The notes beneath the pieces are model-generated. The model was not told where the DNA came from. It searched no databases and was given only the letters and a program-made list of their open reading frames with translations. Shown here in pieces: positions 1-64,000 of a stretch of 64,000 nucleotides of DNA (positions are counted from its first letter, which is position 1; the number at the start of each line of letters is the position of its first letter). This DNA is from Klebsormidium nitens. Taxonomy: Eukaryota > Plantae > Klebsormidiophyceae. Location of the stretch: positions 1 to 64,000 of the forward strand of contig DF237103.1 in NCBI GenBank assembly GCA_000708835.1, in the 5' to 3' direction. The position numbers and the translations under genes were made by a program.

Positions 1-716
1 GGTCACCCATGTACTATATAATTATCATCTCTGTCTTTTTCGAACCCCATCATGATGCAGCCTTGGAGTCGGTTGATTCTCCATGTCTTTCGACTCAGTC
101 TCGATCAAATACGGCAAATACACGATTCGAGATGCCCTAGGGCCGCGATCGTTGATCAGCACCATGCAAGCGCACGAAAATAGCCAAAGGAATGCCGCGC
201 ATGCACAATACGGCACAAGCGAGTCCAGGTCTCCTTGAGCAAACCGAGTCGTCTTCGAGTCGGCTATAAACAAATTGAAGCATATACTCAGTAATGGGCC
301 ATGCTGCCCGCCTGGTGTGGCTGGACTCCTAGTGGACAACAAAGATGCACGTGATTTCGGTGTGGAGACTCTTTCTAAGATGCGGGCAACTTGTGCCTAG
401 CCCAATCCCTTCTGAACCTCAGCCGTTCGTTCTTGAACGGAAGATTCTGATGACAACCCGCATGTTCAACCTCAACCTGTTGCTTAATAGCCAAAATTTT
501 GAGTTGCCGCGCCGCGCCTCCAGCATTGCAACCCCTTCTCCGTTTGCCTTCAGAACTTGATTCGGAATGAGTAGAGCAACCTCTAGAACTTGCGCCGCTT
601 GGGGACACACTCGTCCCCTAGTGTCTCCGTAACCCCGTAGCACCAAATTCTCTTCTAAGTAATCACTGGTCAACGTTTTCGCACCCTTCTCTTTATGTGA
701 GTCAGGCCACGTGGCA

Positions 717-3700
717 TTACTCGCCCTTGGTAAGGGGGTCCACGTGGCACTGCGTCTGTATGAAAAACTCGGGACTGAAGTCCGCACCGAACACCTTCTC
801 CAGCCACCGCGTGTGGGAGCAGCACGGGTCCGAGATCGCCGACCCGTAGTAACCGTCCTGGGTGATAACCCACGGATATAACCTGAAAAATGTAAGTTAA
901 AAATGGTTATTACTAAACCGTAACAACGGATATTTGTAAACCCGTAGTAACCGTCCTTGGTAATGACCCACGGCCGTAACCTATAGATTCGGAGGTCAGA
1001 AAGTTGGTTAATGGCGCGCACCCTGAGTAACCCGTCCTTGGGGATGACCCAATTCCGTATCCTGCAAAAGTCGGACGTCAAAATGTTGGTCAGCGCCAAC
1101 CCGTAGTACCTGTCCTCGGCGATGACATAAAGCTGTACACCTGAAAAGACGGACGTCAAAAGTTCGTTAATTCGGACCGGTAGTAACCCGGCCTTGGTAA
1201 TGACCCCAAGCTGTACGCTAAAATGATGGACGTCAAAGAAGTGGTCAATGTTGACCCCGAAGTAACCCGTCCAAGGTGCTGACGCACGGCTGCAATTCAA
1301 ATAGAGGGAGTACGTCAGCCAGTTGGAAATGCCCAATCGTAGCAGCCCGTCTTGAGTGATGACTGCCCACGTAAGATGAACCGGTCACCAGCTCAGTTCA
1401 CGAAGTCTGCGCGGCCGTCTGGCCTCAAAATTGAATCAGTATTTTGAGAGCCGTTTGTAACCACTTTTCAGGAATGGCAGGAAGGATAAAGTCCAGCCCC
1501 AATCCGGCGAAACAGATTCGCAGTCAATACTGCTTTTCAAACCGGGGTCAATGTCTATTTAAGCGCACATGCTCTTCCGAAGAAACACGTTTGACTCAGA
1601 ACCGGTCGCAAGCTCGTCTTATGATTGATCTAGACCCAGGTCCCGATTCAAAGCGAGCGAAGCTGGTCAACGTGGAATTGCTGATAAACCTTACCAAAAT
1701 AAAAACAAGCCGAGATAATAAACGCTGCTGCTTATAATACGAAAACACAAACCCAAAAAGGTACCCGCTCCGCACCCTTGCCCACCCTATTACCCACAAA
1801 CCAACCCTACCCGTCCCAGTGTGGTTACCCTAACAGCGTTGCAGCTTCTTCTCGGCACCGTGTGATCGGCTTTGTCCGTGCACACACGGTGCCAAGACCC
1901 TCACGAAACTGCCGTCCGAAATTGAGACCGTTGGATCCGTGACGCCGTCGGAGAAAGCGGGTGACGTCAGGCAAACCCCGACGCCCACTCTAAGTTCCAT
2001 GTTTACCGTTAGGGATTCGTAACTTACCATACTTCTCTAGAATAGTTATATTAGGCTCAAGTTTTAGTACGAAAGTAGCTGATACTAAAAAGAAAAACCC
2101 AAATCATCACCCGCTCCGCACCCGTACCCACCCTAACCCCCATACCAAGCCTACCCGTCCCAGTTACTGTAACTTCAGCTTACTATACCTTTTCTAGACA
2201 ACACTTCACTTACCCGCCGAGGGCGGCCGCTGTTGACCCAAACGACGAGCCCCGAGAAATAATCAGCTGATGCGTATGGCTCAGCAGAAAGAGCTCCGCG
2301 ACCCCAATCTTTAACCCCGGTAGGTTATCCCGGTTTAACCCCTCTTTCCCGCCGGAGTCGAATACGGCATCCTCTGGTTGCATCAGCAGCGCAATGGAGC
2401 TGCGTGGAATAGCAGATCATTTAGGAGAACGAATGGCGTCTTTACGTTGATGACTTTCAAGAAAGAAACGGCATCTTCTGGTTGCATCAACAGCGCAATG
2501 GAGCTGCAGGGAATAGCAAATCGTCTAGGAGTGCGAATGTCCGTCTTTAACCTTGTTGCTTTCATAAGAAAACACGGCATCTTCTGGCTACATCAAGAAT
2601 GCAATGGAGCGGCACAGGATTTTAGGTTGTTAAGAAGCGGCATGTCTGTCGTTAACGATACTGTGAAACCCTGATCGAGCAAGCTACGAGGAACATTCAC
2701 AACATCATCTCGACTTGATTCTCAGGATCTTGTAGCAGCTGAAAGAAAAGTGTGTCTACGAGGCCGCTGACTTGTGGGAAAAGTGCAACCTGGGAAGCGT
2801 TACTTAAGCCGACAGGGCCAAAGTCCTGACGTTATTCATCAAGGAAAATCGGCTGGACTTTCTTGTAACGGTTGCCTTCTAAGTGTATGCCAAAGCTCAG
2901 AGTAAGATGCAGATCCAGATTCTACTTGTTTCGCGCGTTCTTCCTCGAAAAGGATCTGTCCTCTGACTGACTCCGCTTTGCACGGTTCCCGCAGTTTGGG
3001 CGAGCTTTCGTCGGTTTCTTAAAGGTTTTGTACATTCAATGCGAGACGTGTAACTCACGTGTTCTCAAGGTGCTTAACCCACGCATTTCGGACCGCCACC
3101 GAGTCGGCTGCGAGGTAGATTGCCGTGTCGTTGTCCGCAACGCCCTCGCGAAGCTGCACGTGGCAACAGACAACGGGGTTTCAGGAACGTCACGTGTCGA
3201 GACATCGTATCGAAGGGCTTGATGAGCGATGTCTCCCAAAGAACAATCTCGTAAGGTACACAATATCGCCTTTTGAATCTTCTCCAGTGGAATCAAGGTT
3301 CCATCTCACTAAACTAAACAGACGTCCTGTCGATGGACTTCAAAAGCGACGTTAATTTCGCAAGAACCAGTTTTGTGACGCACGATGTTGCGCACAATCC
3401 GCATTTGTTTACCTGTGACAGAGAAATCAAGCATTCACCTCACCAAACCACACAGACGTCACGGTCGAAGGGCTTTATGAGCGGTGTCAAGTTTGCAACA
3501 AATGATTATGTATTGCACAATTTCGACACAGGTATGGCAGCAGATTACAGACTGACGCCTACCTGTAACACGCGGGCCAAGTCGAAATAGCTCCTGTCAG
3601 TGTAGGTGCCCGGTTCCTGCACAAAGCGGTTGCGGTGTTAACAGGAGGTCAAGCAGAAGCCGAATGGTCACGCCTTTCGGGTCCACTTCACTTGAACTGT

Positions 3701-5674
3701 TCCTGCGCTGTTCTTGCCCTATCTCCACCTTGAGGCGATTGCAGTAAGCCCGACCGGTTATTTAGAAGGAAGAGAGACTAAAGATCGTCTCTCCTGATTC
3801 ATCCAGAAATGGCCCATTGTACTGCTGAGCACATACTTCGGAAAAGAACAAAGTCACATATGTTGAGACTTTCTGAAGAGAAAATTAGTCACATGTGATA
3901 TGACCCAGAACAGCCGTTTCTCAAACATGTCCGATCCGCAGTGCAGACAAAGTGAGTTCGGATGCAGAAGGTGGGGAGAGAAACTCCCCTGCTTGCTGAC
4001 TCACCCAATGATCAACCTTTGTCTGCCGTATCTGTACCCCAATAGTGAGCTTCCGAAAGCGCGCGCGCGCGGCAGCAACTACGTCCTGAATTTCCAGAGT
4101 TGGATGCACTAGGAAGTGTGCTAGCGCATGGAAAATGTGCCCTGGGGTGAAGAGGGGCCGCAGCGAGGGGCCGTGGATTGGGCTGGCCAGCCATAGGTGG
4201 GCTGAAATGCAAAGGGCGAAGATTACATCGTTGGTTAATAATGACACCATGCTGACCAGTGGTGGGTTCAGTCCGTGATCCAAATCCTTCACTGAGTGGT
4301 AATCGCAGACAGGCTTCAGCCGTAGGTGGGCTAAAAGCAACGATCTGACTATTTCATCTTCTGGATTAGTCTGCTGCCAAGATCCTCCATATCTGTCAAT
4401 GTGGGACTGGCCAACCATAGGTGGGCTGAAAGCAAAGGGCAAAAAATATCCGACCTTTGGGGTATGCGCTGGTTATTCTTTGCATCATTTTGCGGCTGCG
4501 TTCCTCCATCACATTCCAATCCGAGACTGGCCAGCCATAGGTGGGCTGAGAGCAAAGGGCAAAGATCGGGTGACGGGGGCAATGCGCTGTTGATTCTTTG
4601 GATTGCCTTGTAACTAAGGGGAGCCACTGGCACAGGTTGTTGCTCCCCTTGGACTTGCTTCTGGAATCCGGACTGATTGATTGATACAGGATCACCACTT
4701 TCTTAAAACACAATATAAGATGTGTCTCAGAAGCTTACGACTTGGAAATCTACATACTGGCCACATTTCAAAACACCAATGTCAGACGGGGCCTCTCCTA
4801 TCAGAAGTTCACCACTTCAGTCTCAACAAGGTCTCGACTTTCTTAAAACCCCAACGCAAGCCGCCTTTCCTATCCACTCAGGTTTCCTGCAAGGTCCCCT
4901 CTTTTTGAATACTCCAATGGTAAGACGCTTCTCCTATCAGAAGCTCACCACTCACAAGTCTTACAGATTTGCCACATTCTCAAAACACTGGCACTCGACG
5001 CGTCTCCCAGCCGACTCACCTGACCAGTCGTACAAGCCGTCGCTCCAAACCCATTGCAACCCGTCCCACTTGGAAAGCCTCTCTCGGTGGTCCACCAAAA
5101 AGTTGATGTGACTTGCGTCGCCGGATTCAAACCTCTTTCCCTTCAGCGTCTCATTGACCGCAGGGTAATCCCTAACCAAGTTAGCAAAGTCCATCTCCAG
5201 GGGCTGGTCAAACATGCGCGACCATGAGATTTCGCAGTTCACTCCCCCGGCGCAGTCATTGTAATCAATCACAAGCGTCCGGTTTGAGAGGAGCGCAACC
5301 ATGAATGCGGTCACAATGCCGGGAATCTTGTTCCCGTGCCCTGTGTAATGGAACGGCTTGTACAGGAAGAACTTGTGCTCTCGGGGAGCCTCCAGGCTCG
5401 CACGGTGACGCGCCGCATACTCGTCCCAAGCTCTTTCCAGCTCCGGGCTTATATGCAACGTCTGTGACCGTCCTTGAGACCCCGTGACTCGGACCCCAAC
5501 GACCCCCCCATTGGCAGGCTCCTTTGCACACCCCCCCCAGAGTGGCCCCGTGACGATCTCGCTGTTGAGAAGGTTGAGCACCAACAGGGTGCACATTACG
5601 TACCAAGCGACGCTTGGCCGCCATGGCCCTAGCTTTGGGGAGGATGATCCCCCGGGCCCTCTTGTTGGGATCAT
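717..5674 (-). CDS. GT37 (xyloglucan/arabinogalactan-type alpha-1,2-) fucosyltransferase-like protein, 6 exons, ~442 aa
   Basis: Phase-consistent exons 5674-5020, 4201-4005, 3616-3563, 3153-3083, 2399-2214, 882-717 (1329 nt), all GT-AG. N-terminal TM segment (AWYVMCTLLVLNLL). GT37-like motifs: YKPFHYTGHGNKIPGIVTAFMVALLSNRTLVID, IFHALAHFLVHP..IGVQIR, VAELFLLSHTHQLIISRGSSFGSTAAALGGLYPWVI, AISDPCCSH (cf. plant FUT1 GLGNR..ALLTDRVLLVD, AEIYLLS..STFGYVAQGLGGLKPW, SMEPCFH). Confidence 0.85.
842..1360 (-). repeat. Decaying tandem array (~72-98 bp period) of the 3' splice site plus first ~40 nt of fucosyltransferase exon 6
   Basis: Unit like tgggtcattaccaaggacggttactacggg (minus strand) recurs at ~842, 940, 1020, 1099, 1176, 1254, 1332. 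AG acceptors precede first bases at 882 (functional), 980, 1061, 1140, 1217, 1289. Confidence 0.85.
1763..2164. repeat. Intronic ~57-bp direct repeat (1763-1820 and 2109-2164)
   Basis: acccgctccgcaccc...cccaccct...accaa-cctacccgtcccagt occurs twice in fucosyltransferase intron 5. Confidence 0.75.
2363..2616 (-). repeat. Three ~105-bp tandem copies of acceptor plus start of fucosyltransferase exon 5
   Basis: acggcatc(c/t)tctgg..catca....gcaatggagc at ~2363, 2468, 2573. Acceptors at 2399 (functional) and 2503 (intact AG); AG lost at ~2609. Confidence 0.85.
4180..4560 (-). repeat. Four copies of acceptor plus start of fucosyltransferase exon 2
   Basis: ctggcca(g/a)ccataggtgggctga..gcaaagggc at ~4183, 4405, 4527 and a degenerate copy at ~4313. 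AG acceptors before 4201 (functional), 4330, 4425, 4545. Confidence 0.85.
4700..5020 (-). repeat. Degenerate repeats at the donor end of fucosyltransferase intron 1
   Basis: ctcctatcagaag(c/t)tcaccact at ~4795 and ~4931, and gccacatt(t/c)(t)caaaacac at ~4760 and ~4971, resemble the first ~60 nt of the intron. Confidence 0.55.
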
Positions 5675-6859
5675 GGAAGCAACTCAGGAGGGGCGGCGGG
5701 GCAGCATTGCGGTGCTCGCACCACTTGGACTCAGAACCACCATGCCGCAGCTGCTGCAAGTCTTGCCTTTCTGCCTTTGACTTTTCTTGCAGGTGTCTAG
5801 CTCCACGTCTGACCTGCTATGCATGCTTTCGGGCGCCATCCAGCTGCTGATGTGCGCAGGTTTGCTTTTCGTCTCTGACTGTTGGCCCGGCTTGCTTATA
5901 GAGCCTGGAGGTACCTCTACATTTGCGGCTCTGAATAGGAGACTGTGGGAGGTGGTGCATTATGTAGGTACCTTTTCATTCACTGCTTTCTTTCAACTTT
6001 GACCAGCTCGGGCGCTTTTGCACTATGATTGGCAGAGCCAGGAAGCAGTGGTGCAAGTTGCAACCGTGCAGTGCGCCCAGGGCCGAAGTGGACTCATGCA
6101 AATTGCGCAGACCGGTTTTAACGGGCCCGGTTCGGCCCGTCGAAAGGCGACTCCAGTTGTTCGAGGGGTGAGCTCGCAACTCTCGTTTCCGACGGCTTGA
6201 GGTCCGATGCTCCTGAACCCCTGCATGCACGTGCCTGTCCGGACCTCACTACTAACTAGCTTGCGTCAGGATCGCGCGGCCGGCCGCCGCTCGGCTTGTA
6301 ATGGACGGTCACGGTTTCTTAAGTCACTTCCGTCGGAGTTCAAGTTCTGTCCGACGATACCGGCGCGGCGCGCCTAAGGAATCATTGATTGTGATGCCGA
6401 TGGTCAAACAGTATGTGTAGTCAAGCCCATATTCTGAATAGTATTGCTCATAACACGTATACTTGTGTGATGCATACGTTTGCAGGCAAACGGCCGCATA
6501 TAGTATGTGTAAAGCTTCATTATGCAACGATATGTGCACCACGATGCAACAGACTTTGCGTGCCGCGACGTGAACTCAGGTGGTGCTCAGTGTGATAGCG
6601 AGTGACGCAGCACGACATGGCCATGGGCAGAATCGAATGCGCAGAGTACTTTATGCCAGGAAACATCCGATCATACTAGTTTTTTGGCAACTTCGCATTT
6701 GTACAAGATCACAAGGACCGGAGCTCCGACCAAATGATGTCTCTGCGACCAGAATTCGATGTATGCGCTTGCACTTGGACAGCGGGTCCGAACATCTGTC
6801 CAAGAAAACGTCACCGCAAATTTCCGAGCTTGTCCACCGCAGCCATGCTCGCCACCGCC

Positions 6860-9800
6860 CTACATATCAGCAACGGACCACAAGTACGCCTCGTTCGCCC
6901 TCGCCTGCTTCGCATTGCTTGCTTTCACCAACTCCTTTTCGAACCCAGTGCTCCGATCCACCCCGTCCCAGTGCCGGCCAGGCCGGATGCCGAACCGGTT
7001 GTACGGCGGGGCTAACCCCCGCTTTAACCAGCTGTGGGGAGGGATGTCCTGGGGCACGATGAAGCCCTGCGCTTTTAGGTCGTCCATGTCTAGTTGGCCG
7101 ACAAGGTCCGCTTCAGACGGCCCTTTGTTCTTGACGAGATGCGCCATCGGGTCCCCCCACCGGGAGCGGCTCTTGAGCATGTTGTCGAGATCTTTGTCGT
7201 CCCTGTGTGAAGGAAGAAACGACGTCAACAAATTTGGTGGATGGCCTGAGTTGCAGTCAAATGCTATCCGAGTTCCAATCACGTTCTGTAATGAACCTGT
7301 AACTCCAATCCGGAGACCTAGGAAAAAAAAACATTGAAGTCTGAAATCTTCGACGCAGACTGTTAGGTAACAAAGATACAAAGGTGACATGCTGAAGGAC
7401 TGTGCGAGGTGGGGTCAAGCTAAACGCAGGGAGACTCGCCCAAATGATGAGGGGTGTGCTTCGAGAAAAGTCAATCCAGAGTACTGCAGCAAGATGTCAC
7501 ATTGCGAAGCCGGCTCGGGCCGCTCAAAAGAAGCGGACGCCCATTTTGTCGTCGATAAGACAAAGCTGTCGGCGAATTCGCGTCAAGCGCTTTGGTAACA
7601 AACCAGAACTGCCGAACGACGTTCTGGTTTGAAGAGCGTCAAAACTCCCCTTCGCCTGTCCAACCAAGACAGGACGCAGGCATCCAAGCGTGTGCTCTGT
7701 CATTTGAAAAACGTGCCTTCTGCCTAAATTCCTAGCGCAACAACCAACAACCAAGGCGATCCTCAACAAAAGCTTTCTCGTACCGGTGACAATGAAGACA
7801 CCTCACGGCCAGAGACAGCCAGCACTGAAACAAACAGCGCGCCACCTCTCTTTGTTCTGGTCGCGACGTTTTGTTTCAGCCCACTATCAAGCTCTCAAAG
7901 CGCATCCAGAGCAATCAATCAGCCAGAAACAAGCAGACAAAGGAACGGAACGAACTCCGGAGCAAGCTGCAGGATCGGTCCGTGAGAAGCGGTATCGCGG
8001 TCTTCAAAAGCCTTTGTCAAAACGGCCAGGCGAATTTATGCAACTAACGCAAACCTGTCTGGATTCAGAAGCAACTCAAACGAGCGGTGTAGGGGGCGCA
8101 CGTTTGTTTCAGATAAAACCTATCACAGTCTGCCTGGCAACTGGCCTGTGCTCTTTTTGGTACGTCGTTTGTCCAGGTATTGTGATACCGTCAACCGTGC
8201 CGAAGACAGCTACCATGCACCGTGCTCGAAACATTCTCGCGGTCTCAAACGATGCCAAGACATCTTCCAGTGTAACGCCCCAAAGGATCCAATTTTGGCA
8301 AGAGGTTGGAGAATCAGAAGCAACCGGAACCTGACGCCTTACCTCGTCCTTGCAAACGGCTTGTTCCGCATATCGTCCAGCTCCCGCGCCTTGTCCTCCG
8401 CCGCCCGTTTCTGCGCCATGCCCTTTCCCCACTCGGGCGGGGGCTCCTCCTTCCGTTTCTTCGCCTCGGCTTCCGCCTGCGCTTTCAGCTCTTCTGCGGT
8501 GACCCGCCGCCCCGTCTTGTCTCGGTACACCGTCCCCGCGCCGCGCCCCGTCACCGCCGCGTCGAGCGCCGAGAATTTCTTCGCGTCTTGCGCTCGTTTC
8601 GCCTCAATCTCTCTCTGCAGATCTTTCCCCGTCCGTAGCCCCGCAAGCGTTCCGTCCGTCATCCTCGCCGGTTTTTCGCCCCCTGAAGGATTGCTAGCGT
8701 TCCTTGGAGGAGGCCCCTCAGGGGAGTCGTGGCGCGCTTTCCGGCGCGGGGGAGACAGATCCGGAGAGTCATGGTGTCGCTTCCTAGGAGGCGAGAGGTC
8801 CTGCTGATGTGGTGAGGGGGCGTGCCGGGCTCTGCGCGGGGGCGAGAGGTCGGGAGAATCCTGCCGTCGTCTTCTTGGTGGGGACGAATCAGGCGAAGCT
8901 TGTCTGGCTTTTCTAGGGGGGGACAGATCTGGGGCGACATCACGCCTGCTCTTCCTAGGGGGCGACAGGTCTGGCGAATCATGCCTGGCTTTTCTAGGGG
9001 GCGATAGATCAGGTGACGCTGGTCTTCCTTTCCGGGGGGGTGATAGGTCTGGGGAGCCACGTCGCGCTTTTCTTGAGGGCGAAAGATCAGGCGAGTCATG
9101 CCTCGCCTTCCGAGGTGGTGACAAATCAGGTGCGTTTTGCCGTGCCCTTCTAGGAGGCGACAGATCAGGAGAATCATGCCGCGCTCTACTGGGGGGTGAC
9201 ACGTCGGGCGAGTCGTGTCGAGCAGTCCGAGGTGGCGACAAATCAGGCGAATCGTTCCGCCTCTTCCGAGGGGGGGAGATGTCGGGAGAGCCATTACGCG
9301 CCTCCAAGTCCCTTCTTGCAGAAGTGTCTGCTGTGCCAACCTCCGTCCAGTTGCTTCCCTGCTTGGCTTGCATCTCCCGCAGCATGTCGAGCCTCAGCTT
9401 CATGCGGGTGTCGGCGTCCGCGACCACTTCAGGCGCTTCCTCAACTTCTGCAACAAATTAACAGAGACACATGGTCAATTCTAATGACTGATTTGCAAGC
9501 AAAAACCTGAAAGACAGAGCGACACCACTGTATTGCTAAGGGCCTAAAAGCTGAGAGCAAAGTATGAACCAGCGGAAACCGCTGAATTCAGCTCGTAGAG
9601 CGGACATGAAACCATGGAAAGCATCGAAATGGAAAGAAGCTGCACCGAAAGTGTGCACCTGTAATTGTTCACAGGAAAGTGGAATACAATGCGACACTTC
9701 GAATTTGACAGCAAATATACGATCATAAAAGCAACTAACAGCTCCAAGAACTGGATGAGCCAGTTGCATCCAAGCAGCTTCAGAGAATCCAACGAAAGTG

Positions 9801-10305
9801 AACAGTACAACATGCTGGGAAAACAAGGCTCTGGCTGCGAAAGCAGAGCAACACAAGAAGGTCCAGCACATGAATAAATAAAATTGAAGTTAATCTGATC
9901 TTTTGACCACTACAAGACAGACTGAATGATTATTTCTGTCCAAATTGGCTACCTATTTTAGGAATACTCCAAAAGATAGCGCTGTGGATGCTCAGAAATC
10001 CCCCCGTCAGTTTCTTAGTTGCATTCCTGGATAGAAATGGCGGCGCCAACAAACACTTGGTGCCGCTACGCTTTACAATCAAGGTCCAATATAAATAAGA
10101 ACTTACCTTCCTCCTCCTCGACAGGCTCTTCAATATTCTTTTGCCACGGCGCGTCCTCGTCATGAATGATAATCCCAGGCACCAGCTTTCTAACAGGTAC
10201 TGCTTCTTCTTTCCCCTTTTTTCGTTTCTTCTTCTTCTTTTTGTCCTCCTGGTCTCCTGCCCCACCCTCTGTGTACCGTTTTAAGTATTCCTGCAAGGAC
10301 GCCAT
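6860..10305 (-). CDS. BUD13: BUD13/CWC26 pre-mRNA splicing factor (RES complex), 3 exons, ~548 aa
   Basis: Exons 10305-10107, 9447-8343, 7202-6860. N-terminal MASLQEYLKRY..KKKKKKRKK, central DLSPPR repeats, C-terminal KPFARTRDDKDLDNMLKSRSRWGDPM and NRFGIRPGRHWDGVDRSTGFEK..AYLWSVADM, characteristic of Bud13. Confidence 0.95.
8690..9300 (-). repeat. Coding tandem repeat (R-K/H-D-S-P-D-L-S-P-P-R, ~14 aa / 42 nt, ~14 copies) in BUD13
   Basis: Visible in ORF 8339..9427; a known feature of BUD13 orthologues. Confidence 0.9.
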
Positions 10306-11258
10306 GACCTCCTCTCTCCAATTTGCTCGGCACCTTGATGCAAGGTCCCGCTACCCGAATGGCAAACCTACTGACCCTGTCGCCTGTATCCTGCAGCCTG
10401 CAGCAGTGCAGGCTGCAACAGCAGGGCAGCAGCACCAATCCTCCCTTCCAGAATGCCTTGCTGCCTAAGAACTAGTTTGAGCTGTTTTGGAGGCTTCTCC
10501 AACGACTACGGTAGGTTAATTCAAGTTGCACGCAAACCGACGGTCGTCGTTATCGTGCCAAACCGGATGGTCCGACTGGTCACGTTTGGTAGGACATGAT
10601 TGCGTGCTCATATATCTGTTCAGCTTCACATATCCTCTGCGTGGCGGCTTCTTGACGGTCCACGCTCAAATCGTACGGTTTTGGGCTGCATACTGCTACA
10701 GACACCTTTTCCCTCCACTCAGAATATGAGCAATAAAAAGCTCCAAATGAGACTGGGAACGGTAACATCACTGATCAGACACTTTTCCGATCCACGTGGA
10801 TCCTGCTTTTACACTTTTCACCAGATAATGGCTGGTTTCTGATTGGTCGAAGAGAGTACTGACGTAGGCAGTCTTCTCAAGTTCTCCTCACTCAGGCTGA
10901 GTCTGGCGCCCAGTCTGCACCTCATCAGCTGAGGATTTGCAGAAGGGTGGGCGTTCACTGTCCAGAGCTTCGTAGCCTTAGTAAAGAACATTTGGGGAGC
11001 GCATTGATTGTCCGTTATTTCAGCTTTTGCAGCTGCTAAGCTCCTGTGAAGCTGCGTAAGCGAGCGCGGGGACTGTAGACTGCCTGCACCAAAGGGTGGA
11101 GATTTTGAAGGAAACAGATAGTGCTATTGCTGGAAGAAAACTGGCAGGGGCGTCGCCGCGCAAGAGTGTAATTGAGGCGTAGAATGTGTAAAACCTGCCC
11201 AAGGGCCAAGTGACGCCTGGCAAACAATCTTTGCTCCTGAGGTGCTTCAGAAAGAGTC

Positions 11259-14200
11259 ATGGCATCTTCTCTCCTGCAAGGCTCTGCTGGTGCAGCTAGA
11301 TTGACACCGGCGCTTGGATCGTCTCAGCGGGCACAGAGGACAGAGGACTGTGGGGTGTGCCAGTGCACTTATGGGCCCCGCAAGGGACCTCAGCAGGCGG
11401 TGGACAGGTAAGAGAGTAACGGCGGGTTACGGGAGAGCACTTGACCAGTATGTATCACATGAGGCACACATGGTCAGCCGTCGCTTCCGCTTGGGGCAGC
11501 TGTTGTGAGACAGTGCGGACTGCTTTGTCAATGCCAGCTTCATGTTTGAATCTGTTGGAATCCAAATTTAAACGATTCACCAGCTTGGCTCTGTGTTGCT
11601 TGAGCTGCAATGGCTGTCTTTTGAAACATACGTTCTGCACACTGGCCTTCTGTCTTAGTGTCGAAAATAACTCACATCACTCTCAAAGTGGAGAAAGCTG
11701 CCACTAGCCCCCTAGAGTGTATGATATCCTGTGACTTGCAGAGCAGCTGCTTACCGCAGAGGTTTTCATTGAAGGCTGTTGCCATTTGAGAATCCTTGTA
11801 AGCATGGATGCGATGATGGCAGTCTGGAGTCCCTTGCTTGTCGGCCTCCGTGGAAGGAATGCTGTATGGGCAAACTGGATTGGGCACTCGTTCTTGTGGA
11901 CAAGTTCTTTGCAGTGTGGGGAGGAAAAACCTGAGCTGGGAGCTCTGGTGGCGCAAATGGATCACGAATCTGCTTCAATCGTCCAAAAACATAGGGCCTT
12001 GTCCGCTATGGATGCACCAACGCCACGTCTGTACTTAGCAGCGAGGCATTACCTTTTTAGGGTTCGCTTTGCTTATGTTGCTGGCGAAGGTCTGCTGAGG
12101 TTCTCGCCTTGGTATGTTTTTATCCCATGCCCCTGGCCAATGAGTGCTTCTCAGGGCCTTCAGGGCTCTGGGGTTGAGAAGTTGGAGTTGACATGACATC
12201 GGCCTTCAATATTGCTTACGATTGCACCTTGTTCGGCTGCCCTTCTTCATGTGCAACTCTGCATTATCCTTTGTTAAGGTGTCCGTTGTTATAACTCCGC
12301 TTCAAGAGGTCCTTTGGGCATTCTCGATGTCGTTCCACCTGGATTCAGGCGGGGTCCATTTCGCGCCAATAAACAATGATTCCGAACTTTTAATTAAAAA
12401 GCTTATATATTCTCTCAATGCTCCAAATTTCACAGCCCCGCCGTGCGTGAATCCGGTGCATTGCAGTGACAAGACTTTCCGCAATGGAGCCGCCGCAACC
12501 GAGCCGCGGCGATTCAGTATATTGCCGCAAACTTTGGCGTAATGCGCATGCTTCAAATTGCCGGGGCCCTCCGGTTCTGCAGGTTCGCTCTGCAGAGCAA
12601 TGCCAGCAACTTCATGGGCGCGAATGTCACTGCAAAGCAGCAGGAGAAGGTGACCAGGACAAGGGGTTCCAAGGTGAGCTAGTGCTGTCTGACAATCGTG
12701 TTTGCGGACCTCGAACCTCATTCTCAGAGTCAGTTGCCCTGGAAAATGCTGGCTATGCTGCTAAGCAGCGGTCAGCTTTGGCTCCTTATGCGGCTGCACA
12801 CACACAGGACGTTGACGCGAGCAGAGTCAAGCTGCGGTCAAAGTGTGGCTGTGTCTGGACACTTATCAGAGCAAATTCTGCTGCAAGTTCTTGGAGACTT
12901 GCAGCCTTGAGGCCCCCCTAGCTTGAGGGTTCCATTATTGAGGGACAGACTCTAGGAACGGTCGCTGATTGCATTTGGTTTGTGAACCCTTTTCCTGAGC
13001 TTTACTCCGGCATAAAGGGGCGTCGGTGCAGAGTAGAGTTGTCTCAGTCGAGTAGGGGCCAAATTTTTGGGACCCTGTGGAAAGGTCGAGGAAGAAAACG
13101 GTGCGGACAAGTGAAAAGAAATTTCTTGCTGATTTCTGCTTCTAGAGCAAGCTGTATCATCCGGTTATGCGCCCATACTCTTACCCCTCCAAGTTGTTGG
13201 TATTCTCAGCTTGATAATGTTTCGCTGAATTTGAGCGAAAGGTTTCATAGACTGTCGGGTATCCTTTTTTTCCAGCACACTTTGCCATATATTTGTTTGG
13301 TGTCGGCAGTGCCCCATTTTTGTTGAACCAGGTTTAATGGGTTTACAATCTTACATGGTGCCCCGTATCTCCGTTTGACACTACTTGTATAATCATTCGT
13401 GGCCAATTTGCTGCAGGCTCAAACCCGAGCGACTGTGGTTCCTGTCGTAGAAGGTATTGGGCCCGAGAAGCCTCCGACCCCGATCCTCGACACCGTCAAC
13501 TATCCAATCCACCTCAAGAACCTCACCGCTAAGGTACGGCAAGCCTCTTGTAACCTCTAATGGAGATGGTAAGATTGACATCGGCAGATTCTGTCCCACA
13601 TCAGCTTTGTTTCATTGCGAGATGCTTCGCCGTATTGCTGAGGTGTTGTTCATTGTAGTTCGCGCGCTTTTGCTTCAGTCCAATGCAGAATGCGCTTGCG
13701 TCTTCCTGTGGTGACAAGCTTGCGCTCGTGCGTTTCTGTCTGACTGCGCAGTCAGACAGAAACCACAGTGTTAAAACAACGTCAGGCGAAAATGCATTTG
13801 GAGGCCCAACGGCAAAAGTTGGAGCTTTCTTGGTACCACATTTCTAATGCAGTGTTCCTGTCCTTCAGTGTAACGGGGAAAGCCTCCCTGGTGACGTGCA
13901 ATCGTTGAGGGCAATTGTCGACCTATTCCCAGAGCTTAGATGTGACCATGCTGTGAGAGGTGGCCGCAACAACTTGGGACTGTAAACGAGTTACGATTGG
14001 GATGTAAGCACCTGTGGCCCTGCGCTGCGCTGCGCTGCGCTGCGGATGGAGTGAACCAGGGACTCAACACAGGGGCTCATAAGGTCGTGGGAATGAAATT
14101 GCACAGCATTCAAAATCAACTATGCACACCTTCACTAAGGAGAGTTCGCATCCCCTGAGGCCCCAGTCTTGCCCCCTTGCAGCAACTGAAGCAGCTGGCA

Positions 14201-17200
14201 TCGGAGCTGCGCGCAGAGGTTATTCACACAGTGTCCAAGACTGGCGGCCACCTGGGGAGCAGCCTGGGTGTTGTCGAGCTGACAGTTGCACTGCACCACG
14301 TGTTTGACTGCCCTGACGACAAGATTCTGTGGGACGTCGGACATCAGGTATGGGACCACATGCCCTTTCACACGGTTCCATTTGGCGGCCTGAGTGCATT
14401 CAGTTCCTCTCCTGAAATGGATAGGTCTGGGAGAGTTGACCTTATCATGTGTGGTGAATAAAGCCGCCTTGGTTTTCAGCTCTTTCTGCCTGCTGGCTGC
14501 TTTGAAAAGCGTAGCCCAAGCATTCATCTGTTCCCTCCATAACGCGCTGTCGCTTCTTAGCAAGCAACTGGGGAGACGCTCAGACTCTATCCGCTACGTG
14601 TTTGCTCGAAGTGTGAAAATCGGTACGACTAGATGCAGCCCCGCTGCACCTGTTTGATTCACAGACACCAGATGTGGTTCCAAAACGTGCAGTAACTCAG
14701 ACTTCAGGAACCAGGAAAGCAAGCATCCTGGTTGGATATTTGTGTGAGTGGCCGGCCTAAGAGTACCGCCTTCCCTTCTGCAGGCATACCCCCACAAGAT
14801 CCTGACAGGGCGGCGATCCCGGATGCACACCATCCGACAAACAGATGGCCTTTCTGGGTTTACCAAGCGGGCGGAGAGCGAGTATGATTGCTTCGGGGCA
14901 GGACACTCGTCCACTACTATTTCGGCGGGACTGGGTAAGATTCTCAGCAACTTCCATGTGTACAGAGTACTGAGGGAAAATCGTGCAAGAAGAAGGGGCA
15001 GAACACTTGTGAATTGGTGCGAGCCAAACTTATTCCCGACATTGACAAGTTCGTGACATGCGATTTGGGGAGCGGGGTCGGGTCGCTTGTGGAGAATCTT
15101 GTGAGAAGATCCGGCTTAGCTTGTAGGCAGCGCATGCTGCTCTAAGTTTTGTCCTCGCCGTATCCCATGCATCGTTACCAACTTTCTTCCACTTGTGAAA
15201 CCCGTCCACCTTCCAAGTTGGTACGTCTAAGCAGTACAGCAGCTATGTCCACGAGAGGGTTGTTGAAGGACCTTTCTCAGCTTTGACTGCATGTTGTGTT
15301 CCTCTTTAACTGGAATTTATGACAGCGGCGACAAGGAGCTGACCCATGCCACTGTTTGCTCAGGCATGGCGGTCGGACGGGACCTGAAGAAGAGAGACAA
15401 TCACGTCATTGCTGTTATCGGAGATGGAGCAGTAAGTTCTTGCTTCGTTGTCTTTCAGCGTTGCACTGCGCTTCAGATGATCCTTAAGCAGGGACTTGCA
15501 TAGCCCATGGTTTCGTTGAAAAGCAGGTGGCAAATTCTCAGTTGAACGAGTTCTTCTCGGTAATTATAGATTGCAGTAGCTGCCTTAAAGCTAAGCCTGT
15601 AATCAAGTTGAAGGTATAGATGGCAATAGCTGCAGCTTGAGACTACCGCAACCATTTTCGTTGGTCCTGGCAACGGTATCTGCTGCCAAACCAAGTTGCA
15701 GAAAGCTTTCTGGTTGCTGACGACTGGATGACTTGTGTGCCAGATGACGGCGGGTCAAGCATACGAGGCCATGAACAACGCTGGGTACCTTGACACCAAC
15801 ATGATCGTCATCCTGAACGACAACAAGCAGGTGAGATTTGGCTGCGAAGCACTGTCGTGGGGGGATCAGCGGAGATCAGCGGGAACTGCTGAAGAAATAG
15901 GCAGAGGCAACCAGAGCTTGTGCCGTAGCCACGGTTCACAAAATGGTCGATTTAACTTTCAGTTTGCAACCCCATTGCTGGGAATGAGATTTGGTTGGTA
16001 AGGCGTTTTCCGAAAGTTCTGCCTGAAATGCTGGTTGTCTGCTTTCTATGGCCAAAATCTTTGGAAGGGCTTTTGAAGCTGCTACGTTTGCCCTTGTTGA
16101 TCGCCAACTGGACCTCAGTGAAATGCAACCCCATGTGTCAAGTACCCTGAACCCCATCATCTTCAGTATTTCAAACTTGGTTTCAAATTGTTGTAGGTGT
16201 CCCTCCCCACCGCCAACCTGGACGGCCCCACACGCCCCGTGGGCGCGCTCTCGAGCGCGCTCGCGCGCCTTAACGCGAACCGCCCCCTCCGCGAGCTGCG
16301 CGAGGTCGCGAAGTCCATGACCAAGAGCATCGGTGGGCCCGTGCACGAAGTCGCGGCGAAGGTCGACGAGTACGCGCGCGGGATGATCAGTGGAAGCGGA
16401 AGTACCTTCTTCGAGGAGCTGGGGTTGTATTACATTGGGCCGGTGGATGGGCACAGTATCGAGGATCTGGTGACGATCCTGAGGGAGGTGAAGAGCACGA
16501 ACTCGGCGGGTCCGGTGCTGATCCACGCCGTTACGGAGAAGGGCAAAGGGTAAGGGGGTAACGGACTTACTGCTGAGGTGTCAAGTCTTGTGGGAGTTCT
16601 GTCTATCTCCTCCTGTTTCTGAGATCCTGCTTGGCGATGTTGATCTGATGCGTGTGCTAGGGTCCTGTTCGCATAGTTGTCCCCTTGAAGTGCCTTCGAA
16701 GGGTAGCCAACCGACAAGAGTTAGGATAAACAACAGAAGGAACGAGTGTCTTACTCTCGAATATGCCTACCGAAACGTTGATCAGGCCAGACCAGGTAGG
16801 ACCGCTGCTCAAAAGCTGCAGTTTGATGGACGTATCTACAGACGTCGAACTCTGAAACTGTCTCCTTGTTCGCAGCTACGACTTTGCTGAGAAGGCGGCC
16901 GACAAGTACCACGGGGTGGTGCCGTTCGACGTTGTCTCCGGCAAGCAGAACAAGAAGAAGGGCAAGACGTCCTCCTACACGCAGTACTTCGCTGGTGAGA
17001 CCCGCTGGAGCTGGAAGTGACGTCAGAGATGGTCAAGGAGGTTGTTTGAATTGGCTTTTGACGCTGTCGTCAGCCGTCTTTCCGCTTGCATTCATCTTCC
17101 AACCTCGTTGACGAAAGAAGACTCGCCGTCTTGAAGTACTCAAAAGTGCTATATCGCTTGTTGACTCTGACAGAGCCCGTGCAGTCGTTCAGTTTGCAGT

Positions 17201-20200
17201 GGCAATTTCCATTCTAGTGTTCTCTTTTCAAGACAAGCTTGCAAAACACATGTTGCCTCCTGATCTATCATCTCAAGCGCAGAGGCCAGAAATGCTACAA
17301 CCTCGATTCTCGTGAGGCAGCTTAAGCGCAGAGGTCAATCCGATTATCGCAGATTCTGTGCTGCCCTTCCAGGCTCATCGTCTTTCAGAATCGTTTCGTC
17401 AAGCGCTTTTCAGTCTGATGTGTTTACATCCACTAAACAGGAGTTCCGAATGTGTTCCACGTTTCTCTCCAGATGCCCTGCTTGCCGAAGCGGAAGCGTA
17501 CCCTGCCGTTGTTGCGATCCACGCTGCGATGGGAGCAATACGAGTTGAACTACCTTCCAGAATCTTTTCGAGCGCTTTGCTTTTGACTCGGTTCTCTAAA
17601 AACCCCTCAAAATGAAGCACCGTGACTAAATTGGTTCCACGTTTCTCTCCAGATGCCCTGGTTGCCGAAGCGGAAGCAGACCCTGCCGTTGTGGCGATCC
17701 ACGCTGCGATGGGAGGCGGTACCGGGTTGAACTACTTCCAGAAGCGCTTCCCCAAGCGTTGCTTTGACGTCGGGATCGCGGAGCAGCACGCGGTCACATT
17801 TGCCGCGGGGCTGGCTACCGAGGGCCTTAAGCCCTTCTGCGCCATCTACTCGACGTTCCTGCAAAGGGGGTATGATCAGGTGAGGAATCGACTCTATCCT
17901 CTTTACCTACATCGTCTCTCGACTGCGAAAACAGTGGCTCACAGTGCAGGGATGGGTGCCGCAGAGGCCTTCACCGTGCTGCAGAAGGTACTCGATCTGC
18001 ACTTGCAAATTTGGGTTGTGGTACTTTGTTCGAGGTTGATTTGCCAGTGCGATAGCGACACCTCTGGACACACTCAATATTCTAAGCCCTTTGCAGCTCT
18101 TGAAGCCACTTCGAAATTTCGCCTTCCTAAAAGCCTCCTGTCTCCGTTTCCCATTTTTGCGGCTTTTCCGCTGCTGCTTACCCGTGTTGACTTCACATGT
18201 TGACAATCCCTTCGAGGGACAGAGCCTCCAATTCCCAGCGCCCTTTCCTCTTCTGTGAACCGTCCTCAGGCGTTTTCGGTAATCCGATGTTCTTCCCGTC
18301 CCTTTGCAGGTCTGCCACGACGTCTCGCTCCAGAAGTTGCCAGTCCGCTTTGCAATGGACAGGGCAGGCCTCGTGGGGGCCGATGGCCCGACGCACGCGG
18401 GCGCCTTTGACGTTACGTACATGTGAGCAGTCGATGTTCCTTCTTGCACAAAATCTTTCAGCTACCGTTTGGAATGCCATCGAGCTTCAAAAATAGTGGG
18501 TGAGAGTTTATCTACAGGTGCTCAGTGTTGAGTTTTCCAGTTTTGTTGAAGCGAGGAACCATCTTGTGTTAAGCACTGACGAATCCAGAGCTGACATGCC
18601 AGCCGTGTCGAGACCTCCTTGTACTAATTCATGTCCAGCGCCCGGTTCGTAACTTCTAACAAGGGGATATTGAGATACTCTTCAGAGCATTATAAGATTT
18701 TCCGCTGACCTCTCATTTTTCCGAGTGCAGGGCGACGCTGCCCCACATGATCGTCATGGCCCCCTCTGATGAAGCCGAACTTTTCCACATGGTAAGCAAG
18801 AGCCTTCCAAGGCCAACTTTCGTAGGACTTGTTTCAGATATCTGTTCCTTACTGTCTGAGGTACCTACTTTTCCTTCTGTTGCCTCAGAGGCCTTCTTTG
18901 GTTCCGACTCTTCTGCTGAAGCAGCCTCGATGTGCCCTTCCGACAGCAGGAGCTCCTTCTAATGATTCTATTTCCCAGCAGCAGCAGGGTCTTTTTGCCG
19001 ATCTCAACTGTATTTTTTAAAGGAGCAGCACCGGTTTCTGTTCTTTGTCTTTTATCTTATCCCGTCTCAACACACGTAACACACGTATCGTCGCTTAAAT
19101 CCATTCGTACAGGGTCCCTTTTGCGCGTAGACAAACCAACTCAACAAGCTAGGAGACAGATTCCCAGGTGGCTATGTTGCTGGGATTTGACGACCAGCCC
19201 AGCTGCTTCCAGTAGGACGTGAAGTCGTTGTAGACACGTAGACACGTATCCAGACCTTCACTTGTGTGAGAAAAGTCCGAGTTCTGTGACAAACTTGATC
19301 TCGACCACCCACACGTTTCCACGTTGTAGTCGATCCCAACAAAGACTAACTTTCACGAAGAGACATTGCTTCTTCACTTGAAATATTGCAGGTGGCCACT
19401 GCCGCTGCGATTGATGACCAGCCCAGTTGCTTCCAATCAAACACGATCTCGTCGTCTACTCGTAACCACACCTAAGCCACTCGAACAAATAATAAACCCA
19501 GTAAAAAACCCTTCCAGGTGGCCACTGCCGCCGCAATTGACGACCAGCCCAGTTGCTTCCGGTACCCCCGTGGGAACGGCATCGGCGTACCCCTCCCCGC
19601 CAACAACAAGGGCATGGTACTACCCATTGGGAAGGGGCGCATCCTGCGCGAGGGGACCGATGTTGCGTTCTTGGCGTACGGAACCATCGCCCAAAACTGC
19701 CTGGCGGCCTCTGACCTGCTGTCCGATAGTGGGGTATCTGCGACCGTGGCAGACGCAAGGTGAGACACGACGGGGGCCGCAGCTTACCTTTATCTATCTC
19801 AGTTTACGCTTCCTGGGCTTTTACGACAGTATTGGCAAGTCTGAACGTAGCGATGCTGACGCAAGGAACCATCGCCCAAAATTGGTTGGTGGCAGCAGAC
19901 CTGCTGTCCAAGAGCGGGGTGCCTGGCCCCTTGACGGTGGCAAACTGAGAGTTTGAGCTGTGAATGTATGGGATTGTTATTTCAAAATCCAGGCTTTTGT
20001 GTACATCCATGAGATTTGGACGTCGCGTTTGTGGCCCAACAATTGACCGCCCACAATCGTCCAATGGCCGCTGACCTACTTTTCAGACCTGGGTGTGTGT
20101 AGCATACCCGGGGTGAAGGTTTGGTATCCGCAAGGATTCGGGCAAAATTTCTTCGTTGTTTTGTGGCCTGAAAAGGATGCAGAGTCACCGCTGGCCTGTG

Positions 20201-21448
20201 TCGCCCGCTGGCCTGTGTCGCCCGCTGGCCTGTGTCGCCCTTACTGAGTGCCTCGTTCGTTAGCAAGAGGTGGACGGGGTGTGGACGCCAAGCAAAGGCT
20301 TTCTCGCCCTAGCATTCCTAGCTCACAAGGGCTAGGTAGCTACACTTCCGAGTGGAGGGATTGTCGACGGCGGATTCACTGCCCGTTTCCGTGCAGAGAA
20401 CAGTGGAAACGTGCAGAGAACAGTGAAGTTTCTCGCCCCGCATATCGAGTTCAGGAGCTGTGGGAAAACGGTGAAAGCCGGGACCATTGGAACATTTTGC
20501 TTCTTGTTCGCAGGTTTTGCAAGCCGCTCGACCGGAAGCTGAAGTCCTCAAACCCTTGGCAAATTTCAGAAGCAGATTTTGCCTTTCATCATTATTGACC
20601 TTTAGACGTCGAAAGGACGTTTCTGCATGCTATAACACAACGGCTCCTCCGCAGGTTCTGCAAGCCGCTCGACCAAGAGCTGATCCGGCGGCTGGCGCGC
20701 GAGCACCGTGTACTGATCACCGTTGAGGAGGGCTCCATCGGCGGCTTTGGGAGCCACGTCACCTTCTTCATGCAAATGGACGGACTGCTCGACTCGGGCA
20801 AACTGAAGGTGAGAGTTTTGGTCAAAGTTTTGGTCACCTTGGAATTTTACCCACCTTGCATGTTTTGCCCACCTCCCTTTACTGTTTCTTTGTCGATCTA
20901 TATGCTTCCTCTCTGCCGTATAGAACCTCACAATGCGGATTGCGCAAACGCGACTTTGGACAACAAAAAAGGTGGGGGCCTTGGCAATCAGGAGCCCTTC
21001 AACTCGATGGGGACAGTCACTGGCCACGTGTAATTGTGCTCTGTCTGAAAGGCTAGTTGAGATTGGTTCTGACTGCAAAGTATCTATCTGGAAGGAGCCT
21101 CAAACATGCTGACGAGAGTTCCTGGACCTTGATGGAGTTACGAATTAATTCGTTTATGTATGTCATTGAAGCGGCCAATGTCATTGGTATCAGGTCTCGA
21201 GCGAGAAACCCGGTTCTTTTTGTCAAGAAGTTTATGAAGATCTCAAGAAGTTTACGTATTGAATTTTCTTGCATCTCGTACAGATTCGTCAAATGATTCT
21301 GCCCGACATTTACATCGACCACGGATCCCCGGCCGCCCAGTTGGAACAAGCGGGACTGACGGCCGGCCAGATTGCGGGGACCGCGTTGAGGTTGTTGGGC
21401 AATGACCGGGAAGCTCTCGCTCTAGCCGGCAGGCAGATGTCGAAGTAG
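11259..21448 (+). CDS. DXS: 1-deoxy-D-xylulose-5-phosphate synthase, plastid-targeted, 15 exons, ~753 aa
   Basis: Exons 11259-11407, 12583-12673, 13417-13533, 14183-14347, 14784-14934, 15364-15431, 15744-15830, 16197-16549, 16876-16994, 17653-17879, 18310-18422, 18731-18791, 19518-19759, 20655-20808, 21284-21448 (2262 nt). Motifs [64 protein letters not shown] (ThDP binding), [31 protein letters not shown]. The first two (transit peptide) exons are less certain. Confidence 0.95.
12336..12458. repeat. Imperfect inverted repeat enclosing an AT-rich ~80-nt core in DXS intron 1 (MITE-like or hairpin)
   Basis: cacc-t-ggattca-ggcgggg (12336-12354) pairs with ccccgcc-gtgcg-tgaatcc-ggtg (12436-12458). 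No target-site duplication recognised. Confidence 0.4.
13732..13763. repeat. Perfect 32-bp palindrome with no spacer in DXS intron 3
   Basis: gtttctgtctgactgc|gcagtcagacagaaac: the 16-nt arms are exact reverse complements. Confidence 0.95.
14020..14044. repeat. (CTGCG)5 microsatellite
   Basis: Direct reading of the sequence. Confidence 0.9.
17454..17560 (+). repeat. Pseudo-exon: upstream duplicate (180-bp period) of acceptor plus 5' part of DXS exon 10
   Basis: gttccacgtttctctccag|atgccctg.. at 17454 and 17634, with ~4 mismatches in the first 62 exon-derived nt. Read-through from the upstream AG hits TGA at ~17613. Confidence 0.9.
19161..19950 (+). repeat. Junction duplicates on both sides of DXS exon 13
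   Basis: cag|gtggc..gacgaccagcccag.tgcttcc copies start at 19168, 19392 and 19518 (functional). A degenerate copy of the exon 3' part (ggaaccatcgcccaaaa..gacctgctgtcc..gacggtggca) lies at ~19865-19945. Confidence 0.85.
20188..20238. repeat. 17-bp unit x3 (ccgctggcctgtgtcgc)
   Basis: Three exact tandem copies in DXS intron 13. Confidence 0.9.
20501..20545 (+). repeat. Upstream duplicate of acceptor plus start of DXS exon 14
   Basis: cgcag|gttttgcaagccgctcgaccggaagctga at ~20514 versus cgcag|gttctgcaagccgctcgaccaagagctga at 20655. Confidence 0.85.
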
Positions 21449-21727
21449 GGCAGTTGTTCCGGCGGAAAGCTTCCCGTTTCAAGTTGCTGGAAGCGAAGTC
21501 TAATGCTTTTGTGTTGGAAGTAGCATAGATACATTAAGTGGCAGAAAGAGAGAGAATTTGCATGGGGAGCTCGTCTCCTGTTCGCCCAAAGCGGGGGGCT
21601 TTGACGGAGATGAGGGACCGGAATCTTGCGTTAAGGGCGCCGAGAGCCCTATTAGATCAGGTCGGATTCTACCAGCATGTGACATCTAGAGCTGAACCAG
21701 GGTCATACGTTAGATACCACACAGCAG

Positions 21728-21906
21728 TCTTTAAAGAGGGCGTCGGAGGACCGGTCCTACCTCAAGCGACCAAATAATTGCCTCGCAACATAGCCATTTG
21801 GGTCGCCGAAGGCACTTTTTGAGATGGAATCTGAGCCATCCGATGAAATTTCCCCTCGGACTCAGATGCACGAGTGTACCTTGAAGTCTGACGCCCTCTT
21901 TGAAGG
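21728..21906 (+). other. Predicted multibranch RNA structure downstream of the DXS stop codon (probable 3' UTR)
   Basis: 20-bp closing stem 21728-21747/21887-21906 (17 Watson-Crick + 3 G.U on the + strand). Internal hairpins 21766-21806 and 21829-21867; palindrome aggaccggtcct at 21747-21758. No known RNA family recognised. Confidence 0.5.
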
Positions 21907-23104
21907 AGTCCTACTTTTCGACCCTCGGCCACGCGTTCGTGTATGTCACCAGAGGTAGTTCTTTAAATAAGTGCACCGTACAAGGCTCATGTCTCGTCTG
22001 GACGCTCGTGAGGTCGGATTTTATATTGGTGCGCAATCTTCAGATTTTACGTGCAAGTCACTGTATGCAAGCCTGGGCCTCACTATTCTCTCGCCCAACA
22101 GGCTCCCGTGACCCACTTTTAGAGTGTCAATTACCTACGTTGTCATGACTCATGACCACAAAGGCCAAACTTAGTATCGTCATCGATCATCATGGCAATT
22201 GAACTCGATGGTTCCGTCGAGCTCCTGTCTAAGATAATATGTGCAGTGCTTGCATTCAACGACGTTAAATTGGTCCAGCAGACGCTGAAATTCGTCCAAC
22301 TCAAACTAATCAGAATATATTCAACGGCCTTCGTAAACGGCCATATGACATGATGCACTCCTTAATCCCAGCTTAAGTCTCAGCGGCAGATCGGTCTGCC
22401 GCGCTCTAGCATGCATAGCAGTACTTCTGTTCGGCATTGTCTTCTATATGTTGCTGCATATTGTAGCTTGGCGATTTACTCCATAATGTGGTTAATTCAC
22501 TAATGATGTCGGTCTATAGCAACGTAATCAATCGTGCTTGCCGCGCGTCGCCCTACTAAGCATGCAAGCAGATCTGCTATTTCAGTCTACATAACACTGG
22601 CGGCTCCAACTGACATTCTTGCATCTTGTCGGCAATACATTGGCCACGCGTGACTAGCTTAAACAAACCATTTCTCTACGGTGCAAAACCGGATCGTAGA
22701 CTCGATCATTCCTTTAAGTATGCGCTGGATCGAGATATCAGTCACGTAACAACATACGGTAATAAGACCCGGTAATGAGATTACCTGACCCATGCAAACA
22801 AAGGTAGTGAGGGACATAAAAGATATTATAAAATCAGCTAGATGAAATGAAGCATAAGAGTAGGGCGAATATGATACGTCCAACATGATCATTTGGCGTG
22901 CGAGCTTGATCTTGTTGAAACGCCACTTTCACTCACAATTACTATGCATGTCCCGAAATCGACACGCCAGTTCAGTCTATCCAAACTGATCCACTTCATA
23001 TTCGTGATCACTACAGTCCAGTTTCTCTGCTTTCTTAAAAGCATCGTCGTTCTTCCAAAATTGGGTGACTACGTTCCCGACCTAGTTCAGAACCCTCTAT
23101 CAAT

Positions 23105-26100
23105 TCAGACCTTCAGCTTCTTCTCCCCGGCCGTGAACAGCTCCTTCCCAAGCCCGAGTGTCGGGTGGTTGAGCCAGTTGGTGAGAGATGCGCCGCTGTC
23201 CAGGACCAAGCATTGGCCAGTTCCGTACGACTGCACACGAAACTTTGGCCGTTAACTATGGATGGGTATGAGCTAATCAAGAATACGCTCCCAGTATTTA
23301 GAAGTAGGCGACCAGCTATGGGGCAGAATGACATACTGGTTACGTGTTTATTAACCTGAGACTCGAGTCTGGTAGGAAACCTAGTCAGCAGCCAAACTTC
23401 CTGAGCCTCAATCGTAGAAAGAAGCACTTTGGAACGTGGACGCTGAAGAAAGCGACTTCACACAATTAATTGGAAGAAGGTAACGAAAGCTAAGCAGTTC
23501 ACCGTCAGCTGAGGAGAAGGTCCAATAGCCCGTCTCCTGCTGTTCCAGAAAAACTATATAGCAAACGCTTCCGTAACGTGATGGCGTAATGAAAACGTGT
23601 CACAAACAGTCAAGTCTTCGCAGATGTATGATACGTGGCGAGAATGCAATACTTGACCACGATCCAATGAAGTGCTTTCTAAAACGGGTACTTTACGCTC
23701 CGACTTGAAAGAACTAACATCAGCCTGTGTAAGCAACGACAAACGACAAACGACGAAGAACAAGCTCTTGATGGCGTTTCCGCAAAAGTCGATGAGGCGG
23801 AGCGAGAACTCTCCGCAGACTTGCCTGGTGCGCGAGATAAAGGATCGCGGCCGCGATGCCCTCCGGCTTCCCGAGCCGTCCCAGGGGCATCGCTTTGGCT
23901 GCGCGCTCCATCATTTCCTTCTCCTTGTTCTTGTTGCCGCCAGCCAGGACAGTCATTATCTGGGAACAGACGCCGACGAAATTTTCAAAACTTACTCAAA
24001 ATTTTTTACGGAAGTCGGTCCACTAATCCTCCTTTCTTGGGCCAGCGCAGACGCGCCTCCTCCGCTGCCAAAACCTAGAAGCCTAGCAAGGTAAAACGAA
24101 CCGGAAAACTTCAAATCGAAAAACGAAACCTGAGAATGTTTCCACAGCTTGTCGCCCTCGAAAGCCCCGACCCAAAAATTCAATCCTCTCCCAATTCGAA
24201 GGCAGCAAGTACCCTATAAAAGCAACCCAAAACCGGACCTCATCGCCCTTGAAGAATTCCGACATACACCGCTCCGAAACCCAAGTTTGATGCAAAATTC
24301 AAGAACCAAGAGGACACTTTGAGGACTAGACAGAAACATAAAGAACAAACCCCAAAATACAGGAACGCGGTTTCTGATAACGGACCTCGTCGCCCTCAAG
24401 CCTCAGCAGGCGGCGTTCACAGAATTTGCTGAAACGGAAAGGAAAGACATGATTTAAATCCAGACTCCCCGAAATCCTACTGCTGTAACGTAAAGTTAGT
24501 AGAATGTGCTTTTCGCACCTCGTCGCCCTCGAAGAGCCCCGGGCAGACGGCGTTGACGTCACGAACGGTGCGGCGCGCGAATTGGAGTGCACAACACTTG
24601 AAACGCAAACCCAAATACACACAAAAAAAAAACTTGGGTACTGAGAGCCCGACCTCGTCGTCCTCGAAGAGCCCAGGTCAAACGGCGTTAACAAAAATCT
24701 GCTGAATCGAGAGGGGAAGACATGATATGAAACCCAGATCCCACAGATTCCTACTTAACAAAAAAAAAAAATGCATGATCTGCTCTTCGCCCTCAAAGAG
24801 GACGTTGATGCGGACGTGCGGCGCGAAGCGAAGTGCAGACGAACTTAAAACGCAAACCCAAAATGTAACAAAGAATTGGTTAATGATAACCCGACCTCGT
24901 CGCCCTCGAAAAGCCCCGGGCAGACGGCGTTGACACGGACGTGGGGCGCGAACTTATGCAATGGTTTTGGAACTCATAAAAGAGGTGGCCTTAGGAACGG
25001 AAAAAGGAGGAAGGACAAGAGTTAAGGAAAAAGAAAGAATCTATATGAATCCAGAACAAAGAAGCGGTTACTGAAAAACCGACCTCGTCGCCCTCGAAAA
25101 GCCCCGGGCAGACGGCGTTGACGCGGACGTGCGGCGCGAACTGGAGCGCGTGGCCCTTGGTCAGCTCCATGACGCCCGCCTTGGCCACGCCGTAGTTCAT
25201 CAGGTCGCCCGGCATCGGGATCAGGCTGCCGACCGCGCACGCCACGTTAATAATGCCGCCCGCCTGCCGGAGTGTGGAATGTAAGTGCAAACTTCTTGCT
25301 GAACAGCTTTCATTTAAGAAAAGGTTGGCTTTGCTAAAATGAACTCGAAAACTCAAAGGAAGCCTCTCGGCATCGGGATCAGGCTGCCGACCGCGCGCGC
25401 GACGTTGAATGATGCCGCCAGCCTGCCAATGGTTTTTGGGAGTGTTTGAGGGGGAATTGGGTGCGGAGAAAATTTTTAAGTGTACACTCAGATGGACTCT
25501 TTAGAATATCTGGACGGATTTTAGAATATCTGAGAAACATCCGTCCAGATAGTCCCACAAAAAGTCTCTCGGCATTGGAAAGGCTGCCGACCGCACATGG
25601 GACACTCATGATGCCGCTAGCCTGCCAAGGCTGAAGGTTTCAGACCCGACTTGTGTAATGAATGCGTTGACAACTTGGGAAAGCTTCTTGACGTCAGAAG
25701 CAGGCTGAGAAAACCGTCATATTACAAATTGACGGGGTAGTCGACATGGGCAAGGGTTCTGGAGTCCAAAGTCCAAATCAAAATTGGATTTCACGAGCAT
25801 ACACCTCAGCAGAATGTGAAATCGAAGGCAACTCTAAGGCCTCACGATTACCCACCACACCCGCACACACTGCTGCCTATTTGCAAACATCTTTATCTTC
25901 GCTACCAGGTTTTAAAATCTAGTACTTAAAAATATGCCTCCGCAATCCACGTAGATAAGCAAGCCGCTCACAGGCATACGTTTCCTGACGCTCGCTTCTG
26001 GCGGTATTTTTCTAAATTTCAAAGGCGGTATTTTTCTAAAGCACACGCTTGCAACAACAGACAAGCGGATCAAGTGGTACGAACCCATCGCATAACGGAT

Positions 26101-28641
26101 TGACGCGCGCGGCTTTCAAAGAAAGTCTTTAGAACCCTTTCCCGAGAATAAGCCAATCTGTCCTCTGCAGAGCTGCCAAACGGAGTCGCTCTGATCGCCG
26201 TTTCAATCAATTCGACCGTCCTTGTCTTTTGAATGCAAAAGAGAGCAAGACGTATGGAAGCAACTCGACTTCGCGCTTTATTATGCGGAATGATATGACA
26301 CCAGTTACGAGGAACGAGAGACTGAAAAAAAAACCAACAGAGTTTACCCTTTTAGCAACCCGTACGAAACAGCAATAACGAGGTCAGATAGTTTACCTCG
26401 GACTTCTTGAGCTCAGGGTAGAGCTCCTCGGAGCACATCTGGGCGGAAACCACGTTGCTTTCCAGAACCTTGGACATAGTGTCGTAGCCGATCATGTTCT
26501 TCTCGAGACCACCCGCGCAGTTCACCTGCAAGTTTTGATTTCGAAAATCCGGTCAGTGTTTGAATAAACGTCGACGATTTGCTCGTCGTCGATTTGCGTC
26601 CTTGCGTCTCTGAAGGCTCTTCTCGAGACCACCCACAAAGTCCACCTGCGAAATTTGAATCGGAGACTGAGATCAAAATTGGACAAGCGATAAAAAGACG
26701 ACGTTGAACCTGCTCAAAAAGCTTTTCTTGCTTCGCCGTTGAGGACAGTGGTTCAGCTTCCGAGTCACATCAGTCAGTACTCTAGGGAGAGCATGCTCTT
26801 TGATAGACCACAAAATGCATAATTAAAATGCATAATTATGGCTTTTTCCCAAGAATTCAAAGAAGAATTCAAAAGCTTCTCGTCTTCCGTTGCATGCTGT
26901 CTGGAATTTATTCGGCCAGCTTAAACGCCCCTTAAGCTCGACTTGCATCAGATGGAGGTTGTTCAAAGAAGGCTGTTCTGAAGTGTTCAAATGATCGACC
27001 ATTCGGACCTTTATTCAACAAATCGACTACCTCACATTGCAGTCGCTTCCTACCCGCTTCAAAGTGGTGTTTTCACGAATCCACCCTTCGAAGCTCAAAC
27101 TTATCAGATGGAGTAGAAACGCTCAGAAAGCGCTGGGACACCGGAAACACGCTGCGTCAGAAGCAGAAAAGGAAACAAAGTGCATGATGAGATGAGCTGC
27201 AAAATCTACGACGTCAAAATGTCTCGGCCTTCTGGGGCTCGAAACTCAAAAACCCCTCGTTAGTAGAGTTGAGGGCCAGCTCCGGGATCCAGAACCTCAA
27301 CTCGTGGTAATGTCAGGACAGATTTCCAACTTACGAGGATGTCGACCTTGCCGCCCAGTTTCTGCAGCGCCTCCTGCACCGCTTTCTGGGTCCCCTGCAG
27401 ATCGGTGTAGTCTGCAGCCCACAAGAACCCTCGTTACCCACAGCTTGTTTGCAGCGACAATCGACTACATCTGCCACAGGCAACCATTCTAGCGCTCCTC
27501 AAAGATCAAATCGAAAAATTCATTGACATCGTGCTGAAAGCAAACAATTCCCCTTTATGATCCTGGAAAAGCTTGGCCGTCCACTGTAAAGAGCTTCGAA
27601 TTAGAAGACAGAAATCAGAGGATCTCCAATACTTAAAACTGTTGTGAAAGGTAACAGGGCCAGATGCAAGCCTACCTTTAATGGTCACGTGGGCTCCCTT
27701 GGAGTCCCTGCCAATCCCGCAGCACTTTGCTCCATGAGCGCTGAACTCACGACCAATCGCTTGGCCCAGCGGGGAGTCTGATCCGGTAAGGATGACCTGA
27801 AGCAAAGAGGCTCTGGGTTGAGCACTTCAAGCTATATCCGGCAGCCGTGGGCTGCTCATGACAGCTAAATAACGAAACGAATTACTGATGGCAATTCCAT
27901 AAAAAAAAGTGCAAGCTTTCGATTGGTCTACATGACAGTCGCAGAACAGTCCTGGGACCACTCAATCAGCCAATGAAACAAAGCAGGAAGCAGAAGGCTG
28001 ATTGAATGTGCATAACACTTTACCAAGACCTAAACAAGACCTAGTTCAGACACTTCCTTTGGGACCGCGAGTTGCCACATGCTTGCCCTGCACCAGTGTC
28101 TGAACGAATCCCAAGGAACCCTCTGATTCAGTCAATCTGTTTAACGTCTTGTGATCTAACAAACCCAAGGCCCCAGCCCACTATCAGCACGGATGCGCTG
28201 CATTGGCTAAAGTGAAGTCAGCCTCTCTAGTGAGTGTGCCCAGCCAGCTCGTCTTTCTGAGGAGTGAGAATTGTGCAATAATGGACACGTTCCCACCCAA
28301 GGCTAGCTGAATAAAAGAGACGTTTCAACAACCGCCTCTAACTGGAAGACGCACTCTTCTTGCATGCATGCATTGTTCAAACAGCTTCCTCCGATCTTAT
28401 CTTTCATTTGCTCAAATCCCAAGAAAACCACCAAGCTTTATACACGAGCTGCCCTCCCAAGTGTAGAGGAGGAACTCTTAAGATGCTAAAATGAAGCATG
28501 CACTCGACTCAAAGCCAGCTAAGGCTGAAAACCCGAGCAGTAGCCAAAAGGCAGCCCTTTCCCTCAATGCCAGCCCGCGAGTGCCATAAGCATCCTTACA
28601 TGCTTGTCCTTCAGGATCCCTGCGAGGCTGGTAGCGGCCAT
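23105..28641 (-). CDS. Short-chain dehydrogenase/reductase (SDR) family protein, paralogue 1, 7 exons, ~269 aa
   Basis: Exons 28641-28600, 27796-27676, 27411-27335, 26525-26397, 25263-25084, 23959-23825, 23230-23105 (810 nt). LKDKHVILTGSDSPLGQAIG, KVDILVNCAG, GIINV, YGVAK (YxxxK), VRVNAVCPG, PLGRLGKPEGIA, TGQCLVLDSG. Intron 6 has a GC donor (cag|gcaagt). Confidence 0.9.
24145..25130 (-). repeat. At least 7 decaying tandem copies (~90-190 bp period) of the 3' end plus donor of SDR1 exon 5
   Basis: gacctcgtcgccctcgaa.agccccgggcagacggcgttgac with donor equivalents at 25084 (functional), 24896, ~24786, 24654, 24519, 24386, 24239, ~24148; five copies keep GT. Confidence 0.9.
25365..25630 (-). repeat. 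Two upstream copies of acceptor plus 5' part of SDR1 exon 5
   Basis: cggcat.gg...aggctgccgaccgc...atgccgc.agcctgcca at ~25368-25428 and ~25570-25626. Confidence 0.85.
26615..26650 (-). repeat. Upstream copy of acceptor plus start of SDR1 exon 4
   Basis: cgcag|gtggactttgtgggtggtctcgagaaga versus tgcag|gtgaactgcgcgggtggtctcgagaaga (26525). Confidence 0.8.
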
Positions 28642-29739
28642 TGTAACGTCGTTGGCTTTGAAACCCTTCAAAAAAATCGTTCTTCTGATCTTACTCGATT
28701 GCAAGCAAGCGCAAACTTCAGCGAGGCAAATTTCAGCTGCCGCGAAACCGTAAGCACCTCAGTAATTGATCCAAAACTGACTTTGTCAACCTACTAGACT
28801 AAGCTCAGTTTGCCTCAAGGGAGAGAGATCGTCTTCCACTTAGCGCTTCCGCTGATCAAAAGCTGTCACCTTTTCCTGTCGGCACTCTGCAGCATCATGT
28901 TCAAGTCACGTCGGTGTGTCGCCGCTTGAAGTCTGTTGCATCATGGCGATTATCGCAGGGAAGCCCTGCATTCTGGTGTCAGAGGTCTGCATGACCTTTA
29001 CGTGTCTGTCAAGTCAGGCCTGACAAAGCAAACGCTCAACTTGCCAATCGGGGTCACTTGGCCGCCATGCACCAAGCTCAGCTTATGCGCGGAAGTTTTG
29101 CGCGCCCGGGGCTACTTTTTGCGTCGTATGCAAAATGGTCAAAAGTTTGACGTCATCAGAACGATTGGACCAATCGAAACCTTTAGAAGACCGTCAAAGT
29201 GGATAAAGTGACGTCACAAGTAGGCCTCCGCATTAAATAGATTTGCATGCATGGTGCTCGGGCAATGATTGGCCGAGGATTTTTCAGCCGGTGCCAACCG
29301 CCCTACAGGAAATTCCCAGAGAATTGTGCCCGGTTTGGAAGGCGGAGTGATGACGATCCCTGGTCTGCATGCGTACGTTTTGGAGAGCGGAGCACAGAAG
29401 AGAAGGCGCGCTGAATTCCTGACGCCAGCTCCATCCGTGGATGCTTTAGCCCCACCTTGTCACCGACTTGATTCCCATGCATGACGAATTGTCACGATTC
29501 ACGAGGCAAAGCTACCTACTATACGAGCTAGAGTTACGGTAGTTGCGAGTTGCAGAGCTAGTGTCTGGAATCAGGCGGAGTGCTAATTGTCAGACCAGTA
29601 ATCTTGAAGCCGCCAGCTCTAAGACGAAGAGTTGCGCAACGAAGTGAGACGAAGCTCATCTTTGGAACCTAGAGCTGAAGGTTAAGACTTTGCAGCAGCG
29701 AAGCGATCCTCGTTGTTTGATTCAAAAAGTTTGTCCATA
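28642..29739. promoter_or_regulatory. Putative bidirectional promoter between the divergent SDR paralogues
   Basis: 1.1 kb between start codons. TGACGTCA at 29148-29155, GTGACGTCAC at 29208-29217, back-to-back CCAAT boxes gattgg-a-ccaatc at 29163-29175, further CCAAT/ATTGG at ~29044 and ~29268. Confidence 0.55.
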
Positions 29740-32700
29740 ATGGCGCCCGAACCAGTCGGAAGCATTGCGTCCAGGGAGAACTTCAAGGAGAAGAAGGTAG
29801 GCTCAAGAGATGCAAGCATGCATGCACCATTCGCGTGTGCTTCTAGATTGCGACTGGCCTGAAACATGATTTCCAAGCCGTGCTGAACGACCATGCTCGG
29901 CCCTTGAGCAGACTGTTTGTAGGAAAATGTGGATCAGTATCTTCCTCAGCTAGTCTCTGCTGCAATGAAATAGCATGAACTTCTGAGCTTAGCTAGGCTG
30001 CATGGTTTTATGTTGAGTGTCCAAAGGGGCGAAGACAGTGAAGCTTGGGATGTTGGACACACAGAAATGTGGTAGGCGGAAGCTATCTCAGATGGTTGAG
30101 CATGCCAGTCCTTGAGTTGCATGCACTTCCGATATCGGAAAGGAAAGCTCTTCTTTGACAGTGAACTCAAAAGATGAGCTTTGGGCTCCTCTTACCGGCA
30201 TAAGATCCTGCCCAAAGGGCTGTTGCAATTTTGTCAAGTGTGTCTGAAGTACTCTGGAGATTTCTAAAGGAGGTCAAATCTGATAAGCTTGTAAATATAA
30301 GTTGTGGTGCAAAGGTGGAGAGAGTGTTCTGCTTGAGGCTCCTCCGTTTCTACCAGCTTGCCAGCAACCATCGCCCATATACATTTCCAACCTAAGTTCA
30401 TGGAATCTTCTTCCAACAGACAAGAACTTTGGTACTCAGTGTGCTTACCCAGCAATTAACAAGGACGGTTTCCGAGTGCTTCTGGCAGGGTGTCTAGCTT
30501 TCGTCCAGTGTAGATATTGTTCCGAATGGTGTATAAGGAATTCTGTTTTGACAAAAGCCCAAGCTTTTGCCACAAGTAGAAGCTTGTCAAAACGGGGCTA
30601 CTTGGGGGAGAAAGGAAACGTGGTGGAAAAAGTATGAGCATATTATAATGGAGTCTGGACTCTTTGCCTTCATGGATCGTGCAGGTCGCTGTAGTGGGTG
30701 GCGACTCCCTGCTGGGCCAGGCGATTGCTGAGGAGTTCCGCTTGGCGGGAGGGAAAGTTTGCGCCATCGGTACAGAGGAGGCCTCGTGCGATGTGATCAT
30801 CAAAGGTCAGTGTGAAGTTTCGTTAGATTGAGCTTATGAATGCCGGGTGCGATTGGGCTGGTTGGCTTGGAACTTGGTCAGATAGCGGAAATGTACTGGC
30901 ATGAGTGATCGAGAACATGGCTTTACCTGAGCGTTTTAGGGTCAACTCGACAGTAAGAAAGAGAACTGCACTGTGAAGGAGGGCCTTATTCTTGCTTATC
31001 AACCAGCTTCGTGGTTCACAGGTTCTGGGGGCTTCCAACGAGAAATTTTGCCTTCCAATTTTGAAAGTAAGAACTTTTCATTCTGCTTTGCAGACTACAT
31101 GGACCTGGAGGATACCAAGGACGGCTGCAAGCAGGCTCTCGAAGTGCTCGGCGGTCAGATCGACGTCCTGGTAAAATGTCCTTTCCTTCAAATTCTTTTT
31201 GAGTAACCGCTTAAAAATTTTGGAGTGCAAGCTTCAACTATGTTTCGTTGCCTATGCTAGTCGAAAACGTTATGTGCTGTATTGAGCGGATCATTTGGCT
31301 TGCATACAAGAAGCTCAACGAGGTGCTCGATTCCTTTCTCTTTATAAATTGGGTGAACGTCATGCTTGTGCAAGTATTGTTTTCGCGTTCAAACCCATCT
31401 GGATTGACGAATGGCTTGAAATTTACTGTTAGAACAACAAGAGCGCAGTACGCAGACTAGGGATATGATTCCTGAATAATCTTGTGCACATGTCCCCACA
31501 GAATTGCGTGCAAATATGTACAGGTGAATGCCGCGGGCGGCATCTCACAGGGCATGGGGTACTCTGAGATGCCCAAGATCGCGCAGCAGAACTTGATCTC
31601 CGCACAGATGTGCTCAGAACTGCTTGCGCCCGAGCTAGCAAAGTCGGAGGTAAGGCTGTGCGTCCTTGTTCAGAATGCATCTGTAACTCCGGTCTTGCCC
31701 TTGTATGACTTTTCCAATGCTGCGTTATTTGCCTTCCAGAGCTGTCATGCCCTTGATCAAACGTAAACTCGTTGCTTTTGCTACGTCATCTCAACACGCC
31801 AACGCCTGAGCCTGATATGGTGGGGAGATTGTTTTGTGAATTGCCAGAAAATCGAAAATTGTTCCAGCGCTCGATCGTTCACGTTTCTATCGCTCGATCA
31901 AAAACGCTCGAAGCGGATCAAACTTTGCATTCTGGCTCGTAATCGTCTCTCATAGTGCCGCTCATGCCTGATACTTTGCGACATCAAACCAATGTTCGCA
32001 TCCCTTCACAGACTGGCAACATCGTGAACGTTTTTCCGACTTTCCGTCCCTCCGTTGTAGACATCTTTAAGCCAAAGCATGGAGCAGTCTGTCTGAAATG
32101 TTTCCCCATCAACATCTCTTCCCTTCGTTGAGCTTATGCGTACATTCTTATTTCGGGTAGAGCTGTGGGCACCCGTGAAAAGAGTAGGAGAAACTGACTC
32201 TTGTGCTCGCCCCCAAGTTCTCCACAACATTAATCTATGCAGATTTGCGTTGAGCTCCTTTTTGAAACCTTATAACATGCTTTTATTTGCAGATTGGGAA
32301 CATCGTGAACGTCGGCGGCGCACTGGGCAGCAAGCTCAAGATGCCGGGCGCCCTTCTCGATTATGGCGTCGCAAAGTGCGGCGTCGCCACACTGACCAGG
32401 AACCACGCGCTCCAGTTCGCGCCCAAAGTCCGCTGCAATGTGGTCCTCTTCGGGCCCTTTGAGGGCGACCCGGTGAGTCCGGGTTCCGTTTGGCGTGCCC
32501 GGATTCCGACGCTTCCTGCTGTTTCAGGGTCCGCCCAATTCCGCCCCTTTTCTTTCCGTCAGGTCCCAGAAAGTCCGGTGCAACGTGGCCCTCTTCGCCG
32601 TTCGAAGGTGACCCATGAGCGCGACCAGATTCCGCCCGAATTTGTTAAAACGGAGATTTCGTCAAATGCGGGAGCCCAGTCCCGAAATTCAGATGTCACA

Positions 32701-33794
32701 TCATTTCATCCAGTGTCCACTAAGTTCGGTGCGCCGTAATGTGGAGTGTGTTCTGGCCGTCGAGCATTTCAACACCGTCTGGTTCCGTTAGTAATTCCAT
32801 TTCGGCCAGTTCCGCTGAACCAGAAGAAGGGTCCTCTTCGGGCCCTTCGAGCTCGACCCGGTGAGCGCGCCTGGATGGCGTCCGGTTCCGTCGGACTTTC
32901 GGTTTCCGGGGTTCCGTCCAGTTCCAGCTTTCCAGCGAACAACCGAGTCACCTGTCCAATCTCCGGTTCGCTGTTACGTGATCCTAATCGGGCCGTTGCA
33001 CTCATGAGGAAAATGGTTGAGAGAAGCGAACGTACTTCAGGTTGAAGTGGCGGAAGTTAAAAGTTTTATCGGCGACTTCGCAGGTCTTGGCCCAGTTGGC
33101 CGGACACGACAAGTCAAAGGAGAAGGCGCTTATGGAGACGGCGGCCAACGGGACGCTCTTGAAGCGCTTGGGCACCCCACAGGAGATCGCCGCCGCCGTC
33201 TTTTACATCGCAACACAGGTACGTGTAACTTCACCCACGTAAAACAAGTTCTGGAAAGATTCTTTGCAGGGTGCCCTTTGAGTCCGTTCAAACTTCTGGG
33301 ATCGGCACATCTGCATTGCCGATGAAGCGGGAACGCCGAGAGTTGGATACTCGTTTTGGCTTCTCTGGAAGCAGGTTTTCATGTTAAAACTCCGATTTCC
33401 TGCTTGAAAGCGGAAAAGTCTTCCTCAACGGGTGGATGAGTTTTTACTGACTGCATCTGCAGAGAAGGCAAGTAGTACTTTCTGACATGACAGGGTGGAT
33501 TGGAAGGTCGCAACAGGAATGCAATGGCCATTGCAAAGCTTTTATTATACATCGCATCCTTTTCCAAATAAATTTGGTACCGCTTTCGGGGAGATATCAA
33601 TCACTCAAGATACACCGTGCTCGTTCCGTTCGCAGGAGGGCGCCACCGGAACGGAGATCGTGCTGGACGGCGGCGCGTGCCTGACCCACTGGGTGAACCA
33701 CCCAATGGAGGGACTGGTCGGTGTGATGCCCGAAAAGCTGCCCATGGGACTGCTGGAGAATAACGGTAACAAGAAGCGCAAAGCCGGGGCGTAG
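29740..33794 (+). CDS. Short-chain dehydrogenase/reductase (SDR) family protein, paralogue 2, 7 exons, ~284 aa
   Basis: Exons 29740-29796, 30685-30805, 31094-31170, 31524-31649, 32293-32472, 33084-33218, 33636-33794 (855 nt). Internal exon lengths 121/77/126/180/135 match paralogue 1 (121/77/129/180/135). FKEKKVAVVGGDSLLGQAIA, QIDVLVNAAG, YGVAK, LLKRLGTPQEIA, TGTEIVLDGG. Confidence 0.9.
32004..32870 (+). repeat. Junction duplicates flanking SDR2 exon 5
   Basis: cacag|actggcaacatcgtgaacgt at 32012 versus tgcag|attgggaacatcgtgaacgt at 32293. Exon-end copies at ~32572-32620 and ~32830-32866 (gtcctcttcgggcccttcgagctcgacccg|gtgagc). Confidence 0.85.
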
Positions 33795-35667
33795 GGACGT
33801 TGACCGGTAACGGAATGGTGTGGCGACGGAACGAGAGGAACGCGGAGTGGAATGGAAAATGGAAGCCAGGGAGTCTTGATAAAGTCAAAAGGAGAGTGGA
33901 ATAACTGGAAGGAGTCGAGAAGTAGGAGACAAAAGAAAGCTGAAGGGTCAAGCCTGCGACGGTTCATAGCAATTTTGTTGTGCTCTGATAAGCGAGATGG
34001 GATGGGACCGTCATGACAGGCCCTGTCGAGGGTCAAGGACAAAATTAAATTTTGGCCACTTTTTGTGAAGTACGTCCGCATGTTCCATGAGTCAACTCGT
34101 CGATTGACCTTGGTAACATGCATGTACCCAATCGCATGCGCTACGAGAACAACGTCTAGGCCTCCGACACAGATCAGATCTAATACTGCTTTATTACATC
34201 ATGTGAATTGCTTCGCTGTCCGCTATCAATTTGTTTTCCTTGGAAGTTTGGAATCATACATGCATGTAATTCAGGATGTTCTGGAACCCACAGCATGGAA
34301 AAATCTAGTTGTACATGCAATAATATCTGCAAACTTTTGAAACGAAAGGATTTACTGTGACAGAGTGACAACTTCATCCGCGCGTCCGTTCAAAGTGTCT
34401 GCTTGCATGCAAGAATACGGTTGTTTGCCAGAAGTTGCCTCATGATGGTTCAATGAAGCCTTAGCAAGCCAAAATGAACGGATCCGGCCTCGCTTTGCCG
34501 AGACTGCTCCACGGCCATGGCGGCTGCAAGGCCCGGCGTTGATAAAGTAGAAATTACTACGAAAGTGCAGCCGTCCACATTGCATTGACGATGCACCTAA
34601 CTTATTACGTGATCTGAACCTAGTACGTGATCGTGCAAAGTGGGTTGCGTTTGTTCAACGGCAATCCGTAGGCCATGACTCGAGGCCTGCCATGAGTTTG
34701 AGGATTTCTGCTCTTAGATCTAGCGTTCCATCTATCATGCGGTTCGTTATACCGTCATTTCCATGCAGTCTGGAGGGCCTTGTTTGCGGGGCGGGCCATG
34801 CCGACAGATATAAAGACCAGCCTGCCTGGCTGGCGGCATGCATGCAGATTGTGGCCGCGAGCGTGCGTATGGTACTTGAACATCATCGAATTGTTTCCGA
34901 TCTTAGCGCATGCTTGTGCCGGCTGCGTCTTTAAAGATGATCGAAGTCACTACGTATATTTCTATATATTCCAATGCGACTCAGTTGACTACATTTGGTG
35001 TCCATCATCCGAGTCCGGGTATATATATCACGTGAGTGTGAGGACCTACAGCCGAGCGTGCTTATTAAAGTAGAACGTCACTACAGCTGTATCTAGGGTT
35101 ACATTAACTGGCGTTTATATGAAGAAGCGCATGAAGCGCTCGTCACTCCTTGCCAAACATCAGCACCACAGTCTACCCAGGCTTACTATAGCTGAAGTTT
35201 GTATAGTCCGAAGATGCATTTGATGGCGGCATTCTGTGCAGCTATCCTGGCGCATCAGGTCTTCACCGCCACGTGAGACAGGTAAGTTTGATCATAGTAT
35301 CTCTTCCCTGGCCGTTTGTGAGCTTTTAGAGGAAACGATCGCGTTTTGAATCGTCGAAGTGTTTGGAGACCAGACAAGCTGGACCTGTTCCGGACATTTC
35401 TAACATTGTACAGAGACCTAAGCCTAGTTACAACAACACAAATGACGCCCAAACAATGTCATGCGGTGGCCTCACACGTTACACGAGCTTCCTCCCCCCT
35501 ACACAACCGGCCGCATGCAAAACATGCAAATGCAGCCGATGCGAGTGGACCAAAAACGAGCCCAAAAAGTGGCCTTCGACCACCCAGCTTCATGATTGAA
35601 ACTCAACACAATTGCGCCTCAAATCTGGACACCTCTATAAGGTCGCCTCGGTCCCCTGCTGCCGTCC

Positions 35668-38600
35668 TTACAATTCGGGGGTGATGTCTTTCTCCTTCAG
35701 GAACTCGGCTAGGTCCTTGCTGCTCTTGATCTCCTCGATGTCCTTCTTCAAGCCCTCCCTGCAAGAAAGCGCAACTTGCACTATTGGTATGAATCCACAA
35801 GCCTGAAAGGAACGCATCGCACACGCGATCGCTCTTGTAGCAGGGACATCTTTCTTGGGCCTATTGTTCTCTAGAACCCTAACCGAATGCTTATCAAGAT
35901 CCTGGAATCAGCACGTCTACTTTGGCAACTTGGAGGTGTGCGCATCGCTGTTTCGACGTTGTACATTCAAGCGGAGCAGATTGTGTTCGAGTCCGGATTT
36001 CTCATGAACTGGATATCCTCGTGCGCAAGCCTCGAAACGAGCCGTAAACAAGCTGCCAATGATCAGTCCTGCAAAGAACGCCACGCACAAGCACCGAAAA
36101 TGGCACAAGGGCTTCTAATCCGTGAAAAAGAATCCCAAACTTGCGCCTCAATAGACAATAGATATAAACAAACTACTTCTGCGCCAGGGGTCCTGAACTC
36201 CCCAGTTGCGAAATCTGTCAATGGTTTCTTGCGGTTGGAAATGTGAATGGATCCTACCAGCGTTCATCGTGACGTTTTGACACACGGGCGGGGAGGCGGA
36301 CTCACCGATTGCTGGCCCACAGCAGCGTGGAATAACTAAATGACGCCAGCGCAGCGAAGCCGACCGTCTCCAAAGCGCCGTCGACTGCAGGAACGAAAAC
36401 AAGATCGCTAACAGAGGTCTGCAGTAACGATGTGGGTTCTTTTGTCGAGTGTGCACCTGTTGGAAAGGAATTCCGTCTAGAACGGGAGTTCTGTGCGGAG
36501 GTTTTGAGGCGTCTCCGAAGGATGACACCCCCCTCATTCCTGGGCAGATTGTACTGTCAGTTTGAACGTTCCCTGGTTCTGGAACATTGACCAGATTCAT
36601 GTCGGTATCTTCTTTTTACTCATAGACGGTGAAGTACAGCTTGCATTTTCAGAGAGACGGCAGTGGGAATTGGATGCCAACAGCACTTTCTATTCGCTCC
36701 AGACCGATACTCGTATAGTAGTTATGGCAAGCGCCCTCTTGTTGAGCGAAAATTATGACGGCCCGGTATATTGCAAGAATTTACTTTCCAAGCGACCTAA
36801 GAGAACTGGATCGGGTCAAGAGAGATCTCGCGGTTTAGAAACGCGGACGTGAAAGCCAACAGTAAATCTGAAAGTATCAACTGCGAAGGCACGAGCTTAC
36901 GTCCAGTAGTAAACGCTCCAGCGGCCCCGACGCTCATGGCCACAGCGGGCAGCACGTTCTGGATCTTGGCGACGAGCTGCGCGCGCTCCTGCGGAAAGAG
37001 GACGGAATGGAAGTTGGAAAGCGGAACGGGGTCCCAGAGCGGAACGCAATCTCAGTACGTTTTGATAGATCTTATGCTCCAGAAATGTGCAAGTCTGCGG
37101 TTGGCTCAAAATATGGGGCATCTGACATCACAGGTCCGCAGCTCAGCGTTTCGCCTTCTGTCCACTAGCTGCCGAACCAAAGAGGAATGCGGAATTCCAG
37201 TACATCCTTAGCAGCTTCTTGATTTAGTGGACAGGACAATCCCGGAAACGTTCGGTGCGCCAGAATCCAAAGCACCTGACACACGCATGGTAAAAAAAAA
37301 TCGACAAGCAGGAGGAAAGGTCTCTGCTCCTGTCACACCCGTTGCGAGGGCGCTCTTACTCATCCACAGAGACCAGCTGAACGATCCAAAATCATGGGCA
37401 AAGGCCCGCCTCGATTCGAACGTCTTTGCATCGAAGAAACGCGTCCAAAGCTCCGCAAACAGGACATTGGAACCGATATTAAAGAGTTTTCACCTTATAT
37501 ATCGATATAGGATTTCTAGATAGGATGTAGGATAGGATCCCAGGATCGAACCGATATACAGAAATCCTATCTATCCTAGGATTGTACCGACATCGATTTA
37601 GAAACCCTATACCCTATTCTTATTTATAGATTTAAGGAAATAGAAGCGATATCGACATAGAATCGATATCGATAGACTTCTCACCTTTTTCGGCTTGGGC
37701 AGGGGCAGGTCCTCCACCAGGATCTTTCGCAGGATGTCCTGCGCCTCCTTGAGGTCGCTCCGACGCTTCGCATCGTCATCTGCAACACACAATGCGACGC
37801 TCAGAACCAAAGAGTTGCAGGAGAAACATGCGCGCCATGCCTGTAAATTACATCGAGACTCTACATTTTTGTTCGTTAGACAAAGGAGAGTCCCTTCTGA
37901 TTCTATAGAAGCTGCGCGAAGTGAAAATCGTTCTAAAGGCTGTATCAACGGAGAGAGAACCTAGATCTGCAGAGGTTGACGCAAGTTGCTGACGCAGACT
38001 CTTGTGTGCCCTCTGCTACCTGTTACCGTACTTCAGCAATGTGAAGCAACTAGGGATAGCTTGATCTCCTATCCTGCTTGAAGCAGACCAGAGAGAAGTC
38101 GTCAAACGCCATCTTGAAACGGGGAGCCTTTCAAACAAGCGGATTCTACTCAAGCACGTACAAACAAGCGGAATAAACGCCCAGGGAACGACTTCTTTGG
38201 CGGGGATTAAGAACCGCAAGTTCATGAAAAGTAGTCCTGAATATTTGTCATTGATATTGACCCGGCCCCGAGCCACAGTTGTATCGACGCCAATGTGAAG
38301 CCAAACCTGCTCATAGCATTAGGATTACATGGAGGAACATGGGATTTCCTAACTCGTGCACAACGAGATAACTGAGTTCAAGTTCCATGTTAACAAGCTC
38401 TCAGATAGCTCATACATGACTGAGTAAGCAGTCACCAGTTTCCGCAGTCTTGGTCGCCTCGCTCACGGCCGGCGGCGCTGCCGAGCTCTTGAAAACCGGC
38501 AGCGGCGGCGTCGGTCTGGCCACCGAAAGAGGCGCCCTCTCGCTCACAACCGGAGGCAGAGGCGTCTCCCTAACCACTGGAAGCGTAACCTGCTCCTCAG

Positions 38601-41600
38601 CAACCGCGGGGACCGAGGCGCCAGGCGGTTGGTCGTTCTTGCCCCTGAACCAGCTGAAAGGTCGTCCGCTTTTAGCATCGCCTTCGGGCGGCTTTGCGGA
38701 CTCTGCCGGGGTCGTCGGAGTCTGAGAGTTGACGTCAGAGGCTTTGCCCCCGGTTTGCTGGCCCAGGCCGCTGCCAATGGAACCGGTCGGGGTTTGGGAG
38801 AGAACCCCCGAGGACTGAGTCGTTGCTGGGGAAGGGTTAACCGACGAGGGTTTGGCGTTAACCGAACCAGTCGCGGAGGACGTCGGGGTTCGACTGGTGA
38901 CGTCAACGCTCCCAGAAGCAGCAGGGATGGCCGGCGTGTCGGACCCGTCGAGCGGCTTGGTCGGTGTCTGGGAAAGGACGCCAGCGTTACCTCCGCCCCG
39001 TATCCAGGGAAGGGCATTGAAGAAGTTGTTATTATCGCTGGGGTTTGGGGTTGCGGCGGGCTTCGAGGTTTCCACGGGCTTCGATGCTTGCACCGGTTTT
39101 GTCGCCTGCGCCGCATTTGGCGCTTGCGCGGCAGCGTTCGCGACCGGTTTCGTGGGGGTCTTGCTGATGGCGTCAGACCCGCCCGCCTTTGCGGTCAGCA
39201 TCTGCGGGGATCCCCCCAGCGGCTGCGCCGGGGTTTTGGAGACGGCGTCACTCTTGGTGCTGCTCGCGGCGAGCATCTTGGCGCCGGGGCCGTCCTGGGG
39301 GGTGGTGGGAGTGCTGGAGATGACGTCAGCAGATGCGCTGGAGCCGTTTCTCTGCCAATGGAGGAGATAATGTTGGTTCGATGCATTAGGACGAGCAGAG
39401 AGCGGAACTTCATTCAAGCTTTTATGAGACGACAACTGCTCATTTCTAACATGAGCTTTTTGTAATCTGTACCGTTTCTGGGAGCTCTACCCACGTCCTT
39501 CGAATCTGTTTGACCCGAATACGTGCGCAGCTTTCCACATCTTAAAGGTGCTCAGCCATCCTGCTTTGATGCAGAAACTTGGGGATGTCGAGGCTCAAAG
39601 GATTCGACGGAGCTTCAAGCAAAAACGGCAAAACGTTTACCATTTCCATTACAAATACATCCTCCGTAAACACACCGGGACCTCATTGTCGGAATACGTA
39701 TTCCAGAAGGAACGTTTGAGATTGCACATGTAAGGAAGACTGACACGCTTACCTCGCGGCTGGCAGCCACACTCTTCTTGCTCGCTTGCATGACGCTGGA
39801 GAGCTCAGACATCAGACTCGCCACATCATCACTTCCCCGTGAGGGCCCCCTCCCCGACGCCTGATCCGCCCGGGGCTTCTCTCCCTGCTTCAGAAGCTTG
39901 GACAGCCCCTCAATCTCAGACGAAAGCTCGCCCGAGCCCCTCCCAAAGTTCGGCGACTTCTGTGCCCCTGACAGGACAGAGTCGGCAGAGTTCACTTGGA
40001 GCGGCGTCTTGGGCGCCGTAACGCTCGCGCCGTTCTCTGGCTTCTGCGTTACGCCCCTCAGGACTGCATCCGCAGAGTTTGCTTTCAGGGGGGAGACGCT
40101 GCCGGCTGCTGGCTTCGACCCTGCTGCCCCCTGTTCCGTCTCGCTCGGGTTGCCCACCGACTCCGTGACCAAGCTCTCCAGTTTCTTAGGGTCGGCACCC
40201 TCGACACCGCTTGCGACTGTCTCCTGCTTCTTGGGCCACTGCCATCCCCCCCCGGTACTCGGCGCCGGAGTCTCGTTCTTCTCAGGAAGAGGTTTTGCGC
40301 TCAGTTTGGCTTTAGGATCGCCCACAGCGCTCTTGACAAGCTGCTCGTTCCCCTTAGTCGGGGCACCCTTAACCCCGCTGATAACCGTCTTGCTGACCCC
40401 GGCCTTGAGGCTGTCCCCCGAGCCACTGCGCCCGGAGCTCCCGTCCTCCCGCGCCCCCCCGTTTGCAGGCTGCGTTTTGACCCCCCCAGAAGACTTCAGG
40501 CTGTCCCCTGTGCCATTCCGCCCGGTGCTCCCTTCCACCCGCTTCTCCGCCTCCTTGACCAGGCCCTTGATCGTCTTCTTCCCCGCGTCTGGTTCTTCCT
40601 TGGCCTCCTTCTTGACCTGCGCAAACTTGTCGTCTGCCCGCTTCACGTTCTCCACTCTCTTCCGCAGGTCCGCCAGCGACTCCTGCGCCCTCTTCTTGGC
40701 CTCGTCATTCGCATCCGTTGCTACGCTCCCCGCCTGCCTCACTTTGTAACTCGCGTCCGCCCTCGCGCTCTTCAGCGCCGAGTACTGCCCCCCGCTCTTC
40801 GCCACGCCGCTGGGCCCTGTCCCCGGCGGACTGTTCCCGTACGCACTGTTCACCGCCCCAGTCTGCGGCGCCTTCTTCCTGAAAAGGGCCCACAGGAGCG
40901 CGAGAACCAGCAGGACAGCCGCGGCGAATGCGGTGAACCTCTGAGGAGAGCCGCCGACACTCGGGGGCAGGGCCTTCCGCACACTGGTCACGACTCTGCG
41001 GGGAGCGGATTCGGTGGACGCCGCGGCGTCGGCTTTCATCTGGAGGCGCGCCGCGCGGGAGATGCTGATGGGGTCGATGTCGACACGGGGATCCACCCAC
41101 TCGACCTCGGAGAGCCATAATTCCATCTCCTCGGGCTCGAGGATGCCGACGGGGCCTGAATAGATGCAGCGTGCAGGTTAGGCATTTGAAGTTCTTGACA
41201 TCAGACCAAGAAGTAGGTCCGCAGAGTTTGTAGTTAGGAGTGTCAGGCGCTTGACATTCATCCTTTGTTGCTGACCAATGTAGCACTTGAAGCCCACTGA
41301 GAACCTGTGACATTTGCAGCGCCTGACAGTAGGGCGTGCAAGTAGTGTACCCGCAAAACACTACAGCCAGAGTCAATAAACAGCACCTTGATGGTTTTAA
41401 GCTAGCAATACAGAAGCCCTTGTGACAGATATCATCGTGGACTCCATGCATAGTGAAACGTAAACGGAAGCCACAGTAGACCAGGAACGCTCAAGCAGAC
41501 CCGTAACTATTTGATACCTCAACCATTGTTGAACGCTTCATGAAGCCGATTTGATAACGTGGCCCGTCCATACCCCTTGAAGCCCGGCAGTCATTCACAA

Positions 41601-43178
41601 CAATTCATCGGAGAGTCCAGCTTGTGCGACAGGGCCAGCAAGCGCAGACCTGTGCAGACCCCTCAACGCACCTATGCCAAAGGAAACTCCTGCTACTATC
41701 TTGTCAAATCGTGTAGTGACAAAGACATCTTACCCTGTTCATGAGAGGGGGAGTGCTTACCCGCTTCGGTTATCAGGCCCTCCGATGCAGTTGGAGGCGG
41801 CAGGCCCGCCCGCCTTGCCACAACGGACACAGTTGCAAAGGGGGGGGTGCTCTCTTGGAACCCATGGCCGGTCCTCTCAAGAAGGATGTGACCGTTAGGG
41901 GAGAAGCGCTGCACTGCCTGGAAGCGCACACTCTCCTGCAGAATCCATAGTAAGGGCTGGCTGAGGCAAGACAAATACTTCCTGGTTTGCAAAGCCTACC
42001 TTTTGCTGAAACATCTACCACATGAAATGAATGGTATTGTTGTATGGTGGACGAAGGCACTTGCCTAGCCCGTCGCCCTCGAAAATTCATTAGGCTGCTT
42101 TGCGTGGTAACAACTTGCTCAACTCGAATGAGTGCAGCTAACTTGAAGAATGAGGACAGATTTTCACACAGTTTGTGGTGTCCTTTGGCAAATGTGGCTT
42201 TTCCTGGCCAACAAAAAGAGCTCTAACTTGAAGGACTGAGGTAAAGCAAGGATTAAGGTGTGACTTTCCGTCTACTTAATGTTGGTAATTCATCCGGAAC
42301 ACCGTCAACAAGGTGAAACCTGTGCCTAACCCTTTTTGCATTATGGAATGCACCAGCAGTGAATCTGCACGAATCTACTGCCAAAGGAAACAAGGGGCAT
42401 CTATCATTTGTGGGGTTCCTCAAAGACCGCATGGACATCATGTCTTCTTCCAGTACAGCCATCTAAGATGGATTCAAGGGATTGAAGCAGAAATAACAGT
42501 TCTACCATAAGCATTTGGTGTTATCGCATGCAAAATATCAAGCGTAGTTGGCTACTATGGTGGAATGCAGAGACTGAATGCTTTAGAAGGAAGATAGTGT
42601 TTTCGTCAAGCATTGGAACACCAGTTGAAATAACAAAGTCTTCCCGCATACCATTCCATGAGCTGCCAGCTATCTTACCAATGCCTACAGATTGTAAGCA
42701 CGTTAAGGTCCGGAATATCGCAGTGAACGCTGTCCCGTACAACCATATGTCAAGTTTTGTCCCCTCGCTAAAGAGCAGGAGGCACTTAAAGGTCTGAGTT
42801 GACAGACTGTCAGCATTGCTGTAGCAGTTCCTGTGCATCCAGGATGCACTCATATATGCACTGGAGATGAGGTTGGAAGCACCTAACTCGGTGCATGCGG
42901 CATTTGATTAATCAGACCCTCAGCCGCTTTTGTCAGGCCAGCCACCTTACCCGAGATTCCCGTGCATTGACCTGAATGCTGCCAGAAGCACGTCTCTGGC
43001 CGAACCTGGTTCTGCTGTTCACTCCTGACAGGTAAGACTTGCGTCTTGGAAGTCCCAAGTCATATGAGACAGAGAATGTTGCGTCATTGCTTTGTGACAA
43101 AGAGGACTGCGTTGCACGGATGGAATGGCAGCAAGATACGCTGGGAGTCTTGGACACGGCTCCGATTGCTGCCGCCAT
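35668..43178 (-). CDS. Large plastid-targeted, low-complexity protein with one internal TM segment and a C-terminal CURT1/CAAD-like domain, ~1,020 aa, 8 exons (minimum model)
   Basis: Phase-consistent exons 43178-42951, 41935-41761, 41155-39753, 39351-38436, 37779-37685, 36988-36901, 36384-36306, 35758-35668 (3075 nt). S/T/R-rich N-terminus MAAAIGAVSKTPSVS..; TM FTAFAAAVLLVLALLWALF. C-terminal LDGALETVGFAALASFSYSTLLWASNREGLKKDIEEIK matches the CURT1 pattern LPKVMELVGLGYTGWFVYRYLLFKSSRKELAEDIESLK. Extra small exons in intron 1 cannot be excluded. Confidence 0.75.
37495..37680. repeat. AT-rich GATA/TATC palindromic tract in an intron
   Basis: tatatcgatata (~37497), ataggatttct...agaaatcctat inverted pair (~37505/37560), atcgatatcgat (~37663). 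Confidence 0.55.
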
Positions 43179-44641
43179 ACTGCGTAAGTGTACACTGCGA
43201 CTGCACAGGCTTTGTCAGACTAATCTCACTGCCAAGCTGCGGCAGTTCTCTCTCTTGCTGCTTACCAAATGCCGAACAGTCTGAGCTCAAATGCAGCTTT
43301 AAACACCACTGTATCCACACATGAGGCCCTCAAGACCTTGCATACAAAGAGCATCCCCTCCTGAGTCCTCCCAACACCTTTCCAACGGTGCACGCCCTTA
43401 AAACGCTTCCATTTGATGGTGACAGGCTGCTCCACCTCCTCGCACAAGAAGGTTCCTTGCAGCTTGCTGGGCAGATTGGGATTCATTCAGCGGTACGTGA
43501 CTCCTGTGCAGAGAGCTCAAGAGCAGATCTAGAGCCGGAGCTTCCGTTTTCACGGTCGATCGTGGCAGCCAATCAAAGATCACCAACATCTGCATTGCCA
43601 ACCGCTGGATGAACGGCAATATCCACTTTTCAGGTCTAATGGACGGCTGGACTTCCATAAAATTCGCTACAGTTGTCACGCGCGCACAACATCATGCTGC
43701 AAAACTCTGATCGACAGGGCTCACCAAATTCCCCTAGGAATTCCTACCTACCTATTAGGCTACGACAGTATCCTAACAAAGCTCGCAGCTCGATACAGGC
43801 TCCTTCTTCCCCCAGGCTCTGAATCTGACTTGCCGTATTCTTGAATCTACAAGCGCAGGTAGAGCTGGAGCTAGAGCAGGTGGAACCGCAGTAGGAACGC
43901 CGTCAGAGCTGCGTAGTTGTCCTTTTTGCTCCCTTTTTGATTCCGATCACGAGGACAGATATATAGAGGTGGATTGCCAGCTTCTTGAACGCAAGAAATG
44001 CACACATGTCGACCACGTCGTCGACTAACCAATAAAGAACTGCTGGCCAGCTATGGTCCTATCCAGATACCCTGCATAGACCATCGCAGATTTACGATTT
44101 ATTTCATACTCATATCAATCTTGGTCGGTTCTACAGTTGAGAGCTTGTAGCCAGGACCGAATTCCCCATGACTGCCAGAGAAGATTCAAAACGAAGCTGC
44201 GACACAGAAACGAAGCAGCTAACTGTACACTTTTCAAGTGGTTTTTGTTTATTGAGCTATACAAGCGCATTTGGCTGCCTTGAAGCGGGGCACAATACGG
44301 TGGACCTCAAAACACAACTAGCTCAGCTCTGGAAAAATTATCTTGAATTTGTGGCAGCTCGGTAGCCTGCTGTAAGGGGCCGCAAAGAGGTTCATCACAG
44401 ACAAGCAACAAGGCCACACAAGTGACCTCCATCTTCAGGCAACGCAGATAGCTCGGATCCTGCTCCGCAATGCGTCAATTTCACCAGCATCAGCCAGATG
44501 GCTTTAAGTGCCCTGTTGCCAATGGCGCTATTTTGGCATGAGCCATCAAGAACGGTCATAAATCACTATCACTGAGCTCCTAGCTTGCATCAAATCACCA
44601 CCAAAAGCCGAGAGCTCCAGTGGTCAATCTGAGCAATAAGA

Positions 44642-47600
44642 ATGGAGCTCTTCTCAGAAGGCCAGGATGCAAGGCTGGCAAGCGACAACATCGTGGTGGC
44701 GGTGCGGGTGCGACCACTTTCCCAGGACGAGATCTTGCAGGGCGAGACGAATACAGTGCGCGTGGGGGAGGATGGCCGGGCCATGTCTGTGGTCGAACCG
44801 GGGCTTGGGGGGCACAACATGATCAGGAACTTTCAGGTGCGCTTTTACCACAGCTGAAGAAGTTCAAGGGCAGCGGTTTGCCCCGAAGGCGTTGATACAA
44901 GGGGTACAAGAGGACCTGCCCTTCGGACGGTTGGTGTTCCGTCCGTAGTAATTAGTGCTTGAACAGTACAGAGCTCGCAAAAGACTGACATTAAAGGGTG
45001 AATCATACCGTCCTTGTATTTCAAGTAGAGGTACTGGATAAACATGCCGCACCTGGGGCCAGATCCCATCCTTCCACTTACTGTCTTCGGCAGCCACACC
45101 TTTTTAAGACAGCAGCCACTTTGACCTAAGCCGGAAATCTATCATTGAAAGCACCAATTCTAGATGTGGGTCGATCCCAAAGTGAGATTCCAATTATACT
45201 CTGTACAGTGACTGAGTAATTCTAGCACGTCGATCACACCTGGTGCCCCACTAGCTGGAGCAGAGGTGTGCATGCGTGTATCTGGCTCGCAGCTTGAGGG
45301 TGAGACCCTAGCGGTTTCCCGTTTGCGCAGACTTTTATTATAAGACGCCACCACTACCTTCCAACATCAATCGTTTCTTCTTTCCTTGCTCTACCTCTTC
45401 AGTTCAACGCTTGTCTGGGGCCGGGCGCACGCCAGCAGGACGTGTTCCAGCAGTGCGGTGTGAGAAGGCTCCTCGACTCCGCGCTTCAGGGCTACAACTG
45501 CACCATTTTTGCATACGGCCAGACGGGGAGCGGCAAGTCGTATACAATGTCTGGCAAGGAGGAGGTACGCTTCTCTACTGTTCCTGCTTTTTTGTTTCGC
45601 TTTAAGTGGTGGCAATAATGAGGTCCAGTTGGGTGTCTATAATCGAGCATTCTGGGTAAAAAGGGCTCTAGCACGTGGTGAATAGCGTGGGGGATCGAAC
45701 TTAAGGCAACACTGTGTTCCAGAAGCATTTGACCCTGATTTGAAAACCCTTGTGTGCGGCGCAAGATTGCGCGCATGTGCCCCAGTGGCGTTGAGCCCAC
45801 TGCTCCTTCGGTTGTACGTGTGGCAGGTCATTGGGTGTCTCTGGCGGGACACATGTTTCGCGTTTGAGACGACACTTACAAAGTACGTGCAGCGGCGCAG
45901 TCGAAACTGACAATCTTCTTGTTTGGAGAAAGAAGCAAGCGATTCGAATCCCTCACGGCTCATTTACGCGAGGAAGTGCAGCCCAACATCAATAACTGGA
46001 AATTCTTGTGCGGAATGAATAAGTAGGGGGGTAAACCGAAGCCAATCGTTCGCTTGCACCCTTCCCCCCCCAGGTGGTAGAGCGCATCAGCTACGATGGG
46101 CACGAGGAAGATGGCCTCATTTCCCGCTCCATGAACTACCTCTTCGATTGTTTGGACGGCTTTCGGGCGTCCGGCCAAAAGGGCTTCCTCATGAAGGCCT
46201 CCTATCTGGAGATCTACAACGAGCAGGTGAGCGACTGCCACGTGGCATCTGTTGACATAAAGACACCGATTGCGTGAGTCCCTGACTCACTTTCGCAACC
46301 AGGATACCTTGAACTCTGCATTCTGACCGCTCCTGTCAGCTTAAAACGAAGCGGGACTTTCAAAGTGCAACGTTCGCATTTCAGTACGATAAAGGAAAAA
46401 AGCCGCAGATTTCATCGCTTTCCTTCCCACGGAGTAAGGCAAGCGTCAACCCGAATAAGTCTCATTGCGGTTCACCTGCTTCACGTTTCTGATATGGACC
46501 CGCTACCCAGTGGAAGGATCTGTTGTGGACTACTTCGAACACCAAGTGATAGATGGAATGTAGCTTTGCTTGGATCACCAAACTGGCCACGTCCAAGTCT
46601 CCTGAACTTCATCGACGTTCGTTTTCTCAAGAGCCAAATTCGAAAGTAGGGACTGTGAGTTCAAAACTGCTGCTGCAGACTGCTACAGACTGCTGACTGC
46701 TGACTCTGCTCATGACGCACGACTGCAGTCAGGAAACTGCTGGAGGAATGCCGTTTGCCTGACGGGTCTGGAGCCGTCAAGTGCCGTGCCGTCCCAATTC
46801 TAGCACAGGGCAGAAAAAGAACTCACAATCGTCATGCGTAAGGGTCGAGTGCCCAGTACATTGCACCAGTAACCAATCACGGCCTACACTTTTCAAGGAG
46901 GGTTATCCTGACTCTGATTCTTGACTATCCAGGTGAACGATCTAGTGCGAAAGGGCCCCGAGCAGGGGTGGAGGTCAAGTGAGAAATCCCCACAGAAGGT
47001 TTCACCGCAGTTGTGTTGGGAGCGTCATATTCTGAACACTTTGTTCGGCACAGTGGAATGATCAGTTGCGGGAGGGCCCCGAACAGCGGGTGTAGGTCAA
47101 ATGGCAAGAACGCTCCCCGAAAGATCATAGCAGGTGGATCTTTTCACGAAGATTCGTATTTGGCACAGGTGAATGATCTGTTGCGGGAGGGCCCCGAACA
47201 GCGCGTGGAGGTCAAGTGGAGCGACCGGGAGGGGTTCTACGCGGAGGGCCTGCTCATCGTGGACTGCGAGACGCGGGATGACGTGTGCTCCGTCATGTCG
47301 GAGGGGGCGCGCAACCGCAAGGTGGGTTAACCTGTCGGAAGGCAGGTTCGTTGAGTTATAATCGTGTGGTTGGCTGACTTGCTGTCGCAAAGAAATTCAG
47401 GCCGACCGGGACGGGTAAGTTTAAACTATCTTCCAGTTGGTCGAGGCCCCGCGCCCTCGAAAACTTGCAACTCCCCAGCTCGTCCAGTGGACGCCTTGAC
47501 CGGTGTCTTCGTCTCCTTCGTTCACGATCTTCAAAGTTCCTGAAGCCCTCAATACTTCAATTCTCTTTTGAGCAGATGGCTTCTTTATTAGGCGAAACAG

Positions 47601-50600
47601 CTTCTGATTGCAACATCTCCTATAGCCCGGACACCCTAACGCCAATGAGAAACTTGACACCACCGCTACTTGGTGCCCTTTAAGCGCTGCCTTCTATACC
47701 CCTGAGCCCAGAAGATTCTCAATCTGGAAATTTCAAAACCACATATTTCAAAATCACATAATACTGTAGATTTTTCCCACTGATCAGATTTCCTCTACCG
47801 CGCTGACTTTCGATCCCTTCCAGCTCAAAAACTCCTACAGTCTTGGAGTCTTAAGCACCCCAACTTTCGCATTTGAAAACCCTGGAGTCTTCCACTGTCT
47901 AGGAGGGCTCTCACGCTGAACATTTACAATATTTACCAAGAAAAGCTCAAATTCGTGAACCCTATAAACGCCCAGGTAAGGAGTAAAACCCTAGGATTTT
48001 TCGCTCTGACCAGCTGGGATCTCACGCGCTGAACGTCTACAATCCTTAACCAAGTAAAGCATTCCATTTTTGAACTTCACAAACCCCAGAGTTAGGAATA
48101 CAAACCCCTAGAGTTCCCTCTAACCAGGTGGGCTCTCACGCGCTGAACAAGGACAGTAGTCGCAGCCACAGCATGATGACCGTGTATCTCGAGTCCAACT
48201 CCGACGGCCCCAATAAACGATTCGGCAAAGTGACGTTTGTCGACCTGGCGGGGAGCGAGCGGCTCAAGATCAGCAAAAGCTCCGGGTGAGGGCCACGGTG
48301 GTTGTCCGCCGTGAATCTGTTCATGTTCGAGTGTAAGAGAGGCTGGTGGTCTGTATAGCGTGGAATCCATAACGATAAAAAAGCTCGACATGTTTCTTTC
48401 TATCTTTCTCTTGCTTTCAAGCTCGAGACCTCCTTCACAATCGTCACAGAACAGCAGAGCGAAAGTGTCTTTGGCAGAAAACAACGCCTGCTTAACGAGA
48501 AATCCTTGCTGAAGCTTCCCCTTGTCCGTAAGATACGAGTCTCTTCAGATTCCCAGAACAACGAATTTAGGGTAGGGGTACCTGCCACTGGTGTCGATTT
48601 GCTTCTCGTCCGCTTGTGTCTGTCCTTCGCGGTCCTTCCTAAGTGCACTTCGTGCTTGTCGACATCGCAGGGTCTCATGTAGCAAGTTTCGGTGTTCCGT
48701 TCCCTGACGTTGTTTGATTATTATCTTAGATTGAGCCATGATTCGAACGGAGTTGGGTGCCGGCAAACCCCTTTGAGATTGCCGGTAGGTAAAGACTGAC
48801 TGCTTGCTGACGTCGAAGTTGCGTGATGCTGACGCAGGGAGATGGTGAAGGAGACGGGCAGCATCAACCGCAGCCTGTTCGCGCTGGGCAAGGTGATCAG
48901 CGCGCTAGGGGAGGGGCGGAGCAAGAAAGATACCTTCGTGCCATACCGGTAAGCCCGAGGGTTCCGTCCAAGAGAAGCGTTTTCCGCTGCATGTTCCTCG
49001 TAATTCCGGTTCGGAAAGTTATCGCTACTAAGCGGCACACAAGGAGTGTTACGAAGCATTCAGCCCAGATAGACATGCCGGTCTTACAGCAGTCATTCTT
49101 TGTGTTCAAACTCAAAAGCGTTCATAACAAAGTGCGGCCGAATCCAGGTAGGGTCCCAGATCCCTCGAATGTGTGCTGCCAATCAGGTACTTATTGAGGT
49201 GGTGTAACAGCCGGGTAGAAGTGCTTCTTTCTATTTGTCAAATACCAAGTCGAATCGTGTTCAGTGCGCTCATAATATATTTTGATAGTAAACTCTCATT
49301 ATTATTTATATAATATCAATAGATTGGTTATATACTGAGCTGATCGGGGCGCTGATGAACAGGCTAAGCGACTCTGTGCGGCGCTCAGGATTCCCTTAAC
49401 GACAATGAATCGAAAGCATTTTTGAGGCGCTAACCCTTTCTAGGCCTCTACCATTCCTTGATTCAACCGGCCGTCCACGGAAATGCAAGCAGAGAAAGCT
49501 GTTGAGCTGCAACTGAAGCACTTTGCTGCAGCGCTCACTATCTTTCGAGTGCAACCAACCACGAAACAACCCAGCGCAAAGTTTCCTACTAAACATCAGA
49601 ACCCACACTCTAACCAGATTCCGCAGGGACTCCCAGCTGACAAGCTACTGATTCGCAGGGACTACTGATTTCGCAGGGACTCCAAGCCGACAAGCTACTG
49701 ATGGACAAATTCAGCGGCTCATCGATGGCGTTTACATTCTTCTCTCAGATGAACCTGATAAAAGAAGGACCGAACGCGCAGCAACAAACGTGCAGAATTG
49801 GTACTCAACCACTATCTAACCCAATTCTACAGGGACTCCAAGCTGACGAAGCTGCTGGTGGACAGCCTGGGCGGCTCGTCCATGGCGTTCAATCATTCTC
49901 TCGATGCAGCTAACCAGGAATGTGGTAACCACTTTTTGACCTAACCCCAATTCGCAGGGACTCCAAGCTGACGAAGCTACTGATGGACAGCCTGGGCGGC
50001 TCGTCCATGGCGTTTACTCAATTTCTCGATGCAGCTATCCGGAAATATGGTAACCACTTTCTAACCTAACCCAATTCTACAGGGACTCCAAGCTGACGAA
50101 GCTGCTGATGGATAGTTTGGGCGGCTCGTCCATGGCGCTCATGGTTGCGTGCTGCTCCCCTGCGCTGACGTCAGTCGAGGAGACGCTCTCCACTCTAAAT
50201 TACGCCACGCGGGCGAAGAACATCGTCAACACACCAACTGCGAATGCGGACACGCAGGACAAGGTGGGACGGTTTTAAAAGATGATGTTCGACAAGTTGG
50301 GATGATTTAAAATAAATGTCATGGGAATGGTTGGATGGTTCTATAAGGTTATATTGGATAAAGCGGGATGGTTCTGAAAGGTTTCATTGGACAAGGTGGG
50401 ATGGTTCTGAAAGGTTACGTTTCTGCTTTCGACACGTTCTCCTCTGGTGCCGTTCTTCGGGATCTGCTGTTCCGCTCGACTGTGCTGCGCCCCTAAGGAG
50501 TCCTGTTAACAGGTCGACCGCAAATGCGGAGACGTAAGACAAGGTGAGACATGTGCCGAAGAACAGCGGTGAATTCACCTCAGATCCAAGCATGCTTTAT

Positions 50601-53294
50601 CGCGGAACACTCCGCCTTTGAGCGTGAGATCGCACTGCTGAAAACGGAGACCTGACTCGTACCAACAGTCCACCAGTTGACCTGACCTTAACTACGCTGT
50701 ATTTCTGCAGACCATCTCTGCTCTCAAGCGCGAGATCGCGCTACTGAAAGAGGAGAATCTGTACTTGCGTCAAAAGCTGGGCCTGTCGGGGGGCGACCTC
50801 GGCAAGTATCCCTCGCTCAACCACAGCCGCGAGGGCACCGCGGCCGCGTCGCACGACCAAAACCCCGCAACCCCCTCCACCAGCGGACGGTAAGGCTTTC
50901 AAGCAGTCTCTTATCTTGTTCAGTTTGCGGCCTACTACCTAACAGAATCATGAGGAAAAGAACAGGCGAATGCCAGTCAAGAGAGGCTTCGCATGCTTGA
51001 TTAACATGTTGAGCAAGGTCGAAGAGTATGGGTAGTCGGCCACGTACGCTTGTCACGGATTTTTATCATGTTAAGATCCTGTGACGTCTGGCTAGCCAAA
51101 CCTTCCGATAGAGTAAGCGTCTTGCCGTCTTTCTCGAACAGATTGGGCCAGATCACACCACAGCATCTCTCATATAGTGCAACATAACCAAATCTTGCAA
51201 ATTCCAGGGGAGAGAACGACGGGGTCCATTTCCCGCCCATTGTCCGGCGGACGCCGAGCGGAACGTGGTCATCCACGGGGTATCTGAAGGCGTTCTCATC
51301 GAAGGAGCTGGCAGGGGTCAATAGAGAGGAGCTCGTTCGACGTCTACTAGAAGCACAGGTCGGGACGGTTTGGATTTTAGTGAAGAAGGCTACATGATAT
51401 GCCCAGGGGAATTTAATGCACGTCTTCGGAGAAGGAGGCTTTTGCTGCTTACCGAGACGGGAAGCTCTTTTGAAGTGCTCACGCAGGCTTTCTGTGGGGC
51501 ATCGTTGCTTGAAGTAGCTATTTGTACAGTTCTACTGCGCGTGTGCTCCTTCCACCGTCACGTAATGTAAACAGGGTTGAGTTTGTCAAGATGAGGCCAC
51601 AGTCCCAGAAAATGAGCACGAAATGGTTGAGATCAAATGGTTCATTAGGATTTGTACGGGGCCGAAGCCCGTGCTTTACGGATTTGCGGTTGTGATGTCG
51701 CTGCATGTATTCTACGGAATCTTGTTATCCTTTTCAGTCTCGAGAGTTCTCGCACTTCTTGTGACAAGTGCGCGCTGAAATGTTGCCCCGGGTGTTTGGA
51801 GTGACCAGTAGCGGAATAAAGAAGTCGTCTTCTCTGCTGACTTAATCGATTTCTGTACCTTTTTCCAGAGCGTCGTCGCAAGCCACCAGGAGGAGAAGGA
51901 TGCGCTGCAAGCCCAGATCCGGGACCTGCAAGACGGGCAGAGGGAAATGGAGCTGAACCACCGAACGCTGCTTTCAGACAACCAGTCGCTGTCCGCAAAG
52001 CTGGAAGATCTGGTGAGTGGGGTTATCCGCACATGATCATACTCGCTCGAAAGTCCGGAGCGATTAGGTGCAATGAAAGGAGAAGCAGATAAAGTCAGAA
52101 TTAGCAGAGAGAGTGATCGTCTATAGCTTCAGGAGAGGTTCCTTTCCGTTCCGTGTTCTTGCTTGCAGAAGCTTCATAGAGCATCCTTTACTCAGAGGAG
52201 GAAAGGTTCTGTTTTCGAACGATGCAAGTCGTGCTGGATAGCAAACAACAAAAACTCGAACTTGAAGTGAGACCCCAGGAGACCAGGCGGAAAGGCACGA
52301 GCCGTCTTATTGTTTCTCGCACACAAGGAAAGGCAGAACTTCCTGTGTTGCAAAGAGAGCAAGTACTGAGTTGCCCGTCGAGATTTTTTGTCTCGAAGTA
52401 TACCTTCTTCACGGTCGCATCCTCGCTAGATCAAGAAAATCTTACAAAGGACGTTCCGTTCCGTTTCCTGTTAAAGACAAGTAGTCTTTGAGCACTCGCT
52501 CGGTCGAGGTGATCTGAGTTGGTTTCCATTCGCAGGAAGCCGTGTTCTCCAGTCTCGACGACGAGATGCCGCCCGGGCGAAAAGGGAAAAAGTACGCTCC
52601 GGGTGGAAACGGGGCACGGGAAGCCAGGCGGCAAGCGCCCCTGGCCTTAAGCCCGGTGAAGAGCGCTCCGGGAGCTATCGAAAGCAACCGGGCGGATTCC
52701 GGCCGGAACTGGGTCGCCTCGACGAGAACGGCGAAGAAGCCACAAGTAGCGGCGAAAGAAGCTGCTGCGAAAAGTGGGAGAGAGGAGAAAGTTGCGGTCG
52801 GGACGCTAAGCCCGACGAGCAGCGAAGCGCTCGGGAGTCCGCCGCACGTGCCGTCCCGCTTCCGCGACGCGATCCCGGGAGAAAATTCTAGAGATGCGCT
52901 GATCGGTAGTGTTTCCCGGGCGGCGCCTGACTTGCTGCTGAGGAATGAGATCGCCTTATCGGACGGCGGGTCTCGGACCGGTTCGAACACCCGGTCCGTA
53001 CCGTTGCGGACGGGAACGTTCATTTCGCCCAAGAAAGAAGCGGCGGAGATCTTCCAGCTGCGACAGATGAACGCGCGGCTCATGCGAATGAACGAACAGC
53101 TGCTTGCGAAGTCGAAAGAGTACGATAGGCTGGTGAGTCAGGGGGCGATCGAGGCAGGTTCTACAGGTAGTTCTCCGGTCAAAGAGCTTCTTGAGCGGAG
53201 GGTCAGTCGAGCCAGGGGCGTGCACCTTGATGGCGGGGGGTATTCGAGAGGGAGTTCGTTCACTCATGCCTTGACACCGCGAAGCGTGGTGTAA
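44642..53294 (+). CDS. N-terminal-motor kinesin, kinesin-16/KIF12-like, 11 exons, ~781 aa
   Basis: Exons 44642-44836, 45403-45564, 46074-46226, 47169-47321, 48128-48285, 48838-48948, 50083-50263, 50711-50889, 51208-51358, 51869-52012, 52536-53294 (2346 nt). [17 protein letters not shown] (P-loop), [53 protein letters not shown]. Stalk and tail exons are less certain. Confidence 0.9.
46925..47110 (+). repeat. Two upstream copies of acceptor plus start of kinesin exon 4
   Basis: cag|gtgaacgatctagtgcgaaagggccccgagcag (~46933) and cacag|tggaatgatcagttgcgggagggccccgaacag (~47054) versus cacag|gtgaatgatctgttgcgggagggccccgaacag (47169). Confidence 0.85.
47895..48050 (+). repeat. Two upstream copies of acceptor plus start of kinesin exon 5
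   Basis: tag|gagggctctcacgctgaaca (~47902) and ccag|ctgggatctcacgcgctgaac (~48014) versus ccag|gtgggctctcacgcgctgaac (48128). Confidence 0.8.
49620..50550 (+). repeat. Junction arrays on both sides of kinesin exon 7
   Basis: cag|ggactcc(a/c)agc.gac.aagct.ctg at ~49627, ~49677, 49833, 49958 and 50083 (functional), plus a truncated cag|ggact at ~49659; the last three have an exact 125-bp period. Donor-side copies gacaag(g/t)tggga.gg.t.t.aaa at ~50258-50425 and gcaaatgcggagacgtaagacaag|gtgag at ~50520-50548. Confidence 0.9.
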
Positions 53295-54107
53295 TGATAG
53301 AGGTCTTTGGATGGCTTTGTCGAGTCTAGGTTTATCAACTTGCGCGGCGGTCGATGCGGTTCTGTTCTTGCTCGCAGCTTGGATTGTATCATTTTCAATC
53401 TAATTTACGTTGCGATGGAATCCAGAACAGACGTAACTCCATTCCATGCCACGGTGACCTAAGTTGTTTGTGCACTATCCGGCCGATGATTGGGAGCATT
53501 CAAGTTTTTACACCATCTTTCTTCAGACGTGCAAAGCTTCGTTGAAATTATGCAGTTACATGAGAACCGTATCATCACATCATCCACCACCTTCTGTATT
53601 CTGGTCAATTGCAATATCTTACTCAACGACGAGTAGCGTGATCATGTATCAGCCCAACTTGAGCACGCGTACTGTGCCGGCATTCACACTAGGGTTTGCT
53701 TAGTAAGATGCAAAAACTTTCTCGTTCTATCGAGCTTCGCGCTTTGTCTAGATCATGCAAAGTAGCTGCGCTCGGCAGCATATGATATTTGACCGCGTGC
53801 AGTTGATATCTGGTTCATATTCCACAGTAGAACTCGCACGTGGGTCTGACTCGTCTTAGATTTTTTAGTCTATCCCATCTTATCATTTACGCTGTTCAGT
53901 GATCAACATATTTAAGCATTCCCTATTTGAGTTAAGTGGGTCTTATTTGTGGCAATCTGTGAATCTTTTGCTCTGGAAGCCTCCTAAACTCAGCTTAGAC
54001 AGAATCTTCAGGTTGATGTCATAAGCATTGCTGGATTCCAGATCATTCCTCCTGCTCCCCACTTTCCAGAAATCCAATCTGCCAAGTAGAACAAGTGCAA
54101 ATTACTT

Positions 54108-55154
54108 TCAGAAGCGTCTGTGGAAACCCTCCTCATATTTTTCATCGGCTTCAGTCTAGAAATGAATCTTCTTGTTTGTACGCTACAGCTATTCACTCGT
54201 GCTAGAGGAACAAAGTGCATGCTCGCCGGAAACTTCCTACAATCTTCTGATGCTCCAAATGATGCAACAATCGTGAGTCATATAATAAAACTGATTCAAT
54301 CTATCGAGCCAAATTCGAAGCGAAAACGTTGAGGATGGACAGGTTACTCACTTCATGAAGAGAGCTAGCCCCGAGTTCGAGTACTCTGAGCACCTTCTGT
54401 GCAGCATGTTGATATTCTATCATATCCTGCGTAAACGGAAGTATGCAGTTGGAACCTTGCAACCCTCAGTTGAAGACTCCACATGCAGTGCTGACCACAT
54501 TGATTTCCAAAGGCCGAAGGTCATGTTCTTCAGGATGCTTGAACAAGCATACTAGGTCAAACGTTTGAACCTTACAGCTTCAAGCTTTCGTTTTCGCTCC
54601 AGCGCGTGGTCCTGTGTAGACCTGATGGTCTCCGTCAGGTCGGTTGCAGATGCTTCAATGTCCTTGACGTTCGTGTTGGAGAACTCTTCCAAACCTGTGC
54701 TGATTTGTTGAAGAACATCTGCACTCATTGTAAATTTGAGGTCTTACAACGGGGATGATCGTTCCCAGCTACTGACGATGTCAACTTATCTCTTCGATTC
54801 ATGCGAGTTCTGCTCATTCCAGGATTTCAGACACAACCACACTCCATGCAATGCTCTTCTCAAAAATTCGAAAGGCCCCCTCCTGAGAGACAGTGGTGTA
54901 TCACGCTGTCGGAATCATAAGACATTCTGGATGCAGAACACTTCCAAAATACTGATCTCTTCGAGCTTACTCTGGAAAAGGCTGTTAACGTCAAAACGGT
55001 AGTCGGCCATGGTCACGTCCTCCCCGTCGCTTCTTCCCAGGGTCTTGTTTTCCTCGCTTGCATTCTCTTCTTCATCTTCCCTTCTGCCAGCATCTTCACC
55101 TGCATCATCTTGTGGCTGACCGTTTAACGGTCTGCTTTCATCTTCTCGTGCCAT
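54108..55154 (-). CDS. Small hypothetical protein, acidic N-terminus plus coiled coil, 4 exons, ~149 aa
   Basis: Exons 55154-54971, 54718-54576, 54426-54352, 54155-54108, each flanked by good splice sites and joining in frame: ..YRFDVNSLFQNVLQQISTGLEEFSNTNVKDIEASATDLTETIRSTQDHALERKRKLEADMIEYQHAAQKVLRVLELGASSLHETEADEKYEEGFHRRF*. Start codon uncertain. Confidence 0.65.
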
Positions 55155-56821
55155 CAAAGGCAGCTGTGTCAAGCTGCTCTCCACAATTTCCAGAGCTGCA
55201 GGTTCTCCTTCCGTTTCCCTCTCTAGACAAAGAACACCTCGTCTAACCTGCGTCCACTCTAATGCGCTCAGCGCCAATCGGTGATCACAAAAGCAAGTCT
55301 GCAATACACCTTACAATGTAGCGCTACCTCGATCCCTCAGCGAAGGAGGTTGATCTCGCGTTTCAGGACGATCACAAAAAGAACGGAGACATAACACCGT
55401 GCCAGCCTTCTTCCAGCCTTCGCCTTCACATTTTGCAGCTGATGTAGGCTGCAACTCAGTCCCCTAGCTTGTTGAGCGGGAATTCTGTAGTCTTATCCTG
55501 AAATTCTAAACTCCAAAATGAAAGGGGTTTCCGTTCGCGCGCTGCATGGCCCAAGGACGATCGCGAGCGGCCGCGAACTCGGCGCGCGCGGACGAGCCGC
55601 TCTCCCGGATGCAAGCAGCCGTGACGGCCGGCGGCCGCATGAATGCTGCAAGCGCGCACACCGACATGCAAGGTTGCATGCCCCTGCTTACAGGCTTTGA
55701 CGATGGCTACCGGCCGGCCTTTGCGTAGTTTCAGAGTACTCAGTAAGTTTAATTAAGCACAGAGAGTCAGACAACTTTGGCCCAATTCTGGAGGAACAGA
55801 CCGACATGTCTGATGCACCATAACCGAGTATGCTTCGTTTGAAAAGGACACGCCTTTTCTAGCTGAGCCTTCCTCAAACTCCTCCTTGATTACGGGCTCG
55901 CCTAACGTGCTCGTTTCTGACATGCAATATACGTTGCAGCTTAATTGCATGTCTAAGCCGGCTCGATGTATCTTTTGCTACAGGCTATAGTCTAAATCTG
56001 TGCCAAGCACCCATGGATCTGATGGAGACAAGCAATAATGTGTTGAAAGGCTTGTATATACGTGCATCCAATTTTGAGGGTGGCCGAGCAAAAGCAGCGT
56101 CTGACATTGCGCATGCGATGAATTATGGTTGGTTCTTTGGTTGCGCATAATTAGTACTCGATTCCGGTGCATCCGGCCGGCACATGAAGGAGTGCACCTC
56201 ATGACCAATATATGCAGTGCACATGTGACGATCCGCTGGCCTCTCATGGTCATTATCGTTCGATCTTAACTGCCAGCGTTTAATATACTCGATCAGCAAT
56301 TTGAGCGGCGGCAAATTGGCCGCACAGTAATTTGCATGTCCAGACATGTTACTCGGCGGTCACTTCCGTGTCATGTACAGGGTCAGTTTGAAGGATACTG
56401 GCACGCGTCTCTCCGGGTTATCCACTTGCAGACGCTAGATATTCAGAGGCACTTCCTTTCATCTCAATTTCCACGAGATGATCTCGTCTAGAGGCCCCTT
56501 TGCGAAATGAGCTTGCCACATTGACGGTTGTAACACACACTGAGAGGCGTATACCTCCTGGCACATTTGAATCTTCCTGAACAGGACACTAGTTCGCCCT
56601 CAAATATCATAAAAGCTGGCCCATACAAGAGGCCTTATGCGTGCCTGCATGTTCGATCGGATTCGAGACACAAGTTGCGCTGCAAAGTCACTATGTTCAT
56701 CGTCGCGGTCCGAATCGTGTCCTGCGCAAAAGCAGAGGACCACGTGCAGAGCTCCGCACGTCAACCCGAGCTGATGCCGTAACTTAGACAGACCTACTTC
56801 TCCTCCTGCTATGGACAGTGA

Positions 56822-59800
56822 TCAAACTCTCTTCGTGAAAGTGCAGAAGGCCTTGTCGATTGAGAAAAAGTAGTTTCCGATGTCGGAGGAGATGCGGGGT
56901 TCTGCTGTTCCCATGGCTCTGTACATGAGACGTAGATAGGAATCAGTCAGCGAGATTGAACAGAACCGCAGCACTACGCTCGATGTTTTGCAGAGTGGCG
57001 GGTCCTTCGCCAACAACTTGTACCGGTTCCAGCGAGCGACTCTTGCACGTGGTTACAAACACTGGCCTTGACTTTCAAGATCTACCGCACCCTGGAAGGC
57101 TCACAGTCCGGGTATTCGGCTGCAAAGCGAGTGACACTAGTATATTGCCTTGGAGCATAGAACGAGTGACTCAAAAGTTTAAGCACTGCCGTCTGAGGAT
57201 GCTTCTTGAGCCGAGAGCATATTTAACTCCATTGACTGGGACTTGCTGTGGGCAGTATAGAGAACGGGATCAAGAAGAAGACAAGTAGTGTCTGAATGTC
57301 ACGTACCCTGACAACTCGGGCAGGCTGACGTCAGCCGACCACTTGAGGCCCACGTCCAGGGGTGAGTTGAGAACGTTCCACTTTTCTTTGTTGCCTCGCC
57401 GCCCCTCAGCCGCTTGCATCGGAGTCGTCAGCGCCCAGCGGAACCCTTTCGTGTGATTTGAGAAGTCGTACCCGAAGCCGAACTGCGTCAAGAAAAGGCG
57501 TCTGCCTGTCAGTGAACTTGACTTGCTACTGGTTCGCGTTCTGTTCTCAGAGATTGATCTTTTGGTCCAACGACTGCTTTAGCAGTGGCGGAGAGTAAGT
57601 TCGTGGTAAAAAGGAACAAGTAACGCAGCCTTTGCTGGTGGGAGTGCCGCTGGTACTATAAGGTCTACGGTTGCAAACTGGTGCAACCTGGTTCAGAGAA
57701 GGTGCAGCGTAAGGAACGCAGATGTAGTAGAAGATAATTAAAAACGACCGCTGACTGCGGACCATCTTCCCAAAGGGACATATACTCACTGCGCCGTTCT
57801 CCAATTCGACTGGATCCACTTTGCATATTGCATCTCTAAGTTAAACCTAATCTTCTTTGCGAGCGCTTAAGAGAACCCGACGCTCAACATTCAAGCGTGC
57901 TGACAATACACCCGACAGAAGAATCTCGCTTGCGGTATCAATGTCCAACTGTGAGCGTTTTCGAAAGCCAACAAGCCGCACACCCCTCGTCCCGTCTCAC
58001 CTGAAGATGCGGCTGCATCGCTGGCGGCACGTGCTTTCCCATCTTCGCTCCCAGGAACGGGATCGGTAGCTTCTTGGTAAGGACGACCAGGTTCATGTCT
58101 TGTACGCTGTAGCTGGCGCGCCACCACGACTTGCGTGCCTTGCGCAGCGTCAGCTTAGCGCTCCGGTTCACGACGTCGAAGTTGAAGCCCCACTGAGAGG
58201 CGAGGAAGAGGAACGTTTAGATCGCCGTTTAGAAAGTTCAAAAAGTTTAGGGAACGGTGTAGATAAGTGAGACAGCTCGACAGCCACCTACAATTTCAAG
58301 TTCAAAGCCCCACTAGAGGGGAAGGAAACAGAAAACCTTCACTGCAGAATTAACGCCTTCCCTCTAGGAGCTAATCGCATTTTTCCTTTGGACATCTCAA
58401 GACGCTTGGAGCTGCGGTTCACGAGATCAGATTTGAAGGCCCCTTGAGAAAAGGGGTCGAAGGGTTCGACAGCAGAAAGCCTCTTATCGTCTTGTCGGAG
58501 TTACGCCTAGAAAAGGTTGTGGTGCTTCACAGACCTCCACACTGCGGTCCGAAGTTGATAGCAGACTGACTTAAAAGGTGTGTTAGTCCCTCGGCCTCTC
58601 CTGTCTGGTCGTCAATCTAGTCCTCTCTTTTTGAACAAACCTTGTAGTCGCTTCATAAAGCTTGGTGCACTCGTTAGATACGTCGAAGTTGAAGCCGCTG
58701 TCAAAGAGCGCGTCGACTCTTGTTACTCTCCTTTTACAAGAACGAAGAGCAATCCATAAACTCTTCCGAAGTGTGATAGTCAATGTCTTAGACCTGAAAG
58801 TCCCTCTTGGTGCAAAAGTTTGATGGTTGGCCTTTTCAAAGAACTGCAATACGACCTCAAAATATTGTAATGTGGGAGCAATGCCGAGACTCGTCAGATT
58901 CCTTACAGAATGCTTTTCTTGACAATCTCGTCACAGAAAACTCGTAGCTTGTTGAATCAGCCCTAGCGCGCTTAGGGAGACCTTGTGGAACCATGGCAAA
59001 CTTTAGAAATCGTACGTCAGATTCTGAAAAGCTCAAATGCTGGCAGACTTGAGTGAAGATCTTTGAGACGCAAATCTCTGAGAGTCGTTTGAGAAAAGAA
59101 CCTCTCCATCGAGCACTCACCAGATTCTCATAGTCGTCCTCAAACCGCAGTTTGGCCCAAACTTCCTTGGGATACCACTGGATCTTCACCCGTTCAAGTA
59201 ATGTATCCAGTGCATTTTCTTCTGACTCGTCGTCTTCCTCGGCGGCTGGCGCAGGTGGCCGTTTTCGCATGAGCTGCTGCAAACAAGCGGTAAGCCTCGT
59301 CTTTATATCTGAAGCTAAATCCCCTGAGATAAAGTCAGAACAGCAACAGAATAGGCCACAGACGGCTGCCATGCCTTGTTATACTAGTCTGTATTCAGTG
59401 ACCCCATTCAAAACCAGGTTACCCTTCGTAGGCATTTTGGCAAGGCCTGTTGTTCACAGGTCAAGGGAATATTCGCCAGCTACAAATAGGAGTCAAGTAC
59501 AGGAGCATGCTGCCAGCTTCCAGCAGTCACATCAAACTGATCAATACTTTTGGCTACATGGCTACCTGATGAAAGCGCTGCTGAAAGACTCGAATCCAAG
59601 GCGCCATTTGACATCTACTTGCTGCACTGTCAATCGAAGATGTCAGGACATGTTGATGGCAGAACAGAATGAACGTGGTGTCCTCATCTGCAGAACTGAA
59701 GTAATGCACGCCTTACCTTCTGACGCTCCGTCAGCATCTCCTCTTGTTCTCGTCTCGCCAACTCCTCCCGATAGTGCGTCCTCAATTTCTCATGCTCCTC

Positions 59801-60463
59801 ACGCCTCGTAGCCGGCCCTTCCGGCGTGCGAGACACCCCGCTCTTCTCTCCACTTCCAGCCCCAAGGAGTGGTCTTGAGTGGTATTGACTGCCTCGCCCC
59901 CCTGAAGATTCAAACTTGAAAGCCCTCGTCGTTTCGGCCTTCCCAGCCGTTTCCCTCCACTGGACAAACCCACCCCCGGTGCCAAGGTCACTACCACCAG
60001 CGTTCTCTGATTGTCCAGAAGGGCCCCCCACCTGAGAAGTCTCCCCATGCAAAAACGGTGGTGCTGAGGGTGCATAGAACCAATTGCCGTCAACCTTCAC
60101 CCCTCCAGCGCTTTTCCCTTGCTGTTGTCCTGCATCCGCCACCAGATCTGCCTTCGGTCTCCGTGGAGCCTCGGCCTGCTTTCCGGAACCCCTGTCTAGC
60201 TCCTTCCCAAAGGAGCTTGGCGGGAGGTTCCTGGACAGAGATGCAAAATGACCAGGGCTTTCACTGGACGACGGGCTTCCGAACACCTCAGGGTACAGCT
60301 TTTTGCTGGTTCCAGCTCCTGTGCCTGCTTCTTCTTGTGCAGGTTCGTGTCTACTCCCAGGTGAAGGCGCGTCTCCAATCCCGAATTCTGAGGGCTCGCT
60401 ACTGGGGCTCCGTACCCAGCTTGTCATCTTGCCGAGGGTGTCAAAGGGCCAAGCTGCCATCAA
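56822..60463 (-). CDS. Hypothetical protein: disordered N-terminal half plus aromatic, beta-strand-rich C-terminal domain
   Basis: Exons ~60463-59717, one or more unresolved small exons, ~59323-59121, 58192-58001, 57482-57307, 56918-56822. The last four join in frame (..KIQWYPKEVWAKLRFEDDYENLWGFNFDVVNRSAKL..FGFGYDFSNHTKGFRWAL..VGLKWSADVSLPELSGAMG..GNYFFSIDKAFCTFTKRV*). Confidence 0.65.
58290..58710 (-). repeat. Three upstream copies of acceptor plus start of the exon at 58192
   Basis: ctctag|tggggctttgaacttg (~58313), ctcaag|gggccttcaaatctgatctcgtgaacc (~58443) and gacag|cggcttcaacttcgacgt (~58696) versus ctctcag|tggggcttcaacttcgacgtcgtgaacc. Confidence 0.8.
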
Positions 60464-61174
60464 CTAAAGCTAACAAGAACGGGGATGAAGGAAACAGTGG
60501 GCACAAGATGGACACTTTCTGATTGCATGCTCAATAAAGTATTGCTCTGGACTTTCAAGCGTTCAAGGTCAGGTTTTTAGGCCTCAGTCGGCGATAAGCC
60601 TTGGTTCGCTTGGATTGGCAGGACTTTGAGCGAACTTTGGCGCCCTCAAGGTTGAAAGTTGAAAGCTCATTCTGATGTCATTCATCTTCCAAGCTGCTGA
60701 GACTCAAAGAAGAAGCCAGCACACTGCTGGTGCCAGCAGGGCCCAGCGTAGCGAAGTCCTAGGGGCAATCTGCAGACCCAGTCTGACGTTGGCCAACGTG
60801 CTTGCCGCCCCCCACTTCCCGTTCAAACTGTACAAGCCAACATTGAACGGTTCCGATGGGCTAACAGAAAAAATTGACGGCCGAGAAACTAGAGACAAAA
60901 TTTTGAGCCATTCCAGCCCCAACATTCAAAGAATAAAGCACCGGCAACCAGCACCAAGAGATGGCAAAATTTTGTTCCGCTCCAGAAAAGCTAGAGAATT
61001 GCTAGCAGCCTAGCACCACTCCCAACCAGGGTAATGTTGCGGCTATTAGAAGGGGGCGACAAAAAAGTAGATCACACGTTGGTGGTGGTTACATCGGTAG
61101 TCCGCAATTGATCATTGTATAGGATCAGCAGGAGTTTCTCAGTAGAATTCGGGATGTAAAGTGGAGTCCCCAGC

Positions 61175-63800
61175 ATGTCTTTGCTTCAGGTACTTTTTAG
61201 GAGGCGATTGAACATCACTGCGCTCCGCTCAATAGAGCTGTGCGAGTTCTTTCTGGACAAGGCCCTCAGGGTTGCAGGGCCAGTGCTGATTGCTTTGGCC
61301 GCAGTTTTGATCAGGTGAGGGTACGGACCATTTGATGCCATGCTTTAGAACGCGGTGGTTGTTGCAAATCAGTTCAGCATCAGGAATGCGCACCGCTGAA
61401 AGATTCGTGCTGTCCTGAGAGAAGTCGGCTTGTCTAACTTAGTAAGCTTGAAACCTTTTGTTGAAACCTTTTGGACAAGACTATGTCATGTTCAGAAACT
61501 TTGGGTTCGTTGTATCCTTAAACTGATGGCTATTCTCGACCACCACCGTCGACGGCCCCCTCCATCCGCAGTTGGTTGCTTTTGACAAGCGGGGCTGTCA
61601 CCGTGAACAACTCTGCAAGTTGCTGAAAGCAAGTCTGCAAGTTGTTGAACAAAGACAACTCTCTGTGTAATCAGCCCCAGCCACTGCCGCTATCCTGCAA
61701 CTCGACCTTCGCCAAACTCTTTGTTGCCTTCTCTGAACAAGGGAGCCCCCGGTGTTTCTTGCAGTGCGGTCGTGTACATCTACTTCAGCGTACTCCTCTT
61801 CGCCAACGTCGGCACTCCCTTTCATAGTTTTAAGGCCCTGGCACATGTGGCTCTTGGCCTTTCCCTCTTGTTCAACCTTGTTTTCAACTACGCCTACTGT
61901 GTCATCACGCCCCCAGGGCATCCTCCATCTTTGGATCGCACCTCGGGCTCTGCGTCAGACATTGAGGGTCAGAATGAGTCAGCGGACTCTGACGATGAAG
62001 GGGAATATGCGCCGGGGCAAACGCGGTGGTGCCGCCGGTGTCGTAGGGCAAAGCCGGCGCTGACTCATCACTGCCATGTGTGCGGGTAAGTCAATCTTGA
62101 AGTTACTCTATTTGTCCCGGTCTGTCATTGCTTCTTCAGTCATGGTTTTCCTGGTTCGGGTCCTAGTGTTTTGAAATGACGCTTCTATACTCTGGCCAAA
62201 CCAAGACCTACGTGGCTGCTCATGACCTTGTTCTTTGATGCCAAGGGTGACTTTAAAGAAGCTTCTAGTCCAAGGGAGATTTTGGTGGCCTTTCTGAAGC
62301 GGTGGAGGTGGTCAATCTCGAGACAAGTCCGATTAGAGATTTGTGGTCGTTGTCCTTCTGGAGTGCTGACTTTTTTCAAAAGAAGGAGAGAGTTTTTTGT
62401 ACAGCACTGTAAATCTTCAATTGACGGTTAAGTCAGATATCTGGTTATGAAACAACTTCATACAATCTCTCAGACGGTTTCTAAAGCTGGCTGCTCTTTC
62501 TCGTTTGCAGGAAATGCATCCTGAAGATGGTAAGAAGTCGGCTATCCTGGTGTTGTCGTGACTTTGCGGAGAAAAGGCTTGAACCTGGGCCTCAAGCATG
62601 AGGAATTGAGAGGTCCTCCCGAGCTGCTTGAATGCCAGTCAAACAGCACGACGTTACAGATTGACTGGATAAGCACTTGAGGCAACAAGCACCTCCATAA
62701 CGCAGAGCCCTGCCTTGCTTTCAAAGGCTCTCCAGCTTCGTGAAATCACCTGTAAGCCTCCAAATCAGTTTTTAAGTCGATGGATTGTGTGTGGTGCCCT
62801 TTCTTGGTGATTGGTGTCTCCAAGTTATCGCACTTCGGATCGGCCCTAGCTTGATGCAGATATTCTCAACCGCTCATCTGGTTTTAGTTTTTGGAAAAAC
62901 GCGCCCTTTCTGACTCCTCCCTCCGTTTCTCCCCTCAGGACCATCACTGTCCCTGGCTCGACAACTGCGTCGGCTTTTTCAACTATCGCTACTTCCTTCT
63001 ATTCATCACGTACCTGTGGCTCGGCTGCATCTACGTCCTGCTCATGACGATCCAACCGCTCTTCAGGGCAGAAGATCCGGTAAGCTCCTTCGTTTTTTCA
63101 GACCAGAACCTTTAAGTCTTGCGCCTGTTGTGCAAGAGGATTGCTTGAACCCGAGATTTAGCCCCTGACTATATTTTGGCAAAAATGGCTTTGTGTTTGT
63201 GCTCTTGATCTCCTCAACCGGAGCCACACCTGTAGGCAGACGCCGACTGTCCGCTCGATCAATCTCATCTGGTTAACATGTGGTCGACGAAGATTGGAAT
63301 GTGGATCGATGTTACTAGGGTTGCAGCTGCCAACCTGCGTCCTTAGAAAGAGTGAAGCACTACTGAGGCGATCTGAACGAAGTCAGATTCCTGCTCACGG
63401 CCATTAAGCTGCTTGTCTACATTTTCCGCTCGGCATGTTGTTCAGTCAGCCGACGAATGTCTTTGCTCACTGCTTAAAGGTCCGGCGTACTGCACTTCTC
63501 GTCTAACCTGGCAGCCTGTACAAAATCGCATCTTTGCTTACGGAAATTTCGCCGTTCGATGAATCAGATACTAGCATCGAACGGCCCAAGTCCTGCCAAA
63601 AGCTTCAACTGAACGAACGGCCAGCTCTAACAAATTCGGAGCTTAGCTCCTGCGAATCTCTTGGTTCTGAAAGCCCTACGTTTTCGTTGCAGGAGAAGCC
63701 GCTGTCTACCGTGGTCTTCGCATTCACCCTCTGCTTCGCAGTAGCAATCGCGTTGGGGTGCCTTTTGGCGTGGCACTTGTTCCTGATCTTGACGGCTCAG
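61175..63800 (+). CDS. DHHC-type protein S-acyltransferase (palmitoyltransferase), 3' end beyond the window
   Basis: Exons 61175-61314, 61765-62085, 62511-62529 (19 nt), 62939-63079, 63693-63800. [49 protein letters not shown]; TM segments either side; TPPG motif. Confidence 0.92.
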
Positions 63801-64000
63801 GTGAGGGACGAGGTTTGTTGTTGGCACTGTTTCTCGAGTCTACGCACCTGTACCGAGTCGTGTGGGCCGCTTTTGTGTCAAGACTCAAACTACTCTAGCC
63901 GAGTGTTACTTGCAGACCTTCTAAAAGATTTCGTTTTTGGCATCGAGGTGTCTATGTGAGGACGCTTCGGAGGGCTGTCTAAGGATTGCGAGGCTTGGAG

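Follow-up and report, generated by a model that had tools for sequence, protein, structure and literature searches.

KFL_001540060 of Klebsormidium nitens, the longest known member of an uncharacterised streptophyte family with a CAAD-like C-terminal module

The locus and its predicted protein

The window analyzed here is the first 64,000 nucleotides of Klebsormidium nitens contig DF237103.1. Exact protein-to-DNA mapping places one eight-exon gene on the minus strand at 35668-43178 (Table 1), whose 1,024-aa product is KFL_001540060 (here P0005), matching the strand residue for residue in eight blocks. The exons total 3,075 nt—i.e., 1,024 codons plus the stop—their phases are consistent, and every intron has GT-AG borders. 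The original prediction, a phase-consistent eight-exon model of ~1,020 aa, equals this annotated protein; the gene model is therefore already known and stands in the existing annotation as a hypothetical protein. The internal Met145 was rejected as a start codon because exon 3 conservation among relatives begins nine codons upstream of it.

Table 1. Exons and protein features of KFL_001540060 (positions in the window)
Feature	Position	Strand	Residues	Description
Exon 1	42951..43178	-	1-76	ATG 43178-43176; donor GTAAGG; exact P0005 mapping
Exon 2	41761..41935	-	77-135	phase-1 end; acceptor CAG, donor GTAAGC
Exon 3	39753..41155	-	135-602	N-terminal motif, TM1, charged helices, first half of spacer
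Family N-terminal module	41016..41126	-	145-181	contains EVEWVDPRVDIDP; AlphaFold2 helix 163-181
TM1	40881..40937	-	208-226	followed by RKK; KD 2.57 over 19 residues
Charged helical region	40599..40784	-	259-320	two AlphaFold2 helices, 259-278 and 285-320
Exon 4	38436..39351	-	603-907	A/P/S/T-rich disordered spacer; W718, W836
Exon 5	37685..37779	-	908-939	amphipathic helix, then LPLPKPKK
Exon 6	36901..36988	-	940-969	first Gly/Ala-rich hydrophobic helix of C-terminal module
Exon 7	36306..36384	-	969-995	G-x-D-G turn motif and second hydrophobic helix; Pfam CAAD core
Exon 8	35668..35758	-	995-1024 + stop	charged C-terminal helix

The part encoded by exon 1 is S/R/A-rich and almost free of acidic residues. 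With 28% S+T, 10% R+K, and 4% D+E, the first 50 residues have a transit-peptide-like composition, in agreement with the plastid-type N-terminus originally proposed. Further along, the AlphaFold2 helix of the N-terminal module has a pLDDT of about 70. A TM helix is present as expected, but at the position given in Table 1 (206-227 in the AlphaFold2 model) rather than near residues ~190-210. The single short charged helix that had been described is predicted as two, with a high hydrophobic moment and a mean pLDDT of 70-88 per 10-residue block; the region gives a weak match to the coiled-coil family DUF2205 (E 0.038) and is conserved in the Klebsormidium-type relatives P0001-P0004.

Between the end of TM1 and the C-terminal module lies a spacer of 714 aa, so that the long disordered linker of the original prediction is real, although shorter than the ~750 aa claimed. 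AlphaFold2 assigns a pLDDT below 50 to 776 of the 1,024 residues and draws no secondary structure at 321-907; the disordered stretch is S/G/A/K/P/T-rich, with 16% hydrophobic residues. Its exon 4 part carries repeated [DG]-x-[VIL]-S-x-T-P motifs: S.TP occurs eight times against 0.7 expected, a count reached in none of 2,000 shuffles, and eight to nine copies fit [VIL]-S-x-T-P. The three Trp-centered motifs noted earlier (GWQWPKK, ALPWIRG, and PFSWFRGK) were located at W439/W441, W718, and W836.

A streptophyte family with the same layout

A single-sequence HMMER (phmmer) scan of 1.84 billion protein representatives returned no fewer than 17 cluster representatives (340-784 aa), each matching P0005 through its last ~85 aa (E 2.6e-10 to 9e-4). 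They come from zygnematophytes, liverworts, mosses, lycophytes, ferns, and one angiosperm, Aristolochia, and the family comprises P0007-P0025, Mp7g08280 (Marchantia), LOC112279723 (Physcomitrium), and SELMODRAFT_441980; one Physcomitrium isoform has already been auto-named “CAAD domain-containing protein.” Their modules follow a common order: a presequence, an N-terminal module that is short and acidic (with the EWV/DPxVEIDP motif, or LysM in three members), a TM helix, a basic cluster, a spacer, and a C-terminal module of ~85 aa, in which two Gly/Ala-rich hydrophobic helices joined by G-x-D-G are followed by a charged helix. TM1 (KD 2.0-2.8) was found in 17 of 18 members, P0005 included, and is followed by a basic cluster in nearly all; among the 17 aligned relatives, all have the long variable spacer and 16 have the TM anchor. 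Spacers range from 184 to 714 aa and from +22 to -71 in charge, and their short repeated motifs differ freely.

P0005 has the C-terminal module, TM1 with its RKK, the 714-aa spacer, and an EWV-type motif: EVEWVDPRVDIDP, at residues 150-162, fits the family pattern EWV...DPxV[ED][ILV]DP, and the module around it aligns with the EWV...DPxVE[IV]DPVT of liverwort, moss, lycophyte, and fern members. KFL_001540060 is the longest known member of an unnamed, uncharacterized streptophyte family. The remark in the original prediction that no protein of this layout had been described has to be revised, since at least 17 representatives from zygnematophytes to ferns, plus Aristolochia, share it, all of them uncharacterized. 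An apparent absence of the family from the standard angiosperm models would account for the lack of any description.

The C-terminal module and its relation to CAAD/CURT1

P0005 matches the Pfam CAAD profile PF14159 at residues 970-1007 (17.8 bits, E 0.003; profile positions 44-81 of 85), and exon 7 scanned on its own does so at 15.3 bits (E 0.018). The gathering score of this profile, 30.7 bits, was reached by no family member scanned (range 14.3-26.9 bits), the best match being that of Selaginella (26.9 bits, E 4.5e-6; profile 22-81). Nevertheless, PF14159 was the top or sole match in 13 of 18 members, and in 10 of 10 proteins of another set, and the matches across members fall in the same register, at positions ~43-81. 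Matches that are consistent yet sub-threshold suggest remote homology rather than formal membership, and we infer a distant relationship between the module and the CAAD/CURT1 domain.

In P0005 the two hydrophobic stretches, 951-969 and 972-990, have KD values of 1.52 and 1.22, with the conserved G-x-D-G between them. Nine columns are invariant in the family (P953, G960, G968, G977, A980, A992, R995, L998, and L1015). Helix 908-930 of the AlphaFold2 model is amphipathic (moment 0.45 over 914-931, near the protein's 95th percentile), and an amphipathic helix N-terminal to the hairpin is a feature of CURT1. A further helix is drawn at 1008-1017, with a mean pLDDT of up to 88-91 per 10-residue block over 1001-1020.

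The module might instead be a long, partly hydrophobic helix with a peripheral or oligomerizing role, its Pfam matches being compositional. AlphaFold2 indeed draws the C-terminal helices as one in both proteins modeled (938-1003 in P0005 and 85-149 in P0006), every Pfam CAAD score lies under the gathering score, and hydropathy is marginal in K. nitens. The models, however, come from shallow alignments of 18-21 sequences and are of low-to-moderate confidence in this region; in the other members the hydrophobic stretches reach KD 1.6-2.15, and a common register with a best E of 4.5e-6 among very divergent proteins would not be expected of compositional matches. Moreover, G-x-[DN]-G with invariant glycines between two stretches of ~20 hydrophobic residues is typical of a turn, and a hydrophobic helix of 43 residues would exceed one bilayer span. 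We therefore regard a non-hairpin structure as unlikely; if it were nonetheless correct, the finding would reduce to another uncharacterized disordered plastid protein. Because of the sub-threshold scores and the absence of a hairpin from the low-confidence AlphaFold2 models, we call the module CAAD-like and not a proven member. The CAAD-like C-terminus of the original prediction is upheld as far as a PF14159 match goes, but not at gathering score. That prediction was to be given up if PF14159 did not match and no hairpin was predicted; with a sub-threshold match and no AlphaFold2 hairpin, it survives narrowly.

CURT1 proteins are small, roughly 100-200 aa, and consist essentially of the domain alone, and of the known proteins that shape thylakoid margins, CURT1/CurT are the principal ones. 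The K. nitens module resembles them in its amphipathic helix, two adjacent hydrophobic helices, and charged helix, in CAAD being the top Pfam match across the family, and in belonging to a photosynthetic lineage with a plastid-type presequence. In contrast, it forms only the last ~85 of 1,024 aa, the protein adds an N-terminal TM anchor and a disordered spacer of ~700 aa, the loop between the helices (G-x-D-G) is shorter, and the family's sub-threshold matches are, in most members, confined to profile positions ~43-81; curvature induction and oligomerization are putative. Cyanobacterial aminoacyl-tRNA synthetases with a CAAD domain offer another parallel, in that a CAAD-type module anchors a much larger fused polypeptide to the membrane. 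Unlike those enzymes, P0005 has a disordered fused part, a TM helix of its own, and no enzyme domain, and it is a eukaryotic, nuclear-encoded protein with the module at its C-terminus. To our knowledge, CURT1/CurT proteins have so far been studied only in the small form. The locus represents a conserved long form, extending from streptophyte algae to ferns, in which a CURT1-like module is tethered to a second membrane anchor by a disordered tether that evolves freely, and to which some lineages add a peptidoglycan-binding LysM domain.

Topology, possible roles, and continuity of the gene

We slightly favor the reading of KFL_001540060 as a plastid membrane protein with two anchors and, between them, a stromal spacer that carries motifs, its targeting, membrane, and topology being predicted. 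The C-terminal module would insert into a plastid membrane as a helical hairpin. In CURT1 both ends are stromal; this topology, together with the basic cluster after TM1, places the spacer in the stroma, and the N-terminal module would then face the opposite compartment, either the lumen or the intermembrane space of the envelope. With a stromal spacer and both TM1 and the hairpin inserted, the protein would be held in membrane at both ends, and the anchoring at both linker ends in the original prediction, although putative, is a fair reading. Both anchors may sit in one membrane or bridge two (thylakoid to thylakoid, or envelope to thylakoid). The spacer could serve as a flexible tether that presents short motifs in multivalent form; of these, the [VIL]-S-x-T-P copies and the three Trp motifs of K. 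nitens may recruit partners or be phosphorylated. The C-terminal module would be the conserved working part, and the spacer lineage-specific.

The plastids of non-seed plants retain a peptidoglycan layer in the envelope intermembrane space. TM1 might accordingly span the inner envelope, with the N-terminal module facing the intermembrane space and the spacer and hairpin reaching thylakoid tips or the stromal division machinery; the family would then have faded in seed plants together with plastid peptidoglycan. Consistent with this, LysM (PF01476) scores above threshold N-terminal to TM1 in three members (Netrium P0009, P0015, and Spirogloea P0017), and the basic cluster after TM1 would set the N-terminal module on the non-stromal side. 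The family's taxa (streptophyte algae, bryophytes, lycophytes, and ferns) match the range of plastid peptidoglycan, which PMC9434261 gives as glaucophyte algae to pteridophyte ferns. A similar range is seen for plastid DipM, a LysM/LytM peptidoglycan hydrolase of streptophyte algae including Klebsormidium, mosses, and lycophytes (PMC4015805), and CurT/CURT1 has been connected with cell and chloroplast division (PMC12462475). The likeness to DipM lies in this range and in a LysM domain in a nuclear-encoded plastid protein; it stops there, as the long CAAD-like family has no LytM or other enzyme domain and is otherwise of unlike architecture. Against a peptidoglycan link, LysM is absent from the K. 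nitens and embryophyte members (P0005 and its exons gave no Pfam LysM match even at E<=10), and hhalign shows no similarity between the profiles of the EWV module and of the N-termini with LysM (probability 0.1%). In addition, the family is retained in an angiosperm, Aristolochia, its distribution is known from one single-sequence HMMER search, and a lumenal N-terminus fits equally well. We thus think this arrangement improbable, and slightly more so the broader proposal that the family is a retained physical link between the peptidoglycan-bearing envelope and the thylakoid/division system of non-seed-plant plastids, with LysM in zygnematophytes and the EWV/DPxVEIDP motif in other lineages facing the intermembrane space and the CURT1-like hairpin lying in curved thylakoid tips. 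Were such a link true, it would be a eukaryotic counterpart of the CurT-dependent thylakoid convergence zones of cyanobacteria, and its large-scale loss from seed plants would be the reason why the family was never met in Arabidopsis. The long-form family could reveal how thylakoids attach to one another, or to the envelope, where plastids keep a peptidoglycan wall.

A role in the pyrenoid, as in the original prediction, fits poorly. Chlamydomonas RBMP1/RBMP2 are pyrenoid membrane-matrix tethers, and the K. nitens protein might likewise use its Trp or S-x-T-P motifs to tie the thylakoids that traverse the pyrenoid to the Rubisco matrix: Klebsormidium has a pyrenoid, the spacer of K. nitens is the longest in the family, is basic (+22), and carries repeated short motifs, and the Trp motifs are kept in the close relatives L003 and L004. 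The likeness is confined to architecture, in that both combine membrane anchoring with a disordered stretch displaying short repeated motifs; there is no sequence relation. The Rubisco-binding motif of Chlamydomonas is [D/N]W[R/K]xx[L/I/V/A]; P0005 contains no copy, and none of its eight Trp residues is followed by R/K. The Trp motifs are also absent from more distant Klebsormidium-type orthologues. Finally, most family members belong to plants that lack a pyrenoid, chiefly embryophytes; this weakens the idea, which we consider very unlikely.

Exons are colinear with KFL_001540060 in both L001 and L002. Identity to P0005 in L003 is 66% for exon 1 and 79% for exon 3; the latter is 44-46% identical in L001/L002. 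Exon 4 is ~50% identical, with indels, in L003/L004, and shows no similarity in L001/L002 at E<1e-3, although the spacer motif type persists there. Exon 5, conserved in L001-L003, is 61% identical in L001/L002, where exons 6 and 7 reach 65-70% and 73-82%; exon 8 is 69% identical in L001. A spliced, cDNA-like contig of a related alga, L005, matches genomic L002 over six blocks (97-100% identity) and lacks the introns between them; one frame stays open in it from where exon 3 ends up to the stop codon. Over the last 118 aa it shares 67% identity with P0005, and the splice junctions fall at matching residues in both. Exons 5-8 (37779-35668) might instead be a small CURT1-type gene in their own right, joined by mistake to the gene upstream, a view which the 400-1,000-nt introns between the exons and the lack of an observed K. 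nitens transcript (two scans of metagenome contigs found none of its exon junctions) might favor. This view is largely refuted and has next to no probability, since L005 joins exons 3 to 8 in a single frame, Trinity transcripts of Pteridium (a fern), Psilotum, and Netrium have the same layout in a single ORF, splice phases and GT-AG sites agree throughout, and exons 5-8 have no presequence or start codon of their own (Met occurs in them only inside helix 1, and no ATG lies in the open frame that precedes exon 5). The original claim of a single gene that includes the CAAD exons is thereby borne out. Exon 2 is weakly conserved; a PPFA..SV-like stretch also occurs within an upstream ORF of L001 (8872-9114).

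Gene structure and continuity of the exons

Of the open stretches found on the minus strand between window positions 43178 and 35668, two are very large (39618-41177 and 38413-39486) and several are short; the G+C content of the large ones was 59-66%, compared to about 45-52% in the DNA between. When the larger stretch was used for a word search, single-ORF fragments of related organisms were recovered, and a search seeded by one such fragment led to P0005, the database entry "hypothetical protein KFL_001540060 [Klebsormidium nitens]" of 1,024 aa. P0005 matched the window residue for residue in eight blocks and is identical to the spliced product of an eight-exon model (see the table), with a total exon length of 3,075 nt and GT...AG at all introns. 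The eight-exon model of the original prediction (about 1,020 aa) agrees with this annotation, and the window is from K. nitens; the gene is thus already annotated, and it is the function of its family that is undescribed. Exons were searched singly, and P0005 was used for the whole-protein analyses. A misplaced exon 7 acceptor was suspected, since conservation with L001 and L002, genomic contigs of Klebsormidium-type relatives, begins seven codons upstream. This was ruled out because the upstream stretch is the polypyrimidine tract and AG of a canonical acceptor, and because the cDNA-like contig L005 has the same junction.

Exons of the K. nitens gene (window positions) and segments of its product (P0005 residues)
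Feature	Position	Strand	Basis or character
Exon 1	43178-42951	minus	P0005 mapping and junction reading
Exon 2	41935-41761	minus	P0005 mapping and junction reading
Exon 3	41155-39753	minus	P0005 mapping and junction reading
Exon 4	39351-38436	minus	P0005 mapping and junction reading
Exon 5	37779-37685	minus	P0005 mapping and junction reading
Exon 6	36988-36901	minus	P0005 mapping and junction reading
Exon 7	36384-36306	minus	P0005 mapping and junction reading
Exon 8	35758-35668	minus	P0005 mapping and junction reading
Presequence	1-76		S/R/A-rich, very few acidic residues; transit-peptide-like
N-terminal module	145-181		holds EVEWVDPRVDIDP and a predicted helix
TM1	208-226		sole strongly hydrophobic segment, hydropathy (KD) 2.57; followed by RKK
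Charged helices	259-320		two predicted helices, 10-residue block mean pLDDT 70-88
Spacer	up to ~907		no predicted structure, pLDDT <50; 714 aa counted from TM1 end
Amphipathic helix	908-930		encoded by exon 5
Hydrophobic helices	951-969 and 972-990		Gly/Ala-rich, KD 1.52 and 1.22, G-L-D-G between
C-terminal helix	1008-1017		charged

Four independent lines agree that exons 1-8 are a single gene. First, exons 5-8 encode 117 residues whose sole Met lies inside the first hydrophobic helix, and no ATG occurs in the open frame that precedes exon 5; these exons thus cannot be a self-contained CURT1-type gene that has its own presequence. Second, L001 and L002 (from JGI metagenomes) have the exon order and orientation of the window, with ~45% identity in exon 3. 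Third, L005 (1,592 bp, from another JGI sample) matched L002 at 97-100% identity in six blocks, the intervening genomic DNA being gone, and can be read in one frame without interruption, from the last part of exon 3 across exons 4-8 as far as the stop, with the same junction residues as in K. nitens (TTG/LDGALE vs. TGG/VDGALE; WASNR/EGL vs. WANSR/EEL). Judged by its sequence, L005 is a spliced, RNA-derived copy of the orthologue. Fourth, in Trinity transcripts of Pteridium, Psilotum, and Netrium, one ORF encodes this whole layout. For the K. nitens transcript, the exon 4/5 (exact) and exon 7/8 (degenerate) junction patterns had zero matches among metagenome contigs. Conservation also starts nine codons ahead of Met145, an internal Met; exon 3 is therefore internal, and the N-terminal exons are part of the gene. 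That the exons encoding the CAAD-like end (CAAD, Pfam PF14159, is the domain of the thylakoid-curvature protein CURT1/CurT) form a small gene separate from the upstream one, the case that the original prediction named as its refutation, is largely refuted by these four lines, and we consider it extremely improbable.

Protein layout and family distribution

In the observed layout, one strong TM anchor close to the N-terminus is followed by a long, motif-bearing disordered spacer and by a conserved hydrophobic C-terminal module that is CAAD-like. The original prediction knew of no described protein with this layout. It is not unique: a HMMER search with P0005 returned, besides Klebsormidium-type fragments, 17 cluster representatives (340-784 aa), in all of which the last ~85 residues align to P0005 940-1023. 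These come from liverworts (Calypogeia; Marchantia, Mp7g08280), mosses (Physcomitrium, LOC112279723; a moss-like sequence from ENA/Logan), lycophytes (Selaginella, Diphasiastrum), ferns (Pteridium, Psilotum, and fern-like Logan transcripts), zygnematophytes (Netrium, Spirogloea), and one angiosperm, the magnoliid Aristolochia. All are named "hypothetical" or "uncharacterized" in the databases, apart from one Physcomitrium isoform auto-named "CAAD domain-containing protein." Among the papers searched, none mentions the family's gene identifiers, except that an expression table includes Mp7g08280 with the label "Unannotated."

A TM helix (KD 2.0-2.8) is present in 17 of the 18 aligned members, almost always with a basic cluster behind it; the exception is a Diphasiastrum isoform (P0018; related entries, P0029-P0031) without a clear TM1 (best KD 0.99). 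On the N-terminal side, the aligned family carries an EWV...DPxVE[IV]DPVT motif, which is missing in Aristolochia and in the three members with a LysM domain above threshold, namely P0009 (Netrium), P0015, and P0017 (Spirogloea). In those three, LysM lies N-terminal to the TM anchor and replaces the EWV/DPxVEIDP module. We considered whether the EWV module is a degenerate LysM and rejected this, the two being not detectably related (hhalign probability, 0.1%). The Aristolochia proteins (P0032 and P0048) are also short (363-369 aa), and the family architecture seems to be eroding in some vascular plants; when further angiosperm relatives were sought by a word search with the Aristolochia sequence, only Aristolochia came back.

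The spacer is free to vary across the family, and its short motifs are lineage-specific. Its length ranges from 184 to 714 aa, K. nitens being the longest member, and its net charge from +22 in K. nitens and +19 in Spirogloea to -71 in one fern. The long disordered linker originally proposed is borne out by the lack of predicted structure, while its length falls short of the ~750 aa claimed. In K. nitens, the spacer is S/G/A/K/P/T-rich and contains eight S-x-T-P motifs where 0.7 would be expected (a count of eight was never reached in 2,000 shuffles), mostly in the form [DG]-x-[VIL]-S-x-T-P-x-x-P. The three Trp-centered motifs previously noted are present (W439/441, W718, and W836); they are kept in L003 and L004, both from close relatives, where there is one copy more, and are not conserved in more distant orthologues. 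Elsewhere, VTPFF[PA][SD][DE]-type repeats provide 12 TPFF cores in the moss-like P0012 and 5 in Physcomitrium (P0024), Spirogloea has APGWSLNFGQ twice and one PFFPSTD related to the moss repeats, and ferns have EGPWFGQ.

Identity to L001 and L002 is 61-82% in the C-terminal exons and 44-46% in exon 3, with no detectable match in exon 4; the C-terminal exons are the most strongly conserved. A ~47-aa unit (...SKTV.SGVKGAP.K.NEQLVKS.VG.P...) occurs approximately three times in P0003 (L001 10001-12088) and twice in P0004 (L002 10001-11752), both protein pieces of relatives, and once, with one degenerate copy, in exon 3 of the window. The number of spacer repeats shifts quickly among close relatives.

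The C-terminal module and CAAD

When ten stop-free pieces were searched exon-wise against Pfam, a weak CAAD match was obtained on exon 7 only. Across the family, PF14159 was the top or only Pfam match in 13 of the 18 aligned members and likewise in 10 of 10 further proteins, always over profile positions ~43-81, i.e., the second helix and what follows; the best match, from Selaginella (E 4.5e-6), covered positions 22-81. The scores (14.3-26.9 bits; K. nitens, 17.8) nevertheless all lie below the gathering score of 30.7 bits. As in CURT1, the module is ordered as an amphipathic helix, two hydrophobic helices, and a charged helix, and nine of its positions are invariant in the family alignment. 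NCBIfam and PDB sequence searches gave nothing useful.

AlphaFold2 predicted one continuous helix instead of a hairpin (938-1003 of P0005; 85-149 of the orthologous fragment P0006), in models of low confidence (mean pLDDT, 46.6 and 54.6) built on shallow alignments (18-21 sequences). A hydrophobic helix of 43 residues would be too long for the bilayer, and the conserved G-x-[DN]-G with its invariant glycines, between two hydrophobic stretches of ~20 residues, argues for a turn; a module that is not a hairpin seems unlikely to us. Because the matches are subthreshold, the hydropathy of the K. nitens helices is marginal, and the models lack a hairpin, set against the consistency of the PF14159 matches, we call the module CAAD-like: probably a remote homologue, with membership of PF14159 not proven. 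The CAAD-like C-terminus of the original prediction is accepted.

Possible function and genomic surroundings

In CURT1, both termini are stromal. The presequence would direct the protein to the plastid, and if the basic cluster after TM1 remains stromal, the spacer would lie in the stroma and the N-terminal module across the membrane, in the lumen or intermembrane space. Both ends would then be fixed in membrane, and the protein could act as a flexible tether or scaffold whose CURT1-like end sits in curved membrane and whose spacer displays short motifs to partners or kinases. We favor this reading, a doubly anchored plastid tether with a stromal spacer and a CURT1-like end, with moderate confidence.

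Alternatively, the protein might link the peptidoglycan-bearing envelope to the thylakoids or the division machinery. LysM in three members hints at peptidoglycan contact, the taxa found match the range of plastid peptidoglycan as stated in PMC9434261 and that of plastid DipM (PMC4015805), and CurT/CURT1 has recently been tied to division (PMC12462475). However, LysM is absent from K. nitens, the family is retained in Aristolochia, and the distribution comes from a single search, so that we regard such a link as rather doubtful. A pyrenoid tether, as originally suggested, loses support because the family occurs in plants that lack pyrenoids and because the Trp motifs are conserved only narrowly; it is quite improbable. 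The original observation is thus confirmed and its interpretation supported in part; a long-form CURT1/CAAD-like protein can be tested in Marchantia and Physcomitrium.

The head-to-head neighbor of KFL_001540060, at window 46074-47327 (+), consists of exons for a kinesin motor domain (Pfam PF00225; E 1e-6 and 3e-4); this neighbor is also found in L001, L002, and L003 and therefore represents conserved synteny. In L002 (20435-21442, -), ORFs for a PIF/Harbinger-type transposase (Plant_tran, DDE_Tnp_4) and for Myb_DNA-bind_4 lie between the long CAAD-like gene and a DnaJ/CSL zinc-ribbon neighbor; they are missing from L001 and therefore look like a recent insertion. The window also contains a Bud13 splicing-factor exon (8342-9427, -; E 2.7e-11), a transketolase pyrimidine-binding domain exon (17622-18200, +; E 5e-23), and a weak, below-threshold xyloglucan fucosyltransferase-like match (4964-5674, -; E 2.7e-4). 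A 17-bp unit is repeated 1.9 times at 37640-37672, within the intron and shortly after exon 5 (TRF score, 59). Antisense to exons 3 and 4, the plus strand has three long ORFs (38629-39465, 39898-40749, and 39996-41120; 278-374 aa). They look less like genes than like by-products of a coding sequence of low complexity and high G+C (about 65%).
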